Shown here: one piece after another, positions 1 through 64,000 of the stretch
Layout: each line of letters starts with the position of its first letter
Numbering within the stretch: position 1 is the stretch's first letter
NCBI GenBank assembly: GCA_040285855.1
Contig: JAUFOQ010000004.1
Coordinates: 1,736,001 to 1,800,000 of the forward strand
DNA from: Eukaryota sp. GEM-RC1
Taxonomy: Eukaryota
DNA: 64,000 bases
Direction: 5' to 3'
The notes under the pieces: generated by a model
What the model was told of the DNA's origin: nothing
Databases searched by the model: none
What the model saw: the letters and a program-made list of their open reading frames with translations, nothing else
Made by a program: the position numbers and the translations under genes

Positions 1-934
1 ATAAACAATGAGGCAACCTAAATATACAACTAAAAATACAAAATGAATAAATATAGAAAAGACAAACACGACAATTTTTGTCGTGCGACAAAAATATATC
101 ATGAGGTCATATATCTGTGATTGCTGAAGTGCAATCACAAGTGATTGACAACACTTTCCCACAGCAAAATGTCAAGAGGAATCTCATCTCCGAATGAAGT
201 TGATGTGTAGAACATCCAAAACAACAGTTGCAAAGAAACGTTGTCAGTGATGTATCCCCAAAGAGCAAATCCCATGGCGACGTGGAGGAAGTGTTCCTCT
301 TAAACAACTTTTGGGCTTTGAGATGCTGCATCTTTGTTTGGCTTCCATGAGAAATAAAATTATTTGAAATTTGTTCCAAAAGAACAAATTGAATTCGGGA
401 ATTGATCTGAATCAATTGGGGTTTAATCAGATAATTATCAACAGTGATTGGTAAATTGAGGTTGAAAATTGAATCACGAGCATCTATTCCTAGACTATCA
501 AATGAACCATTAGAAATTACTAAAATTTCAAAAATTAAGACATTGTTTTGAACAGTAGTCAATTGTGAAGTGAATTCTCCAAATATAATACTTCTTTCTA
601 TAGCTGCGTACTCGTAGAAATGAATACCGTCAACTTCCAGCGAAATTCATTAACGACCGTTAAGGTGAACATCAGTGCACCTTAAAACTCCTTCTTGATT
701 GTATACCCACACATTCTCTCATTGGATTTTAGTACATTTTGAAGCTAAATAACGGACGTGCTTAGTAGAAACCGCAAACTGCTAAGTCGAAACACAAATT
801 TGCTTCTACGATTTAATGTCTAGTGTATTTGGACAGTCGTTATGTATAACTAAAACTTTTAGTGCTTCAAAATTAGAACATATCGAGACTTAACAGTTTC
901 TTCTCCTTTGGACATTTCTGAACAGGCCAAACAG

Positions 935-1249
935 GATAAGTACAAGAAACCATTGCTAGCTTTAAAACATGTAAAACATGTTGAATACGAATTATGCCCT
1001 TTGCTGTTTCAATTTACGGACGTTTAGGAAAAGTGCAATGAATTTGCTAAACGATTTCGGAAAAATCGTAAAAATAGGATGAACAAACGTTTTGATCATA
1101 TGTTATGGTTGAATCGGATCGTTTTACTGTTTTTAAAACAGTTCCCTAATCATCTCCAAAGCGTTATTAGCAGTGAGTGTCATTTATGAGGACAAAGCTG
1201 TTGTAGGTTTGATAGCGACGGGTGTTATTTTAATGACATCAAATTTTAG
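935..1249 (+). mobile_element. 3' fragment of a CRE-like non-LTR retrotransposon (C-terminus of the restriction-like endonuclease), frameshifted
   Basis: Translates with frameshifts to KYKKPLLALKHVKHVEYELCP..SIYGRLG...WLNRIVFTVFK...FNDIKF*. This matches the K..KY...PF...G..G tail of RLE elements and other copies in the window. Confidence 0.6.
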
Positions 1250-1379
1250 TTGTTTGATCTATTACATTTATTATAAACTCTAATTTTTCGTTTGTATAGT
1301 TGCTCTGAGGGCCTGATATTTATATTAACAACTTTGGTAGCACTCGTTTAACTTATTCTAAATGTAATAGACTAAACAA

Positions 1380-1650
1380 TTAAAATTTGATATCATTAAA
1401 ACAACACCCGTCTCTATCAAATCTTACAACAGCTTTATCCTCATAAGGGAACTCACAGCTAATAAAGCTGTGGAGATGATTAGGGAATTGTTTTAAAAAT
1501 AGTAAAAACAAAACAATTCAACAATAACAAGTGATCAAAACATTTTTTCATCCTATTTTTTAGCATTGTTCCCAAATCGCTTAAAACATTCATATATTCT
1601 ATATTTCCTAAACAGCCATAAATTGAAACAGCAAAAAGCATAATTCATAT
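1380..1650 (-). mobile_element. 3' fragment of the same CRE-like RLE family, tail-to-tail with 935-1249
   Basis: Reverse-complement similarity to 935-1249 and 6261-6570; the downstream UTR (1290-1379) is shared with 6164-6260. Confidence 0.6.
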
Positions 1651-1751
1651 TAGAAATCTAATGAATATGGTGATCTGAACATAGTTTAACTGGAAGAACA
1701 ACAAATCTAGAATTTTGTTTGGAAGCCCTATAAGGATATATTTGTTTTTTG

Positions 1752-2404
1752 CAGTGTTGTACCATGACCGCCATAACTGCCATGCGTGCCATGCGTCCAT
1801 AGGCACATGACATTTTCTGATTATGGCCGTGTTGTTATGGCGTGTTAACACGTGTTGTTATTCCAACAATGACAATGTACTGCATGAGCATGTACAGTAG
1901 TTCTATGATATGTATACTTAAAGAATGTTATTTATTAAACCTATATAAAGAGTTCTAATAGTCAGAATCGCTGTCCATGCTGTGTTCTGTCAATCCTTGT
2001 TTCATAAGACCAGCTTGTTTCTGGAATTTGGAATTAAAGAGCACATACACTAACTTCCTAGCTCTTTCACATGCTCCTGCTGAACATACTTGAGATTTAC
2101 TTAATGGCAAGTTTCTTAAATACACAGGCTGCTGTACCATTTTATTTCCACCATGTGATAGGAGTAAGAGAATCATCAAAATCAGAACTCGATTGAAATT
2201 GATTGTGAATTGAATTGTATGAGAACAGATTTACAATTACAAACCAATAATACATGCTGTGATATATCGATATGTGTTCATTTACGTAATATCCACTAAC
2301 TTGGTTGGATATCAAAATATTGTCAATGCGCCATGCGTCCGAGAGCCATGACCCATAGGCCATCGGCGCATGGCATTTGAAAACTCGGTTATGGTATAAC
2401 ACTG
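1752..2404. mobile_element. Non-autonomous hAT element (MITE)
   Basis: TIRs CAGTGTTGTACCATGACCG and the reverse complement CAGTGTTATACCATAACCG; perfect 8-bp TSD GTTTTTTG (1744-1751, 2405-2412); CCATGCG subterminal repeats; hAT dimerisation remnant SAGACER..KLVYVLFN on the minus strand. Confidence 0.9.
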
Positions 2405-2461
2405 GTTTTTTGTGGTCTTGCTGCATAAAACTTCTCCTCCTCCTATGTCTGATGTATGCTT

Positions 2462-2701
2462 CTAGAACATCTTTATTGCAACTCTACAACTTGTACGATC
2501 TTTACGCTTATGACCAATCTCACCACAATTTCCACACGGTTGTTTGCAGGTCTTTTGGTAGTGACCTAATGCATTACAATTCTTACAAACTGTTTTCTTT
2601 CTCGGAATTGGATCTAATTGATCAGCAGTCAACTGACCAAAGACCATCAGTGGCAGCATCCCAACGATGGATCGAAACAAAGGCGTAACAACACAGAACA
2701 A
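2462..2701 (-). pseudogene. Zinc-knuckle fragment, probably the C-terminus of a transposon protein
   Basis: CKNCNALGHYQKTC and CGNCGEIGH motifs. Confidence 0.4.
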
Positions 2702-3613
2702 GGATTCCGATGATCATGAATCGAAATCGAGTGTAGAACAGTGAATTCAAATCTGAAATTGTTCACGATCTCTCTTCTTGTTCTATAACCTTTCAAGAAA
2801 CCTTTCTCACACACTACAACATTTCTTTTGAGGAAAATCCAAACGGAAAGGACATCAGTCTGCGTGTTTCTGGTGATGTGTTTCATTTACAAAGATCTCA
2901 GCTTTTGCACTGATCATTGAAACGTAGCGACTGTTTCGTCATTCGATTAACACTTATCACACGATCCATACATATACCAACAATGATCATCCACAAAGCG
3001 ATTTCCTTCAGCACCTTGGGTTGTCCTATATCTGTAACACTTTCACATAGCATGTCTTCGAAGTTTGGACAGGACCTTTCTAGTCGAGAGTCACTAACAC
3101 ATTCTTCTACCTGTAATGCATCATAACAAGAGCATCACACTAGCATGAAGATATGTGAACGTTTCATGCCAAAACAGTGCATGAATCTTGGACTTACGTT
3201 GTCCCTTCTATACAAACTGAATCAATGACATTGTTTCACATCATATATCTTTACTGTTAGTTATCATGATTTTAAGAACATATATGTAGAAGTACAATAT
3301 CATGAATCCTGGAAAATTTGACATTAATTTAGTGGCAATGATTGTTGCTTTAATGGTATTGAGTTCCAGTTTTTGTGTTTATCTTACTGCTTCTGTTCCA
3401 CATGTATAATGATAAACAGTTTTTAAAAACATTGATGCCACAGAAAGCCAATGTGAAATACACATTAATGTGGGTTTTGTCGCAAATCTCATTGTTGAAA
3501 GTCTGCAAAATAGAACAACACATGTACTAAGATGATCATATCCCATGTAATCTCCCCTAACCTTATGTTGCAATAGACAAACAGCAAATCCTGAGAAACG
3601 GTGTTGTATTCAC

Positions 3614-4473
3614 CAGTGTTGCACCGTACGCTCTCCATTTTCCAAAAAAACGCGTTTTATTTGCGTTTTCGCGTTTTTCTAAAAAAACGCATAAATCTGC
3701 TCCAAAAAATGACCATTTCCGTTTCTCCTCCCCTAACTCTTCTCTGTTCAAATTCAATACATTCCCACCCTCTTATGAATGGATGCAAAACCTCCATGAT
3801 AGTTCACTACCACTTCTGTGCATAAGAAGTGGTAGAAGGATTTTGTTTTCTTCCAGAATGACTCGAACCTCACAGCACCTGCTAAGTACATCTCGTACAT
3901 TGTGATCTGATCTAGCACATACATGTCCACGGCTTGGAGACGCTATACCTAAGTGATCTCAGTGATGGTCAACCTCCACAGCACTATTCTTCTTCCTCTA
4001 GTCCATGGATCGTAGCTGACAGGACAAGAATCAAACCCACTGTTTGGTGGGAATGATATGAAAGTAGCGTATCCATTTTGTAAAGAGCAGCAATCAAGTT
4101 AATTAACCCAGTCACATGCTGAACGAGTTTTGTTTATCCCAGACTGGATTCATTAGAAGCGATCTACCGATTTACATGAAACTCGAATCTAGAAATTAGT
4201 TGTTGTACACGTAGTTAGCCAACACTTAAGGCTGAAGATAGTTTTGCAGAGAACATCCCGGATGTGAACCCCCTTGAACATCTTTCTCTCCCTAATTAAC
4301 GATCTAGTACTTGTTTCTGTAATATATGAATATATTTTGATCTAATGAATTTCAGTTTATAGCATATGAGTTAAATCATGTATAAATGTATTTATGAAAA
4401 ACGCTGGACCAGCAAAAAAACGCGTTTTATAGGAAAACGCGTTTTTGCGTACGAACACGTGTGTGCAACACTG
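3614..4473. mobile_element. Non-autonomous hAT element (MITE)
   Basis: TIRs CAGTGTTGCAC / GTGCAACACTG; perfect 8-bp TSD GTATTCAC (3606-3613, 4474-4481); AAAACGCGTTTT subterminal motifs at both ends. Confidence 0.9.
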
Positions 4474-6260
4474 GTATTCACATCATGACCTAAATTCAAA
4501 TCGTATTCAGGACTCTTCTCTGTCGAATCAAAGATTCCTTTGACATCACTTCTATTGTCTCTTCTCTTCGAAACGATTGTGTCAAAAGTGACATATCTTC
4601 TTACGATACTAGGTGAAGAAGTATCACTCTGCTTCTGAACTTGCTTGTGTTACGTATATGACCTGACACTCGTAGACCTACCGTATACTTCAACAGGTAT
4701 CATACCGTGTTCTTCACCATCCCACTCATGGCTGTATCCTTCACAGCTCAATAGTTTGTCCAATTCTCACATTCCTCACCAAAGCAACGTCCCTGATCTA
4801 TACAGAGAACTACACAAACGATGGCCTGACAAGTTCTTCAAAGCTGCTCTCATCAAGTGTATCATTTGCTTGTTAATACACGTAGAATTCTCGATATCTG
4901 GGTATCTGTTATCAAAGGAAACTCATTCCTTCTTAATGATGAGCTTTTAATCATAAAGATGGATTCACTCTGACCTTGTCGTTTCCCGTTCTTCTCATCA
5001 TCCAAAGCACAACCGAAACCATAACTTTAGATGATCCTAACTGGAGTGTTGACCTTATGAGCCATGTTCGAACATTGTTAATGAATTTGGACGGTACTAG
5101 TTCAAAATGAAACATATATTGTGAGTCACAACCTTATCTTTCCATAAATACAAAGCATGTAACTGTTGGACATAGTAAAGCTTATTCTGTACACAAAAGG
5201 GCCCTTCCTACAAAACTATCGTAGACAAGCAACATTAGATGTGCGACAAGCAATTCTTGTATTGGGATCCTTTAATGTGGTGAAGTGGCCACACCTTTGA
5301 GTTGACAAGTACTTCATACAGTATTTCGTACCGTCACATGTCCATTGAATGACCATTATAGCAGGTTACTTACAAGAATAATAATATGATCGACTTCTTC
5401 GAACAACTCTACAACAAGAAGTGTGTATCCAGCATGGTATCGGAAGGACGTTTACAGCTCCCAACTTCATAATTCATTATAATATACTCCGTGTATAGTT
5501 AGTTTAACTCGAAACAAGACTCTCGAAACTCTTAGAGAACAATGCAGGTACAAGTAAACACTTTTAGGTGCTAATATTGGGACACTTATGATATGAATTT
5601 GTTACAGAATTTGTACAACAAACGAACTACACTCAGATTAAATCCAAACGGTTTCAACCCTATCCGTTAACCGATAACATTAACCGTCACACCAAATTTG
5701 TACAGTTCATCAAATAACTGAGAGAATTAGAACGTCGTATATTCTACTAAATGGTAAACAAAATACGGGTTTTCCATTCAGACATTCTAAACTTGCGATT
5801 CTTTTATTTCCAAAAATTCTGGGAAAATTGCTTACCTGTAGGACTAATCGATGAAAAAGAGAAACATGAAGAGGTAGGAACACGGATTTAGAATATGCTT
5901 TTCGATTTAAATATTCTACTCGAAAGTCATACTTGAAATGTTGAAACTGGATACTTTTCTTCTGGATGGAAGAAAACAGGAATAATAACAAAAATCGTAT
6001 CAAGAAAAAATAATGCGACTAAAGAAATCTGTGAAATTTGTTTATCGAATCCGACTAGATATTGATGACTTGGATTCAGCAATAACCAAGGAAGATGAAA
6101 ATTTTCTTGAATATATTTTCTATCGATAAATACGTACTTCGTATTCGACTTAACAGTTTCAACTTGTATAGTTGCTCTCAGGGCCTGATATATATATATT
6201 GAAAATTTTGGTAGCAGTCGTTTAATGTTTAATTTATTCTAAATGTAATAGACTAAACAA

Positions 6261-6570
6261 TTAAAATTTTGTTATCATTAAAACCACTCCCGTCGCTATC
6301 AAATCTGGAAGAGCTTTCTCCTCATAAAAGGAGCTCACAGCTAATACAGCTTTGGAGATGTTTAGGGGAATTGTTGTAAAAATAGTAAAAACGATACAAT
6401 TGAACCATAACATATGAACAAAATATTTGTGCATCCTAATCTTTAGCATTTTTCCCAAATCGTATAAAAAATTCAATGTACTATTTCCTAAACGGCCATA
6501 GACTGAAACACCAAAAGGGCATAGTTCATATTCAACATGTTTGACATGTTTTAGAGCCATCAATGATTTT
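6261..6570 (-). mobile_element. 3' fragment of a CRE-like non-LTR retrotransposon (RLE tail)
   Basis: ORF ALKHVKHVEYELCPFGVSVYGRLGNSTLNFLYDLGK; homologous to the other copies. Confidence 0.6.
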
Positions 6571-6765
6571 AGTGATGGAAATAGATACAAGATCGGGATG
6601 GAGAGAAATCAAAAAGTTAGATCATTTTTGTGTGTATTCTAAATTATCAGGATCTTTTTCAACAGCAATCATTGCAATGTCTTCATCATCTCGTAATCTT
6701 TTTATAAATTCTTTAAATAGTCTTGGTTGAATTTCAACCACAGTTCGAAATGCGAACTTGTTATT

Positions 6766-7440
6766 CAGTTGCCGCACGTATTCCACACGTGCGCGTATGG
6801 AGTAAGGCAGAACATGTGCGAGAATATCGTATTCTTACATAAACACGTGTTGCAATTCTTTTATCATATGGTCCATTTCATTAGAACATAACACTGATGC
6901 TTTAAATGAGTTTTATGATTCCAAGTACAAACGTACATGTAGCATTTACAAAAACAATCATCATGGCAAAAAATGAAGAAATGTTTACCCAAATCTTTGT
7001 GGGAAAAAATGGCTCACGAGATGGTATTCTTCGTTCGTGACAGCTTCTAATGGTGCTGCCGACAGAAATTGGATTGTGCAATCCATCATTAAAACCAAGA
7101 AACGCAATAGGATGAAAGCTTCACTCCTGAATGATTTGGTATTTCTTTACGCCAATCACAGACTGAAACACCAAATTATTAAAATCGTGGAAAAGATGTT
7201 GTGATCCACTGGGAAATTGATCAGTATATTGCTGAACCTCAAGATGCGGACCATTACATTCTTGAATATGAACCAGAAGACCATATTGTTGTGAATCCCT
7301 ACCTTAATGCAGTGTTGTAGTCCTTGTTTCATCAATTCAATATTATTCTATAATGTAAAATAGGTGCTGGTTAACAGAAAAGAGGATTAAGAAGAACAAT
7401 ACGTTGGAATACGGTAAAAAGAAGCCGTACGTATTCCGAA
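6766..7440 (+). mobile_element. Internally deleted hAT remnant; right end abuts the MULE element
   Basis: TASNGAADRNW...KKRNRMKASLLNDLVFLYAN (hAT dimerisation domain) at ~7040-7165; CGTATTCC-type motifs at both ends. Confidence 0.6.
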
Positions 7441-7449
7441 GAGAACGGC

Positions 7450-9580
7450 TAAGAGTGTGACAGAATTTCAATTTGGAATTTCAGATTTCTTATGTGTGTG
7501 ACAGAATTTGAATTCCCAACTTGATGATGTGAAGATGAATAAAAGACTTTATAGATATACAAAACTAGAATACAGATTAGGGATGAAACTTCTTGTTGGC
7601 TTTGGTATGTCCAGATAGACCGCAGATGCTGCACGTAAAGGGATTTCTCTTAGTACGAGTAGTTCTCTTGGTATTGTTACATAAAGGTGGAGGAGAAGGT
7701 GAGAGAGGTTGAGTTGCAGACTCATCAGAGAGAGTCGAAGATGGATTTCTAGAGTGTTTGATATCCACCGGCTTAGGATAGTTATTCTGTGCTGTCTGGA
7801 TGCCAGAGAGCATGATTTGTTCCAAACGAGAGCGAGTGGCATTATCTGCTGTTGTATACATTGGAAGCCAATTGTTCAAGTGGGTTCAATAAAGCAGGAG
7901 CAGAGAGATTTAACCACCATTGATGATCGAAGTCTTCCAATGTTAGAGCAGAGTCGTTGGAGATAAGTTCAACTAGTTCGTGTTTGCAAGGGAGTCCATT
8001 TACAGTTCTATTCCAATGGGAGCATTGAGGAGTTCTTTGGTCTAAAGATTCAACAGAGGATAGGACATTGTTAAGAGCGTAAGATGAGATTCTTCTAACA
8101 ACATGTTGGAAGAAGTCATTGTTAACAAGTCTTCTGTCAACTGCTGATTTATCATCAGCTACAGTTCTTCTGTAATCTGCTAACTGCTGAAAAATGTACT
8201 CATGTATTTGATGCATTGCCCCCATAACATCCCTTGAGGTCATTCGAGAAGTTGCTTTCAGTGCATTGTGTGCACTTTCGGCTCTGCCGGTAGTTCTCGT
8301 ATTGAAGTGCTTCAGTTTGTCGACATGGCAATGCAAGAAGTTTTTCGACACTTTCATAGTGTGATCAGTTAGATATTTGAGCACAGGTGCAAGTTGTTCA
8401 TCAGCAGAATATTTTCGATTCATTTCTTCCCACATTGTTGCAGCTGTTTCTTCACTAGATTCATACACCATTTCGTCAAACATTTCAACAAATGTCTTCC
8501 TTTTTGACTCTTCAACAGAACGTTTGTAGCCATTCAAGTTCTGTTTAATATGAAACCAGCAAAGTAGATGGTGGGCAGATGGATAGAGATCTCGGATGGC
8601 TTTTAAGAGGGCTTTGTCCTGATCAGTAACTATAATGCTGGGAGTCACTGGGAAAACATTATAAAACATCATTAACGCTACTTTGTATGCAGCATTATTT
8701 TCATTTGTCATGAAAATATGTGCAACAACCAAAATGCTGTTAGTACACGTCTTCACAGCTATGGTGAATAAAGGCATATTAAATCTATTAGTTGAATATG
8801 TTGAATCCATTATCAACATACTAGCATACCTTCTGCCTAAAGTGATCGTTTCTTTATTCGAGATTAAGACACAAAATGGGTCTTCATTCACCTGAATATA
8901 GTACCGATCACCATATTCGCGTGCAGCGGCCTCAATGCAGGAATCTTCACCAAGAATTTCTTTGCGCATAGCTTGGCGGTGATTCGTTACATCTTTCCGA
9001 GTGAGATTTGTGGGACCATCTAGCCAGTTAACATCAGCCAAAACACTTCTACCTGGATACATGGGATTTAAAGACTCGAGTATATTATGCTGGCTTGGAG
9101 ACACAACACGGTGATGAAAGAGTGTGGAAGTCTCTTCCAACATCTCATGAGAATGGCCATTTACTCGAGGGTAAGCAAGCCACTGGCCTTCAGATGTTCT
9201 AGTTACATAAACCTTCCAGGGACACTGTGATTTTCGTGTTTTTCGTGTTCTTATATTGTCAACTCGCTGTTTAAAAGTACCAGAGGCATGGCCAGTAAAA
9301 TAACAGCGACCACGTTCTTCAGTTCCACCTTCAATTCTAATTGCAAAACCATGGTCGGCAGCATAAGTCTGCCAAGACAAGAAACAATCATCGAATGTGT
9401 TAAAAAGAAGCTGGTTTGGATTTGTTGGAAAGAGAGTAACATGTAGGATGTTGGGTACCATAAATGTCACACGTATAAGAAAAAGAAAATTGTATTGTCA
9501 CAGATATAAGAAAATGTGGGTTGTTTTGTCCCATTTTGTCACACCTATAAGAATTTGAAATTACATTTGTCACACTCCTA
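7450..9580 (-). mobile_element. MULE/Mutator DNA transposon
   Basis: Imperfect TIRs TAAGAGTGTGACA... and ...TGTCACACTCCTA with repeated GTGTGACA, flanking a transposase ORF. No clear 9-bp TSD. Confidence 0.8.
7577..9470 (-). CDS. MULE transposase (FAR1-like DNA-binding domain, DDE core, SWIM-like finger, C-terminal knuckle); one frameshift near 7870
   Basis: YAADHGFAIR, CPWKV..HSH, LIMDSTYSTNRFNMPL, IVTDQDKAL, LLCWFHIKQN, TTGRAESAHNALK, GLPCKH, CSICGLSGH. Confidence 0.9.
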
Positions 9581-9782
9581 TACCTAGCCCACGTTCGGAA
9601 TTGTCTTAATCTGCCATTTTCAGAAAATAAAATCATTTTTATTTAAATTTCAAAACTACATGTTTATGAAAATTTTGACCCAAACCAACTGGATTTGAAA
9701 TATATCTAATGACATCTTGAACAAATTCTGTTGGATGATGTGTAGGTCCAAATAAGCAAATCAAATTAGAATGGGGAAACTC

Positions 9783-10868
9783 TAGGATTGTCCAGGTTCG
9801 GGTTTTGGTTCTAACCCGAACCTCTTATCTCAGAACCTGACTGGAACCCGAACTTGTGGGGTTAGTACCTAGGAACTTTTAGAACCTGACTATAATAAGA
9901 TACAATGAATTAGTTTTTATTTGTGTCAACATTATTGTCCAGAAGATGAAGGAGCGAATAGTGACGAGTAAGTAGAATTGTTCTGTTCATTTATATTATA
10001 TAGTTTTACATTTAAATGCAGTAGAACTTTTTGAAAACGATCAAATGACTTCCAATAGTTTCCAATACATTATGAACAATAGTATTGTATTGGCTTCCCA
10101 AACAAGTAATACAATTGTATTGACTTTCCAAAAGAACAATCCAATATTTCCAAGCTCTGCATATACCTATATACCCAGTTTGATTGTGATGATAATTGTC
10201 TTGGTTGATTTGGAGGAAGAGCAGGCCAAGGAGGAAGAGTCGACGCTAAGAGGTTCTTCGGCAGGTGCATCAATATTACTCATAGGATAGAAATGATTTT
10301 ATAATTTTACTAATTGAACAAAGTTGATCATACTAAATGAAGGAAAAAGGGGTTCGAGGTTCTAACCTGGATCCTTAGTGTTGGGAACCTAACTGGAACC
10401 TTAATTGGAACCTGGGTTCCAACCCAGGTTAGAACCGTGTGACCCACACCAATTACTACTACGAAACGTTTCTGAAACGTTAATGACTCCACGGAAACGC
10501 ATCCGAAACGTCAATAAATGTTTCCAAAACTTGATGATTACCGATAATTTCTTGAAAAGTATGTTCCGTTTTATTGTACTTTATTGGTATTTATATGAAT
10601 GTTACCAATAAAGTTGGATGCACAGTAGCAAACCGCTAAAACGAAAACACTTGCTGGCAAAACTGTACTTTGTGATCCAATTCTCTCTCTAAATTTCAAT
10701 TTCATAACATTGGGAAGTACAATCCATAACAACACGTATGACACCTGCACCTTCAACAAAGAAATGGTAAAACAAATACTAGTATATACCAGTCAACCGG
10801 AATTTTTTCGAAGAGAGAATGTTGGTGGAGAAAAATGGAGATGTAGAACCCGAACCTGGACAGTCCTA
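9783..10868. mobile_element. hAT-type MITE (GGTTC/GAACC family) with extra internal sequence
   Basis: TIRs TAGGATTGTCCAGGTTCGGG / CCCGAACCTGGACAGTCCTA; TSD GGAAACTC / GTAAACTC (1 mismatch); homologous to 48577-49322. Confidence 0.85.
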
Positions 10869-11569
10869 GTAAACTCCAAAGTATTCGTACAATAATCTTG
10901 GAACTTTTCTGGTTTCTGTTTACGGGCAAGAGATTTAGCTCCTTCTCTACACGTGGGAAAATGCGTCATTATTATTATCCTTTTATCTTGATTATCAAAC
11001 ACCATTTCTTGTAACCATTCATATTGTTCTAAATTTACTCTATTAAATGTTTCAGGTGATAATGGTTAAATTTCCCCAATAATATTTTCTTTAATAAATT
11101 TAAAATCACTTAGAATAATCTGTATCTACTTGAGAAAATAATGTAGTACATTAAATGTACATCCTAAAAATAATGTATTGTCAACCATATCCGACCTCTT
11201 ATTCAATAAAGACATGTTTGGAAAAAGTAATGTAGTTTCTAAGTATAAACGTTCAATTTCATCAAAACTTTTTTCAGAATGAGCAAGGTCGTGATTACCC
11301 AATACAATAAATACCTTTTTAAATTTTTATGAATTGATTTTAAAAACTCATTTAAATCATTATTTAATATGCAAATACTAGTATCTGCTGCTAAAAATAA
11401 ATAATAGGATAATTTAGGAATATCAAATTCATTTCGTTCTTTTAAGTGATGATCAGAATATAATTGAAACTTCATTTAATAAAAAATAAGATCATTTTCT
11501 TATAGGCCAATAAACATATTGATGTTCACGTTTGTAATATTTAATAAATAGTCACTTTTCTCTCCCAGT

Positions 11570-12560
11570 GGCCAAAAAAAAGACTCTAAAGTTACTTGTT
11601 TAAAATGTGGACACGGTCCCTTCGTTGGAAGTGCGCAGCGAATGAAACAACATCTATAAGGACCTGCTGGGCTGGCATTAAAGCATGTACCAATTCGCCC
11701 ACTGATCTGCCTCCACTCCCAAGAAAGCGACAATCTCTTGCAAAATCTACTTTTCCCGCAACATCCCCTCCCCAAAAGAAGACAGGCCCTCTAGACCAAT
11801 TGTTTGACATCAAAGGCAAGAATGATCTTGATACCGTGATTTCTGCGGTCTTTTACAGATATGGAATTCCATTTAATGTTGCCCGCTCTGCCGAGTATCA
11901 CGATATGGTACAAGCTCTAATCAATTATCGACTTCCATACGTGCCTCCATCGTATGACGAATTAGGAACAACGTTATTGGAAGCAATGTGTTTCTCGTTT
12001 CAACAGCGTCTTTCTTCTTTTTTAGCAAATATTTATGAAACCGGTTGCTCCCTTGTGTTAGATGAGTGGACTGATCCTTGTGGTCGACCACTTGTGAACT
12101 TTATAATTGTGACACCTGATGGCGCAATGTTTTACGATTGTATTAATACTTTCGGTAAATCTAAAGACGGAAAGGCTATTTTTCTAGAAATTCAAAAAGT
12201 TATTGACATAATAAACCCAGCTTACATCACTAATGTTGTAACTGACAATGCTGGGCCAATGGTCAGTGCTGGTAGACTGATTGAAAAGAAATTTCGACGA
12301 ATTGTATGGACTCGCTGCCATTCGCACTGTGTAGATCTACTTCTGGAGATCTACTACAGAAGATGGAGCCCATTAAGACAATCATTTCTGATTCTAGAAA
12401 GCTGGTACAGTTCATTAAAAACCAGTCATCAGTATATGCTATTTTCAAAAATTGTCTCCTAATAAGACATTTTTGACTCCCGCTGCTACACGATTTGCGA
12501 CAAATTACAGTCTTGTGAAAAGGTATATTTTATCCACATTTACCCACTTTTGGAGACATT
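11570..12560 (+). pseudogene. hAT transposase (BED finger plus DUF659-type catalytic region), frameshifted and truncated
   Basis: VTCLKCGH...RMKQHL, FYRYGIPFNVA, PPSYDELGTTLL, GCSLVLDEWTD, VVTDNA, WTRCHSHCVDLLLE, PAATRFATN. Confidence 0.85.
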
Positions 12561-13718
12561 CTTCACTGGTGGTTACCATCCATCAAAGAAAACTGATGAT
12601 GTCGCTTTGAACCAATTCTCTGACAACCAAAACGCCCAAAATATCTCTGCTAACTCTTGATGCTACTCGTTTTGCCACCAATTAACAAATCTGCCAGAAA
12701 TTTGAGTAAAGTGTTTCTGACATTTATCGAAACTTTTGTGTTGCTCACTGTCTTGATTTGTTTCTTAAAGATCTTGAATCTGCTGAAAATTCAGTTGAGT
12801 TTTAGTATTAAATTAATGTGGTTCTAAATTTCTTCAATTATGTTGTTTTCAAAATCAATGCAAAACAAAAGTCTGGTTGAAAAGTACAGCGGATGTAGAC
12901 AATAGTTACACAAGTTAACAAGAGATTATACAAAGTCTAAGCACAAGATACGTCAAGGTGACGGTGACGTCGGGTGCAACCCTAGAAAAAGGGTTCTGAT
13001 TTAATCTTTTCATACACTTTCCGCAGGTAAATACAGAAATTCTAAGTGGAAGAAATTACTCCAGCCTCCGAATAGAACTACTGAAAGAATAATAAGACAA
13101 GAACTCAAAGAACATGTGGATGGTCGTTGTCCTGTGCAAAAATCAAATTTTTAAAATGAAGTCTGCGTGTCAATTGATGCAGTTTTCCATTTAACATATT
13201 ACATAGAGCTCCAACATTAGTACTACACACGCATTGTTATTAAGTGTGTTCGTGTTTGTGGTGAACAGGGAGAATAACAAACGAAGGGAAGTACTAGAGT
13301 TATAGGTATGTGTAGTTCTTGAAGAGGATGAGGAGTTGAAACTTGGAGAAGTTCTTGAAGAGAGTTTGAATTTAAGGTCCTGCCGAGAAAGATCGATGAT
13401 CTCTTTTCAGGATGGAAAGTATTTCGTTTGTTGATGGGAGAAGAGATTGTCGAAATGTCTCTAGTAAAAAAGGCACAGCCTGTGAGATGTATTCGTTGAA
13501 GGAGAGAAGCTCATCATAAAGAGTAGAAATTCCGTAAAGAGCGAGGAGATGGCTTACATGCTTCGTTCATAAGACAACTCTAATGAATATGGTGTTCTGA
13601 ACATAGTGTAATCGGAAGAACAACAAATCTAGAATTTTGTTTTGAAGAATATCATCAAATTTGATTATATCATGGTGATCATTAACCCAAGCAGTTGAAT
13701 GATGAATAACTATGGGAT

Positions 13719-16700
13719 CTAACCCAAGATTAAAAGCAAAAGTGGTACAAATCTACCTCTAGTTGGAGGTTCTAGACTAACAAATTCAATAGGACAAATA
13801 GGTAAGAACAATTGGTAGGAAAACAACATTTGCGAAATCGATAGATTGAAATAAATCGAATTGCTTAAGGCACTGAACGAGACGATATCACTTGAAAAGA
13901 AGTCAAGAGAATTCACATAGAAGTTATAAGAAAAGTCATTCTGACTATTGATTGATAAATCTAACAATTCTTCAAGATAATGAACGTCATCAAATTTAAG
14001 TGAAACACTGCAAAAAGAAGTGTTACAGCAGTGTTGTGTAGGAGAAATAGAAATATTAAAAAATAGCTCAGAAAGATCCAGAACTGAATCAGTTCCAAGT
14101 ATTTCAGATTCTTGATCAATTGTAACAAATTTTGAAATAATCGGATATCCAGATGAGAATAATAATGATGAATTTTGAACATGTAAAGAGGATAACAACA
14201 GGAATTCCGATGAATCAGTTAAGGTCAGAGAAGAGTTTGTGACATTAAAATCAGATTTAAAAATTGATTGAGAAATACAACCAGAGAATTTGAAATTATA
14301 TAAAACAGATCGAGAGTTAATTATGGTAACATATGACTCGCCATCTGGTTCTAAAGGCACTGACTCACAGCTGTAGATAAAAACATCTTGTAATTTAACA
14401 ACAGAATCGTTAATATTGAATATCGAAAGAGAATCAAAGTCGGTGACTGTGAGCGTTGAAACAAACAATGAAGAGCTCCAAACTTCAATCAGTTTTAATG
14501 ATTTAATATCATGAATATACCAGGAGTTTAGAGAGCAACTGGAATCCAAAAAGGTTACACAATTTTGGAATATCAGTAAATTTTTAAAAATTAAATACTC
14601 CGATTGGATATTCGTGTCTCTGCAGTGCAGAACAGAATTGAATACTGAATTCGCAAAAATGTTGGTTTCAAGAGATAATGTAGAATTAGACGAATGTATC
14701 AAATATTGACACATGGCATCATTAACTTTAAGATTCATTGCAATAAAATTTGAGGAATAAAGATCAATCAGATTAAAAATAAAATTGTCATCATTAAATT
14801 CCTGGTCAGATGCTGCTTCATTATATTCAGTAAGTCCAGAAACAGTAACATCTTGAAGGAGCATTTTTGTGTTCAATGTATACATAAAACTTCCTGACAC
14901 ATTGTGAAATCGAGAGTCAATAAGGGTTAAATTTGAATACTTCAAGGAAATAGAAATATCAGAATCAATAGAATCAATTTCAATTTGTCGACATGAAACA
15001 CAGCTATCTGAGGAGATTATTATTGGAACATTGATGACACCAGCATAAATGTTTGATAGTAAACCCATAGACTTGTAAAAGAAGAAAAGAGATGACAAAG
15101 TTGAATTAACAAAAGAAATGTTCAACAATTTTACTTGATTCAATTCAATGTTACTTTCATAAGAGTCAACAAAAGTAGTTAGATAACTACCGACAATATA
15201 TAAATCGTTGAAATTCACTGAGGATTTGTGTAAAGCAGTAAAAGCTTCCTTAATGTTAGTAGAATCAATAGAGAACTGAGACAATAAACCGTTAGAGTTT
15301 TGAGAAAAGATAACAGAATCAATTTGTGATGTTAATAACAAAACAATGTTACTGTAGATATCAGACCTATCTAGTTTGATGAAAAATATTGTATCAAAAT
15401 TCGAAGTTGTCAAGTTTTCAATTTGTAGTTTAGAACCAACAAGATGTATAAAACTTTCATCAGATTTGACTTGATGTAATTCAGAGTTAGAGATGAAAAC
15501 AGAAGAACCTGAAAATAGAAATACATTAGAAGTTGTAAGATGATCAAGATACAACTGATCACAGAAGATGGTTGATGAAATTGCTAGGAGTACATCATTT
15601 GTCAAATGTGAATTTGAAATCACAACATTTGAACAACTAATATTCGAAAAATCAAATGACACTAGGAAATCCGCAGTGGAATTTAAGATACTGATATCAT
15701 TCCATTGAGTAAATGAAGAGTAACTACTTAAAAGAGGAGCAGATAAATGACTCGCATTGAATTCGAAGATTGTGAAATTGGAATTAAGAACTTGAATTAG
15801 AGGTAAATTACTGTTGAAAGGACCACCTACATTGATATCATGAACATTTACTGTACTGAGCGACATATTAAAGAGAGAAGTTGTTAGGGAATTGGTTGAT
15901 CCAAAGTCAATTGAATAGAGATCAACAATTGATTGACTTACTTGGAACATTTCAACAAATTTGGTAGTTTGCACAGTCAGATTTTGAACTTGACAGTATG
16001 TATCTTCTAAATTTAAGAAAACAACAGTAACAAATGTATCCAGAATATTCACGTTAATTAAATAAACATTTGCAGTTTTTGTTATAGAAAATGATTGAGT
16101 GGTGGCATTGATTAGTTCGGTATTGATGATACTCAAGTTGGCATTTTCGAAATAGAATATAATATCAGCGAAAACACTTACGAATAGCGAGTTTTCTATT
16201 GTCAAAGAACTAGACGCTGTAAATTGGAAAGGATGAACCGAATCAACAGAGGAAAACGTCAACAAATTAGTGAAAACTGAGGAGTTATTTGCTGTAAATA
16301 AAGAGAAAGCGTTAATGGTATCAAACGCAACACTGTCGAAGCTAGCAGATGAATTAACAATTGAAATCATATCTAAATCAACATTACTTACCTTGGAAAA
16401 ACCGAAGAACTAATGATCATTGAAGAGTCAGCAATATAACCAATTGAAGGAGAATTAATACTGCTAAATGAAGTAGTTGAAAGCTGAGCTTCAGTGGAAA
16501 TGAATTCAAAAATCATACAATTAAGTAACTCAAAAGAAAGAAGATCCACATCAAAGTTGGAATTACGCAAACTAATGAATGGAGAATTATTAGGAGTAGA
16601 AATATTAAGAAAAACTAAATTGCTGAATACAACATCAGATAGGTGTCCAATCAAAAATGATTTAACCAAAGTGATATTAGATATCAAAATGACATCATAC

Positions 16701-18507
16701 ATCTTCAATTTTGACTCACATGAATGAAAAAAGGTTTCCAAGACTAAATCTTCAATTTCAAAATCTGTGATTGTGATCACAGAATTGACGACATTGATGA
16801 GTGATTGTGAAGACACCGTTTCAATAATAGAACTATTTGAAAAGGAAGCTGAAGAAGAAGTCAATGAGAGGAAGTGTTTTAGGTGTAGATTGTTGAAATA
16901 AGAAAGAGTTAGTGAAAATATGGAATCAGTGAAATTGAAGAGAGAGTCAGCATCAATCAAAGAAAACGTTGACTCTTCAATTGTTACATTAGAAAGATTA
17001 TCTGCAGAGACTACTTGAGCCTCAACAGAGTTGAAAGAACTATTTGAAATAATTAAATTAGAATTTGAATTCACAACCACGGAAGACACATTTAAATTTG
17101 ACAGAGAAAGTCCAGATAAGACTACTGATGAATCAGAAAATGAGAAATAGAACACTCAATTTCCGACAAATAGAGATCATCAACTGTCAACTCTGAGTGG
17201 TCAAACTCAAACAAAAGACCAGAAGCATCACGTAAATTAGCAATAATGATTGAGCTCAATCTAACTGTGCTAAATTCTGAGTAGAAAAAACCCTTATAAA
17301 GTGTCAATATATCTTCTTTCAAATAAGTAACAGTAACAGTACTGTTAAATATTTCAAAAACTGAAGAAGTATTAACCTTAGTTAAGGAAGTAGTACTAAA
17401 ACTCATAGATCCATAGTCTAAATGAAAAAGTGAAGTAAAAGAGGAGTCTTCAATAAGTAAGGTGTTCATAGATCCATTACAATGTAGACATGTTAAGAGT
17501 AAGTCAGCATTGGAATGAGTTAGTATAATTGAAGAAAGAACTAAACGAGAGTCAGCCATGTTGAAGATAGAAGAACCAAAGAAATTTGAAATTTGAACTG
17601 TTTGGAATGACACGTCTGCAGAATTCAACAGGAGTAAATTGCTATAAATATGTACATAAATAGAATTCTGAACAAATAACGATCCTCCACGAACGTTTAA
17701 TAAATGTATGATATTGAAATCAATGGGATACTTTAAATTTTCATTAATTTGTTGAAACTCTACTGACAAAAAGGTGGTATTTGTAGCTTCCATAAACATA
17801 ATTCCAGAGGTCAAAACAGAGTTCGAAATTTTAAAATAATTGAGAGCCAAACTAACATCAATAACTTCAACCACACATGAAGCAAACATATTGGAAATAT
17901 GACTGTCATTAAGATGAACAACTGAAGATGAGCCATTAAGCATGGATCTACTTCTTGAAGTTGTGGAATAAAAATTACTGACACACACGTTGGAACTATC
18001 TACTTTAAAAGTAGTTGAACTGTTTAATCCAATAGAATTGAAAGAATCAACAATAATGAGTGAATTGTCTGATTCAAATACAACGCCAACATCTGAGTAC
18101 AAAATTGTAATATTTGATATTGAAGTATTTGTGCCAACAAAGTGAAAGACTGTTTCAGAATGAAAATGATTCAATTCAATTTGCGTGAATAATGAAGATT
18201 CTACGTTGTCTAAAATAAACAGCGACCCATTCGAATTGGAAATATTAAAATTTTTAACAACAACAGATCCTTCAGTTAACCTGAATGATCCTAATGATTG
18301 TTCAAAGTGAGTATTTTCACAATGAAAATAATCAATAACGATATCACTGTTATTGGAGTATATTAAAGAATCAAAAATGAGCAACCCATCCAAGACAAAG
18401 TCATTAACTGCAAGTACTGAACTCAAAACGAAATGAACACGTGTTGCAGAAGTATTAGACAAAATAACACTTTCCATAAGTAAGTTAGTATCACTCAAAA
18501 CAATCAT
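13719..18507 (-). CDS. Very large Ser/Phe/Ile-rich repetitive surface protein (parallel beta-helix-like), split into three ORFs by frameshifts
   Basis: Contiguous ORFs 17122-18507, 16388-17155 and 13719-16370 share the same F..S.S.v.i.n repeat style. Confidence 0.65.
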
Positions 18508-18799
18508 ATCACTAAAAAGGAATTATCTGGAAACAAGGCTTCGACATTTTCCAGAAGATTTTTTCGATTTTAAGAAGTTTGCAGAATGATGTGTTCTAGT
18601 AAGTCCTGTTTTATATCTACTACTTACCAGTAATAGGCAAGTTGTTTTAAGATTTTCCGTTGTCAGTCCAACATTGCTGGCAGATTCACCAAAAATAAAA
18701 ACCATTACTGTTTAAAACCAATACCTTGCCAGCAAGTGCCAGCAAATCAGTGTTTCTTTCTCTCTGAATTAAATCACTCAATTCACACTTCTTTCAAAA

Positions 18800-20415
18800 A
18801 TGAGACACTTGGGTCTGTGTTTGATATTCACACTACTATCTATCTGTTCTGTATTAGCAGAGACTGATTATGTTCCCCCTACACCTGCGGGAGAGTTTTC
18901 TTTCTTTGACTCCTTTTCCGATCTAGATAAATGGATCGTAAGCTCCAATCCAAAGTTTGGAGGTAAATGGAGTGTTGAATACGCACAAGAACCTGCAGGT
19001 ATTCCTCATGAGAAGGGACTCGTCATCAAAACCGCCGCCGCCCATCACGCTATCTTCACGAATCTTGAGCAGCCTCTGGTACTCTCTGAAGAACCTCTCG
19101 TTTTCCAGTATGAAGTACGCTATCAGAAGCACCCGATCTCTTGCGCTGGAACTTACATGAAACTTCTCCGATCCTCTCCCAACGAGTCTGACTTCACCGC
19201 CGATACTCCCTACACTGTCATGTTTGGCCCCGATGTTTGTGGCTCCTCCAAAGTCCACTTCATCTTCAAGTCTCTCAACCCAGTCACCAACGAATATGAC
19301 GAACATCATCTCGTTAACCCCCATCCGTTCAAAACGACGGTGTCACCCACCTCTATACCCTCGTGGTCAACCCCGAAACCAACGAGTTTTCAGTCAAGGT
19401 TGATGACAAGGTTGTCTCCTCTGGAAATCTCTTGACTTCCTTCGAGCCTCCAGTCAACCCACCCAAGCAGATCTCTGATCCCGAAGCTCAAAAACCAGAA
19501 GACTGGGATGAGAGAGAATTCATTGAAGACGAAACTGCTGAAAAACCAAGTGACTGGGACCACCCTGAGTTCATTTCCGACCCTGAAGCTGTTAAGCCAG
19601 AAGACTGGGACGATGAAGAAGACGGTGAATGGGAACCCCCAGTCATTGCTAATCCAGAGTATAAAGGTGAGTGGGTTGCTCCAATGGTAGAGAATCCTAA
19701 TTTCAAGGGAAAATGGGAGGCTCTCTTATTGATAATCCAAATTATTTTGAATTATCTAATCCTTTGAAAGATGCTGTTATTGAGGCTATTGGTATGGAAA
19801 TCTGGACCATGGATGCTGATATCTTTATTGATAATGTATTACTTACTAGTGATGAGGCTATTGCTAAGGATTTAGCCAAACATACTTTCCATGTGAAGCA
19901 GAAGAAGGAACTCAAGTCAAAGCAAGCAAATGAGAAGAAGGCAGCTGAGGAAATGAAAAAAGGCGGCAAAGGAAAAGGCGGAATCTGTAGGATTTGTTGG
20001 GTATTTAACTAAAGTTTTCAATGAGATTGTTGAGATTATTACTGATAATCCCATTGTTGCTGGTGTGACTGCTGTAGCTTTAATGTTGTCTACTTTTATT
20101 ATTATTAAGAGAAGAAAGCAAAAGCCCTCTGAAGATGGTGAACTTCAAACTGACGCTGAGGAATCCACATGGGAACAATCAGAAGCAGAAGTTCAACCAA
20201 AAGAAAAGGAAGAAGTTATTGAGGAACAAGCTGAAGAAGAAGAAGAAGCTGTGGTTGAAGAGGAAGCTGAGGTTGAAGAAATTGAGGAAAAAGAAGTTGA
20301 AGAACCACCAGTCGATGCCCAGGAAGAAGTTCAAACTGAGGAACAGGTTGATGAACAGCAGTTTAAGCCAGTTTCAGGTAGAAGAAGAAAGCAAAAGCAG
20401 ATAGCTGAACATTAG
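18800..20415 (+). CDS. CANX: Calnexin (three apparent indel frameshifts at ~19320, ~19720 and ~19960)
   Basis: Signal peptide; LVFQYEVR, CAGTYMKLL, TPYTVMFGPD; P-domain KPEDWDE and GEW..P.I.NP repeats; IGMEIWTM; one TM helix; acidic cytosolic tail. Confidence 0.95.
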
Positions 20416-21030
20416 TTTGATTTGTATTCTTTGAAATAGATATATCATTAAATTCTTAGGTATTAGTTTCAAATTAACTGAATTTTGTACCACTTGACTG
20501 CTGAGTAATCAGTTTCCTATCACACTATCAATGAAATATCTGTTCTACGACAACCACCGAAAAGAATGTTTCTTAAAGAAACTAAAAAGTAGAAATGAAA
20601 TGGTTTGTTATTAGAAGGATCTCGAACTCCAGTTGTTACATGTCATCATGAATGTGAGATTCAACACTGTGAAGAATGAAAGTGTGTAAGAGCCATATCG
20701 GTCGATGTGTGATGAAATTGTGTGACTAAGTTTGTGAAAGATAAAAAGAGTTTGATGTAAAGTAAGATGCGATTCTTATAAAGAGACACATGTACATGTG
20801 TCTTTACTATTCAGTCCATCTAAATAGATCTGCTGCACCTGTGCATGATAGGACATTGACTTGGAAGTAGAAGAATATGAGTAGAATCTTCTGGTTCTCA
20901 TTTCAAAGGCAGAATTCGTACGGTTCAGTTCTTCAGCAAGACTTTATTATCTCCCGAGATTAGTCAATTAGCACTTGAAATACCAGTGGGAATCTGGGGT
21001 TCATGAAAACTATCCATATTTGACTCTGAA

Positions 21031-24000
21031 ATGTCGATTTCTCCGACTCATTTTGGAATTCAACTGATTTCTCTAGTTTCATCAACTATTCACTTAGAAT
21101 ATTCTCCGCTCTTTAACTTCACATCATTTGTGCTCGATTCTAGTGAGCTTTATTATGACGTGATTGATCCTGGTGCCAGACTTTTTATTGATTCTATTTA
21201 TCTTAAAACTACTTCTTCTATTATCTCTACTGATCGTATTACTGTTACTAGTTTTCACTGGATTGATGGAGAGTTGATCTCCTCTAGAGTCCTTGCTTTT
21301 AAGGGGTTGTTTTTATACGGAGAATCTAATTCTGTGTCATTGGACTCACTTGTAATTGAAACTGAATTGTTCTTTAATAACTCTTTAACTTTTTCAATTT
21401 CTCATCTTAATTTAATTACTGTTTCTATTACTTGTTTTCCTGGGTCAGAACTTATTCTTGACACACCATCTTTTAATGAAAGTTTTGTCGAAATCAAGAA
21501 TGCACTTCATGTCTCCTCTAATTGTTCTCTTACTTCTTTCTTGCCAGTTCAAAGTACTGGTCCTATTTTTGTTGCTAATGACTCTGTTCTATGTCTTCAA
21601 GACAACTTAAACACAACCAAGGGTGTTGTTATCTTTCCTAAAGGTGAGTTAGAACTGATCAATAGCATCATTATCTTACAAGAATCTGAACGTTACTCCC
21701 ATCCAGACTTGTTCTTCTACTGCTCTTGGATTGATTCTCCCAATCGAATTGATCTCTCAGGTAATCATGACTCTGACACAATTATTATCAATGGACCTAA
21801 ATGGAAACGTGATGGATTTGGTGGATATATGGATATCACTCCTGGTGACACTCTCCATATTCCAAATATTCTTGGAACTCAAGGTTGGAGAGATGCAACT
21901 ATTTCTCTTTGGGTGTACTGGGAAGAAGGAGGAATGGGATTTGATTTTGGCATTCATTCTAGTTGTCAGTTTTGGATCCGAAGACACCATATTGGTTGGG
22001 GTAGAGCCATGCGTTCCTTAACTCTACCCCTTCGTGAATGGTTTCACTTAGTAATTGTCACTACAGGATCTCGAGCATCTGTTTATGTTAATGGTGTATT
22101 TCGGATTAATGTTTCACCATCTCATCCTTGGTATTTTTGCAATAATGGTCCTCCCTCTTACTTTTCTCTTACAGAAGTCACTAACAACGACAATTGGGCA
22201 TTTGAAGGTAAGGTCCGTGCAGTGCAGATATTTAGAAAAACTTTAACATTTGCTGAGAGGCAGGATTTGGATTATACTACTCTACGTGGTATCACTGGCA
22301 GAGGTAAAGTTTCCCTTGTCAGTTCAGAAGCTACTTTATCATCATCTATGTTTGATCTTAAAACCATTTCTCTCAGTTCCTCAACTCTTCATCTTAATAA
22401 CCTTATTATTCATAATTTACTTTTTCTTGAACTTTTTGATGATTCATTGGTTATCTTGGACGAAGATTCAACGATTATTTCTGATGAGTTTTCTGTTACA
22501 CTTAGTTCAAGCGAGCTCTATTTTGATGATTCCGTTGACATGATTATATCAACATTCAGTTTGATTGCTATCAATAGTCATTTTCACAACGACTTTGACT
22601 TTGACAGTATCAACGTTCTAGATCTATCCTACTCAACTTTTGAGTCAGGCGCCAATGCTGAAATAATTATCGGTTGTTTGTATTGTTTTCATTGTCAAAT
22701 ACTAGGAAATTCGTCTTTATTGTTGCAATTATATTCTGAAATTAATTCTGGAAATTTCTCATCTTCATTTATATTCGCAGAATCCATACTCAATTCATCA
22801 ATCATCGGCACGATTCAATTGTCGAATTCTTTTGAGTTCTTCAATCACGTAATCCTTGATGACGTGTCAGTCTCCGAATTCCAATCTTCTTCTAATGGAT
22901 CTATTACATGTCATTCTGACGTTTTGATGAGAAAAAATGTTGCTATTTACAAAGTTTCCTTTATTTACCATGCTATTTTGACTCTATACGATTCAACTTT
23001 ACTTTTCGACCCTCTTTTGTAATACTTGATTATCAAATTATTACAGGAGTTGGTACTATTATCACTAATACTTCAAATTTTGGGAAAATTCATCCTACCT
23101 CGAATTTTTCTTTTGAAGAGAATTTGTATCTTTCTTCTTCTTCCATCATCTCTCTTCAAATTAACAATAATGGTTCTGCTACTCAATTAATTGTTTCATC
23201 CACTGCTTATTTGGATGGGCAATTAGAAGTAGATTTTGATACAAAGAATGATTCATGTAGTCATAATTACACCCTGATAGAAGCTGGTCAAATTAAGGGA
23301 AGATTTAGTAATGTAATTAATCCTTGTGCTTCACTGTTTGCTATGCTATATTCAAAAACTTCTCTTATTATTTCAGTTAATGATTACGTAATGGAATTAC
23401 ACCAAGTCTCTTACATTTCAATTACTGGCATTGATGATCCTTGTTGTGGAAGCTTTGATAGTCCTTGTGCTTCTTTCAGAGGAGTTTTAGACAGAATGGG
23501 GAGAAACGGAACAGTCTATCTCCACGAAGGAACTTACTCTTTTAATCAAGGATTGGGAGAAGTACGTGACGTTGATTGGGAAGTGATTGCCCTCGGCACC
23601 GTCATCATCGAGGGTATCGATGAGACTCTATTTGAAATAGTACAATCTAATCTTTCTCTTTCAACTGTTCACATTTTCTGTTATTCCCCCATCTGTTTTT
23701 CTCTACCAGATTCCACTCTCCAATTAATTAATTCAAGTGTCCTTCATGACACTACTTCTACCACCACAACTCTAGTTGATAATCCTCAAGATCATTGGGG
23801 ACACGTTTCATTTATTGATTCAAAGCTGGAGTTTCGATCGTCATTAATGTATGTCAGTTCACTTTCTTTGTGGTCATCTACTTTAAAATCAAGTCACTTT
23901 ACTTTTAACAATTTACAACAAGTAGAACTTGATAGGGAATCGATGATGAGCTTAATTGATGACTCGAAAATCCTTTCTGATAGCCTCTCTATTACCTTAA

Positions 24001-25833
24001 ATTCAAGTGAGCTCTTCTTTGATGATTCAGTAGACATCACATCATCAAGTTTTAGTTTGATCACTTTCAACAGTGAGTTTCAGACTGATTTTGACTATTC
24101 TCATATGGATCTTTTAGATTTATCTTGTTCTACTTTCAAATCAGCTTCCCTCACTGAAATAGTTGTTGATTTATTCTATTGTTTTAATTGTCAAGTACTA
24201 GGAAACTCGTCTTTGTTAATCGAATCACATTCTCAAATTAATTCTGGAAATTTCTCATCTCCGTTAATTATTATCGAAACTGCTAAGGATGTTTCATTCA
24301 CTGGAATAGTTCGATTTTTAAACTCAATTGATTTATTTAGTGATGTTACTCTTGATGACGTGACAGTTTTTGCTTCCTCCTTTTCAGTTTCTTCCAATTT
24401 AGTTCTCCTCTTCAAGAATCACTCAACATTGACAATATATGATACCCTTTTACTCAATGGAGGAAAGTTCCAGACCGATATCACTTCATCTACTTCATTT
24501 ACTTCCAGTCAACTCTCTTGTTTTGGGGGATGATGTCACTTCTTTAACCAGTCACAAACTTATTGTCAATGGTTACTTTGATATTAGAGATGGTACCCTT
24601 GATTTAGATGAGTTGAGTGTACTAGAGTTTGTAAACGTCACTAACGTTACACTGGAAAATAGTCGTTATGTTCCTGTTATGCCTTCAAACCTTTTCTTAC
24701 ACTATAATTGGCAGTCCTCTTTCAATAGAATTGACCTTTCAGGTCTCCACAACTCCAATGCAATAACAATTCGAGGACCTACGTGGAAACAAGATGAATT
24801 TGGAGGTTATCTTGATGTTGTTCCTGGTAATACTCTCCATATTCGAAATATTCCTGGGGTAACCGGTTGGAGAGGAGCTTCAATTTCTTTGTGGGTGTAC
24901 TGGGAAGAAGCAGGAATGGGGTTTGGATGGGGTCAGTCTCCTTGTAGGTTTTACATTCGTAGAGGTACTCTTGTATGGGGTAGTGGTAGCAGGACTATTT
25001 CTCTACCCTTTCAGCAATGGTTTCACTTGGTAATTGTTTTGACTAATGCACAAGCACGGGTTCATGTTAATGGCGTGCATCGGTGGACTGTTTCTCCATG
25101 GTCTGAATACTATAATTGCTCTTTTGGTGTTCAAACCTTTTTCCCTCTTTCTGAGATCACTAACACAAACGATCACTCTTTTAGAGGAAGAATTCGTGCA
25201 GTGCAGATATTTAGAAAAACTTTAACACTTTCTGAGATTCAGGATTTGGATTATACTTCTTCAACTGGTTTCCATGGTAATGGTAAACTTTCTCTGGTTA
25301 ATTCAGACGTGCAATTATCATCATCAGAGTTTGAATTCACAACAATTTCTCTAAGTGCATCAACTCTTCAATCAAGCGACGTCATCTTGGACAATTTAAA
25401 AACTCTTGAACTCTTTGATTCGTCAGTTCTTTTCACTGAAGAAACCAAGATTCTTTCTGGTGATTTAAATATCAATCTTAATTCAAGTCAGCTCTACTAT
25501 GATGCTTCAGTTGAGATCTCATCACGTGTTAGTTTAATCGCAATCAACAGTCATTTTCAAAACGATGTTGACTTTTCAAATTTTCATCTTTTAGATTTAT
25601 CCTTTTCAACTTTTGAGTCCGCTTTCTATACTCAAGTCAATGTTGATTTATTCTATTGTTTTAATTGTCAACTACTAGGCAACTCGTCGTTGGTAATAGA
25701 ATTTGATTGTGAAGTTAATTCTGCAAATTTCTCATTCCAATTAAAATTTCTTGAATCATTAAAGCATCGTACGTGTACATTGTCATTGAATCTCACAGAA
25801 GCTTTTTTTTCCACACAAAATACTGAGAGCTAA
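21031..25833 (+). CDS. Large surface protein with two LamG/ConA-like domains and beta-helix-like repeats (frameshifted)
   Basis: Two copies of IDLSG.H.S..I.I.GP.W..D.FGGY.D....ISLWVYW...WFHLVIV...VNGV...F.G..RAVQIFRKTLT (~21700-22280 and ~24680-25260), each followed by a similar repeat block. Confidence 0.65.
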
Positions 25834-27628
25834 AAGAGCCTTCGAGATCATACATCTAAAATGCAATTTCTCCTGGTGGTATTGGTGAAATGATTTCTCA
25901 ATTGTTAGTTGATACGGTATAGGGTCTCTGTGTAAAATTGTGGATATGGCAAAATTGTTTGAATGTTTTATCTGTTCCATAAATGTCCAAATAGATTAAG
26001 TCAATGATCATGAAGTTGTATAGAACACGTGGTAATGTTGACCAAGAGTGTTCTATGACTAGTGTTTGATATATAGAGTCTAATGTCATTTTATGTTCTC
26101 CTTTTCATTTGTATCCTCTATTTTTCTCCAATTTTCTCAATTTGTCTTCAGTATCCAATTAAAAAAGTGCCCAAACCAACAACAAGCGCAGTCTTGGATT
26201 ATCTGTTTTAATTTGATTGTATTAATTGAATAAACAAGAATATGTACGAATGGAAAACGGTTTATTGATGGTGGGTACACAAATACGATGGTGTTGTTAC
26301 TTCTACAGTTTCGTGTTATTTGTCAAAATAGTTGCAAACTAGATTCTAGCCTTCTTTTCTGCTTTATCTCTTATCACTTGTAATTTTTTCCAATATATGT
26401 ATGTATAAATGGCTTTTCAAAATTTGAGGAATTCAGCAATTCATTTTGGCGGTTTCATTAATACTTGTGAAAACGTGATAATTTTCTTTTTTCAGAACTG
26501 TGATAGTATTCTCTCAAGTCATTTACCTGCTCTTAGGTTGTGAATAGACTGAAACTTTCAGATTAAATATAATGGTCAAATGACTTTTTGTTTCTACAAT
26601 CTAAAATGCCCAATTATGTAGTTGTTTCGATTTTGTTTCTAACCATTGTAAAAATGTACAGAAACAGTTGAAGTAGTCACTATTCATCTTTGTACATGGC
26701 ATTTCAAGATCATCCAGCTTGCAGTTGTGATTACATCCTGCAATTTCCAAGTGAATACTGAACATGACAAGTGCTGTACTTTGTATGGTATTCCTTTTCT
26801 ATTTGGCGTTATAACATTTTCTTATGTCTATTACGCGTCCTTCTAACAAGTTTCTTTGGGAAAAGAAACGGGATTTTGACACTATGAAGCTACTTATACC
26901 TCTGAATAAACCAGATTATTCTAAAGACAACTGCAACAAACAGAAAGTATAGTAGGTGCAAGGAACTCTTTGGCCTCAAAGTAAATGCGTTCTAACACAA
27001 TTGATAACTATTTAGGAATTTTGCATTTTATTCCATAACCGAAAACGAAACTCTCTTTGAGGACAACGAACCCAAACTATCCGCTTTAGTTCATGCAATA
27101 TCCGTAATACAGAATGTTAACAGGTGAAGATGGCAGGTAATGGTTGTGTTCAGTCGTTTCTTTTAACAGCATTATGAGTACATCGAACAGTGAAGATTCA
27201 CTTTCAGTATGTAAAAAAGTGTTGAACCAACAGTTCAGGACCAATCTGAAAGGTACGATCGCCCACAAATAGAGAAGTAGAAATGTAGAAGGAACACTGT
27301 ATCTATATACATGAAGTAGTTGAGAGACGCCGAAAGGATGTGCAACTGAATTGTGGACAGAGAACATAGACATCATTCTTTTTGAACAGGGGCTCATGAT
27401 ACAACAATATTGTGAGCAAGACACCGTTTTCTTAAGGTACGACGATTAGTGTATCAATTATTATCTCAGAAAATTTATCTGGGAAGGGACAAAAATTTGG
27501 AGGGCATTTTGCAAAAATACCATTCAACACGTGTGCATTTTCCAAATCTACCATACCCATTGCATTTCTGCCATTCTTGCTTCTTTAGTTGTTTGTCAAT
27601 AAATCGTTTTTATATATAACAAGTATCT

Positions 27629-28230
27629 TCAGTGATCTAGAAAACTACCAGTACGCTTCTTCTTTGGAGCACCTACTCCTCTTCTTACAAGAGGTGGACT
27701 TAAAGTCAATGCGATAGTTTCCCATTGACTCTTGTCCCTAGGTGGCGACCCAACAGTCATAAATCTTTGACTGTGTTCTGGTTTCGAAGCAACTATCCAC
27801 AAATTCCAAAGGTTTGACATTCTCTGACATCAATGCTTTGGCAGCATGGGAACAAGGAATGGCCTCAGTTTGCCAGACACCACAATCACAGTGTTTCTGC
27901 TCCAATTCCACAAGATAAGTTCTTCCTCTTCCAATGACTTCAATCGTGGTCCCATTCTTCCGTGAATCCAAAATCCTAGCTTCTTGAATTCTGTTCTCCA
28001 TAACGTTCATGACTGACAAAACTAATGGCGTTTTGGCTCTCTGGGCTTGACCTGCATATTTTTCTTGCCGCTCTCTTATCTTTTCTCGTATACACTCCAA
28101 CAGCTCAATTCAATTAAGGGATACCCTCAGTTTTCTTTGATAACTGAGTTGAAGCACTCAGAGATGTTTGAGGTAAGATGACCGTAGCGACATTTTGGAA
28201 AATAGAGTTCATGAATAAGAGCAAGGTGAA
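27629..28230 (-). pseudogene. MULE transposase C-terminal remnant with SWIM finger
   Basis: YGHLTSNISECFNSVI and YLVELEQKHCDCGVWQTEAIPCSHA. Confidence 0.8.
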
Positions 28231-28836
28231 GGTCATCCTTACAGCTATAAGTAGCATTGACTTCTATTGGAAGAGGTAAGTGGTCTTCCCAGTTTATTAG
28301 CATGTATGGTAGATTTGGAAGGGGTATGGTAGAGATGATAAGGTGTTTTTATTTTCACTGGTATAAATGCAATTATCCCAAATTTGGATTTTGCAATGGA
28401 TTCGTCCAGTCTCTTAGAATTGGACACAGAAGAAGCCATCGATGTGTCTCAGTATGAAAGGTTGGTGAATGAGTCAAATCAGCCATCAAATTGTTGTCGC
28501 TGTGTCTTGTTTGTACTGATATTTGTTGCTGCCGTGGCAACCTCATTGTTTTTGCTTCTTCCCAACGTCTTCGCTCCTTCTGATACCCTTCCGTAGCAAA
28601 ATTCTGTGTATGGGAAACTGTGGAAACGTTTGATCTCTTGGAAATCTGATCAATTTCAGATTGTCGCCACTTCATCTTTGTCAGTCATATGCTAAGTAGA
28701 AGACACCAATCATAGACAACGAAACGTCACCAAATGCAAAATATAATTGAAAAACAATAAACAACTTTATATTGTATTTAATGCCAATACTCCACTATAA
28801 ATGACAATCAAATTACAATTTATCCAATTATTGACT

Positions 28837-30232
28837 TCACTCCTGACTATCAGCTGCTACTAAATCATGAATAACTCTAGCCCTACCCGTACTCAACAAC
28901 CACTCACTAAATACAGAATGCACTGCCCGCTCCACTTTGTCTTTTCTCTTCTCCCTCTATTCCATGTGTCATATTTCGTATACTCTTAAACAACTCCACC
29001 CTGGCCTTAATCTCAGAAGCATAAGAAGAAGGAAGTGGGATAGGACAAGAACTACACAGCAGCTCCCCATGTCTACTTTTCTTAAACACGTCCACGTCAG
29101 CATCAGAAAAAGGAACAACAAAGGGAATATGTATATCAGAGGGCTCTAGTCTAAAACAACCAACTTCTCCAAGAGGTTCCTTCCAATGATCCTTTGGCAG
29201 AACTACTGGGAGTTCAATAGTTTGTAGATCCACAAGAAGAGCTGGGTAGAAGGCGTTGAAGGGACCAAAGACCAGACGATGGCAACCAATGGAAACAACA
29301 GGAGGGCGGAGGAGATGGGAGTTGAAAACGACTTCTGTACAGTTATCCACACGAAGCAGGCGTGACGTCATCACTATTGTAGTTTTGACAGATGACGTGA
29401 CCAACACGTGTTTTGCTGCTCCAATGAAAATAGTACATTGTTCACAGTTTGACACTACGACAGATGTACATGACGTCATAATGACGAGGAATAGCCGGCA
29501 ACAGTTGGAAACATTTATGACACAATCAGGAGACACATCAGAAGATCGTAAAACCATAGCTCTTTTGTTAAGATCATTGACTGAGAACAAACGGGATGTA
29601 TCCTCTGAGGAAGCAATGGATCTAGAGAGGTGTTCGGATAGGGAAAGTTCAGAGGTAGAATCAGAGAGTTCAATTATTGGAAGGATACGCTGACCAGATT
29701 GCCAAAAGAGAGAATCTATGGAATCAGCAATGAGAGTAGGGGTTGGGTTTACGTTACAGACTTTGAAGACTCTGAAAAGTAGTGATAATATTTGGTTGAG
29801 GTTTGATGTGACAAAGGAATGGCGCATCTTGAAGCCATGAGAGAATCGTGAAGCTTCTGGAGTACGTTCGGTGCTAGGCCAAGCATCGGCTTCCATTGCT
29901 CGTGGAGAGAGAATGTTCTGGGCCTTGTAGAATGTTTGGAGTGAGAGAAGTACTACTAGAGGAGGTAATGCTGCCGTAGATTCCGTGATGAATGAATCGG
30001 AAAACTCGGCAAATGAAAGAAAGACAGATCGAGCGAAAAGACGAGAAACAGAAAGAGATCGAGATAGAACTTCGATCCAGTTATCAACACTAATAATGAA
30101 AGATCCTTTATCACAGGTTGCAGAAAGGTGCTCCACTACAGTGCCTAGAGATTTCCAAGAGAGGGTTGCGTCAGAAGGAAATTTGAACAAGCAATGATCA
30201 AAAACGGTAGAATTGAGGTATATGGAGGCCAT
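28837..30232 (-). CDS. TBCCD1: TBCC domain-containing protein 1-like (frameshift near 28940)
   Basis: Tubulin-binding cofactor C beta-helix (VVSNCEQCTIFIGA, LRVDNC, RPPVV, VFGPFNAFYP, FVVPF, PIPLPSSY). The C-terminus FSEWLLSTGRARVIHDL continues in the shifted frame to a TGA at 28837. Confidence 0.8.
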
Positions 30233-32698
30233 ATGATATTATACAACAAGTATAAAGAGGTCGAAGACTAGTTGACAGAAAGCACTAGTACAACTTGTAG
30301 TAGATCGAATTGAGATCTTTTCATGAATTTGGCTCTTCTGGTTTGTGTTATAACTTTTTCTTTTCCAACTTCCTGGCCTGAACGGTCATACTCTTGACTT
30401 GCATTATCATCCTTACTTTCATGTCTGAACATTTCATTGACTTTTGATTCTTTATTATTCATAACATCTCGTAATCGTTTCACATGCTTGTGTCTTGGAT
30501 TTGATGAGTTTATTAATTCAGGACGCTGAGCTTTTCTACCATGGGTAGCTTCGAATATATTGAAGCTCTTCACTCGATGTCATCTTTTCGATCACAGTTC
30601 CGTTTTCATCTTAATATGTGTTTTGCTGATGAAATCTGTTGGTTCTTTATGTCAATTGTCACAGTTGCCAACATTGTCTTGTCAATACTTCATCTCTATT
30701 TTGTCATTCATAAACCAGCATTTTATTGTCTTGATACTGCCACTAACTAGTGTTCATTTCAAATTTAGGCCACAATTCGATGCTGTTTTTGTATATAAAC
30801 TACATTTAATACTACATGTCATACTTGTCATGAAACCAGGTGGTACAAAAACAACCTTTAGTTGTTCAAAGTCCTAACAACAACAAGTCTTATCAGATTT
30901 TATAAGTATATCAGATCATATGAGTTCTTTGATATGTACAGTCTGTCTGCAATTCGATATTGTTCATTTTGTTGATTGTTGTACTTGTCTATAACATATG
31001 TGGTGGTCATATTTTTTAATGCTCCTACTCTTTCAAGAACGTAAAAAGTACTGAAAAACAATTTAAAGTCGTTCTTGACCCTTGAAAATTTTCAGCTATT
31101 GCTAGTATTTTGAACACTTCGAATGATCCACTGAAGGACGGTGAAACAAAGTACGTACAACAAGTTGCTGTATTGAATTCACGAAGACACAAAAGATCGA
31201 CTTTCAGCCCGCGGATTTTTTTGTACGGACATTTTGGTTTTTCTACAAAGGACAGTTTTTTAAAATTTGTTTGAATTGTTGTGTTCATAATTTGGTAAGA
31301 AGTTTAACAGACCGTACTGGAAAAGTTAATTTGCATTTCGAATTTTTGGTCAATGTATAGACATCTTGTTCATGTTGTTTGGTGTTAACTACTTTTCGGA
31401 ATTGGGTACTTCGTTTGATAGTTTGTTTTAATCGTCTTTATTTATTTGTTGTTCTCTTGTTGTGTGTGTTTTTTGCACGTATATCCGCTGTACAAAAAAG
31501 TGATAACACGATGGACAATTAATACTTCAAGTGTTCACGCGTTTCGTCTTCTTTCAGTTTTCGTAAGTTTTGGTGTAACAGGTTTTGAATTGGTAAATGA
31601 TTTTGACCTATTGTGTCGTTCTAATGTGAAAGACTCAATCTGTTCTATGTACATTCATCGTAATATTTAGAAATTACTTCTGACTTAGGTAAAACAAACG
31701 CCTTCTAATTACCACTGTAAATAGAGAACGGGGATACATGCACTTAGTTGATGTTGTCCCAGTTGTTTAAGAAGAACTTCTTGTGAATTTTCCTTCTTAT
31801 ATTTTCTAAATTAGTGTTTCTTTTTTCAAGTCATCCCCAACATTTTAAATAATCACACATTTTCCAGTCCATATCTTGGAGGTTTGGGATTTACATCTTT
31901 TAAATGGTGGACTAAAGCAGCTTTCATTGGTGGTGGAAGAAATTGTTTATTCGAGTTTTGTAATCGAAATCCATCAAGAACTTCTCTTCTTGAAAGTACT
32001 TGCAGCTTTCTGAGCTCAATCCATTGTCATTGTTATTCATCAGTTAAAGCAGCTTTCATTGGTGGTGGTAAGAAGTTTTTTCCAGTTCACTAATCGATAT
32101 CCTTCATGAACTGCAGTCCTTGAGAAAGTACTCGCAGCTCCTATCTCAATCATCTCCGTTGTGGAGTATGAAATCTATTTCCCGGGTTATAGTCATCTTG
32201 TTTTCCTGTTGATATCAAAGAAATTCCATGTTGAAACATTTTGTCTTTACAATGTGCTTTAAAGAAACTCCAAAAATATTTCCAGAAAAAAAATGACTAC
32301 GCTTGTAGACCACCATTAGAAATTTTTACAAACTCGAAAGACGAACAAAAGCAGTGCAATCTAGGGAGTTTAGTTCACATCATTTGTAAAAAGTGTATTA
32401 ATAATTCATGTCCTTAACAATCGTTTCCATTACAATTTTCAATCTTTTCCAATTAGCTAGAACTGAACAATAACTATTCGATGAGTGTTACAAAAGTCTT
32501 ATAGATGAATGAAAACTGTTTTTAACACAGAAAACAAAAATATTGAATAAATACCATACATAACAAAACAGTGACAGATTTAGCATAACCAGTTCTGGCT
32601 GGTTTGTTTGATGATACAGATGTGACAAATCGTTTGGAAATAGCCGTGGTGATGTCATATTTGCTGGTCTTGACGGATCTTTCATTATTGCTGATGTT

Positions 32699-33079
32699 AT
32701 GTCTATCGATGTTTGTAATGACTCCAACAAGAAACTTGCTAAATCTAATGCTAAAAACCCCTTGTTGATTGGTGAAAAATTTAAAACGCAAAAAGATTGT
32801 GCTAAATTGAAATTATTGAATTCGACTTCACACTCGAATTACTTGTTGTACCCTTTTGTATTTTCACTGTACGGTTCTTTAGGTGAATCTGCAACATCCT
32901 TACTTGAAATTTTTGTGAAGATTGTAAAAGAAAAAACATCTAGGACTTTTTTTGCTATCTTTAAAGGTATGGTGACTTCTATATCTAGCGCTTTATTATC
33001 TCTTGCCAGACATTATGAGGATAAGGTAGGTGAAAATATCCAGTTAGGCAATCTGGACTTTGAGGATATTGATTATTAG
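32699..33079 (+). mobile_element. 3' fragment of a CRE-like non-LTR element (second RLE subfamily)
   Basis: SIDVC...PLLIGEKFK...YPFVFSLYGSLGESA. Confidence 0.55.
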
Positions 33080-33401
33080 ATATATGTACACTGTAGTGTT
33101 GTTGTCAATTAAATAAACCTTGTGCTGTTAAAAAAGTTCGTTTGTTTGGAGTGAAAACCATAGTAAAAATAACATTTATTTCGAACACCACAATCCTCTT
33201 ATTTTCGTTTTGGCAAGAATTGGAAAATCATCTGGAACAATATTTTTTTAATGTTCTGCAGATTAAAAACTCTGATGGCCATCAAAATGATCAGTTGTGG
33301 CATTATACCAGACAGAAGATAGGTGTATCCCTTACCCTTCTTAATCTTTTTTTTTGGAAAGAATCTTTTATAGAACAAAAACACTAAAATAAACACAAAT
33401 A

Positions 33402-33830
33402 CTAGAACTCAATATCATTAAAGCAACAGTCATTGCCATTAAAAGTCACATCAGCTTTTTCTTCATTAAAAACACTAAGAGCTAATAGAGCTTTTGAAAT
33501 CATGATAGGAATTGTTTTAAATATTGTAAAAACAATATGATTCAACCAAAAATTGAAATCAAATTTCTTGTTCATTCTTTTTTTGACCACTTTCTCAAAA
33601 TCAGAGAGAAAACAAAGAGCATCTCTACCAAGTCGACCATAAATTGAAATTGCAAAAGGACATAATTTGTACTCAACATGTCTAATATGCTTGAGAGCAG
33701 TCAATGGTTCATCATATTTGTTTCTCTTGTATTGTTCTGAAGAATTCAGTGGAGAAACTTCATTTTTAGCATCCTTGAATGCACTTTTTTTGCAAACATC
33801 CCTTCTTAATCCACACTTTTCCACCAATGT
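33402..33830 (-). mobile_element. 3' fragment of a CRE-like non-LTR element (RLE tail)
   Basis: DVCKKSA...PLNSSEQYKRNKY...LCPFAISIYGRLGRDA. Confidence 0.65.
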
Positions 33831-33915
33831 TGATGTTGTACTTTATATACTTTGAACAGTTAATAAGGAGAGATTTACAAAATAACTTTGAAACAATAAA
33901 GCAACAAACCTATAA

Positions 33916-35343
33916 CTACATTTGATGACAAAGAGTTACATTACAAGATGGTAACTCATGATCTTGAAACAAAGTACATGCAGCTCTTCGAATAATGGGT
34001 TCATGGAAAAAAGCACTTTCATAGTCCCCAAAGACAACATTTTTGGTGAGGAGAATCTCAAACTGATCCTCAGTCACGGATAACTTTGTGAGATCAAGTG
34101 CACTGTAATCATTAGTACAGTTCCGGGTGAATTCTAACAAAACAGGCAGGAGAGGTCCACAAGTATGACGCAATTTGTTTTCTGCCGTCAAGCACTTCAA
34201 TCTTAACTCGGTTTCATCACGTACAAAGTTATCAATTAGCCTTAAAGAAGGGCCGGTAATGCTAAACACTTTCTCAAAATCTGACACGTTGTAACTTTTA
34301 CAGAGTTCTTCAAGTACATTGCGACTAGGATAAAACACTGTGATCTCAATTGCTGTTCTTTGCAGACGATCGTGTAGACGTCGGTAGTAAAGCTTATGGT
34401 CGGATACAGTTAAAAATACCCTGAACTGAGGATGTTTTGCACCATATGCTTCATAAAGTGAGAAAATTGGAGAATCAACTGGTGCAACTTGAGCATCATC
34501 AATAACAAGGACGAATTTCTCGGTCTATATGGCAACGTGAAGTATATTTCTGCAGGTATCTACAGAATCAGTCGAAACTGTGAATCCTAAGTCGCGAAGA
34601 TTCTCACAGAGCGCAATTCGAGCATTTAGCCAAATCACGTGTTCTTTCCGAAGATGCTCAAAAAGAGCTACAGACTTTCCAACTCCAAGGGGTCCTGACA
34701 AAACGTAGAAACCGTTTTTCGTGCGAGCAGACAAAACATCATCTATATCCGTGCGAATGTAATGTTCGGGGTAATTAACAACCTTCCTGAAATCTTCCAG
34801 CGGATGAGCCGCTATATGAGCAGTAAATGACATGGAATTTGAGAACAGTTCACCAGCGGGCAAACGGGACAATATAGAGGACAGAGCCGATATAACAGCA
34901 AGCGCTGCGAAGGACTGATTGACGTTAAGGTTGGTGAGTATAACTAAGCAACAAAACTGCGAACTTAAGATCAGAAGAAAATACAGATCGTACTCATCTG
35001 TATTCATTCGATACCGAACAAGAAACAAACGAATTAAAGAGGCGAGCAACAACACGAAAAGTACTACATTGAAAGATTTAGATGTCACTGGTTCTGCAAT
35101 GATGCGGAAACCCAAAAGACAGCCAGGGGCAAGAATTGAGGCCGCGACAGCTAGAAGAAATTGTGGTTTTTCATGGAACAAAATGACATGGATTGCTATT
35201 GAGAAACCAAGAGCGAGAACCCAAAGGAAGATCCTAACGTTTTTTCGAAATTGGTTAGCAGACATAGTCGTATGGTTTGGAGAAATCATGAATGTGGTTT
35301 GGAGAAATGTCCTGTCAGTGATAGGATTGTAATTTTGAGTCAA
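33916..35343 (-). CDS. Multi-pass membrane protein with a P-loop ATPase domain (frameshifted)
   Basis: N-terminal hydrophobic helices; Walker A GPLGVGKS; Walker B FVLVIDD in the shifted frame at ~34500-34520. Confidence 0.65.
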
Positions 35344-35502
35344 GCTGACTCACTAAGCTATGAGTCAGTCAGCTCGAGTCAGGCTCATTACATGAGTCGA
35401 GTCAAGCTTGTGTCTTTGTCCGTGAGTCAGCTCGAGTCAGGCTCATTTGACTTATGAGTCGAGTCAAGACTGTGTTTCTGTCTGTGAGTCAGCTCTACTC
35501 TA
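35336..35502. repeat. GAGTCA/CTCGAG cluster, probably a transposon subterminal region
   Basis: TGAGTCAGCTCGAGTCAGGCTC-like units repeated several times. Confidence 0.5.
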
Positions 35503-35629
35503 GTGAATAAAATTTAGTACAATTTAACCGTATTCTATTACAATCACGTGTACATGGAATTAGTAGCTGATCTCTGTGTAAATTCATTTGCTTGTTAATG
35601 TGCGGGATGAGCTGAGAGCTTACTTATCA

Positions 35630-35981
35630 ACAGGCATAGTCGATGCTGCGGTGAATCCCCTAGATTGATGGAAACGCTACCAATCAGATTATCCTAGCTT
35701 AGCTCACGACTACTTAAGCATTCAGCCAAGTTCAGCAGCAATTGGACGTTTGTTCTAGACTATCTGCAATACTGCAATGTGTTTATTGTGTTTACACTCG
35801 TGGTACGGAATAGGTGTATTAAATTCAGATCAGTAGAAAACAGTAGGATTTGTGTTATGATATAAAGTATAATGGAAAAGAGTAGTGTTATGAGAAACGT
35901 TTCTACGTTTCCAATAGACATATCAGTATGGAATCGGCATGGAAACGTTAAATATGTTTCGGAAACGTAAATTTCGGGCCT
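35630..35981 (+). mobile_element. hAT 3' remnant
   Basis: NPLD*WKRYQSDYPSLAHDYLSIQPSSAAIGRLF (hAT dimerisation motif), then GAAACG repeats ending in GGGCCTG. Confidence 0.65.
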
Positions 35982-36180
35982 GGTTTTAAATTGTTTTTGT
36001 ACAACAGAAACTCACCAAATACTACAGATTGATACAGTTTGAGTGAGATAATTCTCTAAAACTCAATTTCAAGCCAACAAGAAGGATATTGGCAATTTCA
36101 TCTTGTTCTTGAACTAAATCATTGGAAACTTCTCCGTGCCTTCAACTTATATGACTACTGATAAGTCCTAGAAATTTCTT

Positions 36181-36400
36181 TTAAATTCGTCTACCGACTT
36201 TGACCATCATTTTTTCACCGTTGGTGATATATGCTGATTTATTTGTTGCAATAACATTATTAATTTCTACAAAAATAACATGTACATCTGTAAAAATTGC
36301 AAAGTGGTAATACATTGCACCATCAGATGTAACAATGTTAAAGATCATAAGTGGACAACCAAAAGAACCAGTCCATAACACAAAGAAACATCCATCTTAA
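36181..36400 (-). pseudogene. hAT/DUF659 transposase remnant
   Basis: WTGSFGCPLMIFNIVTSDGAMYY...AYITN, homologous to 12060-12240. Confidence 0.6.
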
Positions 36401-37074
36401 AGAGACCGTTGTCCCAATTTAATCAACGTTACAACACTACTGGTCAAACAAAAAAAACCGATGAGACTTAGTATGAGAACAGTACTCATTAAAAAAGAAC
36501 AACAATGTCAAAGACCGATTACTTCTTTGGTTTGCTTTTCTTGCCAGGATCAGGACATGAACTTAGGGGAAGGAGATTCGGAGGCTCCGGGACTGTAAGT
36601 AGCACTGTATCATTAATGTACAAAGGAGGAGGAAGAGCAACGCAGTGAGTGAATAAAGACGGTAGCAGAAGTGGTCCTTGTAGTAGCAGATCCATTATAC
36701 AGTGACCAGCTTCTCTGTCATTTTCAAGTTGAGGTAGAAGATCATGAACATAGAGAGCAATGTCACGTTGACATATATACCCACTGTAAATGACATGAAG
36801 TAGGATGTTGAGGCATATGGAACCTGATCTGTTAGTGATTGCGCGTTCGTGAAGATATGAAGCATAGTGGGAGATGAGATTTCGACAAAACACATTGCAT
36901 GACTTTAAGGAGGTGAAGTCTGATGCTAGGATGGAAGCAAAATCGTTTTCAGTTATGGAAACTAGGCATTGAAGAGTAGGGGTGGGCATAAAGTCAATTT
37001 GGTAGGTTAACTCGGTACTAAAAGTTAACTTTGGTGCACCAATTGGTGCACATACTTTGGTTTAACTTTGGTGT

Positions 37075-37175
37075 GACTAATGAAATCAGAATTTAGTTTT
37101 CACCCGACTAATGACAGTTTAGTTTAGTCTTCACCCGACTAAGGAAATCAGAATTTAGTTTTTACCCGACTAAAG
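37075..37175. repeat. Short tandem repeat, ~31-bp unit, ~3 copies
   Basis: GAAATCAGAATTTAGTTTT-CACCCGACTAA-like units. Confidence 0.7.
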
Positions 37176-37909
37176 ACATTTAGTGTGAGTTAACTCAAAT
37201 TAAACTAATTTGTTTTTACACTGTTGACTTTTCCTAGGTTTACACTAGTATTAGAGTTCGAGTTGAACATAGGTTTATATATCTTTAGAATTTACTTTTA
37301 CCTTACCCCTTATAAAGCTAATCAATCAACAACATTGTAATGATGAGTCACTAATCTTATAATATTGAGCTTCTAAATTAGATGTCTTACATCTTCTTAA
37401 CCTCATAACAACTAGTTCAATGAATTCACCATCTTCTAAAAGGCCTAGTTTCATTGAGGTTGAGTCTGACACTGATCCCGATAGCTCTTCTCTCAAAAAA
37501 GCCCCTCAAATTGAATCCAACCTACCTCTGTACCATGTGCACGTGTTTTTGCCATTGCTGGTAACTTAGTATCGCGTAAGAGAAGTTGTCCTTCCGACAC
37601 AAAGGTTAGAAGTCAATTGTATTTGAAATTGTAGTTGGACATCTACTTGTTTGCAAAGGATTTCCATATACATGGTTTGTTTTGTCACTTTGCAAAAATG
37701 GTGTGAATAGAAATCAGAACCGGAAGTTCATTTTTCCACAGAAAATCTCTGGTAATGGTACGAATTACTGCAGTAATCGTAACTGTAGGAATTCTAAGAA
37801 TTCCTGATCGCGCGGTAATTGAAAAGTATGCTCTTAACTCATTCTGCTGTTTAGGTTGATGACAAACAAACCTTTTTATGGAATAAAAACATTAAAATAA
37901 ACACACATA

Positions 37910-38088
37910 CTAGAATTCAATATCATTAAAGCAACAATCATTGCCATTAAAACTCACATCAGCTTTTTCTTCATAAAAAACACTGAGAGCTAATAGAGCT
38001 TTTGAAATAATGATAGGAATTGTTTTAAATATTGTAAAAACAATACGATTCAACCAAAATTTGAAATCAAATTTCTTGTTCATTCTTT
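37910..38088 (-). mobile_element. Short RLE tail copy, close to 33402-33580
   Basis: Nucleotide near-identity with 33402-33580, extending into the 3' UTR. Confidence 0.7.
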
Positions 38089-38107
38089 ATTAGTGGAATA
38101 GACCTCC

Positions 38108-38306
38108 ACATTTGTAATGACAACATTTGTAATGACAACATTTGGTGATACAACATTTGTAACTACAACATTTGTAATGACAACATTTGTAACTACAGCA
38201 TTTGTAACTACAACATTTGTAACTACAGCATTTGTAATGACAGCATTTGTAACTACAACATTTGTAACTACAACATTTGTAGTGACAACATTTGTAATGA
38301 CAACAT
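38108..38306. repeat. 15-bp tandem array, ~13 units
   Basis: ACA(A/G)CATTTGTAA(TG/CT) repeated head-to-tail with no unique spacers. Confidence 0.9.
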
Positions 38307-38665
38307 GATTTTGAGAATTCCAACATCATAGCTGTGGGCATCTAATGCACATCCGATGTCAGTCGAAGTTCAACGGTTGTCCCAGCAGATGTTTGCTTTT
38401 CATTTATTTACTACAGAAACCGTTGAAGTGTCTCATTAACTACGTATAATGAGGCACACAGTGCCTCTCAACCGATTAACTGTCTATTCTAATGTTTACA
38501 TAAATCAATTTCAATGTCAATTTGTTTTATATATATTTTCATTACTAGATTGCATATTACTAGAACCATATCAAGGAGTAAATCATAAATTATACATTGG
38601 TGTTGTAGGTAGTTGAGTGGTTCAGTCAACACAGAATTTCTTCAAAAGGAATCATTTCTGTCCAC

Positions 38666-39885
38666 ATGTGTCTAAAGTTGGAACGTTCTTCCGGAAGAAC
38701 TTCTTCTGCTCTCCCAATACATATCTCAACTCAACATCTCCACTCCATTCAATCCATAGATAGGAAAACATGGTTAGAAGGGGTTGTTTGTGCTTCTTTG
38801 TTTTGCTCCTACGTGTTGTTTCCATCATCTCAATGGAAACGGAATCTCGCAGAAGATGGAGATGTTGAGACTAATCCCGGCCCACCCCATACTCAATCAT
38901 GTTTCTTCAATGTTTGTCATTGTTATAACAACAATCCCTTTACTGTTGTAACCTCTACGGACAGAGTTCTAAACATGTTCCAGTTCATACATGACAATGC
39001 TTTGGCAATTGTCCAGTATACTGATGAGCCTCAAACTCCTTATTTCGTCGTCATATACAACGGTAAAGTACAACATCACTTGCCACTCGCATATATTTTG
39101 CCAAGTGTACAGTTTACCAAAATCGAGTTTCTCAAACAAACTGACAGATCAGCTGTTAAAGAAATAATTTTTGTAGAATCTGAAGTAGTCCGTCGTATCA
39201 CTGCAGATATTGCACACATGGCCATTGGCAATCCGGAATCTGATGCATTGCCATCATCAGTATTAAAGCAGTTGTATGACTGCATTTGTTTCTTGTCTTT
39301 CAAACAAACAGCACATCAAGAAACAACTCAAATATCACTTGAATCACCTGATTTCTGTATTATTTCGTCTTCAGACAGTGAAAGCAATCAATCTGACAAT
39401 TACTGCTAATTGTCAGCAGTCGTAAATTTTCTTTTTCATGTCAACATTTTGTTAGACGTGTTTAATACGACGCTATTGAACTCAATTCATCACAAAACGT
39501 GACTTCTGCATTATGCCATTGTTTTGACAACATTACTAATGAATTTCATCTTCTACATCGTTCAGTTTCAGCATTCTTTCCTGAGTTTTTATCTGGGAAA
39601 CAGGATCCATTTAATTTTTTAGCAAAACTGTCGTACCTTCTTGATATAGAATTTCGTGCAACATTGGAACATGCTAACAGTAATGACATGGAGAAGTTTG
39701 GTGCATTGTCTCAAGACATTGAATCTGAAAAAATCCTAAAGGAACTAAAACATTCAAGTGTTGTTAACATTTTTTCTTTCAAGGTTGAAACAAAGGACAA
39801 ATTCTTACAACACATGAAAGTTTGTCTAATCTATCGATTTATCTTTTTGAAAAAAGGTTGTGTGAAGTTAACAATGAACTTTATA
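38666..39885 (+). pseudogene. Decayed ORF: leader, 2A peptide, unknown domain, USP (C19) deubiquitinase-like N-terminal part
   Basis: RNLAEDGDVETNPGP (38840-38884); Cys-box-like SNQSDNYC*LSAVVNFLFH; F.SGKQDPFNFL resembling the QQD motif; cut off by GAGCCGGCT repeats. Confidence 0.55.
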
Positions 39886-40248
39886 GATGGGAGCCGGCTC
39901 AAAATTTGATCACGGCTCAGCCGCAGGCATTAGCCAGCCGGCTGCGGCTTACAGCACATATTAGCCAGCTCAAGCCGGCTGAAGCCGGCTCAGCCTCATC
40001 GAGTTTTGTTTCGAGTATTTGGGCAGTTGCTTAAAAGTTTTATTGACTTGTTGGTTGATATATCAGTAAAATGATACAAAACCATTGTTAATGACAACTA
40101 CACCGAGTTTCAGAACGACACAATACATACACCATTGATCAGTATATTCCAGTTTTCACAGATTTTACATGTGACTTATTTTTGGGATTATCACTTATAA
40201 ACTTGACGTTGATCAGTTAGTAATTACTTGAATCTTGAAATCTTTGAA

Positions 40249-43096
40249 TGTTAATGACATGAATTCTGAATACATATTTACACCAATGTTTTATATATAT
40301 AGCAATGCACACTCATCCAACACTATATAAGTTTATTCGATAACCCATAGTCATTTGTATTAGTATCATAAACTAAAAAAAATTCCTACAATAATCTCTC
40401 AAATATTTTACATAAAACTCCACAGTAGTTTTGACATTTTCGAGTGGACATTTCTGACTCTTACTGATTCATGTTGTGGCTGATTTAGTTTACTTGGTTC
40501 AGATAGTTTAATTTAATGTAAATAAGGAAAATACAACCGTTAAGAATTCTGAAGTCAAAAAGTCATCTTATATGTTAGTCTGATGACAAATTGAAGAAAT
40601 TTGGAACCTCGCCTTGGGGTTTTTGGATAGTCTGAAGATTTGTTTGGTGTTGACAGTTATCTAGTGATTCGGAAAAGTGAGCTATCAATTTCCAGAAATG
40701 CGCCAAATGCGCCAAATGCGCGCATTTTGACGCATTTTGACGCCTTTAACGCATTTGGGATTTTGTGATCTTGTGCATTTTAACTTTGAGATTTTTTTCG
40801 AATTGTTTTTAATGTGCTTCTGTATAAGTCTCTATATACAATTACAGTGATGTTGATCTCAAAACAGTGTTTTGCAGTACCTCTTACGTTGGACAAATGT
40901 AAAGTTGTATTTTATACAATTCAATGAACATTCTTTTGATATCACAATGTGAATTGGTTTAAAATCTGTGAAGTTAGTGGGATTCAACCAAAACCTTTGA
41001 TCAAAAGTCTGTTTTAACCATTTATACGAACAATGTAAATCGATACAAAACCATAAACGGTTAATATTGTATAAAATACTGAATGAAATATAGTTTAAAG
41101 ACCATTGAATTGTATGTTCCATAAGGAAGAAGAAAGAAGAACAAGTGACAAATTAACTACATGCTTATCAGCAAGCTTTACAACAAGTTTCATATATGTT
41201 TTGATGGTACGGGAACGACTTTCTTGTTCAGAAGTATTTCTGAGTTTGAAGATTGAGTAGGACATGGAAAATTCTGGTATAGACTTTATTACAGATTTCG
41301 TTCCAGACAAGTGAATTTACATTCATTACTTCATTACTTATTGGAATTAATTCATTTTCTTCTCGTCTACGAATATACCTGGCTTTATAGCAAATGAATT
41401 CAGAAGAGAACTAACGAAGTCAATGAGTTTGGTTATACGATTGACACTCTTAAAGACTTCTTAAGTAATCACTAATGGTAACGGATGATGTTATAACTAA
41501 TAACATTAGTTAGAGTTGTTTTGATGTTTTGACACTCTTGTACTGTAGTATCTAGACTGGGATGACTGAAACATTTCATTTTCCTCTATCCACAAATGTT
41601 GGTTGTTTTACATTCTAACAGACACTCTGCTCCGTACAAGGCTCCTCTTTTGGCGCAATCCAATTTTGAGGCGGAATCCCCTGCTTGGATTCTATCTCCG
41701 TTGAGTCGATATATAAATAGCTTTTTCTATGTTGTGAAAAAACTTCCATCTCTGCTGTTGTATGTACTCTACTTCTATTCGTGTGTTATCCCTTCCCGTC
41801 CTCCGTTCCCAAAAAACCTCACCGCCGACGGTGACATTGAGTCCAATCCCGGTCCGTTGTCCAAAGACTCCCTAGAGTATCTGAATCCTGGCCAATGGAT
41901 AGATGATGACGCCCTTTCTGAATACTCAAAACACCTATTCAAAGAAGCAAACCTCGATCGGGAATGCTATGTCATTACTCCAGGTGAGATGTGGTCAGAT
42001 TTTTTCACTGATGGATACTGCCAAAATAAGATTGATGACGCCCGGGAGAGAAGCACCAGATACTTCGATGTTCCTCTCAACGATGCTATGAATACAACAG
42101 GTGGATCTGGAGGAGTTCATTGGGGTCTAATGGTAATAGACTATGCGGAAACAACGCGATATTTGTGGATCCAATTGTTGGTTCTTCTTGTCTAAGTTCT
42201 GTTGTAGATGAATTATGTAGGAAAGTAACATTGAACGTACAGAGGCTCAACATCACCAAGACACAGACTCCTAATGACTGTGGTATTTATGTTATTGGTT
42301 ATATTCAAAAATTTGTTGAACTCATTTCAAGGGATCGCATCAATCTATCTTTGATCTCTATTGAACGTGCTTTAATCCAAGTTAACAATGAACTTAATGC
42401 TGCAGATCTCCGTAAACAGATTCAAAAATTGTTTACTTATGTTGACGATCAATTGTTCATCAAATATTCCAAAATACTTGTGGAATCAACAGGTTTAATC
42501 TTTTATGACTATGTAATTGGGCCAACTGATTTATATCCGTTATTATATGGTGACCAACCCTATAATAAATATCCATTTTCGGATTTTTTGACGCAGAAAT
42601 TCTTCCAATGTAGTGAAAAGAAACACCAACAAATGCTACTTATTCCTGTCAATAGTGCAATGTGTGATCTTACTGCTGATGGTCGTCATTGGGGTTTAAT
42701 TATTCTGATCATTTCATCTCCTACAAGTCATATTTTATTCATTGATCCGACCTACGTTGAGGATGATTATGCCAGAGAATTTCCTGCTAACCAAACGCCA
42801 GTTGCACCAACTTCCTCCAATTTATTTTTAATTGTTTCACAAATTTATTCAGTGTTGTCATTCTGTGGAACCAGAAATATAGAATTTATTCCATCAAATA
42901 TCAAACATACTCTAACTGACTCTGGTTTTTGTGTTCTCGAATACATTGAACTTTTAATGAATTTACATCAATCTGTGGTCATAAGGTGGACTGATGTTAA
43001 AGAACTGCTGGGTAATACCACTATTGCTGTTCACGAGTCTCGAAGTAAAATTTTGGAACATTTTGAAACTTTTAGTCCTGTTGAGTTGTCGCATGT
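40249..43096 (+). repeat. Arm 1 of a long near-identical inverted duplication (partner 55077-58036)
   Basis: Reverse-complement match from TGTTAATGACATGAAT (40249 / 58036) through the leader, 2A and both protease domains. Confidence 0.95.
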
Positions 43097-46000
43097 GCCA
43101 AAAATGCCAGCCGTCCCTCCAAAACGTTTGTCCAGTTCAAGTGTTTCAACCGGTGCCACTCCTCAAACTAAAGTTTCTGCCATTAACTTATTGCCACCGA
43201 CTGTATCAAAACCTGTTCCTGCGTCTCTCACAGGTTTGCGTCTAGCTAGCACTAAAGCATCCACTGGTTTAAGCACCAAAAAAAGTAAACCCAAACTTGC
43301 ATCACCAAGAGGTTCACCTCTATCTAAACAAAAGGAATCCAGAACAACCAACTCCCTTGTATCAACTGGTATCACTCCTCAAACTAACATTTCTGTGACC
43401 ACCGTATCTGAACCCGTTTCTACGTCTCCAACTCCCAAACCATCAATTACAGAACAAGAACCCAATCAATCACAAAAGTTCTGTTTAATTGAGATAAAAA
43501 GTGTGATCTCAGATCCTGAACGCTTGAATCTTAAAGTCGTTCGAGTTAAACAGGAGCCAGAAGTAGACGAAGAGATTGAATCAACTTCAGAAGGTATTCC
43601 ACAAATTCAGGATACTACTTTTGAAATTCAGCGTGATCCAGATTTAGATCCAATTGTGTCAATCTCTCTTCAGTTTACCCATGATAAATTTGCAAATGAA
43701 ACTCACCTATTCACCCATAATGTTTCAGAAATTTCACTTCCTAATTGTGTAGTTCACACGTTTACAACTGAAAAATCAATGTTAACAAATTTCATTACAT
43801 TTTTAAATCTTAACAAGCCCATTTTGTTAATAAGTTATGATTGGCATTTAGATACTTTTCCGTTTTTAGTATCACGATGTAAGAAATTAGAAATTGACAT
43901 TGATTATACAATTGATGATTACATTTCTTCTCTTCCAACTTGGTTCCACAGATGGTGCAAACCAACGGAAATTGGTCCTTTTATTCCCTTGACTTGAATT
44001 CAGTATTGAAGAAGTTGTATGTCTTTAGAAGAGGTCGGTTTTTGGAAAACGTGACCACAATTATGATGGACATGAATAATCATTCAAGAACATTTGAAAG
44101 TTTTGACAATGAAAATATCTTCCTTAAGAGAATATTTCATTCTTTAGACAATCCTCTAGTGTCAGATGAAGAAATGAAGGTTAAAACTGAAGAACGTCAA
44201 AACAAAGCGCCATCTGTGAAACTAAAACCCAAGGCTGTTATGGAGATTCGATTGTTAGCAGAATTAACAAAACTTAATGAACTTTGGGAATCTAAAACTT
44301 CGAGAGACACTTCGAGAACCACTTTGTTATTGAACTCAATCAATAAGTTGTTTCTGATACAATACCTTCTCTTTGATCTTCTCGATGAAAAAAGCAAAAA
44401 TTAAGAGAACGACCACCAATGAAGACAGTGAAGAAACGATTAGATAATGTTGTATCAAAGACTAAAGCCAATTGGATGGAGTCTTGTGCTAAGAGAGCTC
44501 ATCAAGTCAGAGTTCGTGGTACTCATATGTTGAAACATTTTTTCGTTACTAAGTTTCACAACTCTCTAATTTTCGACAAGGTCAAAGAGATACTACCTCC
44601 CACTGTTAAAGAAGAAATTGAAACAGACACTGAAGTTTCAGACACTGAACAAACAGAAATTTTAAGTGAAGAGTTTGTGCCTCAACAATTAGAAGAAGAA
44701 ACTGAATTGCCTGTGACTTCAGACCCTGATTTTGGTTTGGATCGTACAATTGAATCCGAAATTTCAGAAGAAGACAGCCAAATTTTAGAAGAAGACAGTA
44801 TTGAAAATGAAACTGGTGAACCTGAACTTGACCTTTTTACTAAAATTCAAACTACCAAATTTGAATTACCAGACTGGGGAGCTTACTTTAAGTTGGGTCC
44901 AATGGGACAACTGTTGGCCATGATGTGGATTCCAAATCACCAATTTTTCAACAGTACTGATCATATTAAAACTGTGGAAAACTCGTTAAAAAACATCATT
45001 TCTAATGTTAAAACAAAACCTACAAAGAAGGAGTTCGCCCAACACTTCCTATCAAACTACATCCCTCTGTTAGAAACTGCTGGTGAAATGGTTGGTAAAG
45101 ATAGGATCGTGTTTCCAAGTGGACTATAATTGGCTAATCCTCTCGGTTACGTTGCAACCGAAATTATTGCTAATTATAAGAACAACATGAGCCAACACCT
45201 TCATGAGTATGTTTTTCAAGTCTTTAACTTGGTTACTCAAAAGAAAGAGAGAATGGAAGCTCTTACTGACAAAACCCAAAGACAAGAACTCTGTCAAAGG
45301 ATTAATGAAGTTAGAGAATTGATCATTAATGGTGAAATTTCCAAAATTAATTTTGATGACAAGCAAGTTTTTACCAATCCGGAATCTCACTTGAGTATAT
45401 TATTCTTCAATTATTTGTTTAATTATTTTGAAGGAAAGATGGAGAAAACGATCTACTATGCCGAAAAGAGTGATCCGTTATACTTTTTAAGTCATGCATT
45501 ATATTTGAACCGTCTCATTGAAGACTATTGTCCTGGTGTAAGAGCAAACAATCCTTTCCCGTTGTCTAAATCTTTAATTCCAAATCATATCAGGTTCGAT
45601 ACGCAATGGTTTCATACAATATTTCGCAGGGATATTCCCAATACTGTCAACTATAATGATGTACGGAAACTTATTTGGAATTCAGTATTTAAACCTCAGG
45701 CTATTCCAGAGTCATTATCCTATGACTTTAAATACACTTCAATTTCGTCAGACGGTTTAAGTTGTAGTTTGTTGATGATGAGGAAAGATTTACTTGATGA
45801 AAATGGAAATGCCCGTGAAAATGTTACAGCAGTTAATCTTGCTTCAAATGAGCGTTATATTGATTCCTTAAGTGAAGATGAAATTGAAGAACTGAATTTA
45901 AAATCTAAGAGAATTGTTGCTTTTGACCCCAACCAACATGATCTCATGTATTGTGCAAGTTTAAAAACTGATGAGGAAGAGACGTGTGAGAAATTTGAAG

Positions 46001-47654
46001 TTGATGAAACAAAACAATTGATAGAAAATTGGAATGACTAATGCTTGTGTTACAGAAGTTGATCTTGCTTCCAATGAACAATCTGTTGATTCCTCAGACG
46101 AGAAAGATGATTCCTCAGGTGAGAAAGAAATTGAGCCCAAGCCAGTTACCCCAACTAGAAAAAGAAAGATTGCTCCATTATCTTCTAAGAAAAGGGGAAG
46201 TTTGAAAAAAATGAAAAAACAATTAAATGATTGGAAGCAAGACACTAACCCACAACCTGTAAAGTGGAAAAGGCGTGACAAATGGAAGGTGTTCCGATAC
46301 ACTGCTGGGGAGAGAAAGGCAGATATTAACAAATCTAGATGGAAACCAAGAAAAAAATCAGCCATCACAGTTCCCAAAAAAATTGACAAAGAAACAAAAA
46401 AAGAAAAAAAGCTAAAAAGGAACGAAAGAAAAAAAGAAATTTCAAAAAACTTGAAAGAAATCGCTGTAACAAAAACATTGTCGAATTGACTGAAAGTGAA
46501 CGTTTACAGATGTACTCAACTGAGTTTGAGAAGAGTGTGTGGAATGGTCAAAAGTACTGGATTCCTACAGTTCTGATACTCCAAGAAGAAAATCATGTAA
46601 ATTGGAAGAATTTTCAAGGTACATGGTTAACAATGAAGTTTTCTGTGCATTAATGAGATCAACCACAACTGGAAAAGCAACTGCTGAAGGATTACCTAAA
46701 AAGAAAGGACCATCTAAGAAACTACCTAAGACAGGACCAACTCAACAAATACCTGCTGCAGCTGAAGGTCTTTATGAAGAGAAATTTTTTAGACGTAGAC
46801 GCCTTACCCAATATTCAAGAAAAGAACGAAGTGAACAAAACTTGGTCCACAGATTAGCTCTCCAATATGGTGATCCAGATGAAGTCGTTGTTGGTTTTGG
46901 GGATTGGAATGACACTCAATTCCGAAGAAGAAGGGGTAAGGCAAGTACAGTAAAAGGCGCTACTCTTCGAAAATTACTAAGAAAATTTGGATTTAAAGTT
47001 TTCTTAGTTGATGAATTTATGACAAGCAAATGTTGCTCTGCTTGTGCTGCTGAAAACCAGGAAGGTATCTGTTCCAATCCTGACTTTGTCAAAGTCACTG
47101 ATCCTAATTGGAAGAAGAAGTTGCAGAATGAGGAGAAGAAATTGAAAAAAGAAATTATGGAACACAATCAATTAGACAATGTTGTGAAACGTAATTTTGA
47201 TGATGAATGGACCAAACAGTTGCCATTCATGAAAGAAAGATTAAAGAGCAAAAAAGTCTCACCATGGGGCTTAGTCCAATGTGCTAAATGTCATGTCCTC
47301 TGGAATAGAGACTTCAACTCTGCTATTAACATTTTAAACATTGTAAATGGAATTATCCAAGGTCAAGGTAGACCTGCTGTCCTCGAGAGACCAAAATCTC
47401 AAACAATAACTATCGAGGATGGTGGGATTACAGATCAGGTTCCCAAGAAGATAAAGAGTGTGAGTAAGTGTCAGTTTTGTCATATGGAAGGCCATACAAC
47501 GGCAAAGTGTCCTCAAAGACCTGTGCCTCCTAAAAGTCCTCGTACATGTACGATATGTAGACAACCAGGACATGATAGAAGAAATTGCCCAAGTAAGGCC
47601 CAGAAAGATGTACCCAAAGACTCACAAGTAGAGAATGAAGAACCGGAATCCTGA
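41596..47654 (+). CDS. Fanzor1-type RNA-guided nuclease polyprotein, copy 1 (2A, 2x SENP8/Ulp1-like, PolB-exo-like, Fanzor, 2x CCHC); several frameshifts and one in-frame TAA at 45127
   Basis: DIESNPGP (41833-41856); HWGL..D..DCG; SSDGLSCS; RuvC-I IVAFDPN (D 45925); VGFGDW; RuvC-II LVDEFMTSKCCSAC (E 47013); CAKC..WNRDFNSAINI (D 47310). Junctions can be bridged by single-base indels and are collinear with copy 2. Confidence 0.85.
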
Positions 47655-47753
47655 ATCTTATAAGTTAGCTCGTCCTAAAAGGCTTGCAAATGAGTGGCAC
47701 AATGTGTCAAACTGTGGTGATAGTGCATTATGCATTTGAAATGAAATCCACAG
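47652..47753 (+). ncRNA. Putative Fanzor omegaRNA scaffold, copy 1
   Basis: Non-coding blocks after the stop are conserved with copy 2 (AAGTTAGCTCGTC, AATGAG, AAACTGTG, TTATGCATTTG). Hairpins are predicted by eye, and similarity ends abruptly at CAG. Confidence 0.6.
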
Positions 47754-47756
47754 AAT

Positions 47757-48073
47757 CGGTGTTCGAAATTTCCCATGTGTTGTTTAAAGGACACCAAGTC
47801 GGTGTTAACACGCGTGTCCACACGGTGTTTTTGATGTGTCTTTTGGTATTTTGACCACTTTTTGTTGGCATTGCAGTCTATTGTGGTATAACATATATAA
47901 AATCATTCAAGTCGAACAATACCGAGGGAAATAAAAGGGTACTTTCAAAGTTTTCTAGGTTTTTTACAGAAAAACACGCACACACGCGGTGTCTTTTTGC
48001 GTGTCTTTTTGCGTGTTTTTGAAAAGACACCGTGTCCGTGTCCAAACGTGTCCACGCGTGTCTTCCAACACTG
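47757..48073. mobile_element. Small hAT-type MITE (GTGTC/GACAC family)
   Basis: Ends CGGTGTTCGAA / TTCCAACACTG (9 of 11 match); GTGTC repeats at both ends; flanks CACAGAAT and GATTGAAT (partial TSD). Confidence 0.6.
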
Positions 48074-48576
48074 GATTGAATTCGAGATTTCGTATCTTTT
48101 ACATCTAGATCATAGGTAACATCTACATTTACCGCAGCTTTAATCGGCACAAACAAAAGATACTAAGACTATCCTTCTGAAGATTTCATGGACTATTAAT
48201 TCCTATATATCTGCTGCATCTCGCCAAATTTTTACCAAAGAAATCTCCCTGTCAGGTAGACGATGTGACGGCTTTTATAATTGAGTATCCTGAGTTTTGC
48301 CTGGAATGACACTCTATCAAAAATGTGAACGCCTCTGGATTGTCTAAAGCATTTAAACCTGGTTACAACACTATAAATTCTAGTGTTTCTGCGCTAAATT
48401 TATTGTCATTGTTTGTTCATCAATAAAATCAGCATTCCGTGCTGGTGGAAAGAAGTATTTCTCCAGTTCAGTAACTATTACTCACATTCCCTATTTCAAT
48501 CATCTCCGTAGTGGAGTATGAAATGTTTTTCTTTGTTCGTGGTCATTGTAGGATTTCCAAAATCATTAAAGATTAG

Positions 48577-49322
48577 TAGGACTGTCCAGGTTCGGGCTCT
48601 AACCTGGGTTCGGACCCAGGTTCCAGATTAGGTTCCCAACACTGAGGTTCCGGTTCCAGTCAGGTTCTGAACATCAAGGTTCCGGTTCCGGTTAGGTTCT
48701 GAACACTAAGGTTCCAGGTTAGAACCTCGAACCCTTTTTTCCTTCATTTAGTATGTTCAAGTTTGTTCTATTAGTAAAATTATTAAATCATATCTTTCCC
48801 CTAAGAGTAATATTGATGCACATGACGTAGAACCTCTTCACGTCGACTCTTCCCCTTCGCCTGCTCCTCCTCCGAATCCACCAAGACAATCATCATCACA
48901 ATCAAACTGGATGTATAAATATAATTGGGTTTGGTGTCTTTACTTCAGCATTTTATGGCACAATAATATTATACATATTCATTATATGCTATCAGGTTGA
49001 GCTTTGTTTCATGCAGAATTGCTCGGAAATTCTGAATATGTAGCCATCGTCACTGCAACTTTTAGACATGAAATTATTTACACCAAATGTATTCAGTTTC
49101 GTTCTGTTCTTCATAATGCTGTCAGATATGTGTCTAGTGTTTCATGGTTTTTATTTTCATATTGATTTTTGTGCCCTTCATCGATAAACTATTTTTTCAT
49201 TGTATCTTATTAAAGTCGGGTTCTAAAAGTTCCCAGGTTCTAACCCCGCAGGTTCAGGTTCCAGTCAGGTTTTGAAATAAGAGTTTTAGATCAGAACCAA
49301 AACCCGAACCTGGACAGTCCTA
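48577..49322. mobile_element. hAT-type MITE, same family as 9783-10868, opposite orientation
   Basis: Perfect TIR TAGGACTGTCCAGGTTCGGG; TSD AAGATTAG / GAGATTAG. Confidence 0.9.
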
Positions 49323-49570
49323 GAGATTAGGATAAATGTGAGTGTTTGAAAATATACATCTGAATCAGAATGCTTATTCTGAAACTTTGCCTATTTTGGA
49401 AATTTAATAAAGAAAAGGATGATCAAACACTTTGATCATCCGTTATGGGTTAATCCTATTTTAAATGTTTCAATGACTTCATTAACGTTTTTTATTTCAA
49501 AATCATCATCAACGAAAATGATATGAAAAACATACATTAGTTCAAATCGGTTCACGGATTTTAAAACATT

Positions 49571-50752
49571 TTAAGTAAAACAAGTATGATGTAAAGTATT
49601 TGGGATATTATATCTACCTTTGATAATGTACAATAAACAGTTACTCCCATAACCCACAGCACTACCACCCTTGCTGTTTTCATATTCAATAGAATCAATC
49701 AGCACATGTGAGTTTAGATCGATAAGGACAACCTTGGCAATTGGTTGAGAACTAGTCACATCGGTATAAGAAATCGCCATCAAATTTGACGGATACACGA
49801 CATGAGATTCGTAATTTGCTTTTGGACTCAATGTAAAAACCAGTTCGACATCTTCAAAACCATGCCCGGTTAATTGTATTTTATACAGAGAAAGTGACAC
49901 TGAATTAGATGTCGTTGAACCAACAGCAAAAACAACAGACCCGTCGTTAAGCACACACGTGAACAAAACTTGATGAAACGTGGTGGGAATCGAGAAATTT
50001 TTCACAAAGACTTCTCTATTGGAATCATGGAATCCTGCAATGAAGATTTTCTTAGGGTACTTCATAATGTTTGAGAATGTAAAGAAAATCATACCTGATG
50101 CCATATTCGTAGACACAGCTCTTATTCCTGGATAACGTATAGAGTATAACAGATGAAGATCCTTGTTGATAACATCTAACTGATTAGAGTTGTATCTGAT
50201 GTACCCTAACCGCGTTGGATGAAACGTGGCATAACCAAGAGATGTACTTTTATGTAAAAGTTTGCCTTCAAAGTCGAATCTGACCATCAGATTTTGATCT
50301 GAACAGAGAAGACCCCGATCATCGGAAACAGCGATGCCTGGAAGAGACACAGGAAAGCGGAGAACTTCTGATGATAGGTCAGCTGAAAATAGATGAAAGT
50401 GTCGAATAAAAGTTTCATCAGGAAAAGCTAGTACGGCGATGGTATTAGAGACGCTGCTCATGTAGAGTTGTGAATATGCAAAACGGATTGGTTTCGTTTG
50501 ACGAAGTAGCTGCCCCGTTAAAAGATCAACAGACATCATTCCAACATTAGTGGAGAAATATACTAGTTGAGGTGTGACAAAAGGCGGTGATGACCAAACA
50601 GAACGGTCATACGAAATGGACCAATCTATTCCCGCTGATAATGAAATGTTAGCGTAATTTGTTCTTTCAGGTGTAAGATCATGACATATTGCACAGGATA
50701 CAGAAGCAATGTAAAGTGAGAAACAGATCCAGAGATACAACACGAAGAGCAT
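49571..50752 (-). CDS. Secreted 393-aa protein, possibly a beta-propeller
   Basis: Intact ORF with a signal peptide and a PQQ-like segment (WSSPP....VYF....MSVDLLTGQL). Confidence 0.65.
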   Translation of the reverse strand: MLFVLYLWICFSLYIASVSCAICHDLTPERTNYANISLSAGIDWSISYDRSVWSSPPFVTPQLVYFSTNVGMMSVDLLTGQLLRQTKPIRFAYSQLYMSSVSNTIAVLAFPDETFIRHFHLFSADLSSEVLRFPVSLPGIAVSDDRGLLCSDQNLMVRFDFEGKLLHKSTSLGYATFHPTRLGYIRYNSNQLDVINKDLHLLYSIRYPGIRAVSTNMASGMIFFTFSNIMKYPKKIFIAGFHDSNREVFVKNFSIPTTFHQVLFTCVLNDGSVVFAVGSTTSNSVSLSLYKIQLTGHGFEDVELVFTLSPKANYESHVVYPSNLMAISYTDVTSSQPIAKVVLIDLNSHVLIDSIEYENSKGGSAVGYGSNCLLYIIKGRYNIPNTLHHTCFT

Positions 50753-50783
50753 TTATTTGAAGATTTACTTCCGCTTCAATGAA

Positions 50784-50936
50784 CTGGGAATGCATTCCAA
50801 ATGCATAAGGGCATAACCCTTCACATTTTCATGATCTCATATAGAGCAAAACTCACAGTTTGAACAAATGTCTAAATTATTAGACAAATATCCTCATTCG
50901 CAAAGTCTTTTAAGACGAGCTAACTTCATAGATTCA
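50784..50936 (-). ncRNA. Putative Fanzor omegaRNA scaffold, copy 2
   Basis: Same conserved blocks as copy 1 with longer inserts, e.g. hairpin TGTCTAA/TTAGACA at 50869-50886; ends ...TTCCCAG. Confidence 0.6.
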
Positions 50937-53900
50937 AGATTCCTGATCTTTCTGGTTTACGAGGGAGTCCTTGGGTACATCTTTCTTAGGCTTATTTGGA
51001 CAAGTTGCTCTGTTATGCCCAGGTTGAAAACATATACCACACTTTTTAGGACCTCTGACAGTTGTTGGAGGACGTTTTGCCTTACCCTTACCCTTACTCA
51101 CAGTCTTTTTCTTAGGAATCTGATCTGTATTCCCGCCATCCACGACAGGTGTTGTTTGAGATTTTGGTCTCTCGAGGATGGCAGGTCTACCTTGACCTTG
51201 AATGGTTCCATTTACAATATTGTAAATATTGATAGCAGAATTGAAGTCTCTATTCCAGAAGACATGACATTTAGCACATTCAACTAAGCCCCATGGTGAG
51301 ACTTTGTTGTTCTTCAATCTCTCTTTCGATAATGGCAACTGTTTGGTCCATTCATCATCAAAGTTACGCTCCACAATATTGTCTAATTGATTTTGTTCCA
51401 TAATTTCCTTTTTTAATTCTTTCTCTTCCTTATGTAACTTCTTCTTCCAATGAGGATCAGTGACTTTTATCCTTTCAGGATTGGAACAGATACCTTCGTC
51501 GTTTCTGGAAACACACGCAGAGCAACATTTGCGGGTCTTAAATTCATCAACTAGGAACACTTTAAATCCAAATTTTCTCAATAATTTCCGAATTGAAGCA
51601 CCTTTTTTCAAGTCGATGCTTTACCTCTTCTTCGACGAAAAGCAGTGTCGTTCCAGTCTCCATACCCAACAACGACTTCATCTGGGTTACCAAACTGGAG
51701 AGAAAATCTGTGAAGCATGTGTTTTTCACTTCGCTCCTTTCTTGAATATTGTGTTAGACGATTCCGTCTAAAACACTTTTCTTCATAAATTCCTTCAGTA
51801 TTTCTTTGATCAGTAGTGGGTGATCGTAGTAAAGAACAGGCAATTTCTTTACCAAGAACAAAAGCAGAATACTGAGTCAATTCACAAGATTTACTACCTG
51901 GCGAGTTAGAGCCCCATTGATCTAAAATTTGTTGCCCATTTATGTCAATGCGTCTGCCATCTGGACTGTGAATAAATTGGGTAGAATATTGTTGTAACCG
52001 TTCGGATTCAGATAAACGGTAGAGATTCTATCGTCTTATTTTCTTCTCCAGCTTCCTCTTCTTTCTATTAGCTCTTTTTCTTTCCTTCCTTGTTTTTTTC
52101 TTTTCCATGGAGACTTTTTTAATATCGGCATTGCGCTCCCCAGCAGTGTATCTGAATACTTTCCAATTATCACGATTTTTCAACTTGACAGTTGTTGGTT
52201 TGTCAATAGTTGGTGCGTCTTTCCAATCCTTCAATTCCTTTTTCAATTTTTTCAAACTTCCTTTTTTCTTTGATGACTTTGGAGAAATCTTTCTTCTTCT
52301 GAGTTTGGTTGATGTATCGAAACCTTCGATTTCCTTTTCCTCCTTAGATTTTAAAGAAGCACAATACATCAAATCATGCTGATTAGGATCAATAGCAACA
52401 ATTCTTTTGGATTTCAAATTTAAGTTTTGAATTTCCGTGGAACTCAAAGAATCAATGTACCTGTCGGTACTTGTGTAGTCGACTGCTTTCAATTTCTTAT
52501 GAGGATTTCCTCTCCCATCAAGCAGATCTTTCCGCATCATCATTAAACTACAGCTAACTCCATCTGTAGAAATAGAACTGTATTTGAAGTCATGAGACAA
52601 TGACTTTGGAAGACACTTTGGTTTCAAAACTGAGTGCCAAATATCTTTTCGAACTTCATCAATGTTACCTTTAATTTCTGATGCATAAACTTCTTTAAAC
52701 CATGAAGTATCCAACCTAATATGATTAGGAATCAATGATTTTGTTAGAGGAAAAGGATTATTGGCAGTAACACCAGTACAAGAGTCTTCAACAAGACGTT
52801 TCAAATACACTGCATGACTTAAGAATTTCAAAGGATCCACTTTTTCAGCATAATAGATTGTTTTTTCCATTTTACCTTCAAAAAAAGTAAACAAATAGTT
52901 AAAAAATAGTAAACTCAGTCTAGAATTGGGATCAGGAAACACTTCAACGTCTTGAAAATTAATTTTTCAAATTTCCCCATTAATGATCAACTGTCTGACT
53001 TCATTAAGCTTTGTACACAACTCTTGTCGTTTATTCTTATCAGTAAGCTTGTTAAGTCTATCTTTTTCAGGGTAACCAAATTAAATACTTGAAAAACATA
53101 TTCGTGAAAGTGTTCACTCATGTTAGTCTTGTAATTCGTTATAATTTCAGTAGCCATGTAATGCAATATACGAGATAAACGATGACTACTGGGAAACACA
53201 ATCCTATCAAGTCCAACAGATTCAGCAGCTAGTTCTAAACGAGGAATGTAATGAAACAGGAAGTGTTGAGCAAGCTGATTTTGAGTTGAGGCCTCATTTG
53301 TTTCAGAAATTATGTTTGTTAACGATTCTTGTACAGTCTTAATATGATTCTGGTTGTTTACAAGTTTTTCCTCCCTAATCGTCATCATAAATAACACTTG
53401 TTCCATTGATTTCAACGTAAAAAAATTCTTCCAGTCTGGCAATTCAATTTTATTAATTTGATTTTTAGTCCAAAGGTCAGGTTTAGGTTCACCACTCGCA
53501 TCTTCAATATTTTCTAATTTAACGGGAGGAGCAGTAGCATCGATAGACTCTGAATGTACATCTGTTTCTTCTTCAGTTGACTCATCTGTATCAGAATTCA
53601 TTTTTTCCTTAACAGTTACATTTGGAACAGTAGCAGGCAGTAACTTCTGAATGTAACCTAAAATACCAGAATGGTGAAAATTATGAACAAAAAAATGTTT
53701 CAAAAAGAGACTACTACGGACTCTTACTTGATGAGCTCTCTTAACAGGAGATTCAATCACTCTAACCTTACAACATTGTCTAGTCGTTTCTTAACCACTT
53801 TCATTGGTGACTTTGACCGTAATGTTTGCTTTTTGGGATCCAATAGGTCAGCCAACAAGTACTCAATCAGAGGTAATTGTTGAATTGAGTTCATCAACAA

Positions 53901-56690
53901 TAGCGGTCTTGTCGATTCCTTGGCCCAAAGTTCATTTACTTTCTCCAAATTTCTTATAAATTTCTTTTTAATCTTGTCGGCCTTCACTTTGGGATTGTCT
54001 GGAACTAAAACATTAATACTGTCAATTATGCCATGCAAGTTTTGAACATTATTGACCAATTGAACTTCATCAGGATCAGAGTCATGATTAAGTTCTTCCA
54101 AGCGTTTGACAGTTTCATTTTCAGAAAAATTATTCATTTCAAGGAAAATTTGAACAACATTTTCCAAAAAACGGCCACCAGTAAAGACATAAAAATTCTT
54201 CAATACAGCATTCAAATCGAGACTAAAAAACGGACCAAAAGTTGTTTCCTTACACCGTTTATTGAACCAAAAGGAAATGTAGGGTTTAAATTCTGGAAAA
54301 GTAAACGTTGTATTGATTTTGAGGACTTGACAACGTGATACAAGAAAGGGAAATGTATCTAAATGAAAATCATAACTCACAAACAATCGTGGACAATGTT
54401 GAGTAATGAAGGAAATGAAGTTTTTAAGCATACTGGATTCACTGTTTGAAATATGTAAAGTACACAAATCCAAGTTTGTAGTATCAAAATTGCCATGAAA
54501 AAATATATTTTTTTCATTAAACTCATTGTGATCAATGATCTGGATGGAAATTGATACAATCAGATCAACAGAAGAATCACGTTTAACTTCTAATTGATTT
54601 TCAAATTCACCTTCAAAAGTTTCAATGTCATCATCATCTTGAACAAGTTGAACATTTCTACCATTAATTTTTTTCTTTTTTGGCAAAATCACTTTGAACA
54701 TGGATTAAACAAAAGTTGGCATATTATTCCATAATAAAGGGGATTTAACAAAGTCTTGAATTTTTATTTCTTGTTGTTCGATAGGCTCTGGATTTCTTCT
54801 TGAATTGGCGATGGATACGACATAATGGAGGCCTTAATTTTGGGTGGTAATTCAGATGGTGGTAATTCAGATGATTCCAATGTGGACATACGGCGGTGAG
54901 TCTTTCGTATGGGAGTGGCACCAGTTGATACAAGGGAACTGGTAGTTCTAAATTTATTTCGTTTAATTAAAGGTGAACCTCGTGGTGATGGAATATCAGA
55001 AATTTTGGCCTTACTTTTTTTAGTGCTTAAACCAGTAGATGTTTTAGACGTTTACCTGAGATTGGTGACGCAGAAACATGCGACAACTCAACAGGACTAA
55101 AAGTTTCAAAATGTTCCAAAATTTTACTTCCAGACTCATGAACATCAATAGTGGTGCTACACAGCAGTTCTTTAACATCAGTCCACCTTATGACCACAGA
55201 TTGATCTAAATTCATTAAAAGTTCAATGTATTCGAGAACACAAAAACCAGAGTCAGTTAGAGTATGTTTGATATTTGATGGAATAAACCGTATATCTCTG
55301 ATTTCAAGGACTGATGAAACTGAATAAATTTGTGACACAATTGAAAATAAATTGGAGGAAGTTGGTGCAACTGGCGTTTGGTTAGCAGGAAATTCTCTGG
55401 CATAATCATCCTCAATGTAAGTCGGATCAATGAATAAAATATGACTTGTATGAGATGAAATGATCAGAATAATTAAACCCCAATGACGACCATCAGCAGT
55501 AAGATCACATATTGCACTATTGTCAGGAACAAGTAGCATTTGTTGGTGTTTCTTTTGACTACATTGAAAGAATTTCTGTGTCAAAAAATATGAAAATGGA
55601 TATTAATCATAGAGTTGGTCACCATATAATAACGGATATAAATCATTTGGCCTAATTACATAGTCATAAAAGATTAAACCTTTTGATACCACAAGTATTT
55701 TGGAATATTTGATGAACAATTGATCGTCAACATAAGTAAACAATTTCTGAATCTGTTTACGGAGATCTGCAGCATTAAGTTCATTGTTAACTTGGATTAA
55801 AGCACGTTCAATAGAGATCAAAGATAGATTGATGCGATCCCTTGAAATGAGTTCAACAAATTTTTGAATATAACCAATAACATAAATACCACAGTCATTA
55901 GGAGTCTGTGTCTTGGTGATGTTGAGCCTCTGTACGTTCAATGTTACTTTCCTACATAATTCATCTACAACAGAACTTAGACAAGAAGAACCAACAATTG
56001 GATCCACAAATATCGCGTTGTTTCCGCATAGTCTATTACCATTAGACCCCAATGAACTCCTCCAGATCCACCTGTTGTATTCATAGCATCGTTGAGAGGA
56101 ACAGCGAAGTATCTGGTGCTTCTCTCCCGGGCGTCATCAATCTTATTTTGGCAGTATCCATCAGTGAAAAAATCTGACCACATCTCACCTGGAGTAATGA
56201 CATAGCATTCCCAATCGAGGTTTGCTTCTTTGAATAGGTGTTTTGAGTATTCAGAAAGGGCGTCATCATCTATCCATTGGCCAGGATTCAGATACTCTAG
56301 GGAGTCTTTGGACAACGGACCGGGATTGGACTCAATGTCACCGTCGGCGGCGAGGTTTTTTGGGAACGGAGGACGGGAAGGGATAACACACGAATAGAAG
56401 TAGAGTACATACAACAGCAGAGATGGAAGTTTTTTCACAACATAGAAAAAGCTATTTATATATCGACTCAACGGAGATAGAATCCAAGCAGGGGATTCCG
56501 CCTCGTATTGAGTCAAATACAAACAACAAGATGGCAGCATGACATCAACGGGAGAGGAGAACAAGCTATCCATATATCGACTCAATGGAGATAGAATCCA
56601 AGCAGGGGATTCCGCCTCAAAATTGGATTGCGCCAAAAGAGGAGCCTTGTACGGAGCAGAGTGTCTGTTAGAATGTAAAACAACCAACAT
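50934..56690 (-). CDS. Fanzor1-type polyprotein, copy 2 (same architecture, one CCHC); frameshifts and an in-frame TAA at 55603
   Basis: DIESNPGP (within 56316-56360); protease and exo-like domains; STDGVSCS; IVAIDPN; VGYGDW; LVDEFKTRKCCSAC; CAKC..WNRDFNSAINI; CGICFQPGHNRATC. Confidence 0.85.
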
Positions 56691-58036
56691 TTGTGGATAG
56701 AGGAAAATGAAATGTTTCAGTCATCCCAGTCTAGATACTACAGTACAAGAGTGTCAAAACATCAAAACAACTCTAACTAATGTTATTAGTTATAACATCA
56801 TCCGTTACCATTAGTGATTACTTAAGAAGTCTTTAAGAGTGTCAATCGTATAACCAAACTCATTGACTTCGTTAGTTCTCTTCTGAATTCATTTGCTATA
56901 AAGCCAGGTATATTCGTAGACGAGAAGAAAATGAATTAATTCCAATAAGTAATGAAGTAATGAATGTAAATTCACTTGTCTGGAACGAAATCTGTAATAA
57001 AGTCTATACCAGAATTTTCCATGTCCTACTCAATCTTCAAACTCAGAAATACTTCTGAACAAGAAAGTCGTTCCCGTACCATCAAAACATATATGAAACT
57101 TGTTGTAAAGCTTGCTGATAAGCATGTAGTTAATTTGTCACTTGTTCTTCTTTCTTCTTCCTTATGGAACATACAATTCAATGGTCTTTAAACTATATTT
57201 CATTCAGTATTTTATACAATATTAACCGTTTATGGTTTTGTATCGATTTACATTGTTCGTATAAATGGTTAAAACAGACTTTTGATCAAAGGTTTTGGTT
57301 GAATCCCACTAACTTCACAGATTTTAAACCAATTCACATTGTGATATCAAAAGAATGTTCATTGAATTGTATAAAATACAACTTTACATTTGTCCAACGT
57401 AAGAGGTACTGCAAAACACTGTTTTGAGATCAACATCACTGTAATTGTATATAGAGACTTATACAGAAGCACATTAAAAACAATTCGAAAAAAATCTCAA
57501 AGTTAAAATGCACAAGATCACAAAATCCCAAATGCGTTAAAGGCGTCAAATGCGTCAAAATGCGCGCATTTGGCGCATTTGGCGCATTTCTGGAAATTGA
57601 TAGCTCACTTTTCCGAATCACTAGATAACTGTCAACACCAAACAAATCTTCAGACTATCCAAAAACCCCAAGGCGAGGTTCCAAATTTCTTCAATTTGTC
57701 ATCAGACTAACATATAAGATGACTTTTTGACTTCAGAATTCTTAACGGTTGTATTTTCCTTATTTACATTAAATTAAACTATCTGAACCAAGTAAACTAA
57801 ATCAGCCACAACATGAATCAGTAAGAGTCAGAAATGTCCACTCGAAAATGTCAAAACTACTGTGGAGTTTTATGTAAAATATTTGAGAGATTATTGTAGG
57901 AATTTTTTTTAGTTTATGATACTAATACAAATGACTATGGGTTATCGAATAAACTTATATAGTGTTGGATGAGTGTGCATTGCTATATATATAAAACATT
58001 GGTGTAAATATGTATTCAGAATTCATGTCATTAACA
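55077..58036 (-). repeat. Arm 2 of the inverted duplication (partner 40249-43096)
   Basis: Direct reverse-complement match; carries an extra 114-bp unit in the leader. Confidence 0.95.
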
Positions 58037-58289
58037 ATCGTATTCATTACATTTTTCAATACTTTTGAATTAGCTGGATCTGAACTATAAGTATTCGATG
58101 AGTGTTACAAAAGTCATACACTCCGATGAAAACCCTTAACACAGAAGACAGAAATAATGAATTAATGACGTGTATAACTAAACAGTGACAGAGTTAGCAT
58201 TGATTTTATCATTTTCAACAACTTTTTATATTTTTCAAAAATACGGAAACATTCAGACAGATAACTCACTCAGTCAAATTAATTAGGAT

Positions 58290-59300
58290 TAATTATAACA
58301 ACAATGAAAGCTCAGGAGAAGAAAATACGAACAATATTATTTACTTTTAATACTCCTGTCAACGCATTTTTACCTTCATCTCCAAAAGAGTTATCATCCA
58401 GATCTATGAATGTGATTGTTGAATTGGCCATCAAGACCTCTGCTAATATTTTGATACCGTCATCTCCAATAGAATTTCCCCTTAAAAAAAATATTTGTGA
58501 CTGTTGTATTGACCTTCAATGCGTCTGCCAATTCTTTAATGCCTTTATCCCCGATAGAGTTGCTGGTAAGATCAATTCGTTGGATTGATGTATTAAGTTT
58601 TAACACCTCTGCTAATGAGTTAACACCTTCATCTCCAATAGAGTTTCTGTAGAGAACAACACTTGTCAATGTATCATTGACTTTTAACGCCTCTGCCAAA
58701 GCTCTAGCACCTTCATTTCCAACTGAGCTCCAACTTAGATTAATACTGGTAATTCTGGTATCTACTTTCAACTTTTTGATCAATAGCATAGAAATAGATG
58801 AATCGAAGGTAACTGATACATAAAGTTGAAAAAGACTAGGAAACCACAAGGCAGAATTGTCGATGATCTCCAAGTCATTGCGATTCTCTAGAGAAATCCT
58901 TAATCCCGTTATTGCATTGAGAAAATTCCTAGGAACCAGTGTGTCGTTGAAAGAAGTCTTTGCGTGTAAGAATATAGACCTGACTTCAGATTTAAAGAGA
59001 GAAGTCAGTGAAAGAAGGAGCGGAAGATCTTCAGGTACTGCATGAAACGTGTTTGATTGGAGAAACACCTTTAGTGCCAGAAAAGAAGATTCAAAGAACC
59101 TATGGCTTACATAACCAACAGTCCTTGCTGATCTTAATATCTCACCACTTGCTTAGACGTCTCTCAAAGTCTTCTCTAGAAGTAACTACTTCGAATCCTC
59201 GCCGTCATCTTCTTGAATTGAAGCAGAATCTTTCTATAAATGTAAGATCATGTGGGTCCTTTCGATTGTGGAAGACTGAACCGCGGAGGATGGGGTAGAG
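58290..59300 (-). CDS. Leucine-rich repeat protein (RNI/NLRC3-like 28-aa LRRs), frameshifted; core ORF 58460-59068
   Basis: L..NSIGDEG..ALAEALKVN..LTS repeats. Confidence 0.8.
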
Positions 59301-59415
59301 GGAATCAAATAATAGTAGGGATTCGAGGTGCAGATAGCATAAAACGAGGAGTCCAAAGCCACGTGATTGTAAGTGGATCGTGGTGGTGGATACATTATTT
59401 TTTGAACAGTCTAGG

Positions 59416-60170
59416 CAGGGGGTGGTAAAAAATATTTAAATAAAATATACCAAACTTTTGCTCAAAAATAAATAGCACCGATATTTATTTTGGATAAATA
59501 AATATGAAAAATATTTAAATATTTTTTGTTCATACTTAAAACAGACAAGCAACGATTTTTATTAAACAACTAATCTAATAACTAATCACGTACATCAATG
59601 ACACTTTCACAAGGATGGTTCTTCCTCATTACAGCTCTAACTGTTTGGGAGCTCCACCAGGACCGGTTGTAATGAAGGAAAAGTTGTTATTCCAACGATC
59701 CAGCTGTGAGACCAAAGCGATGCTCACCAATTGTTCGGCGCACTGCAGAGAACAATCTCTCGCACTCGTTCGAAGTCCCGGAAATGAAAGAGAGGTTAAT
59801 GTAGCGAGAAGCATTGGACATACGGTTGGCAGACTCATTCAATTGAGACACAATATCGAAGTTCAATTGAGGATTACAGGGCTCTCTTTCAAATCTAACT
59901 AAAGACTGTCGTTCATCCTCAATTAACTCATTTTATCTGCCTTTCAACACTTTCACAACACCTGTCTCAAATAAGATTGAGTGAAGGATGTTGGAATCTT
60001 CAGCAGTGTAAGTATTACAACCCGGAAAGTAGCCATGAAACACGTATAAAAATATTTTTTTATTTTTCATACGGAAAAATAAATATTGGAACTTGCCTTC
60101 TGGAGAAAATAAATATTTCAACTATATTTATTTCAAATATTTAAATACAAATATTTTTTACCAGGCCCTG
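59416..60170. mobile_element. Non-autonomous hAT element
   Basis: TIRs CAGGGGGTGGTAAAAAATATTT / AAATATTTTTTACCAGGCCCTG; perfect TSD AGTCTAGG; minus-strand remnant PGTSNECERLFS. Confidence 0.9.
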
Positions 60171-60190
60171 AGTCTAGGTCCTGGTTCCGA

Positions 60191-60441
60191 TGTTAAATTT
60201 AGAGAATTATTACGCATGTCACCTCCCAATTTTAGGCATGTCCCTTAATTTCTTTTTTCACCTTAACTTTCATTGATCTCTTACAAAGATGCTCATATGG
60301 AATAAAATGGTCGTGTAGGGACCGTACTGCCCTCGATGTCAAAGCAGTGATGATACCGTTTGGCTACAAAGGGTAGGGAAAAGATGTTTATAAATTAAAT
60401 AATATGATCTTGTAACACTTCACTAACACCTGTGGCTAACA
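60191..60441 (-). repeat. 3' LTR of the Ty3/gypsy element
   Basis: TGTTA...TAACA termini, preceded on the minus strand by a polypurine tract (GAAAGAAGAGAAGAGG). Confidence 0.7.
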
Positions 60442-61470
60442 TTACCTCTTCTCTTCTTTCGAGCTCCTAGTTCTCTTTGCTACAGGTGTCTTAACTTTGG
60501 AAGACGTCTTAGGAGTACTCTTACTACCGGAGGTACGTTTAAGCTTAGTGTTGTTATTACTAGACCTGTTTCTATTGTTACGAAATAAATCTAAATTGTC
60601 TAATTTTACAAAGTCACTATACGCTTTGGTGTTCTTGATGTCCTTGATGGGAACTGACGAAGTATCACCACCAAACCAAAGTACAGTGCAGAATTCACCA
60701 TCGGGTGTATCAAACCTATCTAGGATCTTAACCACGATGTGTTCTTCAGAATCCCCAGAAGCAATTGCTCTGTGGAGATCATGATCAGCAGGTAGATCTG
60801 ATTGAAAGATCTTACATTGATGAATGCTAGTCTTACTAACATATCCAGTGATCAGATTCTTTAATGAAACAGAAGATTTTGAATCAACTGAGACAACTAG
60901 AAAAGGTCCAGTGTAGTTTCCATGGAGCTTACTAGTTTTGGCGACCTTTAACACAAGATCTCCAATCTTAAATGATTGACTAGTGTTAAACTTCTTCTTA
61001 GGCTTGAGTACTGATTGACGATCCTCTGCCTCTTCTCTTTTTTTTCGTTAAACGTTCTAGTTTCATTTTAATGTCGTCAATAAACGAAACATTCTTTGTT
61101 GATTTCTCAACAGCATCTAGTAAACCACTAGGATCTGCACCAGGACTTATGTCACTACCAAACATCAGTTCGTAAGGAGTATGCCCAGTTATTGAACTCT
61201 TTGTTGCGTTGATCTGCAACTGTACAGTTGGAATGTACGTTGACCAATTGTCATAATCATTGAAGTCCACAAGGAGACGACGTAGGCTTTGCAGAACGTC
61301 TCTGTGACGTCGTTCCACCAGTCCATTACTCTGGGAGAAATGAGGAATCGAACGACTTACTTCAATCGCCAGTAGGTTACATATTGCCTCGAAAATAGCA
61401 TTGGCAAACTCCGTACCATTATCACTATGGATACAAAACGGTATTCCAAAGATAGCAATCATTATTGGAA
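60442..61470 (-). pseudogene. Ty3/gypsy integrase C-terminal part with GPY/F and chromo-like domain
   Basis: FGIP..IHSDNGTEF, SQSNGLVERRHR, TGHTPYELMFG, KLHGNYTGPF, EEHIVVKILD...VLWFG. Confidence 0.85.
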
Positions 61471-63968
61471 CTAAAACGACGACTAAAAGATTGACTACGA
61501 CTGTCACCTGATCTACGTTTGTTGGACTTCTTATCACTGTCAGATTGAGGTTTTGATCTACAATCAGTGGAGTAATGGCCCATTTTTCCACAGTTAAAAC
61601 ATTTAACCGTAGACTTAACATCTCCAGGTGTACCATGAGAAGATTGAGAATGGGGCTTGTTTGCGGTATTTGGTCGATTTCTTCTATTTCTAGAAGGAAA
61701 ACGACTGGAAGGAGTGGATAAGGACTTCACAGCTGTGGAACGCTTGTAGGTAGTCCAGATCGATCTAACTTCTTGGAAGAATTGAGGTAGCTTATCATCC
61801 TCAGTTTTGAGACGATGATCCCATCTAAGAACAAGTTCATTCAAAGCAATAATTCCTTTGTCAGGATTCAGTGTTTCTAACATCAACTCGGCTACTGTGG
61901 AAGCAGGGACCTTTGTTCGGACAGTTTCATCACTCGACGTAGCTATTATCGCCATGGAACATTTGAGAACGCTAATTACGCCACGGAGGTATCGGTCAAA
62001 GCACTCAGCAGGGTCTTTGGAGCTACCCAATCTTATTTCTTTAATTGCATCAATGGCTGTTGTAGTTGATGAGTATTGACTCTTGTTAATCAATAAACGC
62101 CAGATGTTTTGTTCAAGTACCTGACTACTGTTGTTATTACCAATCAGATCTAACATTTTCCAATCATTCAAAGTCGTTTGATCTATGAAATGACTAATGC
62201 CAGCTGGATCAATCTCACACAATGCTGTCCTAGCAAGGTCGAATTTGTTCAAAGGAGTACCAATCCAGAGGTCATAATCGAAACGTTCAGTTTGTTTTCT
62301 GACATGAATGGCCCAATGAAAGAAGTCATGAATAAACTTCACAACCTCATAACGAGTGTCGTTTTTCAAGAACGGCTCTCTGTCTTTTTTCTTCTTGATC
62401 TTCTTGGGAGGAGTCACACCAGATGAGAGAATAACAGAATCATGAAGGACATTGTCAGGACGTTCATCTTCAGAGGATTGACTAAGATCGATGTGATTTT
62501 CAATCGATGGAGACAAATCAGGAAACTTGTTTGATTGTCTATCTCTTTCTGCTTTGGTTTTGTTGGCTTTAGCAATCAACTCGTTTCTATGTCGAATTTT
62601 CGGTTCTTCGAGTTCTTTTTTCGACATGACTGTTGATTCTTGGTTCAAATCACGAGTGAAGTTCTCGGTCACACGGTAAACGTTTTCATGTTCTTCACTG
62701 GCAACAAACCGATCAACGTCTCCAAATTCTCCATCAAACTTTCTAGTTGAGAGAATATCACGTGAACCATCAGTGAAGCGGTCAACAGATTCTGGACGGA
62801 AAGGTTCACCAGGAACGTGAGCAGAAAGGCGAGCAGTTTGACGTAGCTCTTCAGGCTTGGGAAGAAGTGTACCAACTTCTCGTAAAGCACCATGAGCAAC
62901 AGGAAGGACCTTTTGAGATCCGCCAATGCCACTAAACTGTTGGACAACCACAGAACCTTCATCAGGAACAGCTAAGGTCGTGTTTGATGCTTCAAAGGTT
63001 GACTGTGGAAGGTTTTCATATCTATGACCAACGGGAAGGTGTCTAGAACTAACAGCAACGTTGTGATACGTCTTGACTTGATTGCTCAAGCTTTGACAAT
63101 ACCACGCTGAGTAAGCATACGTAACGTATCTACCATCGGCATCGAAACTAGGTTCCAATGGTTCAATCAAGATACCATGACGAGGATCCCATGAGTAATC
63201 CGAGGGATAACGATACGTATCCCCAGCATCTCCATCATACAAATCACCCAGAAAGCGTTCAATAACTTGAGGGGAAATACCTGGAGGAACGTTCCTCAAC
63301 AGATAGTGCCGTCTTTTAGGCATACGGTTGCGGATGACAGGATGCCAAGGAGCGAACTTCGCCAAGTGCCACATGTCGTAATCAGAGATACCAACGCTGT
63401 TGTCTTGTGGACTTACCCAGGGTATGAGTCTATTTGGGATAGCATCCTTATGGAAGTGCTGTTCCTCAATAGACCCAACTAGCTCTTCGACTTTGTTGCC
63501 TCGATCTTCTGGAGAGAGACTCATCTTACGAGCTAGAAGTTCCTTTTCAACAAGAAGCTTCTGTTCTGCTTCGAGTCTTCTAGACTGCTCTTTGGCGAGA
63601 GATTCCTGTAACTTGCGAATCTCTTCAACCACTTCAGTTGACCTCTTTTGAGGAACTGGAACAACATCGGGAATGCTTTCTTTATTAAAACTATTTCTAC
63701 GAGGAAGAATAGGGAGAGGAGACGCTGTTACAACAACATCATGACTCTCGGAATGCGGAGTACTGCTACTGTCAGCATCGCTTACTCTATACTTCTCTAA
63801 CAAGCTTGGGATACGGTCTGAAATTACAGAGGGAGTATCCAAACCCACTTCGCCATCCTTGCGGGAAGACGAAGTCCTTCCATCCTCAGATGGGCATCCA
63901 CCTTCAGGTTGAACATCTACAACTCTACGAGAAGTAGATTCACCACCCTCAGGTGAGATTTCCGTCAC
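61425..63968 (-). CDS. Gag-like ORF of the LTR retrotransposon (may begin beyond the window edge)
   Basis: 847-aa ORF with the CCHC knuckle CFNCGKMGHYSTDC, running into integrase sequence. Confidence 0.75.
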   Translation of the reverse strand: MTEISPEGGESTSRRVVDVQPEGGCPSEDGRTSSSRKDGEVGLDTPSVISDRIPSLLEKYRVSDADSSSTPHSESHDVVVTASPLPILPRRNSFNKESIPDVVPVPQKRSTEVVEEIRKLQESLAKEQSRRLEAEQKLLVEKELLARKMSLSPEDRGNKVEELVGSIEEQHFHKDAIPNRLIPWVSPQDNSVGISDYDMWHLAKFAPWHPVIRNRMPKRRHYLLRNVPPGISPQVIERFLGDLYDGDAGDTYRYPSDYSWDPRHGILIEPLEPSFDADGRYVTYAYSAWYCQSLSNQVKTYHNVAVSSRHLPVGHRYENLPQSTFEASNTTLAVPDEGSVVVQQFSGIGGSQKVLPVAHGALREVGTLLPKPEELRQTARLSAHVPGEPFRPESVDRFTDGSRDILSTRKFDGEFGDVDRFVASEEHENVYRVTENFTRDLNQESTVMSKKELEEPKIRHRNELIAKANKTKAERDRQSNKFPDLSPSIENHIDLSQSSEDERPDNVLHDSVILSSGVTPPKKIKKKKDREPFLKNDTRYEVVKFIHDFFHWAIHVRKQTERFDYDLWIGTPLNKFDLARTALCEIDPAGISHFIDQTTLNDWKMLDLIGNNNSSQVLEQNIWRLLINKSQYSSTTTAIDAIKEIRLGSSKDPAECFDRYLRGVISVLKCSMAIIATSSDETVRTKVPASTVAELMLETLNPDKGIIALNELVLRWDHRLKTEDDKLPQFFQEVRSIWTTYKRSTAVKSLSTPSSRFPSRNRRNRPNTANKPHSQSSHGTPGDVKSTVKCFNCGKMGHYSTDCRSKPQSDSDKKSNKRRSGDSRSQSFSRRFSSNNDCYLWNTVLYP

Positions 63969-64000
63969 CTCCTTGTGGGAAGTGGGGCTTCTATCCTCAG

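What the first reader, a model, noticed from the sequence alone, without database searches (positions are those of the whole stretch)
41596..47753. Giant Fanzor polyprotein: 2A skip peptide, tandem SENP8/Ulp1-like proteases, PolB-exo-like domain, Fanzor RuvC, zinc knuckles and its own omegaRNA-like tail
Seen: the ORF pieces join into one ~2000-aa frame via single-base indels and one TAA, and the same domain order recurs in the diverged copy at 50934-56690. All three RuvC acidic residues and the CxxC...CxxC zinc module are intact in both copies. Known: DP/GDW/DE..TS..C..C/NRD.N and TDG..CS motifs typify Fanzor1, the eukaryotic TnpB relatives, which are normally much shorter proteins. Inference: a self-processing RNA-guided nuclease polyprotein carrying ubiquitin-like protease modules. 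I know of no described Fanzor with this architecture, and no transposase is encoded within it.
Basis: partly seen in the sequence, partly recalled or inferred. Interest (0 to 1): 0.95.

Follow-up and report, generated by a model that had tools for sequence, protein, structure and literature searches.

The report
Giant Fanzor fused to ubiquitin-like protease
An unclassified eukaryote carries dozens of copies of a likely mobile element whose RNA-guided DNA cutter (Fanzor) is likely made as one ~2,000-residue protein, together with a predicted ribosome-skip signal, a protease predicted to act on ubiquitin-like tags, and two domains that have lost their catalytic residues.

Summary
The pieces at 41596-47654 read through as about 2,020 aa with seven breaks. 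Sibling copies in the same organism run open across every break, and the calnexin gene in this window has three similar single-base frameshifts, so most breaks are likely assembly errors. Domain order: leader, 2A motif, SENP8-like C48 protease with an intact triad, second C48 domain with Cys replaced by Ser, low-complexity linker, PolB exonuclease fold without its catalytic acids, Fanzor1 with all three RuvC acids and the C4 zinc finger, two CCHC knuckles. At least 40 predicted proteins carry the C-terminus, the family lies on at least 12 contigs, and at least three subfamilies join the exonuclease fold directly to Fanzor; both parts show dN/dS near 0.3. No terminal repeats or transposase were found. 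Likely a transposase-free Fanzor1 element with accessory domains; no such architecture turned up in ten literature searches. No reads, expression data or whole copy were available.

The parts
40249..41595 (+). Non-coding upstream region shared at 99.7% with copy 2; holds the unknown 5' end of the element
   Evidence: the shared stretch begins about 34 nt inside an unrelated repeat, so 40249 is likely a recombination edge, not a proven end
41596..41802 (+). Variable leader peptide; one unit of a 114-bp in-frame repeat (two in copy 2, three in some siblings; other siblings have unrelated leaders)
41803..41856 (+). 2A-like StopGo motif ending D-I-E-S-N-P-G-P
   Evidence: kept in 11 of the 12 stored proteins that cover it as D[IV]ExNPGP, one with Thr; activity untested
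41857..42437 (+). C48 (CE-clan) protease, SENP8/NEDP1-like fold, His 42118, Asp 42168, Cys 42279 intact; break 1 lies inside it
   Evidence: sibling P0004 passes Pfam PF02902 cut-off; profile and fold searches; residues
42438..43085 (+). Second C48-like domain, catalytic Cys replaced by Ser (42921): predicted pseudoprotease
43086..43466 (+). Ser/Thr/Pro/Lys-rich linker
   Evidence: S 19%, T 14%, P 14%
43467..44392 (+). PolB 3'-5' exonuclease-fold domain lacking ExoI and ExoII acids: predicted pseudonuclease
   Evidence: PF03104 above cut-off in both copies
44395..47423 (+). Fanzor1 nuclease (about 1,010 aa, with acidic, basic and zinc-finger insertions); RuvC D 45925, E 47013, D 47310; C4 zinc finger 47034 and 47280
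47469..47588 (+). Two CCHC zinc knuckles (one in the other subfamily)
47655..47743 (+). Conserved 3' tail, candidate omegaRNA scaffold; the guide would be the next 15 nt or so
   Evidence: no Rfam match
50793..58036 (-). Second, inverted, mosaic copy: near-identical 5' part, second-subfamily 3' part, likely decayed; its tail ends 41 nt before the ATG of a 393-codon ORF

Best explanation
This is one copy of a dispersed multi-copy element that likely encodes a single ~2,000-residue protein in which an intact-looking Fanzor1 nuclease is joined to a predicted ribosome-skip peptide, a SENP8-like protease with its triad intact, and a second protease domain and a PolB exonuclease domain that both lack catalytic residues; it likely moves with the help of a transposase from elsewhere in the genome while Fanzor would cut empty sites to keep and spread it. 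Steps: (1, shown) domain order, family spread, purifying selection on exonuclease fold and Fanzor. (2, inferred) one open frame in intact copies. (3, predicted) the 2A drops the variable leader, so the working protein starts at the protease whatever lies upstream. (4, inferred from known Fanzor1) the 3' tail plus about 15 nt of flank forms the omegaRNA and guides a cut at the empty site, repaired from the filled copy; such repair would also explain the module swapping between subfamilies. (5, inferred, weakest) the protease removes NEDD8, SUMO or ubiquitin from host or element proteins to blunt silencing or degradation, and the two dead domains serve as binding modules, for a ubiquitin-like tag and for DNA ends.
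For: All seven breaks are open in siblings. Calnexin-like gene 18773-20415 has three single-base frameshifts. 8 of 21 close sibling alignments that end early do so beside a run of 6 or more equal bases, background 5%. Long open predicted siblings: P0034 997 aa from leader to Fanzor N-part, P0059 937 aa exonuclease fold to RuvC-I, P0078/85/86 644 aa REC to C-terminus. Clusters of 14 and 26 members hold the C-terminus; 12 different contig lengths among the records; no local clustering. dN/dS copy 1 vs copy 2: exonuclease fold 0.29, Fanzor parts 0.25-0.34. A Fanzor profile hits only the three Fanzor1 structures. The modelled protease matches NEDP1/DEN1 best by TM-score (0.55-0.57). Fanzor1 in non-autonomous transposons, and restorative homing, are described (PMC10530073 section 7; PMC13565253 passages).
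Against: No whole ~2,000-aa copy was found; the longest is 1,098 aa. Siblings are gene predictions and can hide breaks as introns (P0003 does at break 1). Break 1 is shared by both window copies, and the TAA is a substitution, so these two copies may be truly broken; slippage mutations also favour base runs. Breaks 6 and 7 are bridged only by the other subfamily. No terminal inverted repeat or target duplication was found, so the helper transposase is unnamed. Copy 1's tail is not more stable than shuffles. The pseudoprotease shows dN/dS 0.82 between the two copies and is absent from some siblings (P0007, P0034), so it may be unconstrained. dS of the exonuclease fold is near saturation (pS 0.69). 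Substrate of the protease is unresolved: NopD, Ulp2 and SENP7 rank above SENP8 by sequence.
Confidence: 0.55

Rival explanations
1. The element needs no transposase at all: it spreads only by Fanzor-made breaks repaired from a filled copy (RNA-guided homing and ectopic gene conversion), with the fused domains steering repair.
For: No transposase and no terminal repeats. Copies are mosaics: identity between the two window copies falls stepwise from 100% to about 50% within the element, the shared 5' stretch starts inside an unrelated repeat, and leaders, protease types and linkers occur in mixed combinations.
Against: A guide taken from the flank targets only the same empty site, which does not by itself put copies at new sites on 12 contigs (inference). 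The window holds MULE and hAT-like transposase genes that could act in trans. Ordinary ectopic recombination also makes mosaics.
Confidence: 0.2
2. A self-processing polyprotein: the C48 protease cuts the chain, as CE-clan proteases of large DNA viruses do (recalled), and frees Fanzor.
For: Intact triad in the first domain; poxvirus I7L appears lower in the fold search; a Gly-Gly at aa 1945, before the knuckles, is kept in both subfamilies.
Against: Only three Gly-Gly sites in 2,021 positions, two inside the protease and none between protease, exonuclease fold and Fanzor. The fold is closer to NEDP1 (TM 0.55-0.57) than to I7L (0.45). The exonuclease fold's last helix runs into the Fanzor start with no linker.
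Confidence: 0.12
3. The modules are separate genes or nested decayed elements, with a free-standing Fanzor starting at Met 44419.
For: A Met at the Fanzor start is kept in all three subfamilies except P0059, so an internal start is possible; the window copies have real-looking stops; no whole copy is on record.
Against: 21 stored proteins from three subfamilies, about 40% identical in this region, cross the exonuclease-Fanzor joint with no stop and no gap; protease, linker and exonuclease fold share one 652-codon ORF in the window.
Confidence: 0.08
4. A domesticated host defence gene family (RNA-guided antiviral nuclease with a ubiquitin-like protease).
For: Purifying selection; intact catalytic sites in most copies.
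Against: Dispersed copies 87-99% identical within subfamilies, broken copies, variable leaders; no guide array seen in the window.
Confidence: 0.05

Closest known systems
Fanzor1 nucleases SpuFz1, PpFz1, GtFz1 (PDB 8GKH, 9CF0, 9CER; PMC10432273, PMC11423790)
   Same: Rearranged RuvC triad with DPN, DE and RD motifs, C4 zinc finger, collinear REC/WED region; conserved tail right after the stop.
   Different: Most Fz1 are 600-700 aa (PMC11423790 passage), some about 800 (PMC10711439 passage). Here the part from Met 44419 alone is 1,077 codons, ends in CCHC knuckles, and is fused to about 930 aa of other domains. No terminal inverted repeats found, unlike the SpuFz1 loci.
Non-autonomous Fanzor1 transposons (hAT, EnSpm, Helitron2 CRe families; PMC3627910, PMC10530073)
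   Same: Fanzor as the only nuclease of a dispersed multi-copy element, no transposase inside.
   Different: Their ends are recognisable; here none was found. In the passages read their extra enzymes (GIY-YIG, methylases) are separate ORFs, not fused.
SENP8/NEDP1/DEN1 and other C48 proteases (PDB 1XT9, 2BKR; NopD 8OI3)
   Same: Fold (TM 0.55-0.57 to NEDP1), W...HW...D...Q..DCG motifs, long loop before the His.
   Different: About 20% identity; substrate unknown; second domain lacks Cys. C48 domains as cargo of MULE, Helitron, Zisupton and NeSL elements are recalled, not from a call.
2A-bearing non-LTR retrotransposons (L1Tc, Ingi, CR1/L2; PMC3708506 listing; bioRxiv 10.64898/2026.06.17.732966 passages)
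   Same: Class A-type 2A near the N-terminus of a mobile-element protein; the preprint also reports 2A ORF2 proteins fused to OTU or Josephin deubiquitinases.
   Different: No reverse transcriptase or APE here; the downstream enzyme is an RNA-guided nuclease and the protease is C48.
PolB proofreading exonuclease (Pol delta, archaeal PolB); DEDD exonucleases as transposon cargo (PMC6431247, PMC3627910 passages)
   Same: Fold and sequence profile.
   Different: No polymerase domain; catalytic acids lost in all 26 same-organism proteins covering ExoII; fused to Fanzor.

Membership tests
Fanzor1 | RuvC triad D/E/D with the E moved to just before the zinc finger | tested here: met
   D 45925, E 47013, D 47310 align with SpuFz1 motifs; SpuFz1 catalytic residues from PMC10432273
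Fanzor1 | C4 zinc finger (TNB domain) | tested here: met
   PF07282 above cut-off in both copies; CxxC at 47034 and 47280
Fanzor1 | Closer to Fanzor1 than to Fanzor2, TnpB or Cas12f | tested here: met
   Profile A6 (11 family pieces plus 5 outside Fanzor-like proteins) hits only PpFz1, SpuFz1, GtFz1 at E<=0.01; single window pieces hit SpuFz1 first; no tree was built
Fanzor1 | Structured omegaRNA encoded after the ORF | tested here: inconclusive
   Five shared blocks, conserved first 40 nt and variable hairpins after, as described for Fz1; z 0.71 and -2.74; only two copies; no RNA data
Fanzor1 | RNA-guided, TAM-dependent DNA cleavage | not testable with these tools
   needs bench work
Fanzor-bearing DNA transposons (hAT, MuDR, Mariner, Helitron, EnSpm) | Superfamily transposase inside the element | tested here: not met
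   no transposase family on any ORF piece of either copy
Fanzor-bearing DNA transposons (hAT, MuDR, Mariner, Helitron, EnSpm) | Terminal inverted repeats, hairpins or target-site duplications | tested here: inconclusive
   tail against upstream region not above shuffles (6 and 14 of 200 reach the score); 5' end not located; only two copies as DNA
C48 / Ulp1-SENP proteases (first domain) | His-Asp-Cys triad and oxyanion Gln in the CE-clan fold | tested here: met
C48 / Ulp1-SENP proteases (second domain) | Catalytic Cys | tested here: not met
   Ser in the window and in 7 of 7 stored proteins that carry this domain
SENP8/NEDP1 deneddylases | NEDD8 specificity | not testable with these tools
   best TM-score to NEDP1 but best E-value to NopD; about 20% identity
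PolB 3'-5' exonuclease | Fold | tested here: met
PolB 3'-5' exonuclease | ExoI D-x-E and ExoII D (motif names recalled; ExoII mapped on a true PolB) | tested here: not met
   E-I-K and Thr in the window; ExoII acid absent in 26 of 26 same-organism proteins, present in P0014 from another species label
2A StopGo peptides | D(V/I)ExNPGP motif | tested here: met
   consensus as in search listing
2A StopGo peptides | Peptide-bond skipping | not testable with these tools
   14 of 17 new class A peptides were active in PMC12338488; this one is untested

The most novel reading that the evidence does not exclude
A new kind of transposase-free eukaryotic selfish element that spreads by RNA-guided cutting and copying, and whose single protein carries its own counter-silencing ubiquitin-like protease and a captured polymerase proofreading domain bolted onto Fanzor, dead here and still catalytically intact in a related species: a natural Fanzor-exonuclease fusion.
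Probability: 0.2. Interest if true: 0.9.

Novelty: new variant of a known kind. Interest (0 to 1): 0.68.

Why it matters
What Fanzors do in their own hosts is open, and the described ones are compact single enzymes. A recently multiplied family in which Fanzor1 is permanently fused to a ubiquitin-like protease and a polymerase-derived domain points to the host pathways (ubiquitin-like tagging, DNA-end handling) that an RNA-guided element must deal with in a eukaryotic nucleus. About 40 copies with different flanks in one genome would let TAM, guide and ends be read straight from an alignment, so the homing model becomes testable there. It also shows Fanzor1 tolerates a large N-terminal fusion, and extends 2A recoding to a mobile element without reverse transcriptase.

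Tried and rejected
No whole genome is held for the window, so flanks of other copies could not be aligned. Sequencing runs: none was listed; no RNA holder listed; no reads were laid. Long fused relatives elsewhere: the 656-2,000-aa search with the C-terminal piece gave 2 ordinary 668-670-aa Fanzors among 5,783 candidates (weak evidence). The unrestricted search with the protease-exonuclease piece gave 18 hits: 14 labelled as the same organism, 1 as another unclassified eukaryote, 2 PolB-type proteins, 1 (P0020) not looked up. Scans of JGI metagenomes and IMG/VR found no relative; one search gave 3 weak 38-48-residue matches (L001-L003), not examined. Rfam: 2 chance-level hits, neither on the tails. 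Terminal repeats: none above shuffles. Local clustering of copies: not above chance (1 pair vs 0.5-0.7 expected). A changed genetic code was rejected: siblings have Tyr at the TAA and ORFs of 850-900 codons are open under the standard code. A gene boundary at break 1 was rejected: it lies between the catalytic His and Asp. The AlphaFold model of P0059 is usable only for the exonuclease fold (mean pLDDT 47), so it says nothing on packing against Fanzor. VIA-align searches could not be run. The bacterial promoter scan is not applicable. Earlier findings of the scan: four look-ups, nothing relevant.
Full report
What is in the sequence. Seven stop-to-stop ORFs on the + strand cover 41566-47654. 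Read from ATG 41596 with X at each break they give 2,021 positions with seven breaks: five one-base deletions, one one-base insertion and one TAA. The six indels lie in or beside short base runs. An inverted second copy lies at 58036-50793. Its first 2.8 kb is 97-99.7% identical to copy 1, then identity falls in steps to about 50-60% in the linker and exonuclease region and rises to 78-88% near the RuvC end. It has six frame switches and four in-frame stops and is likely truly decayed.

Is it one frame? Three lines say likely yes. First, the assembly has indel errors: a calnexin-like gene at 18773-20415 has three one-base frameshifts. Second, searches returned many predicted proteins of the same family, labelled by NCBI as Eukaryota sp. 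GEM-RC1, an unclassified eukaryote; P0003 among them matches copy 1 itself apart from a predicted intron over break 1. Of 89 stored proteins aligned to the read-through, break 1 is crossed without gaps by 10, break 2 by 27, break 3 by 21, the TAA by 11 (all Tyr), break 5 by 7; breaks 6 and 7 only by 4 and 6 proteins of the second subfamily, with gaps. The counts for breaks 2 and 3 include the window's own copy 2, and break 2 also a true PolB and a protein of another species. Third, 8 of 21 close sibling alignments (85% identity or more, one of them P0003) that end early do so beside a run of six or more equal bases, against 5% of positions (context read from the window copy). Against: no whole copy exists in the collection, the longest being 1,098 aa; gene predictions can hide breaks; slippage mutations also fall in base runs; break 1 is in both window copies. 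No reads were available. I put the single-frame architecture for the family at about 0.85, and this copy being intact at about 0.5.

Domains. The C-terminal half is Fanzor1: two window pieces hit SpuFz1 (E 5e-9 and 8e-10), and a profile hits only PpFz1, SpuFz1 and GtFz1. RuvC D 45925, E 47013, D 47310 and both CxxC pairs are present. From Met 44419 it spans 1,077 codons, against 600-700 aa for most Fz1 (PMC11423790, passages). Upstream, with no linker, is a PolB exonuclease fold (PF03104 above cut-off in both copies; HHalign 97% to a PolB; Pol delta and archaeal PolB as best fold matches). Its ExoII acid is missing in 26 of 26 same-organism proteins and ExoI is degenerate, whereas P0014, labelled as another unclassified eukaryote, keeps both; P0014 ends before the joint, so its fusion to Fanzor is not shown. 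The first C48 domain has His, Asp, Cys and the oxyanion Gln; a model of the intact sibling P0024 (pLDDT 75) matches NEDP1/DEN1 best by TM-score and NopD best by E-value, and by sequence NopD, Ulp2 and SENP7 rank above SENP8, so the substrate is open. The second C48 domain is homologous but has Ser for Cys in the window and 7 of 7 stored carriers. The 2A motif is kept behind at least five unrelated leaders, three of them in-frame tandem repeats.

The family. Two 90% clusters of 14 and 26 proteins hold the C-terminus (15 of the 26 were listed). Records come from contigs of 12 different lengths and are not clustered by locus number. Within subfamilies identity is 87-99%; three subfamilies about 40% identical in the exonuclease fold all run into the Fanzor start. 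Modules are mixed: one or two C48 domains, several protease types, two linkers. Pairwise dN/dS between the window copies is 0.29 for the exonuclease fold and 0.25-0.34 for Fanzor parts, but 0.82 for the pseudoprotease and 0.50 for the knuckle tail; exonuclease dS is near saturation. No relative was found in JGI metagenomes or IMG/VR beyond three weak exonuclease matches.

Ends and RNA. After the stop both copies share five blocks in order, ending at 47743 and 50793, with hairpins of different length between them; the last block has 2 exact matches and one 2-mismatch match in the window against 0.29 expected (the pattern was drawn from these copies). Copy 2's tail ends 41 nt before another ORF, which bounds the element. 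A conserved first stem and a free remainder is the pattern described for Fz1 RNAs, but copy 1 folds no better than shuffles (z 0.71) and only copy 2 does (z -2.74). No terminal inverted repeat was found, and the shared 5' stretch begins inside an unrelated repeat, so the 5' end is unknown.

How it likely works. Shown: architecture, spread, selection. Inferred: one protein; 2A removes the leader; tail plus flank guides Fanzor to the empty site, as in the restorative homing reviewed in PMC13565253 (passages); new sites are reached with a transposase supplied in trans, as for non-autonomous Fanzor1 elements (PMC10530073 section 7), and the window holds MULE and hAT-like genes though nothing ties them to this element. 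The protease likely strips a ubiquitin-like tag to counter silencing or turnover; that role, and C48 domains as cargo of other transposons, are recalled, not taken from a call. Self-cleavage is unlikely: Gly-Gly occurs three times, never between protease and Fanzor.

Novelty. Ten full-text searches with Fanzor plus Ulp1, protease, fusion, DEDD, polyprotein, deubiquit- or exonuclease listed no paper whose title or abstract start describes this. I read passages found by term in PMC10530073 (plus section 7), PMC6338049, PMC3627910, PMC13565253, PMC10711439, PMC10432273, PMC11423790, PMC12338488, PMC6431247, PMC5718144 and bioRxiv 10.64898/2026.06.17.732966, no whole text and no supplement; PMC3708506 only as a listing. 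None of these passages reports a fused Fanzor of this kind. Supplementary Fanzor tables, Repbase and subscription journals were not seen. Each part is known, and 2A plus deubiquitinase occurs in LINE proteins; the combination with an RNA-guided nuclease seems new. Verdict: real, new variant of Fanzor1 elements, interest 0.68.

Noticed in passing
window 38609-39909 (+): A second, unrelated ORF pair led by a 2A motif after a hydrophobic stretch, 340 nt upstream of the region shared by the two copies; no Pfam family for the first ORF and no usable Atlas hit. Suggests 2A leaders are used by other elements in this genome.
   Followed up: partly
window 18773-20415 (+): Calnexin-like gene with three single-base frameshifts, used as a control for assembly indel errors.
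   Followed up: yes
window 47757-48072: Short non-coding element with imperfect inverted ends and internal repeats, 13 nt after the conserved tail of copy 1; looks like a MITE.
   Followed up: no
window 7842-9497 (-), 11590-12462 (+), 27738-28109 (-): MULE transposase, DUF659 (hAT-like, recalled) and SWIM-finger ORFs; candidate helpers in trans, no link shown.
   Followed up: partly
window 60442-63998 (-): LTR-retrotransposon-like ORFs: CCHC knuckle and weak integrase match.
   Followed up: no
window 32615-33079 (+), 33402-33842 (-), 37874-38088, 58003-58200: Repeated relics resembling the C-terminal endonuclease region of a non-LTR element (resemblance recalled; no Pfam hit); one overlaps the start of the region shared by the Fanzor copies.
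   Followed up: partly
window 38108-38306: Thirteen copies of a 15-bp tandem repeat.
   Followed up: no
window 48619-48720, 49196-49325, 9780-10400: Another small repeat family with 32-bp units, one member between the two Fanzor copies.
   Followed up: no
window 13719-18522 (-), 21007-25833 (-): Long Ser/Leu/Phe/Asn-rich repetitive ORFs in several pieces, likely very large surface-protein genes split by the same indel errors.
   Followed up: no
protein P0015 and P0012 (same organism label): More distant C48 proteins; P0015 has two domains that both keep Cys, so a doubly active version may exist.
   Followed up: partly

Follow-up and report, generated by a model that had tools for sequence, protein, structure and literature searches.

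Non-LTR retrotransposons, including L1Tc, Ingi, CR1, L2, Crack, and Rex1, encode polyproteins with an N-terminal 2A (StopGo) peptide directly before the first enzyme domain, according to the available portions of three reports (PMC3708506; PMC3894237; bioRxiv 10.64898/2026.06.17.732966). Some 2A-bearing ORF2p proteins of these elements contain Josephin or OTU deubiquitinase domains, as stated in the accessible part of the last report (bioRxiv 10.64898/2026.06.17.732966). The role of 2A peptides in cellular mobile elements is presented as an open question in the accessible portions of the literature, and the family described here, which has the same N-terminal arrangement, is a natural experiment on it.

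In the available text of Li et al. 2026 (PMC12846837), one class of viral StopGo peptides has the form WV(R/K)DLTx[acidic]G, with D at p12 and S at p15. A member of this DLTxDG class that was tested skipped almost 100%, and activity was lost when characteristic residues were changed (PMC12846837). The leucine at p7 of the FMDV 2A is a key tunnel contact. A core 2A motif alone is often inactive.

Fanzor1 nucleases such as SpuFz1 are multi-copy and possess a DPN motif, a shifted Glu, a C4 finger, and an RD motif, as given in the available portions of four papers (PMC10432273, PMC10711439, PMC10530073, and PMC3627910). The locus analyzed here shares these features, and its first protease shares the fold and the His-Asp-Cys triad of NEDP1/SENP8 and other CE-clan (Ulp1-family) proteases.

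StopGo Motifs in the Window

The window, which is the whole stretch of 64,000 nucleotides of Eukaryota sp. GEM-RC1 that was analyzed, contains two Fanzor copies that face each other. An earlier note on this DNA had placed a canonical 2A motif at the head of both Fanzor polyproteins. The motif is indeed present in copy 1 at 41812-41856 on the forward strand (KNLTADGDIESNPGP, DLTxDG class with N for D at p6) and in copy 2 at 56316-56360 on the reverse strand (KNLAADGDIESNPGP, N at p6 and A at p8), but neither window copy is an intact polyprotein. The predicted skip site of copy 1 lies between 41853 and 41854.

A third StopGo motif, at 38840-38884 on the forward strand (RNLAEDGDVETNPGP), was overlooked by the earlier note, which reported only two. 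It is located in another frame, within the ORF 38666-39409, and WK stands just before it. In total, D[VI]ExNPGP matches three times in the six frames of the window, with 2.8e-5 matches expected from the six-frame composition. The third motif has 10 residues in common with that of copy 1, six of them encoded by different synonymous codons, which indicates either peptide-level selection or a separate origin. The third motif may have evolved separately from those of the two Fanzor copies. The third motif precedes a 175-aa region unlike the Fanzor-copy proteases, and a near-identical copy is found on another contig (P0022). The region 38666-39906 (+) is possibly a second kind of 2A-led element. 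Past a stop and a frame change, the segment 39394-39906 resembles by eye a ubiquitin-specific protease. This reading was rejected, as it found no support in Pfam, PDB, or Atlas. A closely similar 2A (KDLLADGDIESNPGP) also occurs at 2643-2687 of a contig from a viral collection (L001), in an unrelated frame.

The window also contains other features. A MULE transposase is encoded at 7842-9461 (-), and three tandem related frames, two of them with laminin-G-like domains, lie at 21031-25833 (+). The frame at 11605-12462 (+) is a DUF659 (hAT-like) frame. A gag/integrase-like LTR element was recognized by eye at 60445-63998 (-), and its zinc knuckle was found by Pfam.

Motif Class and Sequence Context

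The motifs share with viral StopGo motif 4, in the portion of PMC12846837 that describes it, an aromatic residue at p3, K or E at p5, and D-L-T-x-D-G followed by D(V/I)ESNPGP. The core D(V/I)ExNPGP is present in the window motifs and intact in 16 of 17 family proteins, and the family also has the upstream D-L-T-x-acidic-G context of this class. Position p6 is D in all 15 non-window family proteins and N in both window ones. Class B 2A (WxxxL/VxxEG(I/V)Ex(N/H)PGP) was not matched, as every motif has D at p12, where the EG(I/V)E core of that class has G.

Residues p3-p11 scored 13-22 bits on the viral DLTxDG frequency table, and only 1-2 of 5,800 background 9-mers, which included one 2A itself, scored that high. 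The table sits directly above the label 'Motif 4' in sheet F of Dataset S1 (PMC12846837) and was recognized by its content in the available part of that file. The family form scored 21.6 bits (74th percentile among simulated class members), the third motif 18.9, copy 1 17.3 (43rd percentile), and copy 2 13.0 (17th percentile); the median of the simulated class members was 18.3. The accessible portion of the viral StopGo dataset contains DLTADGD 10 times and DLTMDGD 8 times, both of them forms found in the family, and the window form NLTADGD 0 times. The viral table gives a frequency of 3.4% for N at p6, found in both window copies, and of 1.7% for A at p8, found in copy 2. The window copies thus carry a rarer form of the motif. 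The StopGo identity proposed earlier is upheld by the core, the DLTxDG context, and the low chance expectation together, and the motif is a DLTxDG-class StopGo signal with predicted skipping activity.

Domain Organization Downstream of the Motif

The domain order past the motif is protease, protease-like domain, linker, exonuclease-like domain, Fanzor1, and zinc knuckles, with a total of ~1,900 codons. Protease 1 of copy 1 (41854-42445, +; end approximate) is a CE-clan (Ulp1/NEDP1-like) domain with His-Asp-Cys, contains a 1-base loss near 42165, and exceeds the cut-off for PF02902. Protease-like domain 2 follows at 42446-43095 (+; bounds approximate) and retains His and Asp, with Ser in place of the catalytic Cys, a replacement found in 3 of 3 proteins checked. 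The protease 1 triad is present in 10 of 17 named family proteins, whereas the others are cut short or, in P0082, have lost the Cys.

It was previously proposed that the first protease domain starts right after the GP. A structural model of the family protein P0044 (pLDDT 71, 9 sequences), in which the leader and the 2A are poorly modelled, agrees with this proposal, as the CE-clan fold begins at residues 44-49 and the skip proline is residue 48. The matches of this model to NEDP1, XopD, and NopD start from residues 40-49 with Z 14.5-15.3, and the NEDP1 match (Z 14.5, rmsd 3.8, 182 aligned) is tied with XopD and NopD. The profile for the domain start was built from the skip site, which makes the coincidence partly one of construction, and the fold search is the independent check.

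A Pro/Ser/Thr linker precedes the exonuclease-like domain of copy 1, which is of the DNA polymerase B type (43482-44390, +; PF03104, E 2e-6) and has frameshifts near 43980 and 44395. Its counterpart in copy 2 is at 53790-54704 (-), and in both copies the domain is joined directly to the N-terminal end of the Fanzor. Thr stands where an archaeal polymerase has the Exo II Asp, so the domain may be inactive. The Fanzor1 nuclease of copy 1 (WED, REC, RuvC, and zinc finger) with its C-terminal zinc knuckles extends over 44389-47654 (+) in a broken frame, with TAA at 45127 and breaks near 46030 and 46490. Copy 2 carries protease 1, protease-like domain 2, the exonuclease-like domain, and a Fanzor1 of a second subfamily in pieces at 50934-56318 (-). 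The best PDB matches of the nuclease were SpuFz1 (E 1.8e-10 and 1.7e-8), PpFz1, and GtFz1. Both copies contain the RuvC D-E-D set with the shifted Glu before the C4 finger and RD, as DPNQ, DEF(M/K)T(S/R)KCCSAC, C..C, and RD. RuvC-I is DPN in place of DPG, as in SpuFz1 itself, and the WED domain has TDG in copy 2 and SDG in copy 1. This Fanzor1 is a predicted RNA-guided nuclease.

Conserved non-coding blocks follow the stop of copy 1 (47655-47750, +) and have a counterpart in copy 2 (50782-50933, -). They are likely the omega-RNA scaffold and the right end of the element. The blocks end in a small hairpin, and in copy 2 they finish ~30-40 bases upstream of the start codon of a gene for 393 aa (49571-50752, -). 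Comparison of only these two sequences revealed no shared structure in the blocks, no terminal inverted repeat was present among the longest pairs listed, and no transposase was seen within the element. A small GC-richer cluster of tandem and inverted repeats in the shared upstream DNA (40696-40756 and 57529-57589) could be promoter or left-end sequence.

Relationship and Decay of the Two Window Copies

The 5' 2.8 kb of the two copies, 40249-43096 and, inverted, 58036-55076, is 97-99.7% identical and includes 1.35 kb of non-coding DNA, whereas the 3' parts are only 72-84% identical where alignable. This inverted block joins two otherwise diverged subfamilies, and subfamilies throughout the family appear to have exchanged the 5' module. 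The block of copy 2 continues into another repeat (58003-58200, like 32385-32586). Both copies have the 1-base loss near 42165 and an N at p6 that is absent from every other named family protein, and for this reason they count once. The earlier note treated them as two cases, but near-identical and decayed copies are one observation.

Each copy contains several frameshifts and in-frame stops, the first of them 0.3 kb past the motif. In copy 1, four frameshifts involve a single base within a homopolymer run, and some of them recur on other contigs. According to the accessible text of PMC11316075, the assembly behind the named relatives is a nanopore R9.4 one that was corrected with short reads, and such one-base homopolymer breaks may therefore be errors. 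Real decay is suggested by the in-frame stops and by a shared block that shows no purifying selection (9 non-synonymous versus 1 synonymous change over 300 codons), and both window copies are probably dead. For the two window subfamilies, dN/dS is 0.18-0.46 in the diverged exonuclease and Fanzor parts.

Three other explanations of the structure of copy 1 were rejected. An intron at the 42165 break, as in prediction P0079, was discarded because a 1-base loss restores the His-Asp spacing of 8 other type I proteins. Programmed -1 frameshifting was discarded because no X XXY YYZ heptamer was visible by eye at the first two breaks. Copy 1 is also not a local chimera, as P0080, P0085, and P0087 have the same layout elsewhere.

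Conservation of the Motif in the Family

The window proteins belong to 90%-identity clusters of 14 and 26 members (by exact look-ups), and dozens of annotated family fragments exist. Every named cluster member listed is from Eukaryota sp. GEM-RC1. The Fanzor linkage of the 2A refers to one species only, and the other copies are known at the protein level as gene predictions. Conservation of the motif in other copies, on which the earlier proposal depended, was confirmed. Among 93 proteins, all 17 stored proteins with the protease 1 start have a 2A 12 residues before the QW motif, a count biased by queries that contained the 2A and escaped by any copy that has no upstream ATG in frame and is annotated from an inner Met (P0048). 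Fifteen of the 17 are from other loci, and 14 of those have an intact NPGP. Recent copying has left many family members with identical 2A peptides.

The motif is in frame with the protease-Fanzor polyprotein in P0041, P0080, and P0085. In P0041, the longest protein (1,098 aa), a single frame runs from the leader and the 2A through both protease domains and the exonuclease-like domain into the first residues of the Fanzor. P0080 and P0085, from the other subfamily, run in frame from the leader through the exonuclease and overlap at 91% with P0031, which reaches RuvC-I. The link from 2A to RuvC is tiled in this way, and no single stored protein spans all of it. Scans for related loci yielded one viral contig, which matched in the 2A alone, and none among the metagenome contigs. 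A search for long proteins with a RuvC part found only 2 Fanzors, both of ordinary size, among 5,778 candidates.

Leaders and Proteases Around the 2A

The leader of copy 1 (type A, 86 aa) begins at the sole in-frame ATG and ends with the glycine of the 2A (41596-41853, +). Its frame is stop-free in 2.3% of shuffles, and the remaining two frames contain stops. The leader of copy 2 (56319-56690, -) is 124 aa long and has one extra in-frame 114-nt unit at 56505-56618. The leader had been described as hydrophobic. A hydrophobic stretch does abut the motif, but it is only moderate (best 19-residue Kyte-Doolittle mean of 1.39) and confined to the residues directly before the motif. This stretch may be the tunnel-binding part of the 2A itself.

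Five leader types occur among the named family proteins, with in-frame tandem units of 38, 33, 27, 27, and 76 aa; the type A 114-nt unit is the only leader repeat seen as DNA, and annotation bias bears on the in-frame lengths of the rest. When the five types and the leader of the third motif were compared in 15 pairs, no pair exceeded shuffles. Leader length varies from 72 to 336 aa and peak hydropathy from 0.84 (type B) to 2.36, with values of 1.39-1.56 for type A, and a conserved N-terminal hydrophobic signal overlapping the 2A, of the dual-targeting type, was absent from them by hydropathy. This variation among unrelated leaders speaks against the localization role that had been suggested for a hydrophobic leader. 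The leaders are found in varied pairings with three protease types and two linkers. Past the GP, no Met occurs until 39-46 residues into the protease, so ribosomes can make a complete protease only by first translating the leader.

Of the 52 matches to P0044 in a full HMMER search, 25 have a 2A and 27 do not. The 2A stands before the protease domain in 21 of the former, and the other four matched through the 2A alone. The 2A-less matches comprise 15 stand-alone NEDP1-like proteins, 5 cut or second domains, and 7 others. The stand-alone homologues are 191-224 aa long, and their domain begins 4-18 residues after Met1; the skip proline occupies the position where free NEDP1-like proteins begin. 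Ten 2A-led protease types, 22-44% identical (median 28%), each begin at the skip proline. The protease types of P0044, P0094, and P0095 are tied to the Fanzor family, those of P0073/P0097 less directly through shared leaders, and no such tie was seen for P0098, P0109/P0113, P0119, P0120, P0124, and P0131. In a quick version of a tree of 59 protease domains, the 2A label required 6 changes, 3 of them forced by strong branches. Unlabelled rows within the main group are second or truncated domains, and P0109/P0113/P0131 are apart from the rest. In the shorter variants P0082, P0094, and P0095, the 2A is followed by just one protease, of another kind, before the linker, and the number of proteases also varies. 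The exchange of leaders and proteases around a fixed 2A is the main pattern of the family, and the earlier note had missed it.

Possible Function of the 2A Motif

The meeting of unrelated leaders and ten divergent proteases at one fixed 2A argues for a surrogate start rather than a signal peptide. From these comparisons, it is fairly likely that the 2A, placed exactly where protease 1 begins, serves as a surrogate start and removes a variable leader. Translation would begin at any in-frame AUG of a changing leader that grows through tandem repeats. The nascent 2A would stall the ribosome at Gly-Pro, the leader would be released, and synthesis of the predicted protease-protease-exonuclease-Fanzor protein would resume at the proline. 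This proline would be the constant first residue of the enzyme, which would carry no leader liable to mis-sort or destabilize it, and some drop-off at the skip step may ration the nuclease.

Alternatively, the 2A could act mainly as a brake, in which drop-off or degradation of the stalled product limits the nuclease and harm to the host, and leader removal is a side effect. Such a role has been proposed for retrotransposon 2As in the accessible literature, and 70% of ORF1p and 59% of ORF2p 2A-like peptides lowered protein abundance in the available part of one study (bioRxiv 10.64898/2026.06.17.732966). The family comprises dozens of annotated fragments, and its DNA nuclease would be a fair target for rationing. 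However, the same portion of that study ties the reduction to leucine-rich upstream stretches, whereas the DLTxDG class here has one Leu, and its tested member skipped almost fully in the accessible data of PMC12846837. Nor would a brake have to lie precisely where the domain begins in each of ten proteases. As the main role it is unlikely, although it is compatible with a surrogate start and both may act. Dual targeting, in which the leader is a signal or membrane anchor that directs the unskipped product to membranes or secretion and the skipped product goes to the nucleus, has a precedent in sea-urchin NLR proteins, according to the available part of the source. Most leaders are moderately hydrophobic before the 2A, and one reaches 2.36. 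The kinship, length, and hydropathy results given above for the leaders oppose this, type B and type A included, and the hydrophobic stretch adjoins the motif and not the N-terminus, where it may belong to the tunnel-binding 2A. Dual targeting is therefore very improbable.

The motif could also be a non-skipping relic that is carried with the protease module by recent copying and recombination. The broken window copies, their shared block with its excess of non-synonymous changes, and the identical 2A peptides of many members agree with this, as do three relatives with a damaged core (NPGR in P0078, T at p13 in P0095, and NLCP in P0106). Against it, the motif was kept while the adjoining proteases fell to the low identities above and the leaders were replaced, family changes in the 2A are at tolerated positions (V/I, p4, p5, and p9), and the dN/dS values of the exonuclease and Fanzor parts are below one half. 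A dead relic may fit the window copies but not the family, for which it is improbable.

The surrogate start can be extended, tentatively, to a polyprotein-like RNA-guided nuclease transposon, a picture that is possible but rather doubtful. The StopGo cassette would capture or expand any leader and free a fixed machine of ~1,900 aa. The NEDP1-like protease would remove NEDD8, SUMO, or ubiquitin from proteins of host defence or repair where the nuclease cuts, or would cleave the polyprotein, and leaders, proteases, and nucleases would be exchanged as modules at the 2A.

Comparison with Known Systems

The survey of viral StopGo motif 4 covers RNA viruses only in its accessible portion (PMC12846837), whereas the motif here is in a nuclear DNA element and has N at p6 in the window copies. 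In contrast to non-LTR retrotransposons, the element has no reverse transcriptase or APE; its payload is Fanzor1, it has a CE-clan protease, and its leaders are swapped tandem repeats. In contrast to NEDP1/SENP8, the protease starts at the 2A proline and not at Met, is fused to a nuclease, and is followed by a second domain without Cys.

The earlier statement that a 2A on a Fanzor is not known to be described stands. No paper joining a 2A to a Fanzor, or describing a protease-exonuclease-Fanzor fusion, was found in a literature search that covered paper listings and main-text passages. The available portions of the Fanzor1 papers (PMC10432273, PMC10711439, PMC10530073, and PMC3627910) contain no mention of such a fusion or of a 2A. 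One Fanzor survey, in its accessible part, drew on proteins of November 2022, that is, before the 2024 genome paper. 2A leaders are already known in retrotransposons, and a 2A leading a Fanzor was not found described.

The element has ~1,900 aa after the skip site, in contrast to the 2.1 kb of the whole SpuFz1 locus in the available description, and differs from other Fanzor1 elements in its two fused CE-protease domains, its PolB exonuclease-like domain, and the lack of a terminal inverted repeat among the longest pairs listed. If the 2A skips, the working N-terminus of such a Fanzor is not its annotated Met. Fanzors are otherwise described as compact, and this family adds predicted translational recoding and a protease-exonuclease fusion.

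Follow-up and report, generated by a model that had tools for sequence, protein, structure and literature searches.

Two broken copies of a tandem ubiquitin-like protease cassette, probably the N-terminal part of a mobile Fanzor1-encoding element

The locus raises the question of what two adjacent protease-like domains, the second with Ser where the catalytic Cys is expected, are doing together and to what they are attached. The window (the whole stretch of DNA that was analysed, 64,000 nt) holds the pair twice, in copy A on the + strand and in an inverted copy B on the - strand. On balance, we favour the view that both copies are broken examples of a cassette that forms the N-terminal part of an element which encodes Fanzor1, has many copies and is likely mobile. 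The order along the frame is the same in both: 2A motif, domain 1 (D1), domain 2 (D2), linker, exonuclease-like domain, Fanzor1 and zinc knuckles, spanning 1,943 codons in copy A and 1,804 in copy B. The features are as follows (window coordinates).

41668..41728, + strand: 5' tandem monomer of copy A, part of a 114-bp unit
41827..41856, + strand: predicted 2A/StopGo-like motif, DGDIESNPGP
41857..42437, + strand: D1, assigned to the CE-clan/C48 proteases
42438..43070, + strand: D2, modelled CE fold, predicted pseudo-protease
43071..43480, + strand: Ser/Thr/Pro/Lys-rich linker of copy A
43481..44400, + strand: exonuclease-like domain (3'-5', PolB type; DEDD motifs degenerate) followed by a helical segment
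44419..47400, + strand: Fanzor1 of copy A
45919-45936, + strand: RuvC-I DPNQ of the copy A Fanzor1
46893-46907, + strand: GDW of the copy A Fanzor1
47004-47018, + strand: DEF of the copy A Fanzor1, then the C4 finger
47301-47318, + strand: NRD of the copy A Fanzor1
47469..47654, + strand: two CCHC zinc knuckles and stop of copy A
55076..56345, - strand: 2A-D1-D2 cassette of copy B
50934..55075, - strand: body of copy B (B-type linker, exonuclease-like domain, Fanzor1, one knuckle)

A sequence-only reading of this DNA had recognised the two domains by a series of short motifs. We find every one of them where it had been placed, with Ser at the Cys position of D2 in both copies. Copy B (- strand, 56291-55246) has the same motifs, but VPDNS replaces IPVNS. 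Those of copy A, with the residues at catalytic positions, are these.

41881, + strand: D1 LNPGQWIDD (Trp loop 41881-41907)
42070, + strand: D1 VPLND
42109, + strand: D1 GGVHWGL
42162, + strand: D1 FVDP
42258, + strand: D1 KTQTPNDCG
42118-42120, 42168-42170, 42264-42266 and 42279-42281, + strand: D1 His, Asp, Gln(-5) and Cys
42642, + strand: D2 IPVNS
42681, + strand: D2 GRHWGL
42738, + strand: D2 FIDP
42903, + strand: D2 KHTLTDSG
42687-42689 and 42744-42746, + strand: D2 His and Asp, kept
42906-42908 and 42921-42923, + strand: D2 Gln to His and Cys to Ser

Conservation within the family points to catalysis by D1. Eleven paralogs at 26-88% identity share invariant P, H, W, D, D, P, Q, C, G and Y, and the His-Asp-Cys triad, in that order and with Trp after His, is intact in all eight other D1 proteins. 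Surveying 57 proteins gave 48 instances of the Cys motif, many of them near-copies (34 with Cys, one with Phe and 13 with Ser), and the Cys forms span about ten lineages. The oxyanion Gln of family C48 canonically lies six residues before the Cys. Here, Gln stands at -5 in all 35 non-Ser motifs, and position -6 takes eight different residues; in the alignment, no gap separates the D1 Gln from its counterpart, the second Gln of SENP8/NopD, whereas in Ulp1 Gln occupies -7/-6 and position -5 is Pro. Because it is kept in 35/35 non-Ser domains of the family, Gln(-5) is likely the working oxyanion residue. The spacing had been called atypical and activity uncertain on that account; the Gln is indeed at -5, yet its invariance largely removes the doubt. 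We predict, from sequence, that intact D1 is active.

Profile and structure comparisons agree on the fold. All eight intact paralogs scanned pass the Pfam C48 (PF02902) cut-off of 20.7, at 24.6-28.5 bits; the window ORFs alone, at 14.6 and 13.5 bits, fall below it. The Atlas agrees on C48 for intact D1. A model of D1 (P0010; pTM 0.70, built from 11 sequences) matched XopD/NopD at Z 15.1-16.1 and SENP8 at 14.7-15.0, with SENP1/2/5/7 and Ulp1 at about 11-13; Foldseek ranked NopD first and then SENP8, and the sequence profile gave E 1.6e-10 for XopD/NopD, 2.9e-7 for SENP8 and 9.5e-7 for Ulp1. The model of D2 (window 42432-43082; pTM 0.86), searched against 48,161 chains, returned XopD (Z 15.1), NopD (14.8) and SENP8 (13.7), with 173 residues of 5jp1 aligned at rmsd 3.1 and Z 15.1. 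The match is beyond chance, since 29 chains reach Z>=8, all of them CE-clan, and the next row has Z 4.9. The C48 fold that had been proposed is thus supported for both domains, which the models place in the SENP8/XopD/NopD neighbourhood of the CE clan. The bacterial CE proteases XopD and NopD (5jp1, 5jp3, 8oi3, 8rqi) are the top or tied-top matches of D1 and D2 in fold and sequence, at 13-22% identity, but they are secreted effectors whereas the present domains belong to a eukaryotic chromosomal element; the common fold tells neither origin nor substrate.

Whether D1 is a deneddylase, to which the sequence-only reading likened it, is a different matter. D1 would then be a true SENP8/NEDP1-type enzyme that switches off cullin-RING ligases or removes NEDD8, and D2 would be a NEDD8 trap. 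SENP8 is the best eukaryotic match by both profile and fold, and D1 resembles SENP8/NEDP1 (1xt9, 2bkr, 2bkq) in its CE fold (Z 13.7-15.0), the order His-Asp-Cys, the Trp after His, the Gln aligned at -5 and the VR-3 loop. Judging by the titles of 2g4d and 5aek, Cys-to-Ser mutants of SENP1/2 bind SUMO in solved complexes, which would suit a trap. Three variable regions are reported to set substrate choice in the CE clan, the long loop before His being VR-3 of NEDP1 (PMC4961225). Both domains have such a loop (by eye, 15 residues from Pro to His in D1 and 14 in D2, against 13 in SENP8 and 7 in Ulp1), but that of NopD is equally long at 15, so the loop is not diagnostic. The D1 model has no VR-1 hairpin, only a low-confidence helix instead; 14 residues separate the 2A Pro from the first Trp of D1, and D2 begins at the Trp position. 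XopD and NopD score as well as SENP8 or better, the Ulp1 profile score is nearly that of SENP8, and XopD is described as cleaving Ub and SUMO while discriminating against NEDD8 (PMC4961225). Identity to SENP8/NEDP1 is 18-19%, D1 lacks their Gln at -6 and, unlike them, it belongs to a likely mobile polyprotein with a second domain that is predicted to be dead. With VR-3 common to NopD, the VR-1 hairpin missing and XopD/NopD tied, the name deneddylase is not earned: the C48/CE fold and the long loop stand, NEDD8 specificity of D1 is doubtful, and the complete reading, trap included, is unlikely.

We prefer a broader role, in which D1 would probably cleave conjugates of ubiquitin, SUMO or NEDD8 behind the Gly-Gly. 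Its substrate would be either the Fanzor protein itself, in cis, or chromatin where Fanzor has its target, and removal of the tag would lead to escape from degradation or silencing, or steer the repair of breaks. StopGo would, with similar probability, release a variable 5' peptide, and the protein would begin at the protease.

In neither window copy do the reading frames encode an intact D1 enzyme. D1 of copy A is split over two frames, with the part up to His in ORF 41566-42195 and Asp and Cys in ORF 42039-43997. The break, which the sequence-only reading had overlooked, is a 1-nt loss in an A-run near 42152, where paralogs read through as VIDCAENNAIFVDP, and the site is open in all eight non-window D1 proteins that span it. 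Copy B carries the same break; because the copies are ~99% identical there, we count it as one event. A Cys-to-Tyr change three codons past the strand after His accompanies it and is absent from the eight intact copies. P0001, the NCBI model of copy A, skips the break by means of a called intron, at the cost of the Asp. The earlier pairing of an active protease with a pseudo-protease is supported, as is its setting in a mobile element, but the word active is wrong for both window copies because of this frameshift. Programmed frameshifting at 42152 was considered and rejected: we see by eye no canonical slippery heptamer, and eight paralogs are open.

There are further lesions. Copy A has frame breaks near 43979 and 44389 in the exonuclease-like region and, in Fanzor1, a stop at 45127 and breaks near 46030, 46470 and 46530; copy B has an in-frame TAA at ~55605, within D2; and 10-nt deletions are among the lesions. 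Five of the seven breaks of copy A are open in copy B, the breaks peculiar to copy B are open in copy A, and a junction inside Fanzor (46460-46490) is broken in both. No full-length protein of the element was seen among the database proteins; the gene models P0007, P0038 and P0042 span 2A to the Fanzor N-terminus and may contain called introns, as database gene models may use false ones. Complementary breaks in A and B, the open D1 site in the other D1 proteins and these three models argue for a single frame.

Could the breaks instead be long-read homopolymer errors in copies that are in fact intact? The D1 break and others sit in short runs, six B-type database proteins terminate in the same way behind a T-run, and the organism to which the homologs are assigned was, according to its paper, sequenced by nanopore assembly with Illumina polishing. 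Against this stand the in-frame stops at 45127 (A) and 55605 (B), which were made by substitution, the 10-nt deletions, and the Cys-to-Tyr change that travels with the D1 break. We regard such errors as an improbable explanation of the whole; given the in-frame stops and the 10-nt deletions, the window copies are most likely truly dead, although the single-base breaks could include assembly errors. We note that the six B-type proteins (P0006, P0007, P0009, P0014, P0015 and P0016) have their common T-run frameshift at the Fanzor N-terminus and that window copy B, P0038 and P0039 read through this site; the A-type P0001, P0003, P0017 and P0019 have another frameshift in common. An inherited defect, an assembly error and recoding are the candidates for these shared ends.

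The rest of the frame identifies the element. The 2A motif, DIESNPGP, fits D(V/I)ExNPGP; the protease cassette begins directly after it, and such a motif is kept in front of diverged proteases. Crossovers that join protease cassettes to bodies of A- or B-type fall in a zone of the linker. The exonuclease-like domain matches PF03104 at 27.8 bits, and alignment with the DEDD-intact paralog P0057 shows its motifs to be degenerate. In P0057 itself a protease precedes a PolB-type exonuclease whose DIE, FD and YxxxD motifs are intact, and the model lacks a polymerase domain. Fanzor1 is matched by SpuFz1 (8gkh) at E 8.4e-10 and 2.6e-9 and by PF07282 at 29.7 bits, and has the RuvC D, the Gly and Glu near the TS-C4 finger, and the RD. 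It thus has the D...TS-C4...RD motif of Fanzor1 (SpuFz1 8gkh; PMC3627910), with matching REC and RuvC regions, and differs by ~860 extra N-terminal codons (proteases and exonuclease-like domain) and the C-terminal CCHC knuckles. Some 40 nt are conserved beyond the stop; checked as a guide omega RNA, they gave only a weak two-sequence fold and no Rfam match. We recognised no transposase or reverse transcriptase in the ORFs of the element and found no TIR or TSD; its likely mobility therefore rests on copy number and mixing.

A long frame headed by a 2A motif might also suggest that D1 matures a polyprotein and frees Fanzor from its precursor, as viral CE proteases do; I7L, pS273R and giant-virus Ulp1-like proteins do appear in the fold lists, at lower scores. 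In nine paralogs searched for GG sites only, however, Gly-Gly after the 2A occurs just in the loop of D1 and in one B-type FTGGR, and this FTGGR of the exonuclease region reads RRGR in A. Moreover, very different protease types are swapped while the body stays. Processing of the polyprotein, which had been offered as one role of the pair, is thus a weak proposal with linkers free of Gly-Gly in nine proteins, and we hold it to be quite improbable.

The origin of D2 was addressed with a careful tree of 17 rows. D2 forms one clade (support 100/100) on a stem of 1.85 changes per column, and on this evidence lost Cys and Gln once. Tandem in the sense of a duplication of D1 is not borne out, since D2 as a duplicate of the domain in front of it is rejected (AU p=0.002). 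P0030 and P0028 may be the nearest active relatives of D2, a grouping with support of only 71/73 that involves long branches. P0030 has a lone protease, joined to the same linker type (A), and the placing of D1 ahead of an older protease would fit this arrangement. We lean slightly towards D2 being that older protease, which would have lost catalysis once D1 stood in front and stays as it lies inside the frame; a role in binding modifiers is somewhat less likely. Between copies A and B, D2 has 28 non-synonymous and 10 synonymous changes, and this comparison of two dead copies (pN/pS 0.76, p=0.28 vs neutral) is itself neutral on function in living ones.

With both the Cys and the oxyanion-candidate Gln lost (Ser, and His at -5, in all 13 D2 motifs), D2 is predicted to be a pseudo-protease. 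That it is instead an active Ser-His-Asp hydrolase with a changed nucleophile is very improbable: His, Asp and Ser are kept throughout the 13 motifs and a confident fold has survived the long stem, but the Gln is gone as well, Cys-to-Ser is the usual inactivating change in SENPs (SENP mutant entries are among the fold matches), and the exonuclease that shares its frame has degenerated too. The scheme that we favour overall, with some confidence, is that StopGo would trim the leader, D1 would strip ubiquitin-like tags, and D2 would be a retained dead fold, a relic more likely than a trap.

The alignment of the two copies hints at how they arose. An inverted near-identical duplication (window 40246-43096 vs 55076-58039) covers a 1.4 kb flank and the protease cassette, which is 97% identical over 1429 nt. 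Identity is ~99% at the D1 break and over the 1.4 kb upstream and 89-95% in D2; the bodies behind the cassettes are ~45-88% identical per 300-column block and belong to different subfamilies, the identity fading into D2, and similarity stops at 47694 on the copy A side. This gradient would fit a recent event in which the 5' end was copied, or converted, onto another body. The 114-bp monomer occurs once in copy A, twice in copy B (56444-56618) and up to seven times in paralogs, and other family copies are preceded by monomers unrelated to it. Such variable 5' tandem repeats recall LINE promoters.

The family as a whole is a mosaic. Longer proteins gave 6 matches among 1946 candidates, a full HMMER scan 15 (13 family members and two repeat-driven artefacts, P0023 and P0031, removed before all counts), and a profile search 29 among 7987 scored candidates. 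All named members bear the label Eukaryota sp. GEM-RC1, an organism assigned to the free-living metamonads in the paper that describes it. No related loci were found in viral contigs and no match in plasmids; 2 of 80 metagenome stretches matched, both generic Ulp-like genes by their ORFs and not the Fanzor element; and, as weak evidence, no long Fanzor homolog appeared at E<=1e-5 among 2010 candidates. There are about ten diverged protease types, with substrate loops of 9 to 20 residues by eye; the types seen on a Fanzor body are some of these, as many gene models are fragments. Recombination mixes two bodies with several protease types and at least seven 5' tandem monomers: three protease types are found behind the 114-bp monomer, and D1-D2 occurs on both bodies. 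P0026 and P0048 have two Cys-bearing protease domains each.

This variety suggests a bolder possibility, which we put forward tentatively: a transposase-free Fanzor element of a new kind, whose StopGo-led polyprotein would take part in an arms race against host ubiquitin/SUMO/NEDD8 defence, equipped with polymorphic ubiquitin-like proteases. The set would comprise about ten diverged types, single, double-active or active with a dead trap, swapped by recombination at the 2A motif and linker.

The presence of Ulp1-like domains in some transposons, which the sequence-only reading had noted, agrees with the literature: Ulp1/OTU domains are reported in Ginger1, Mutator and Helitron elements (PMC2836005; HELIANO preprint 10.1101/2024.02.08.579435), and anti-silencing Vandal VANC genes carry such domains, of unknown function (PMC13317346). 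Ginger1, Mutator/Kaonashi/VANC and Helitron-like elements likewise have C48 in a mobile-element protein, with a proposed role in transposition or anti-silencing. Unlike in Ginger1, Mutator and Helitron, the partner here is Fanzor1 and not a DDE or RepHel transposase, the protease is N-terminal behind a 2A, and one or two domains of many exchangeable types are present. The 2A of L1Tc, Ingi, CR1 and L2, as described in PMC3708506, is similar in having DxExNPGP at the N-terminus of a long ORF, but the GEM-RC1 element has no APE or reverse transcriptase. Literature listings, and term searches in the main texts of PMC10530073, PMC3627910, PMC10711439, PMC10432273 and PMC13565253, turned up no fusion of a protease with Fanzor; term searches of the 2A literature gave no passage on a 2A-protease-Fanzor arrangement. 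Within the literature searched, then, Ulp1 domains in transposons are known and their fusion to Fanzor1 appears to be new. A 2026 review still calls the role of the Ulp1 domain in transposons unknown (PMC13317346). One genome here offers a natural panel of some ten small diverged protease types and a dead version, several of them attached to one and the same Fanzor body, and with such a panel the choice of substrate and counter-defence can be tested directly. If our reading is true, the range of Fanzor1 architectures would come to include a large protein with several enzymes, and the RNA-guided nucleases of eukaryotes may have to be shielded from the ubiquitin system.

Other features of the window deserve mention. 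Another 2A-like motif, DVETNPGP (38861), stands at the head of a cargo that is unrelated and broken (38609-39909, + strand). At 39350-39906 within it, a USP-like Cys box and QD box were suspected by eye, a reading that drew no support from Pfam, PDB or the Atlas; the cargo closes with the C-terminal helix of a different protease type (39798-39848; 88% over 17 aa to P0024). A MULE transposase with a FAR1 domain lies at 7842-9497 (- strand), and its flank, 9777-10400, recurs inverted at 48684-49328 in the spacer between copies A and B. At 60442-63998 (- strand), a long ORF with a CCHC knuckle beside an integrase-like ORF is LTR-element-like. The window also holds a DUF659 ORF (11590-12462, + strand) and a 15-bp tandem array of ~16 units (38093-38336).
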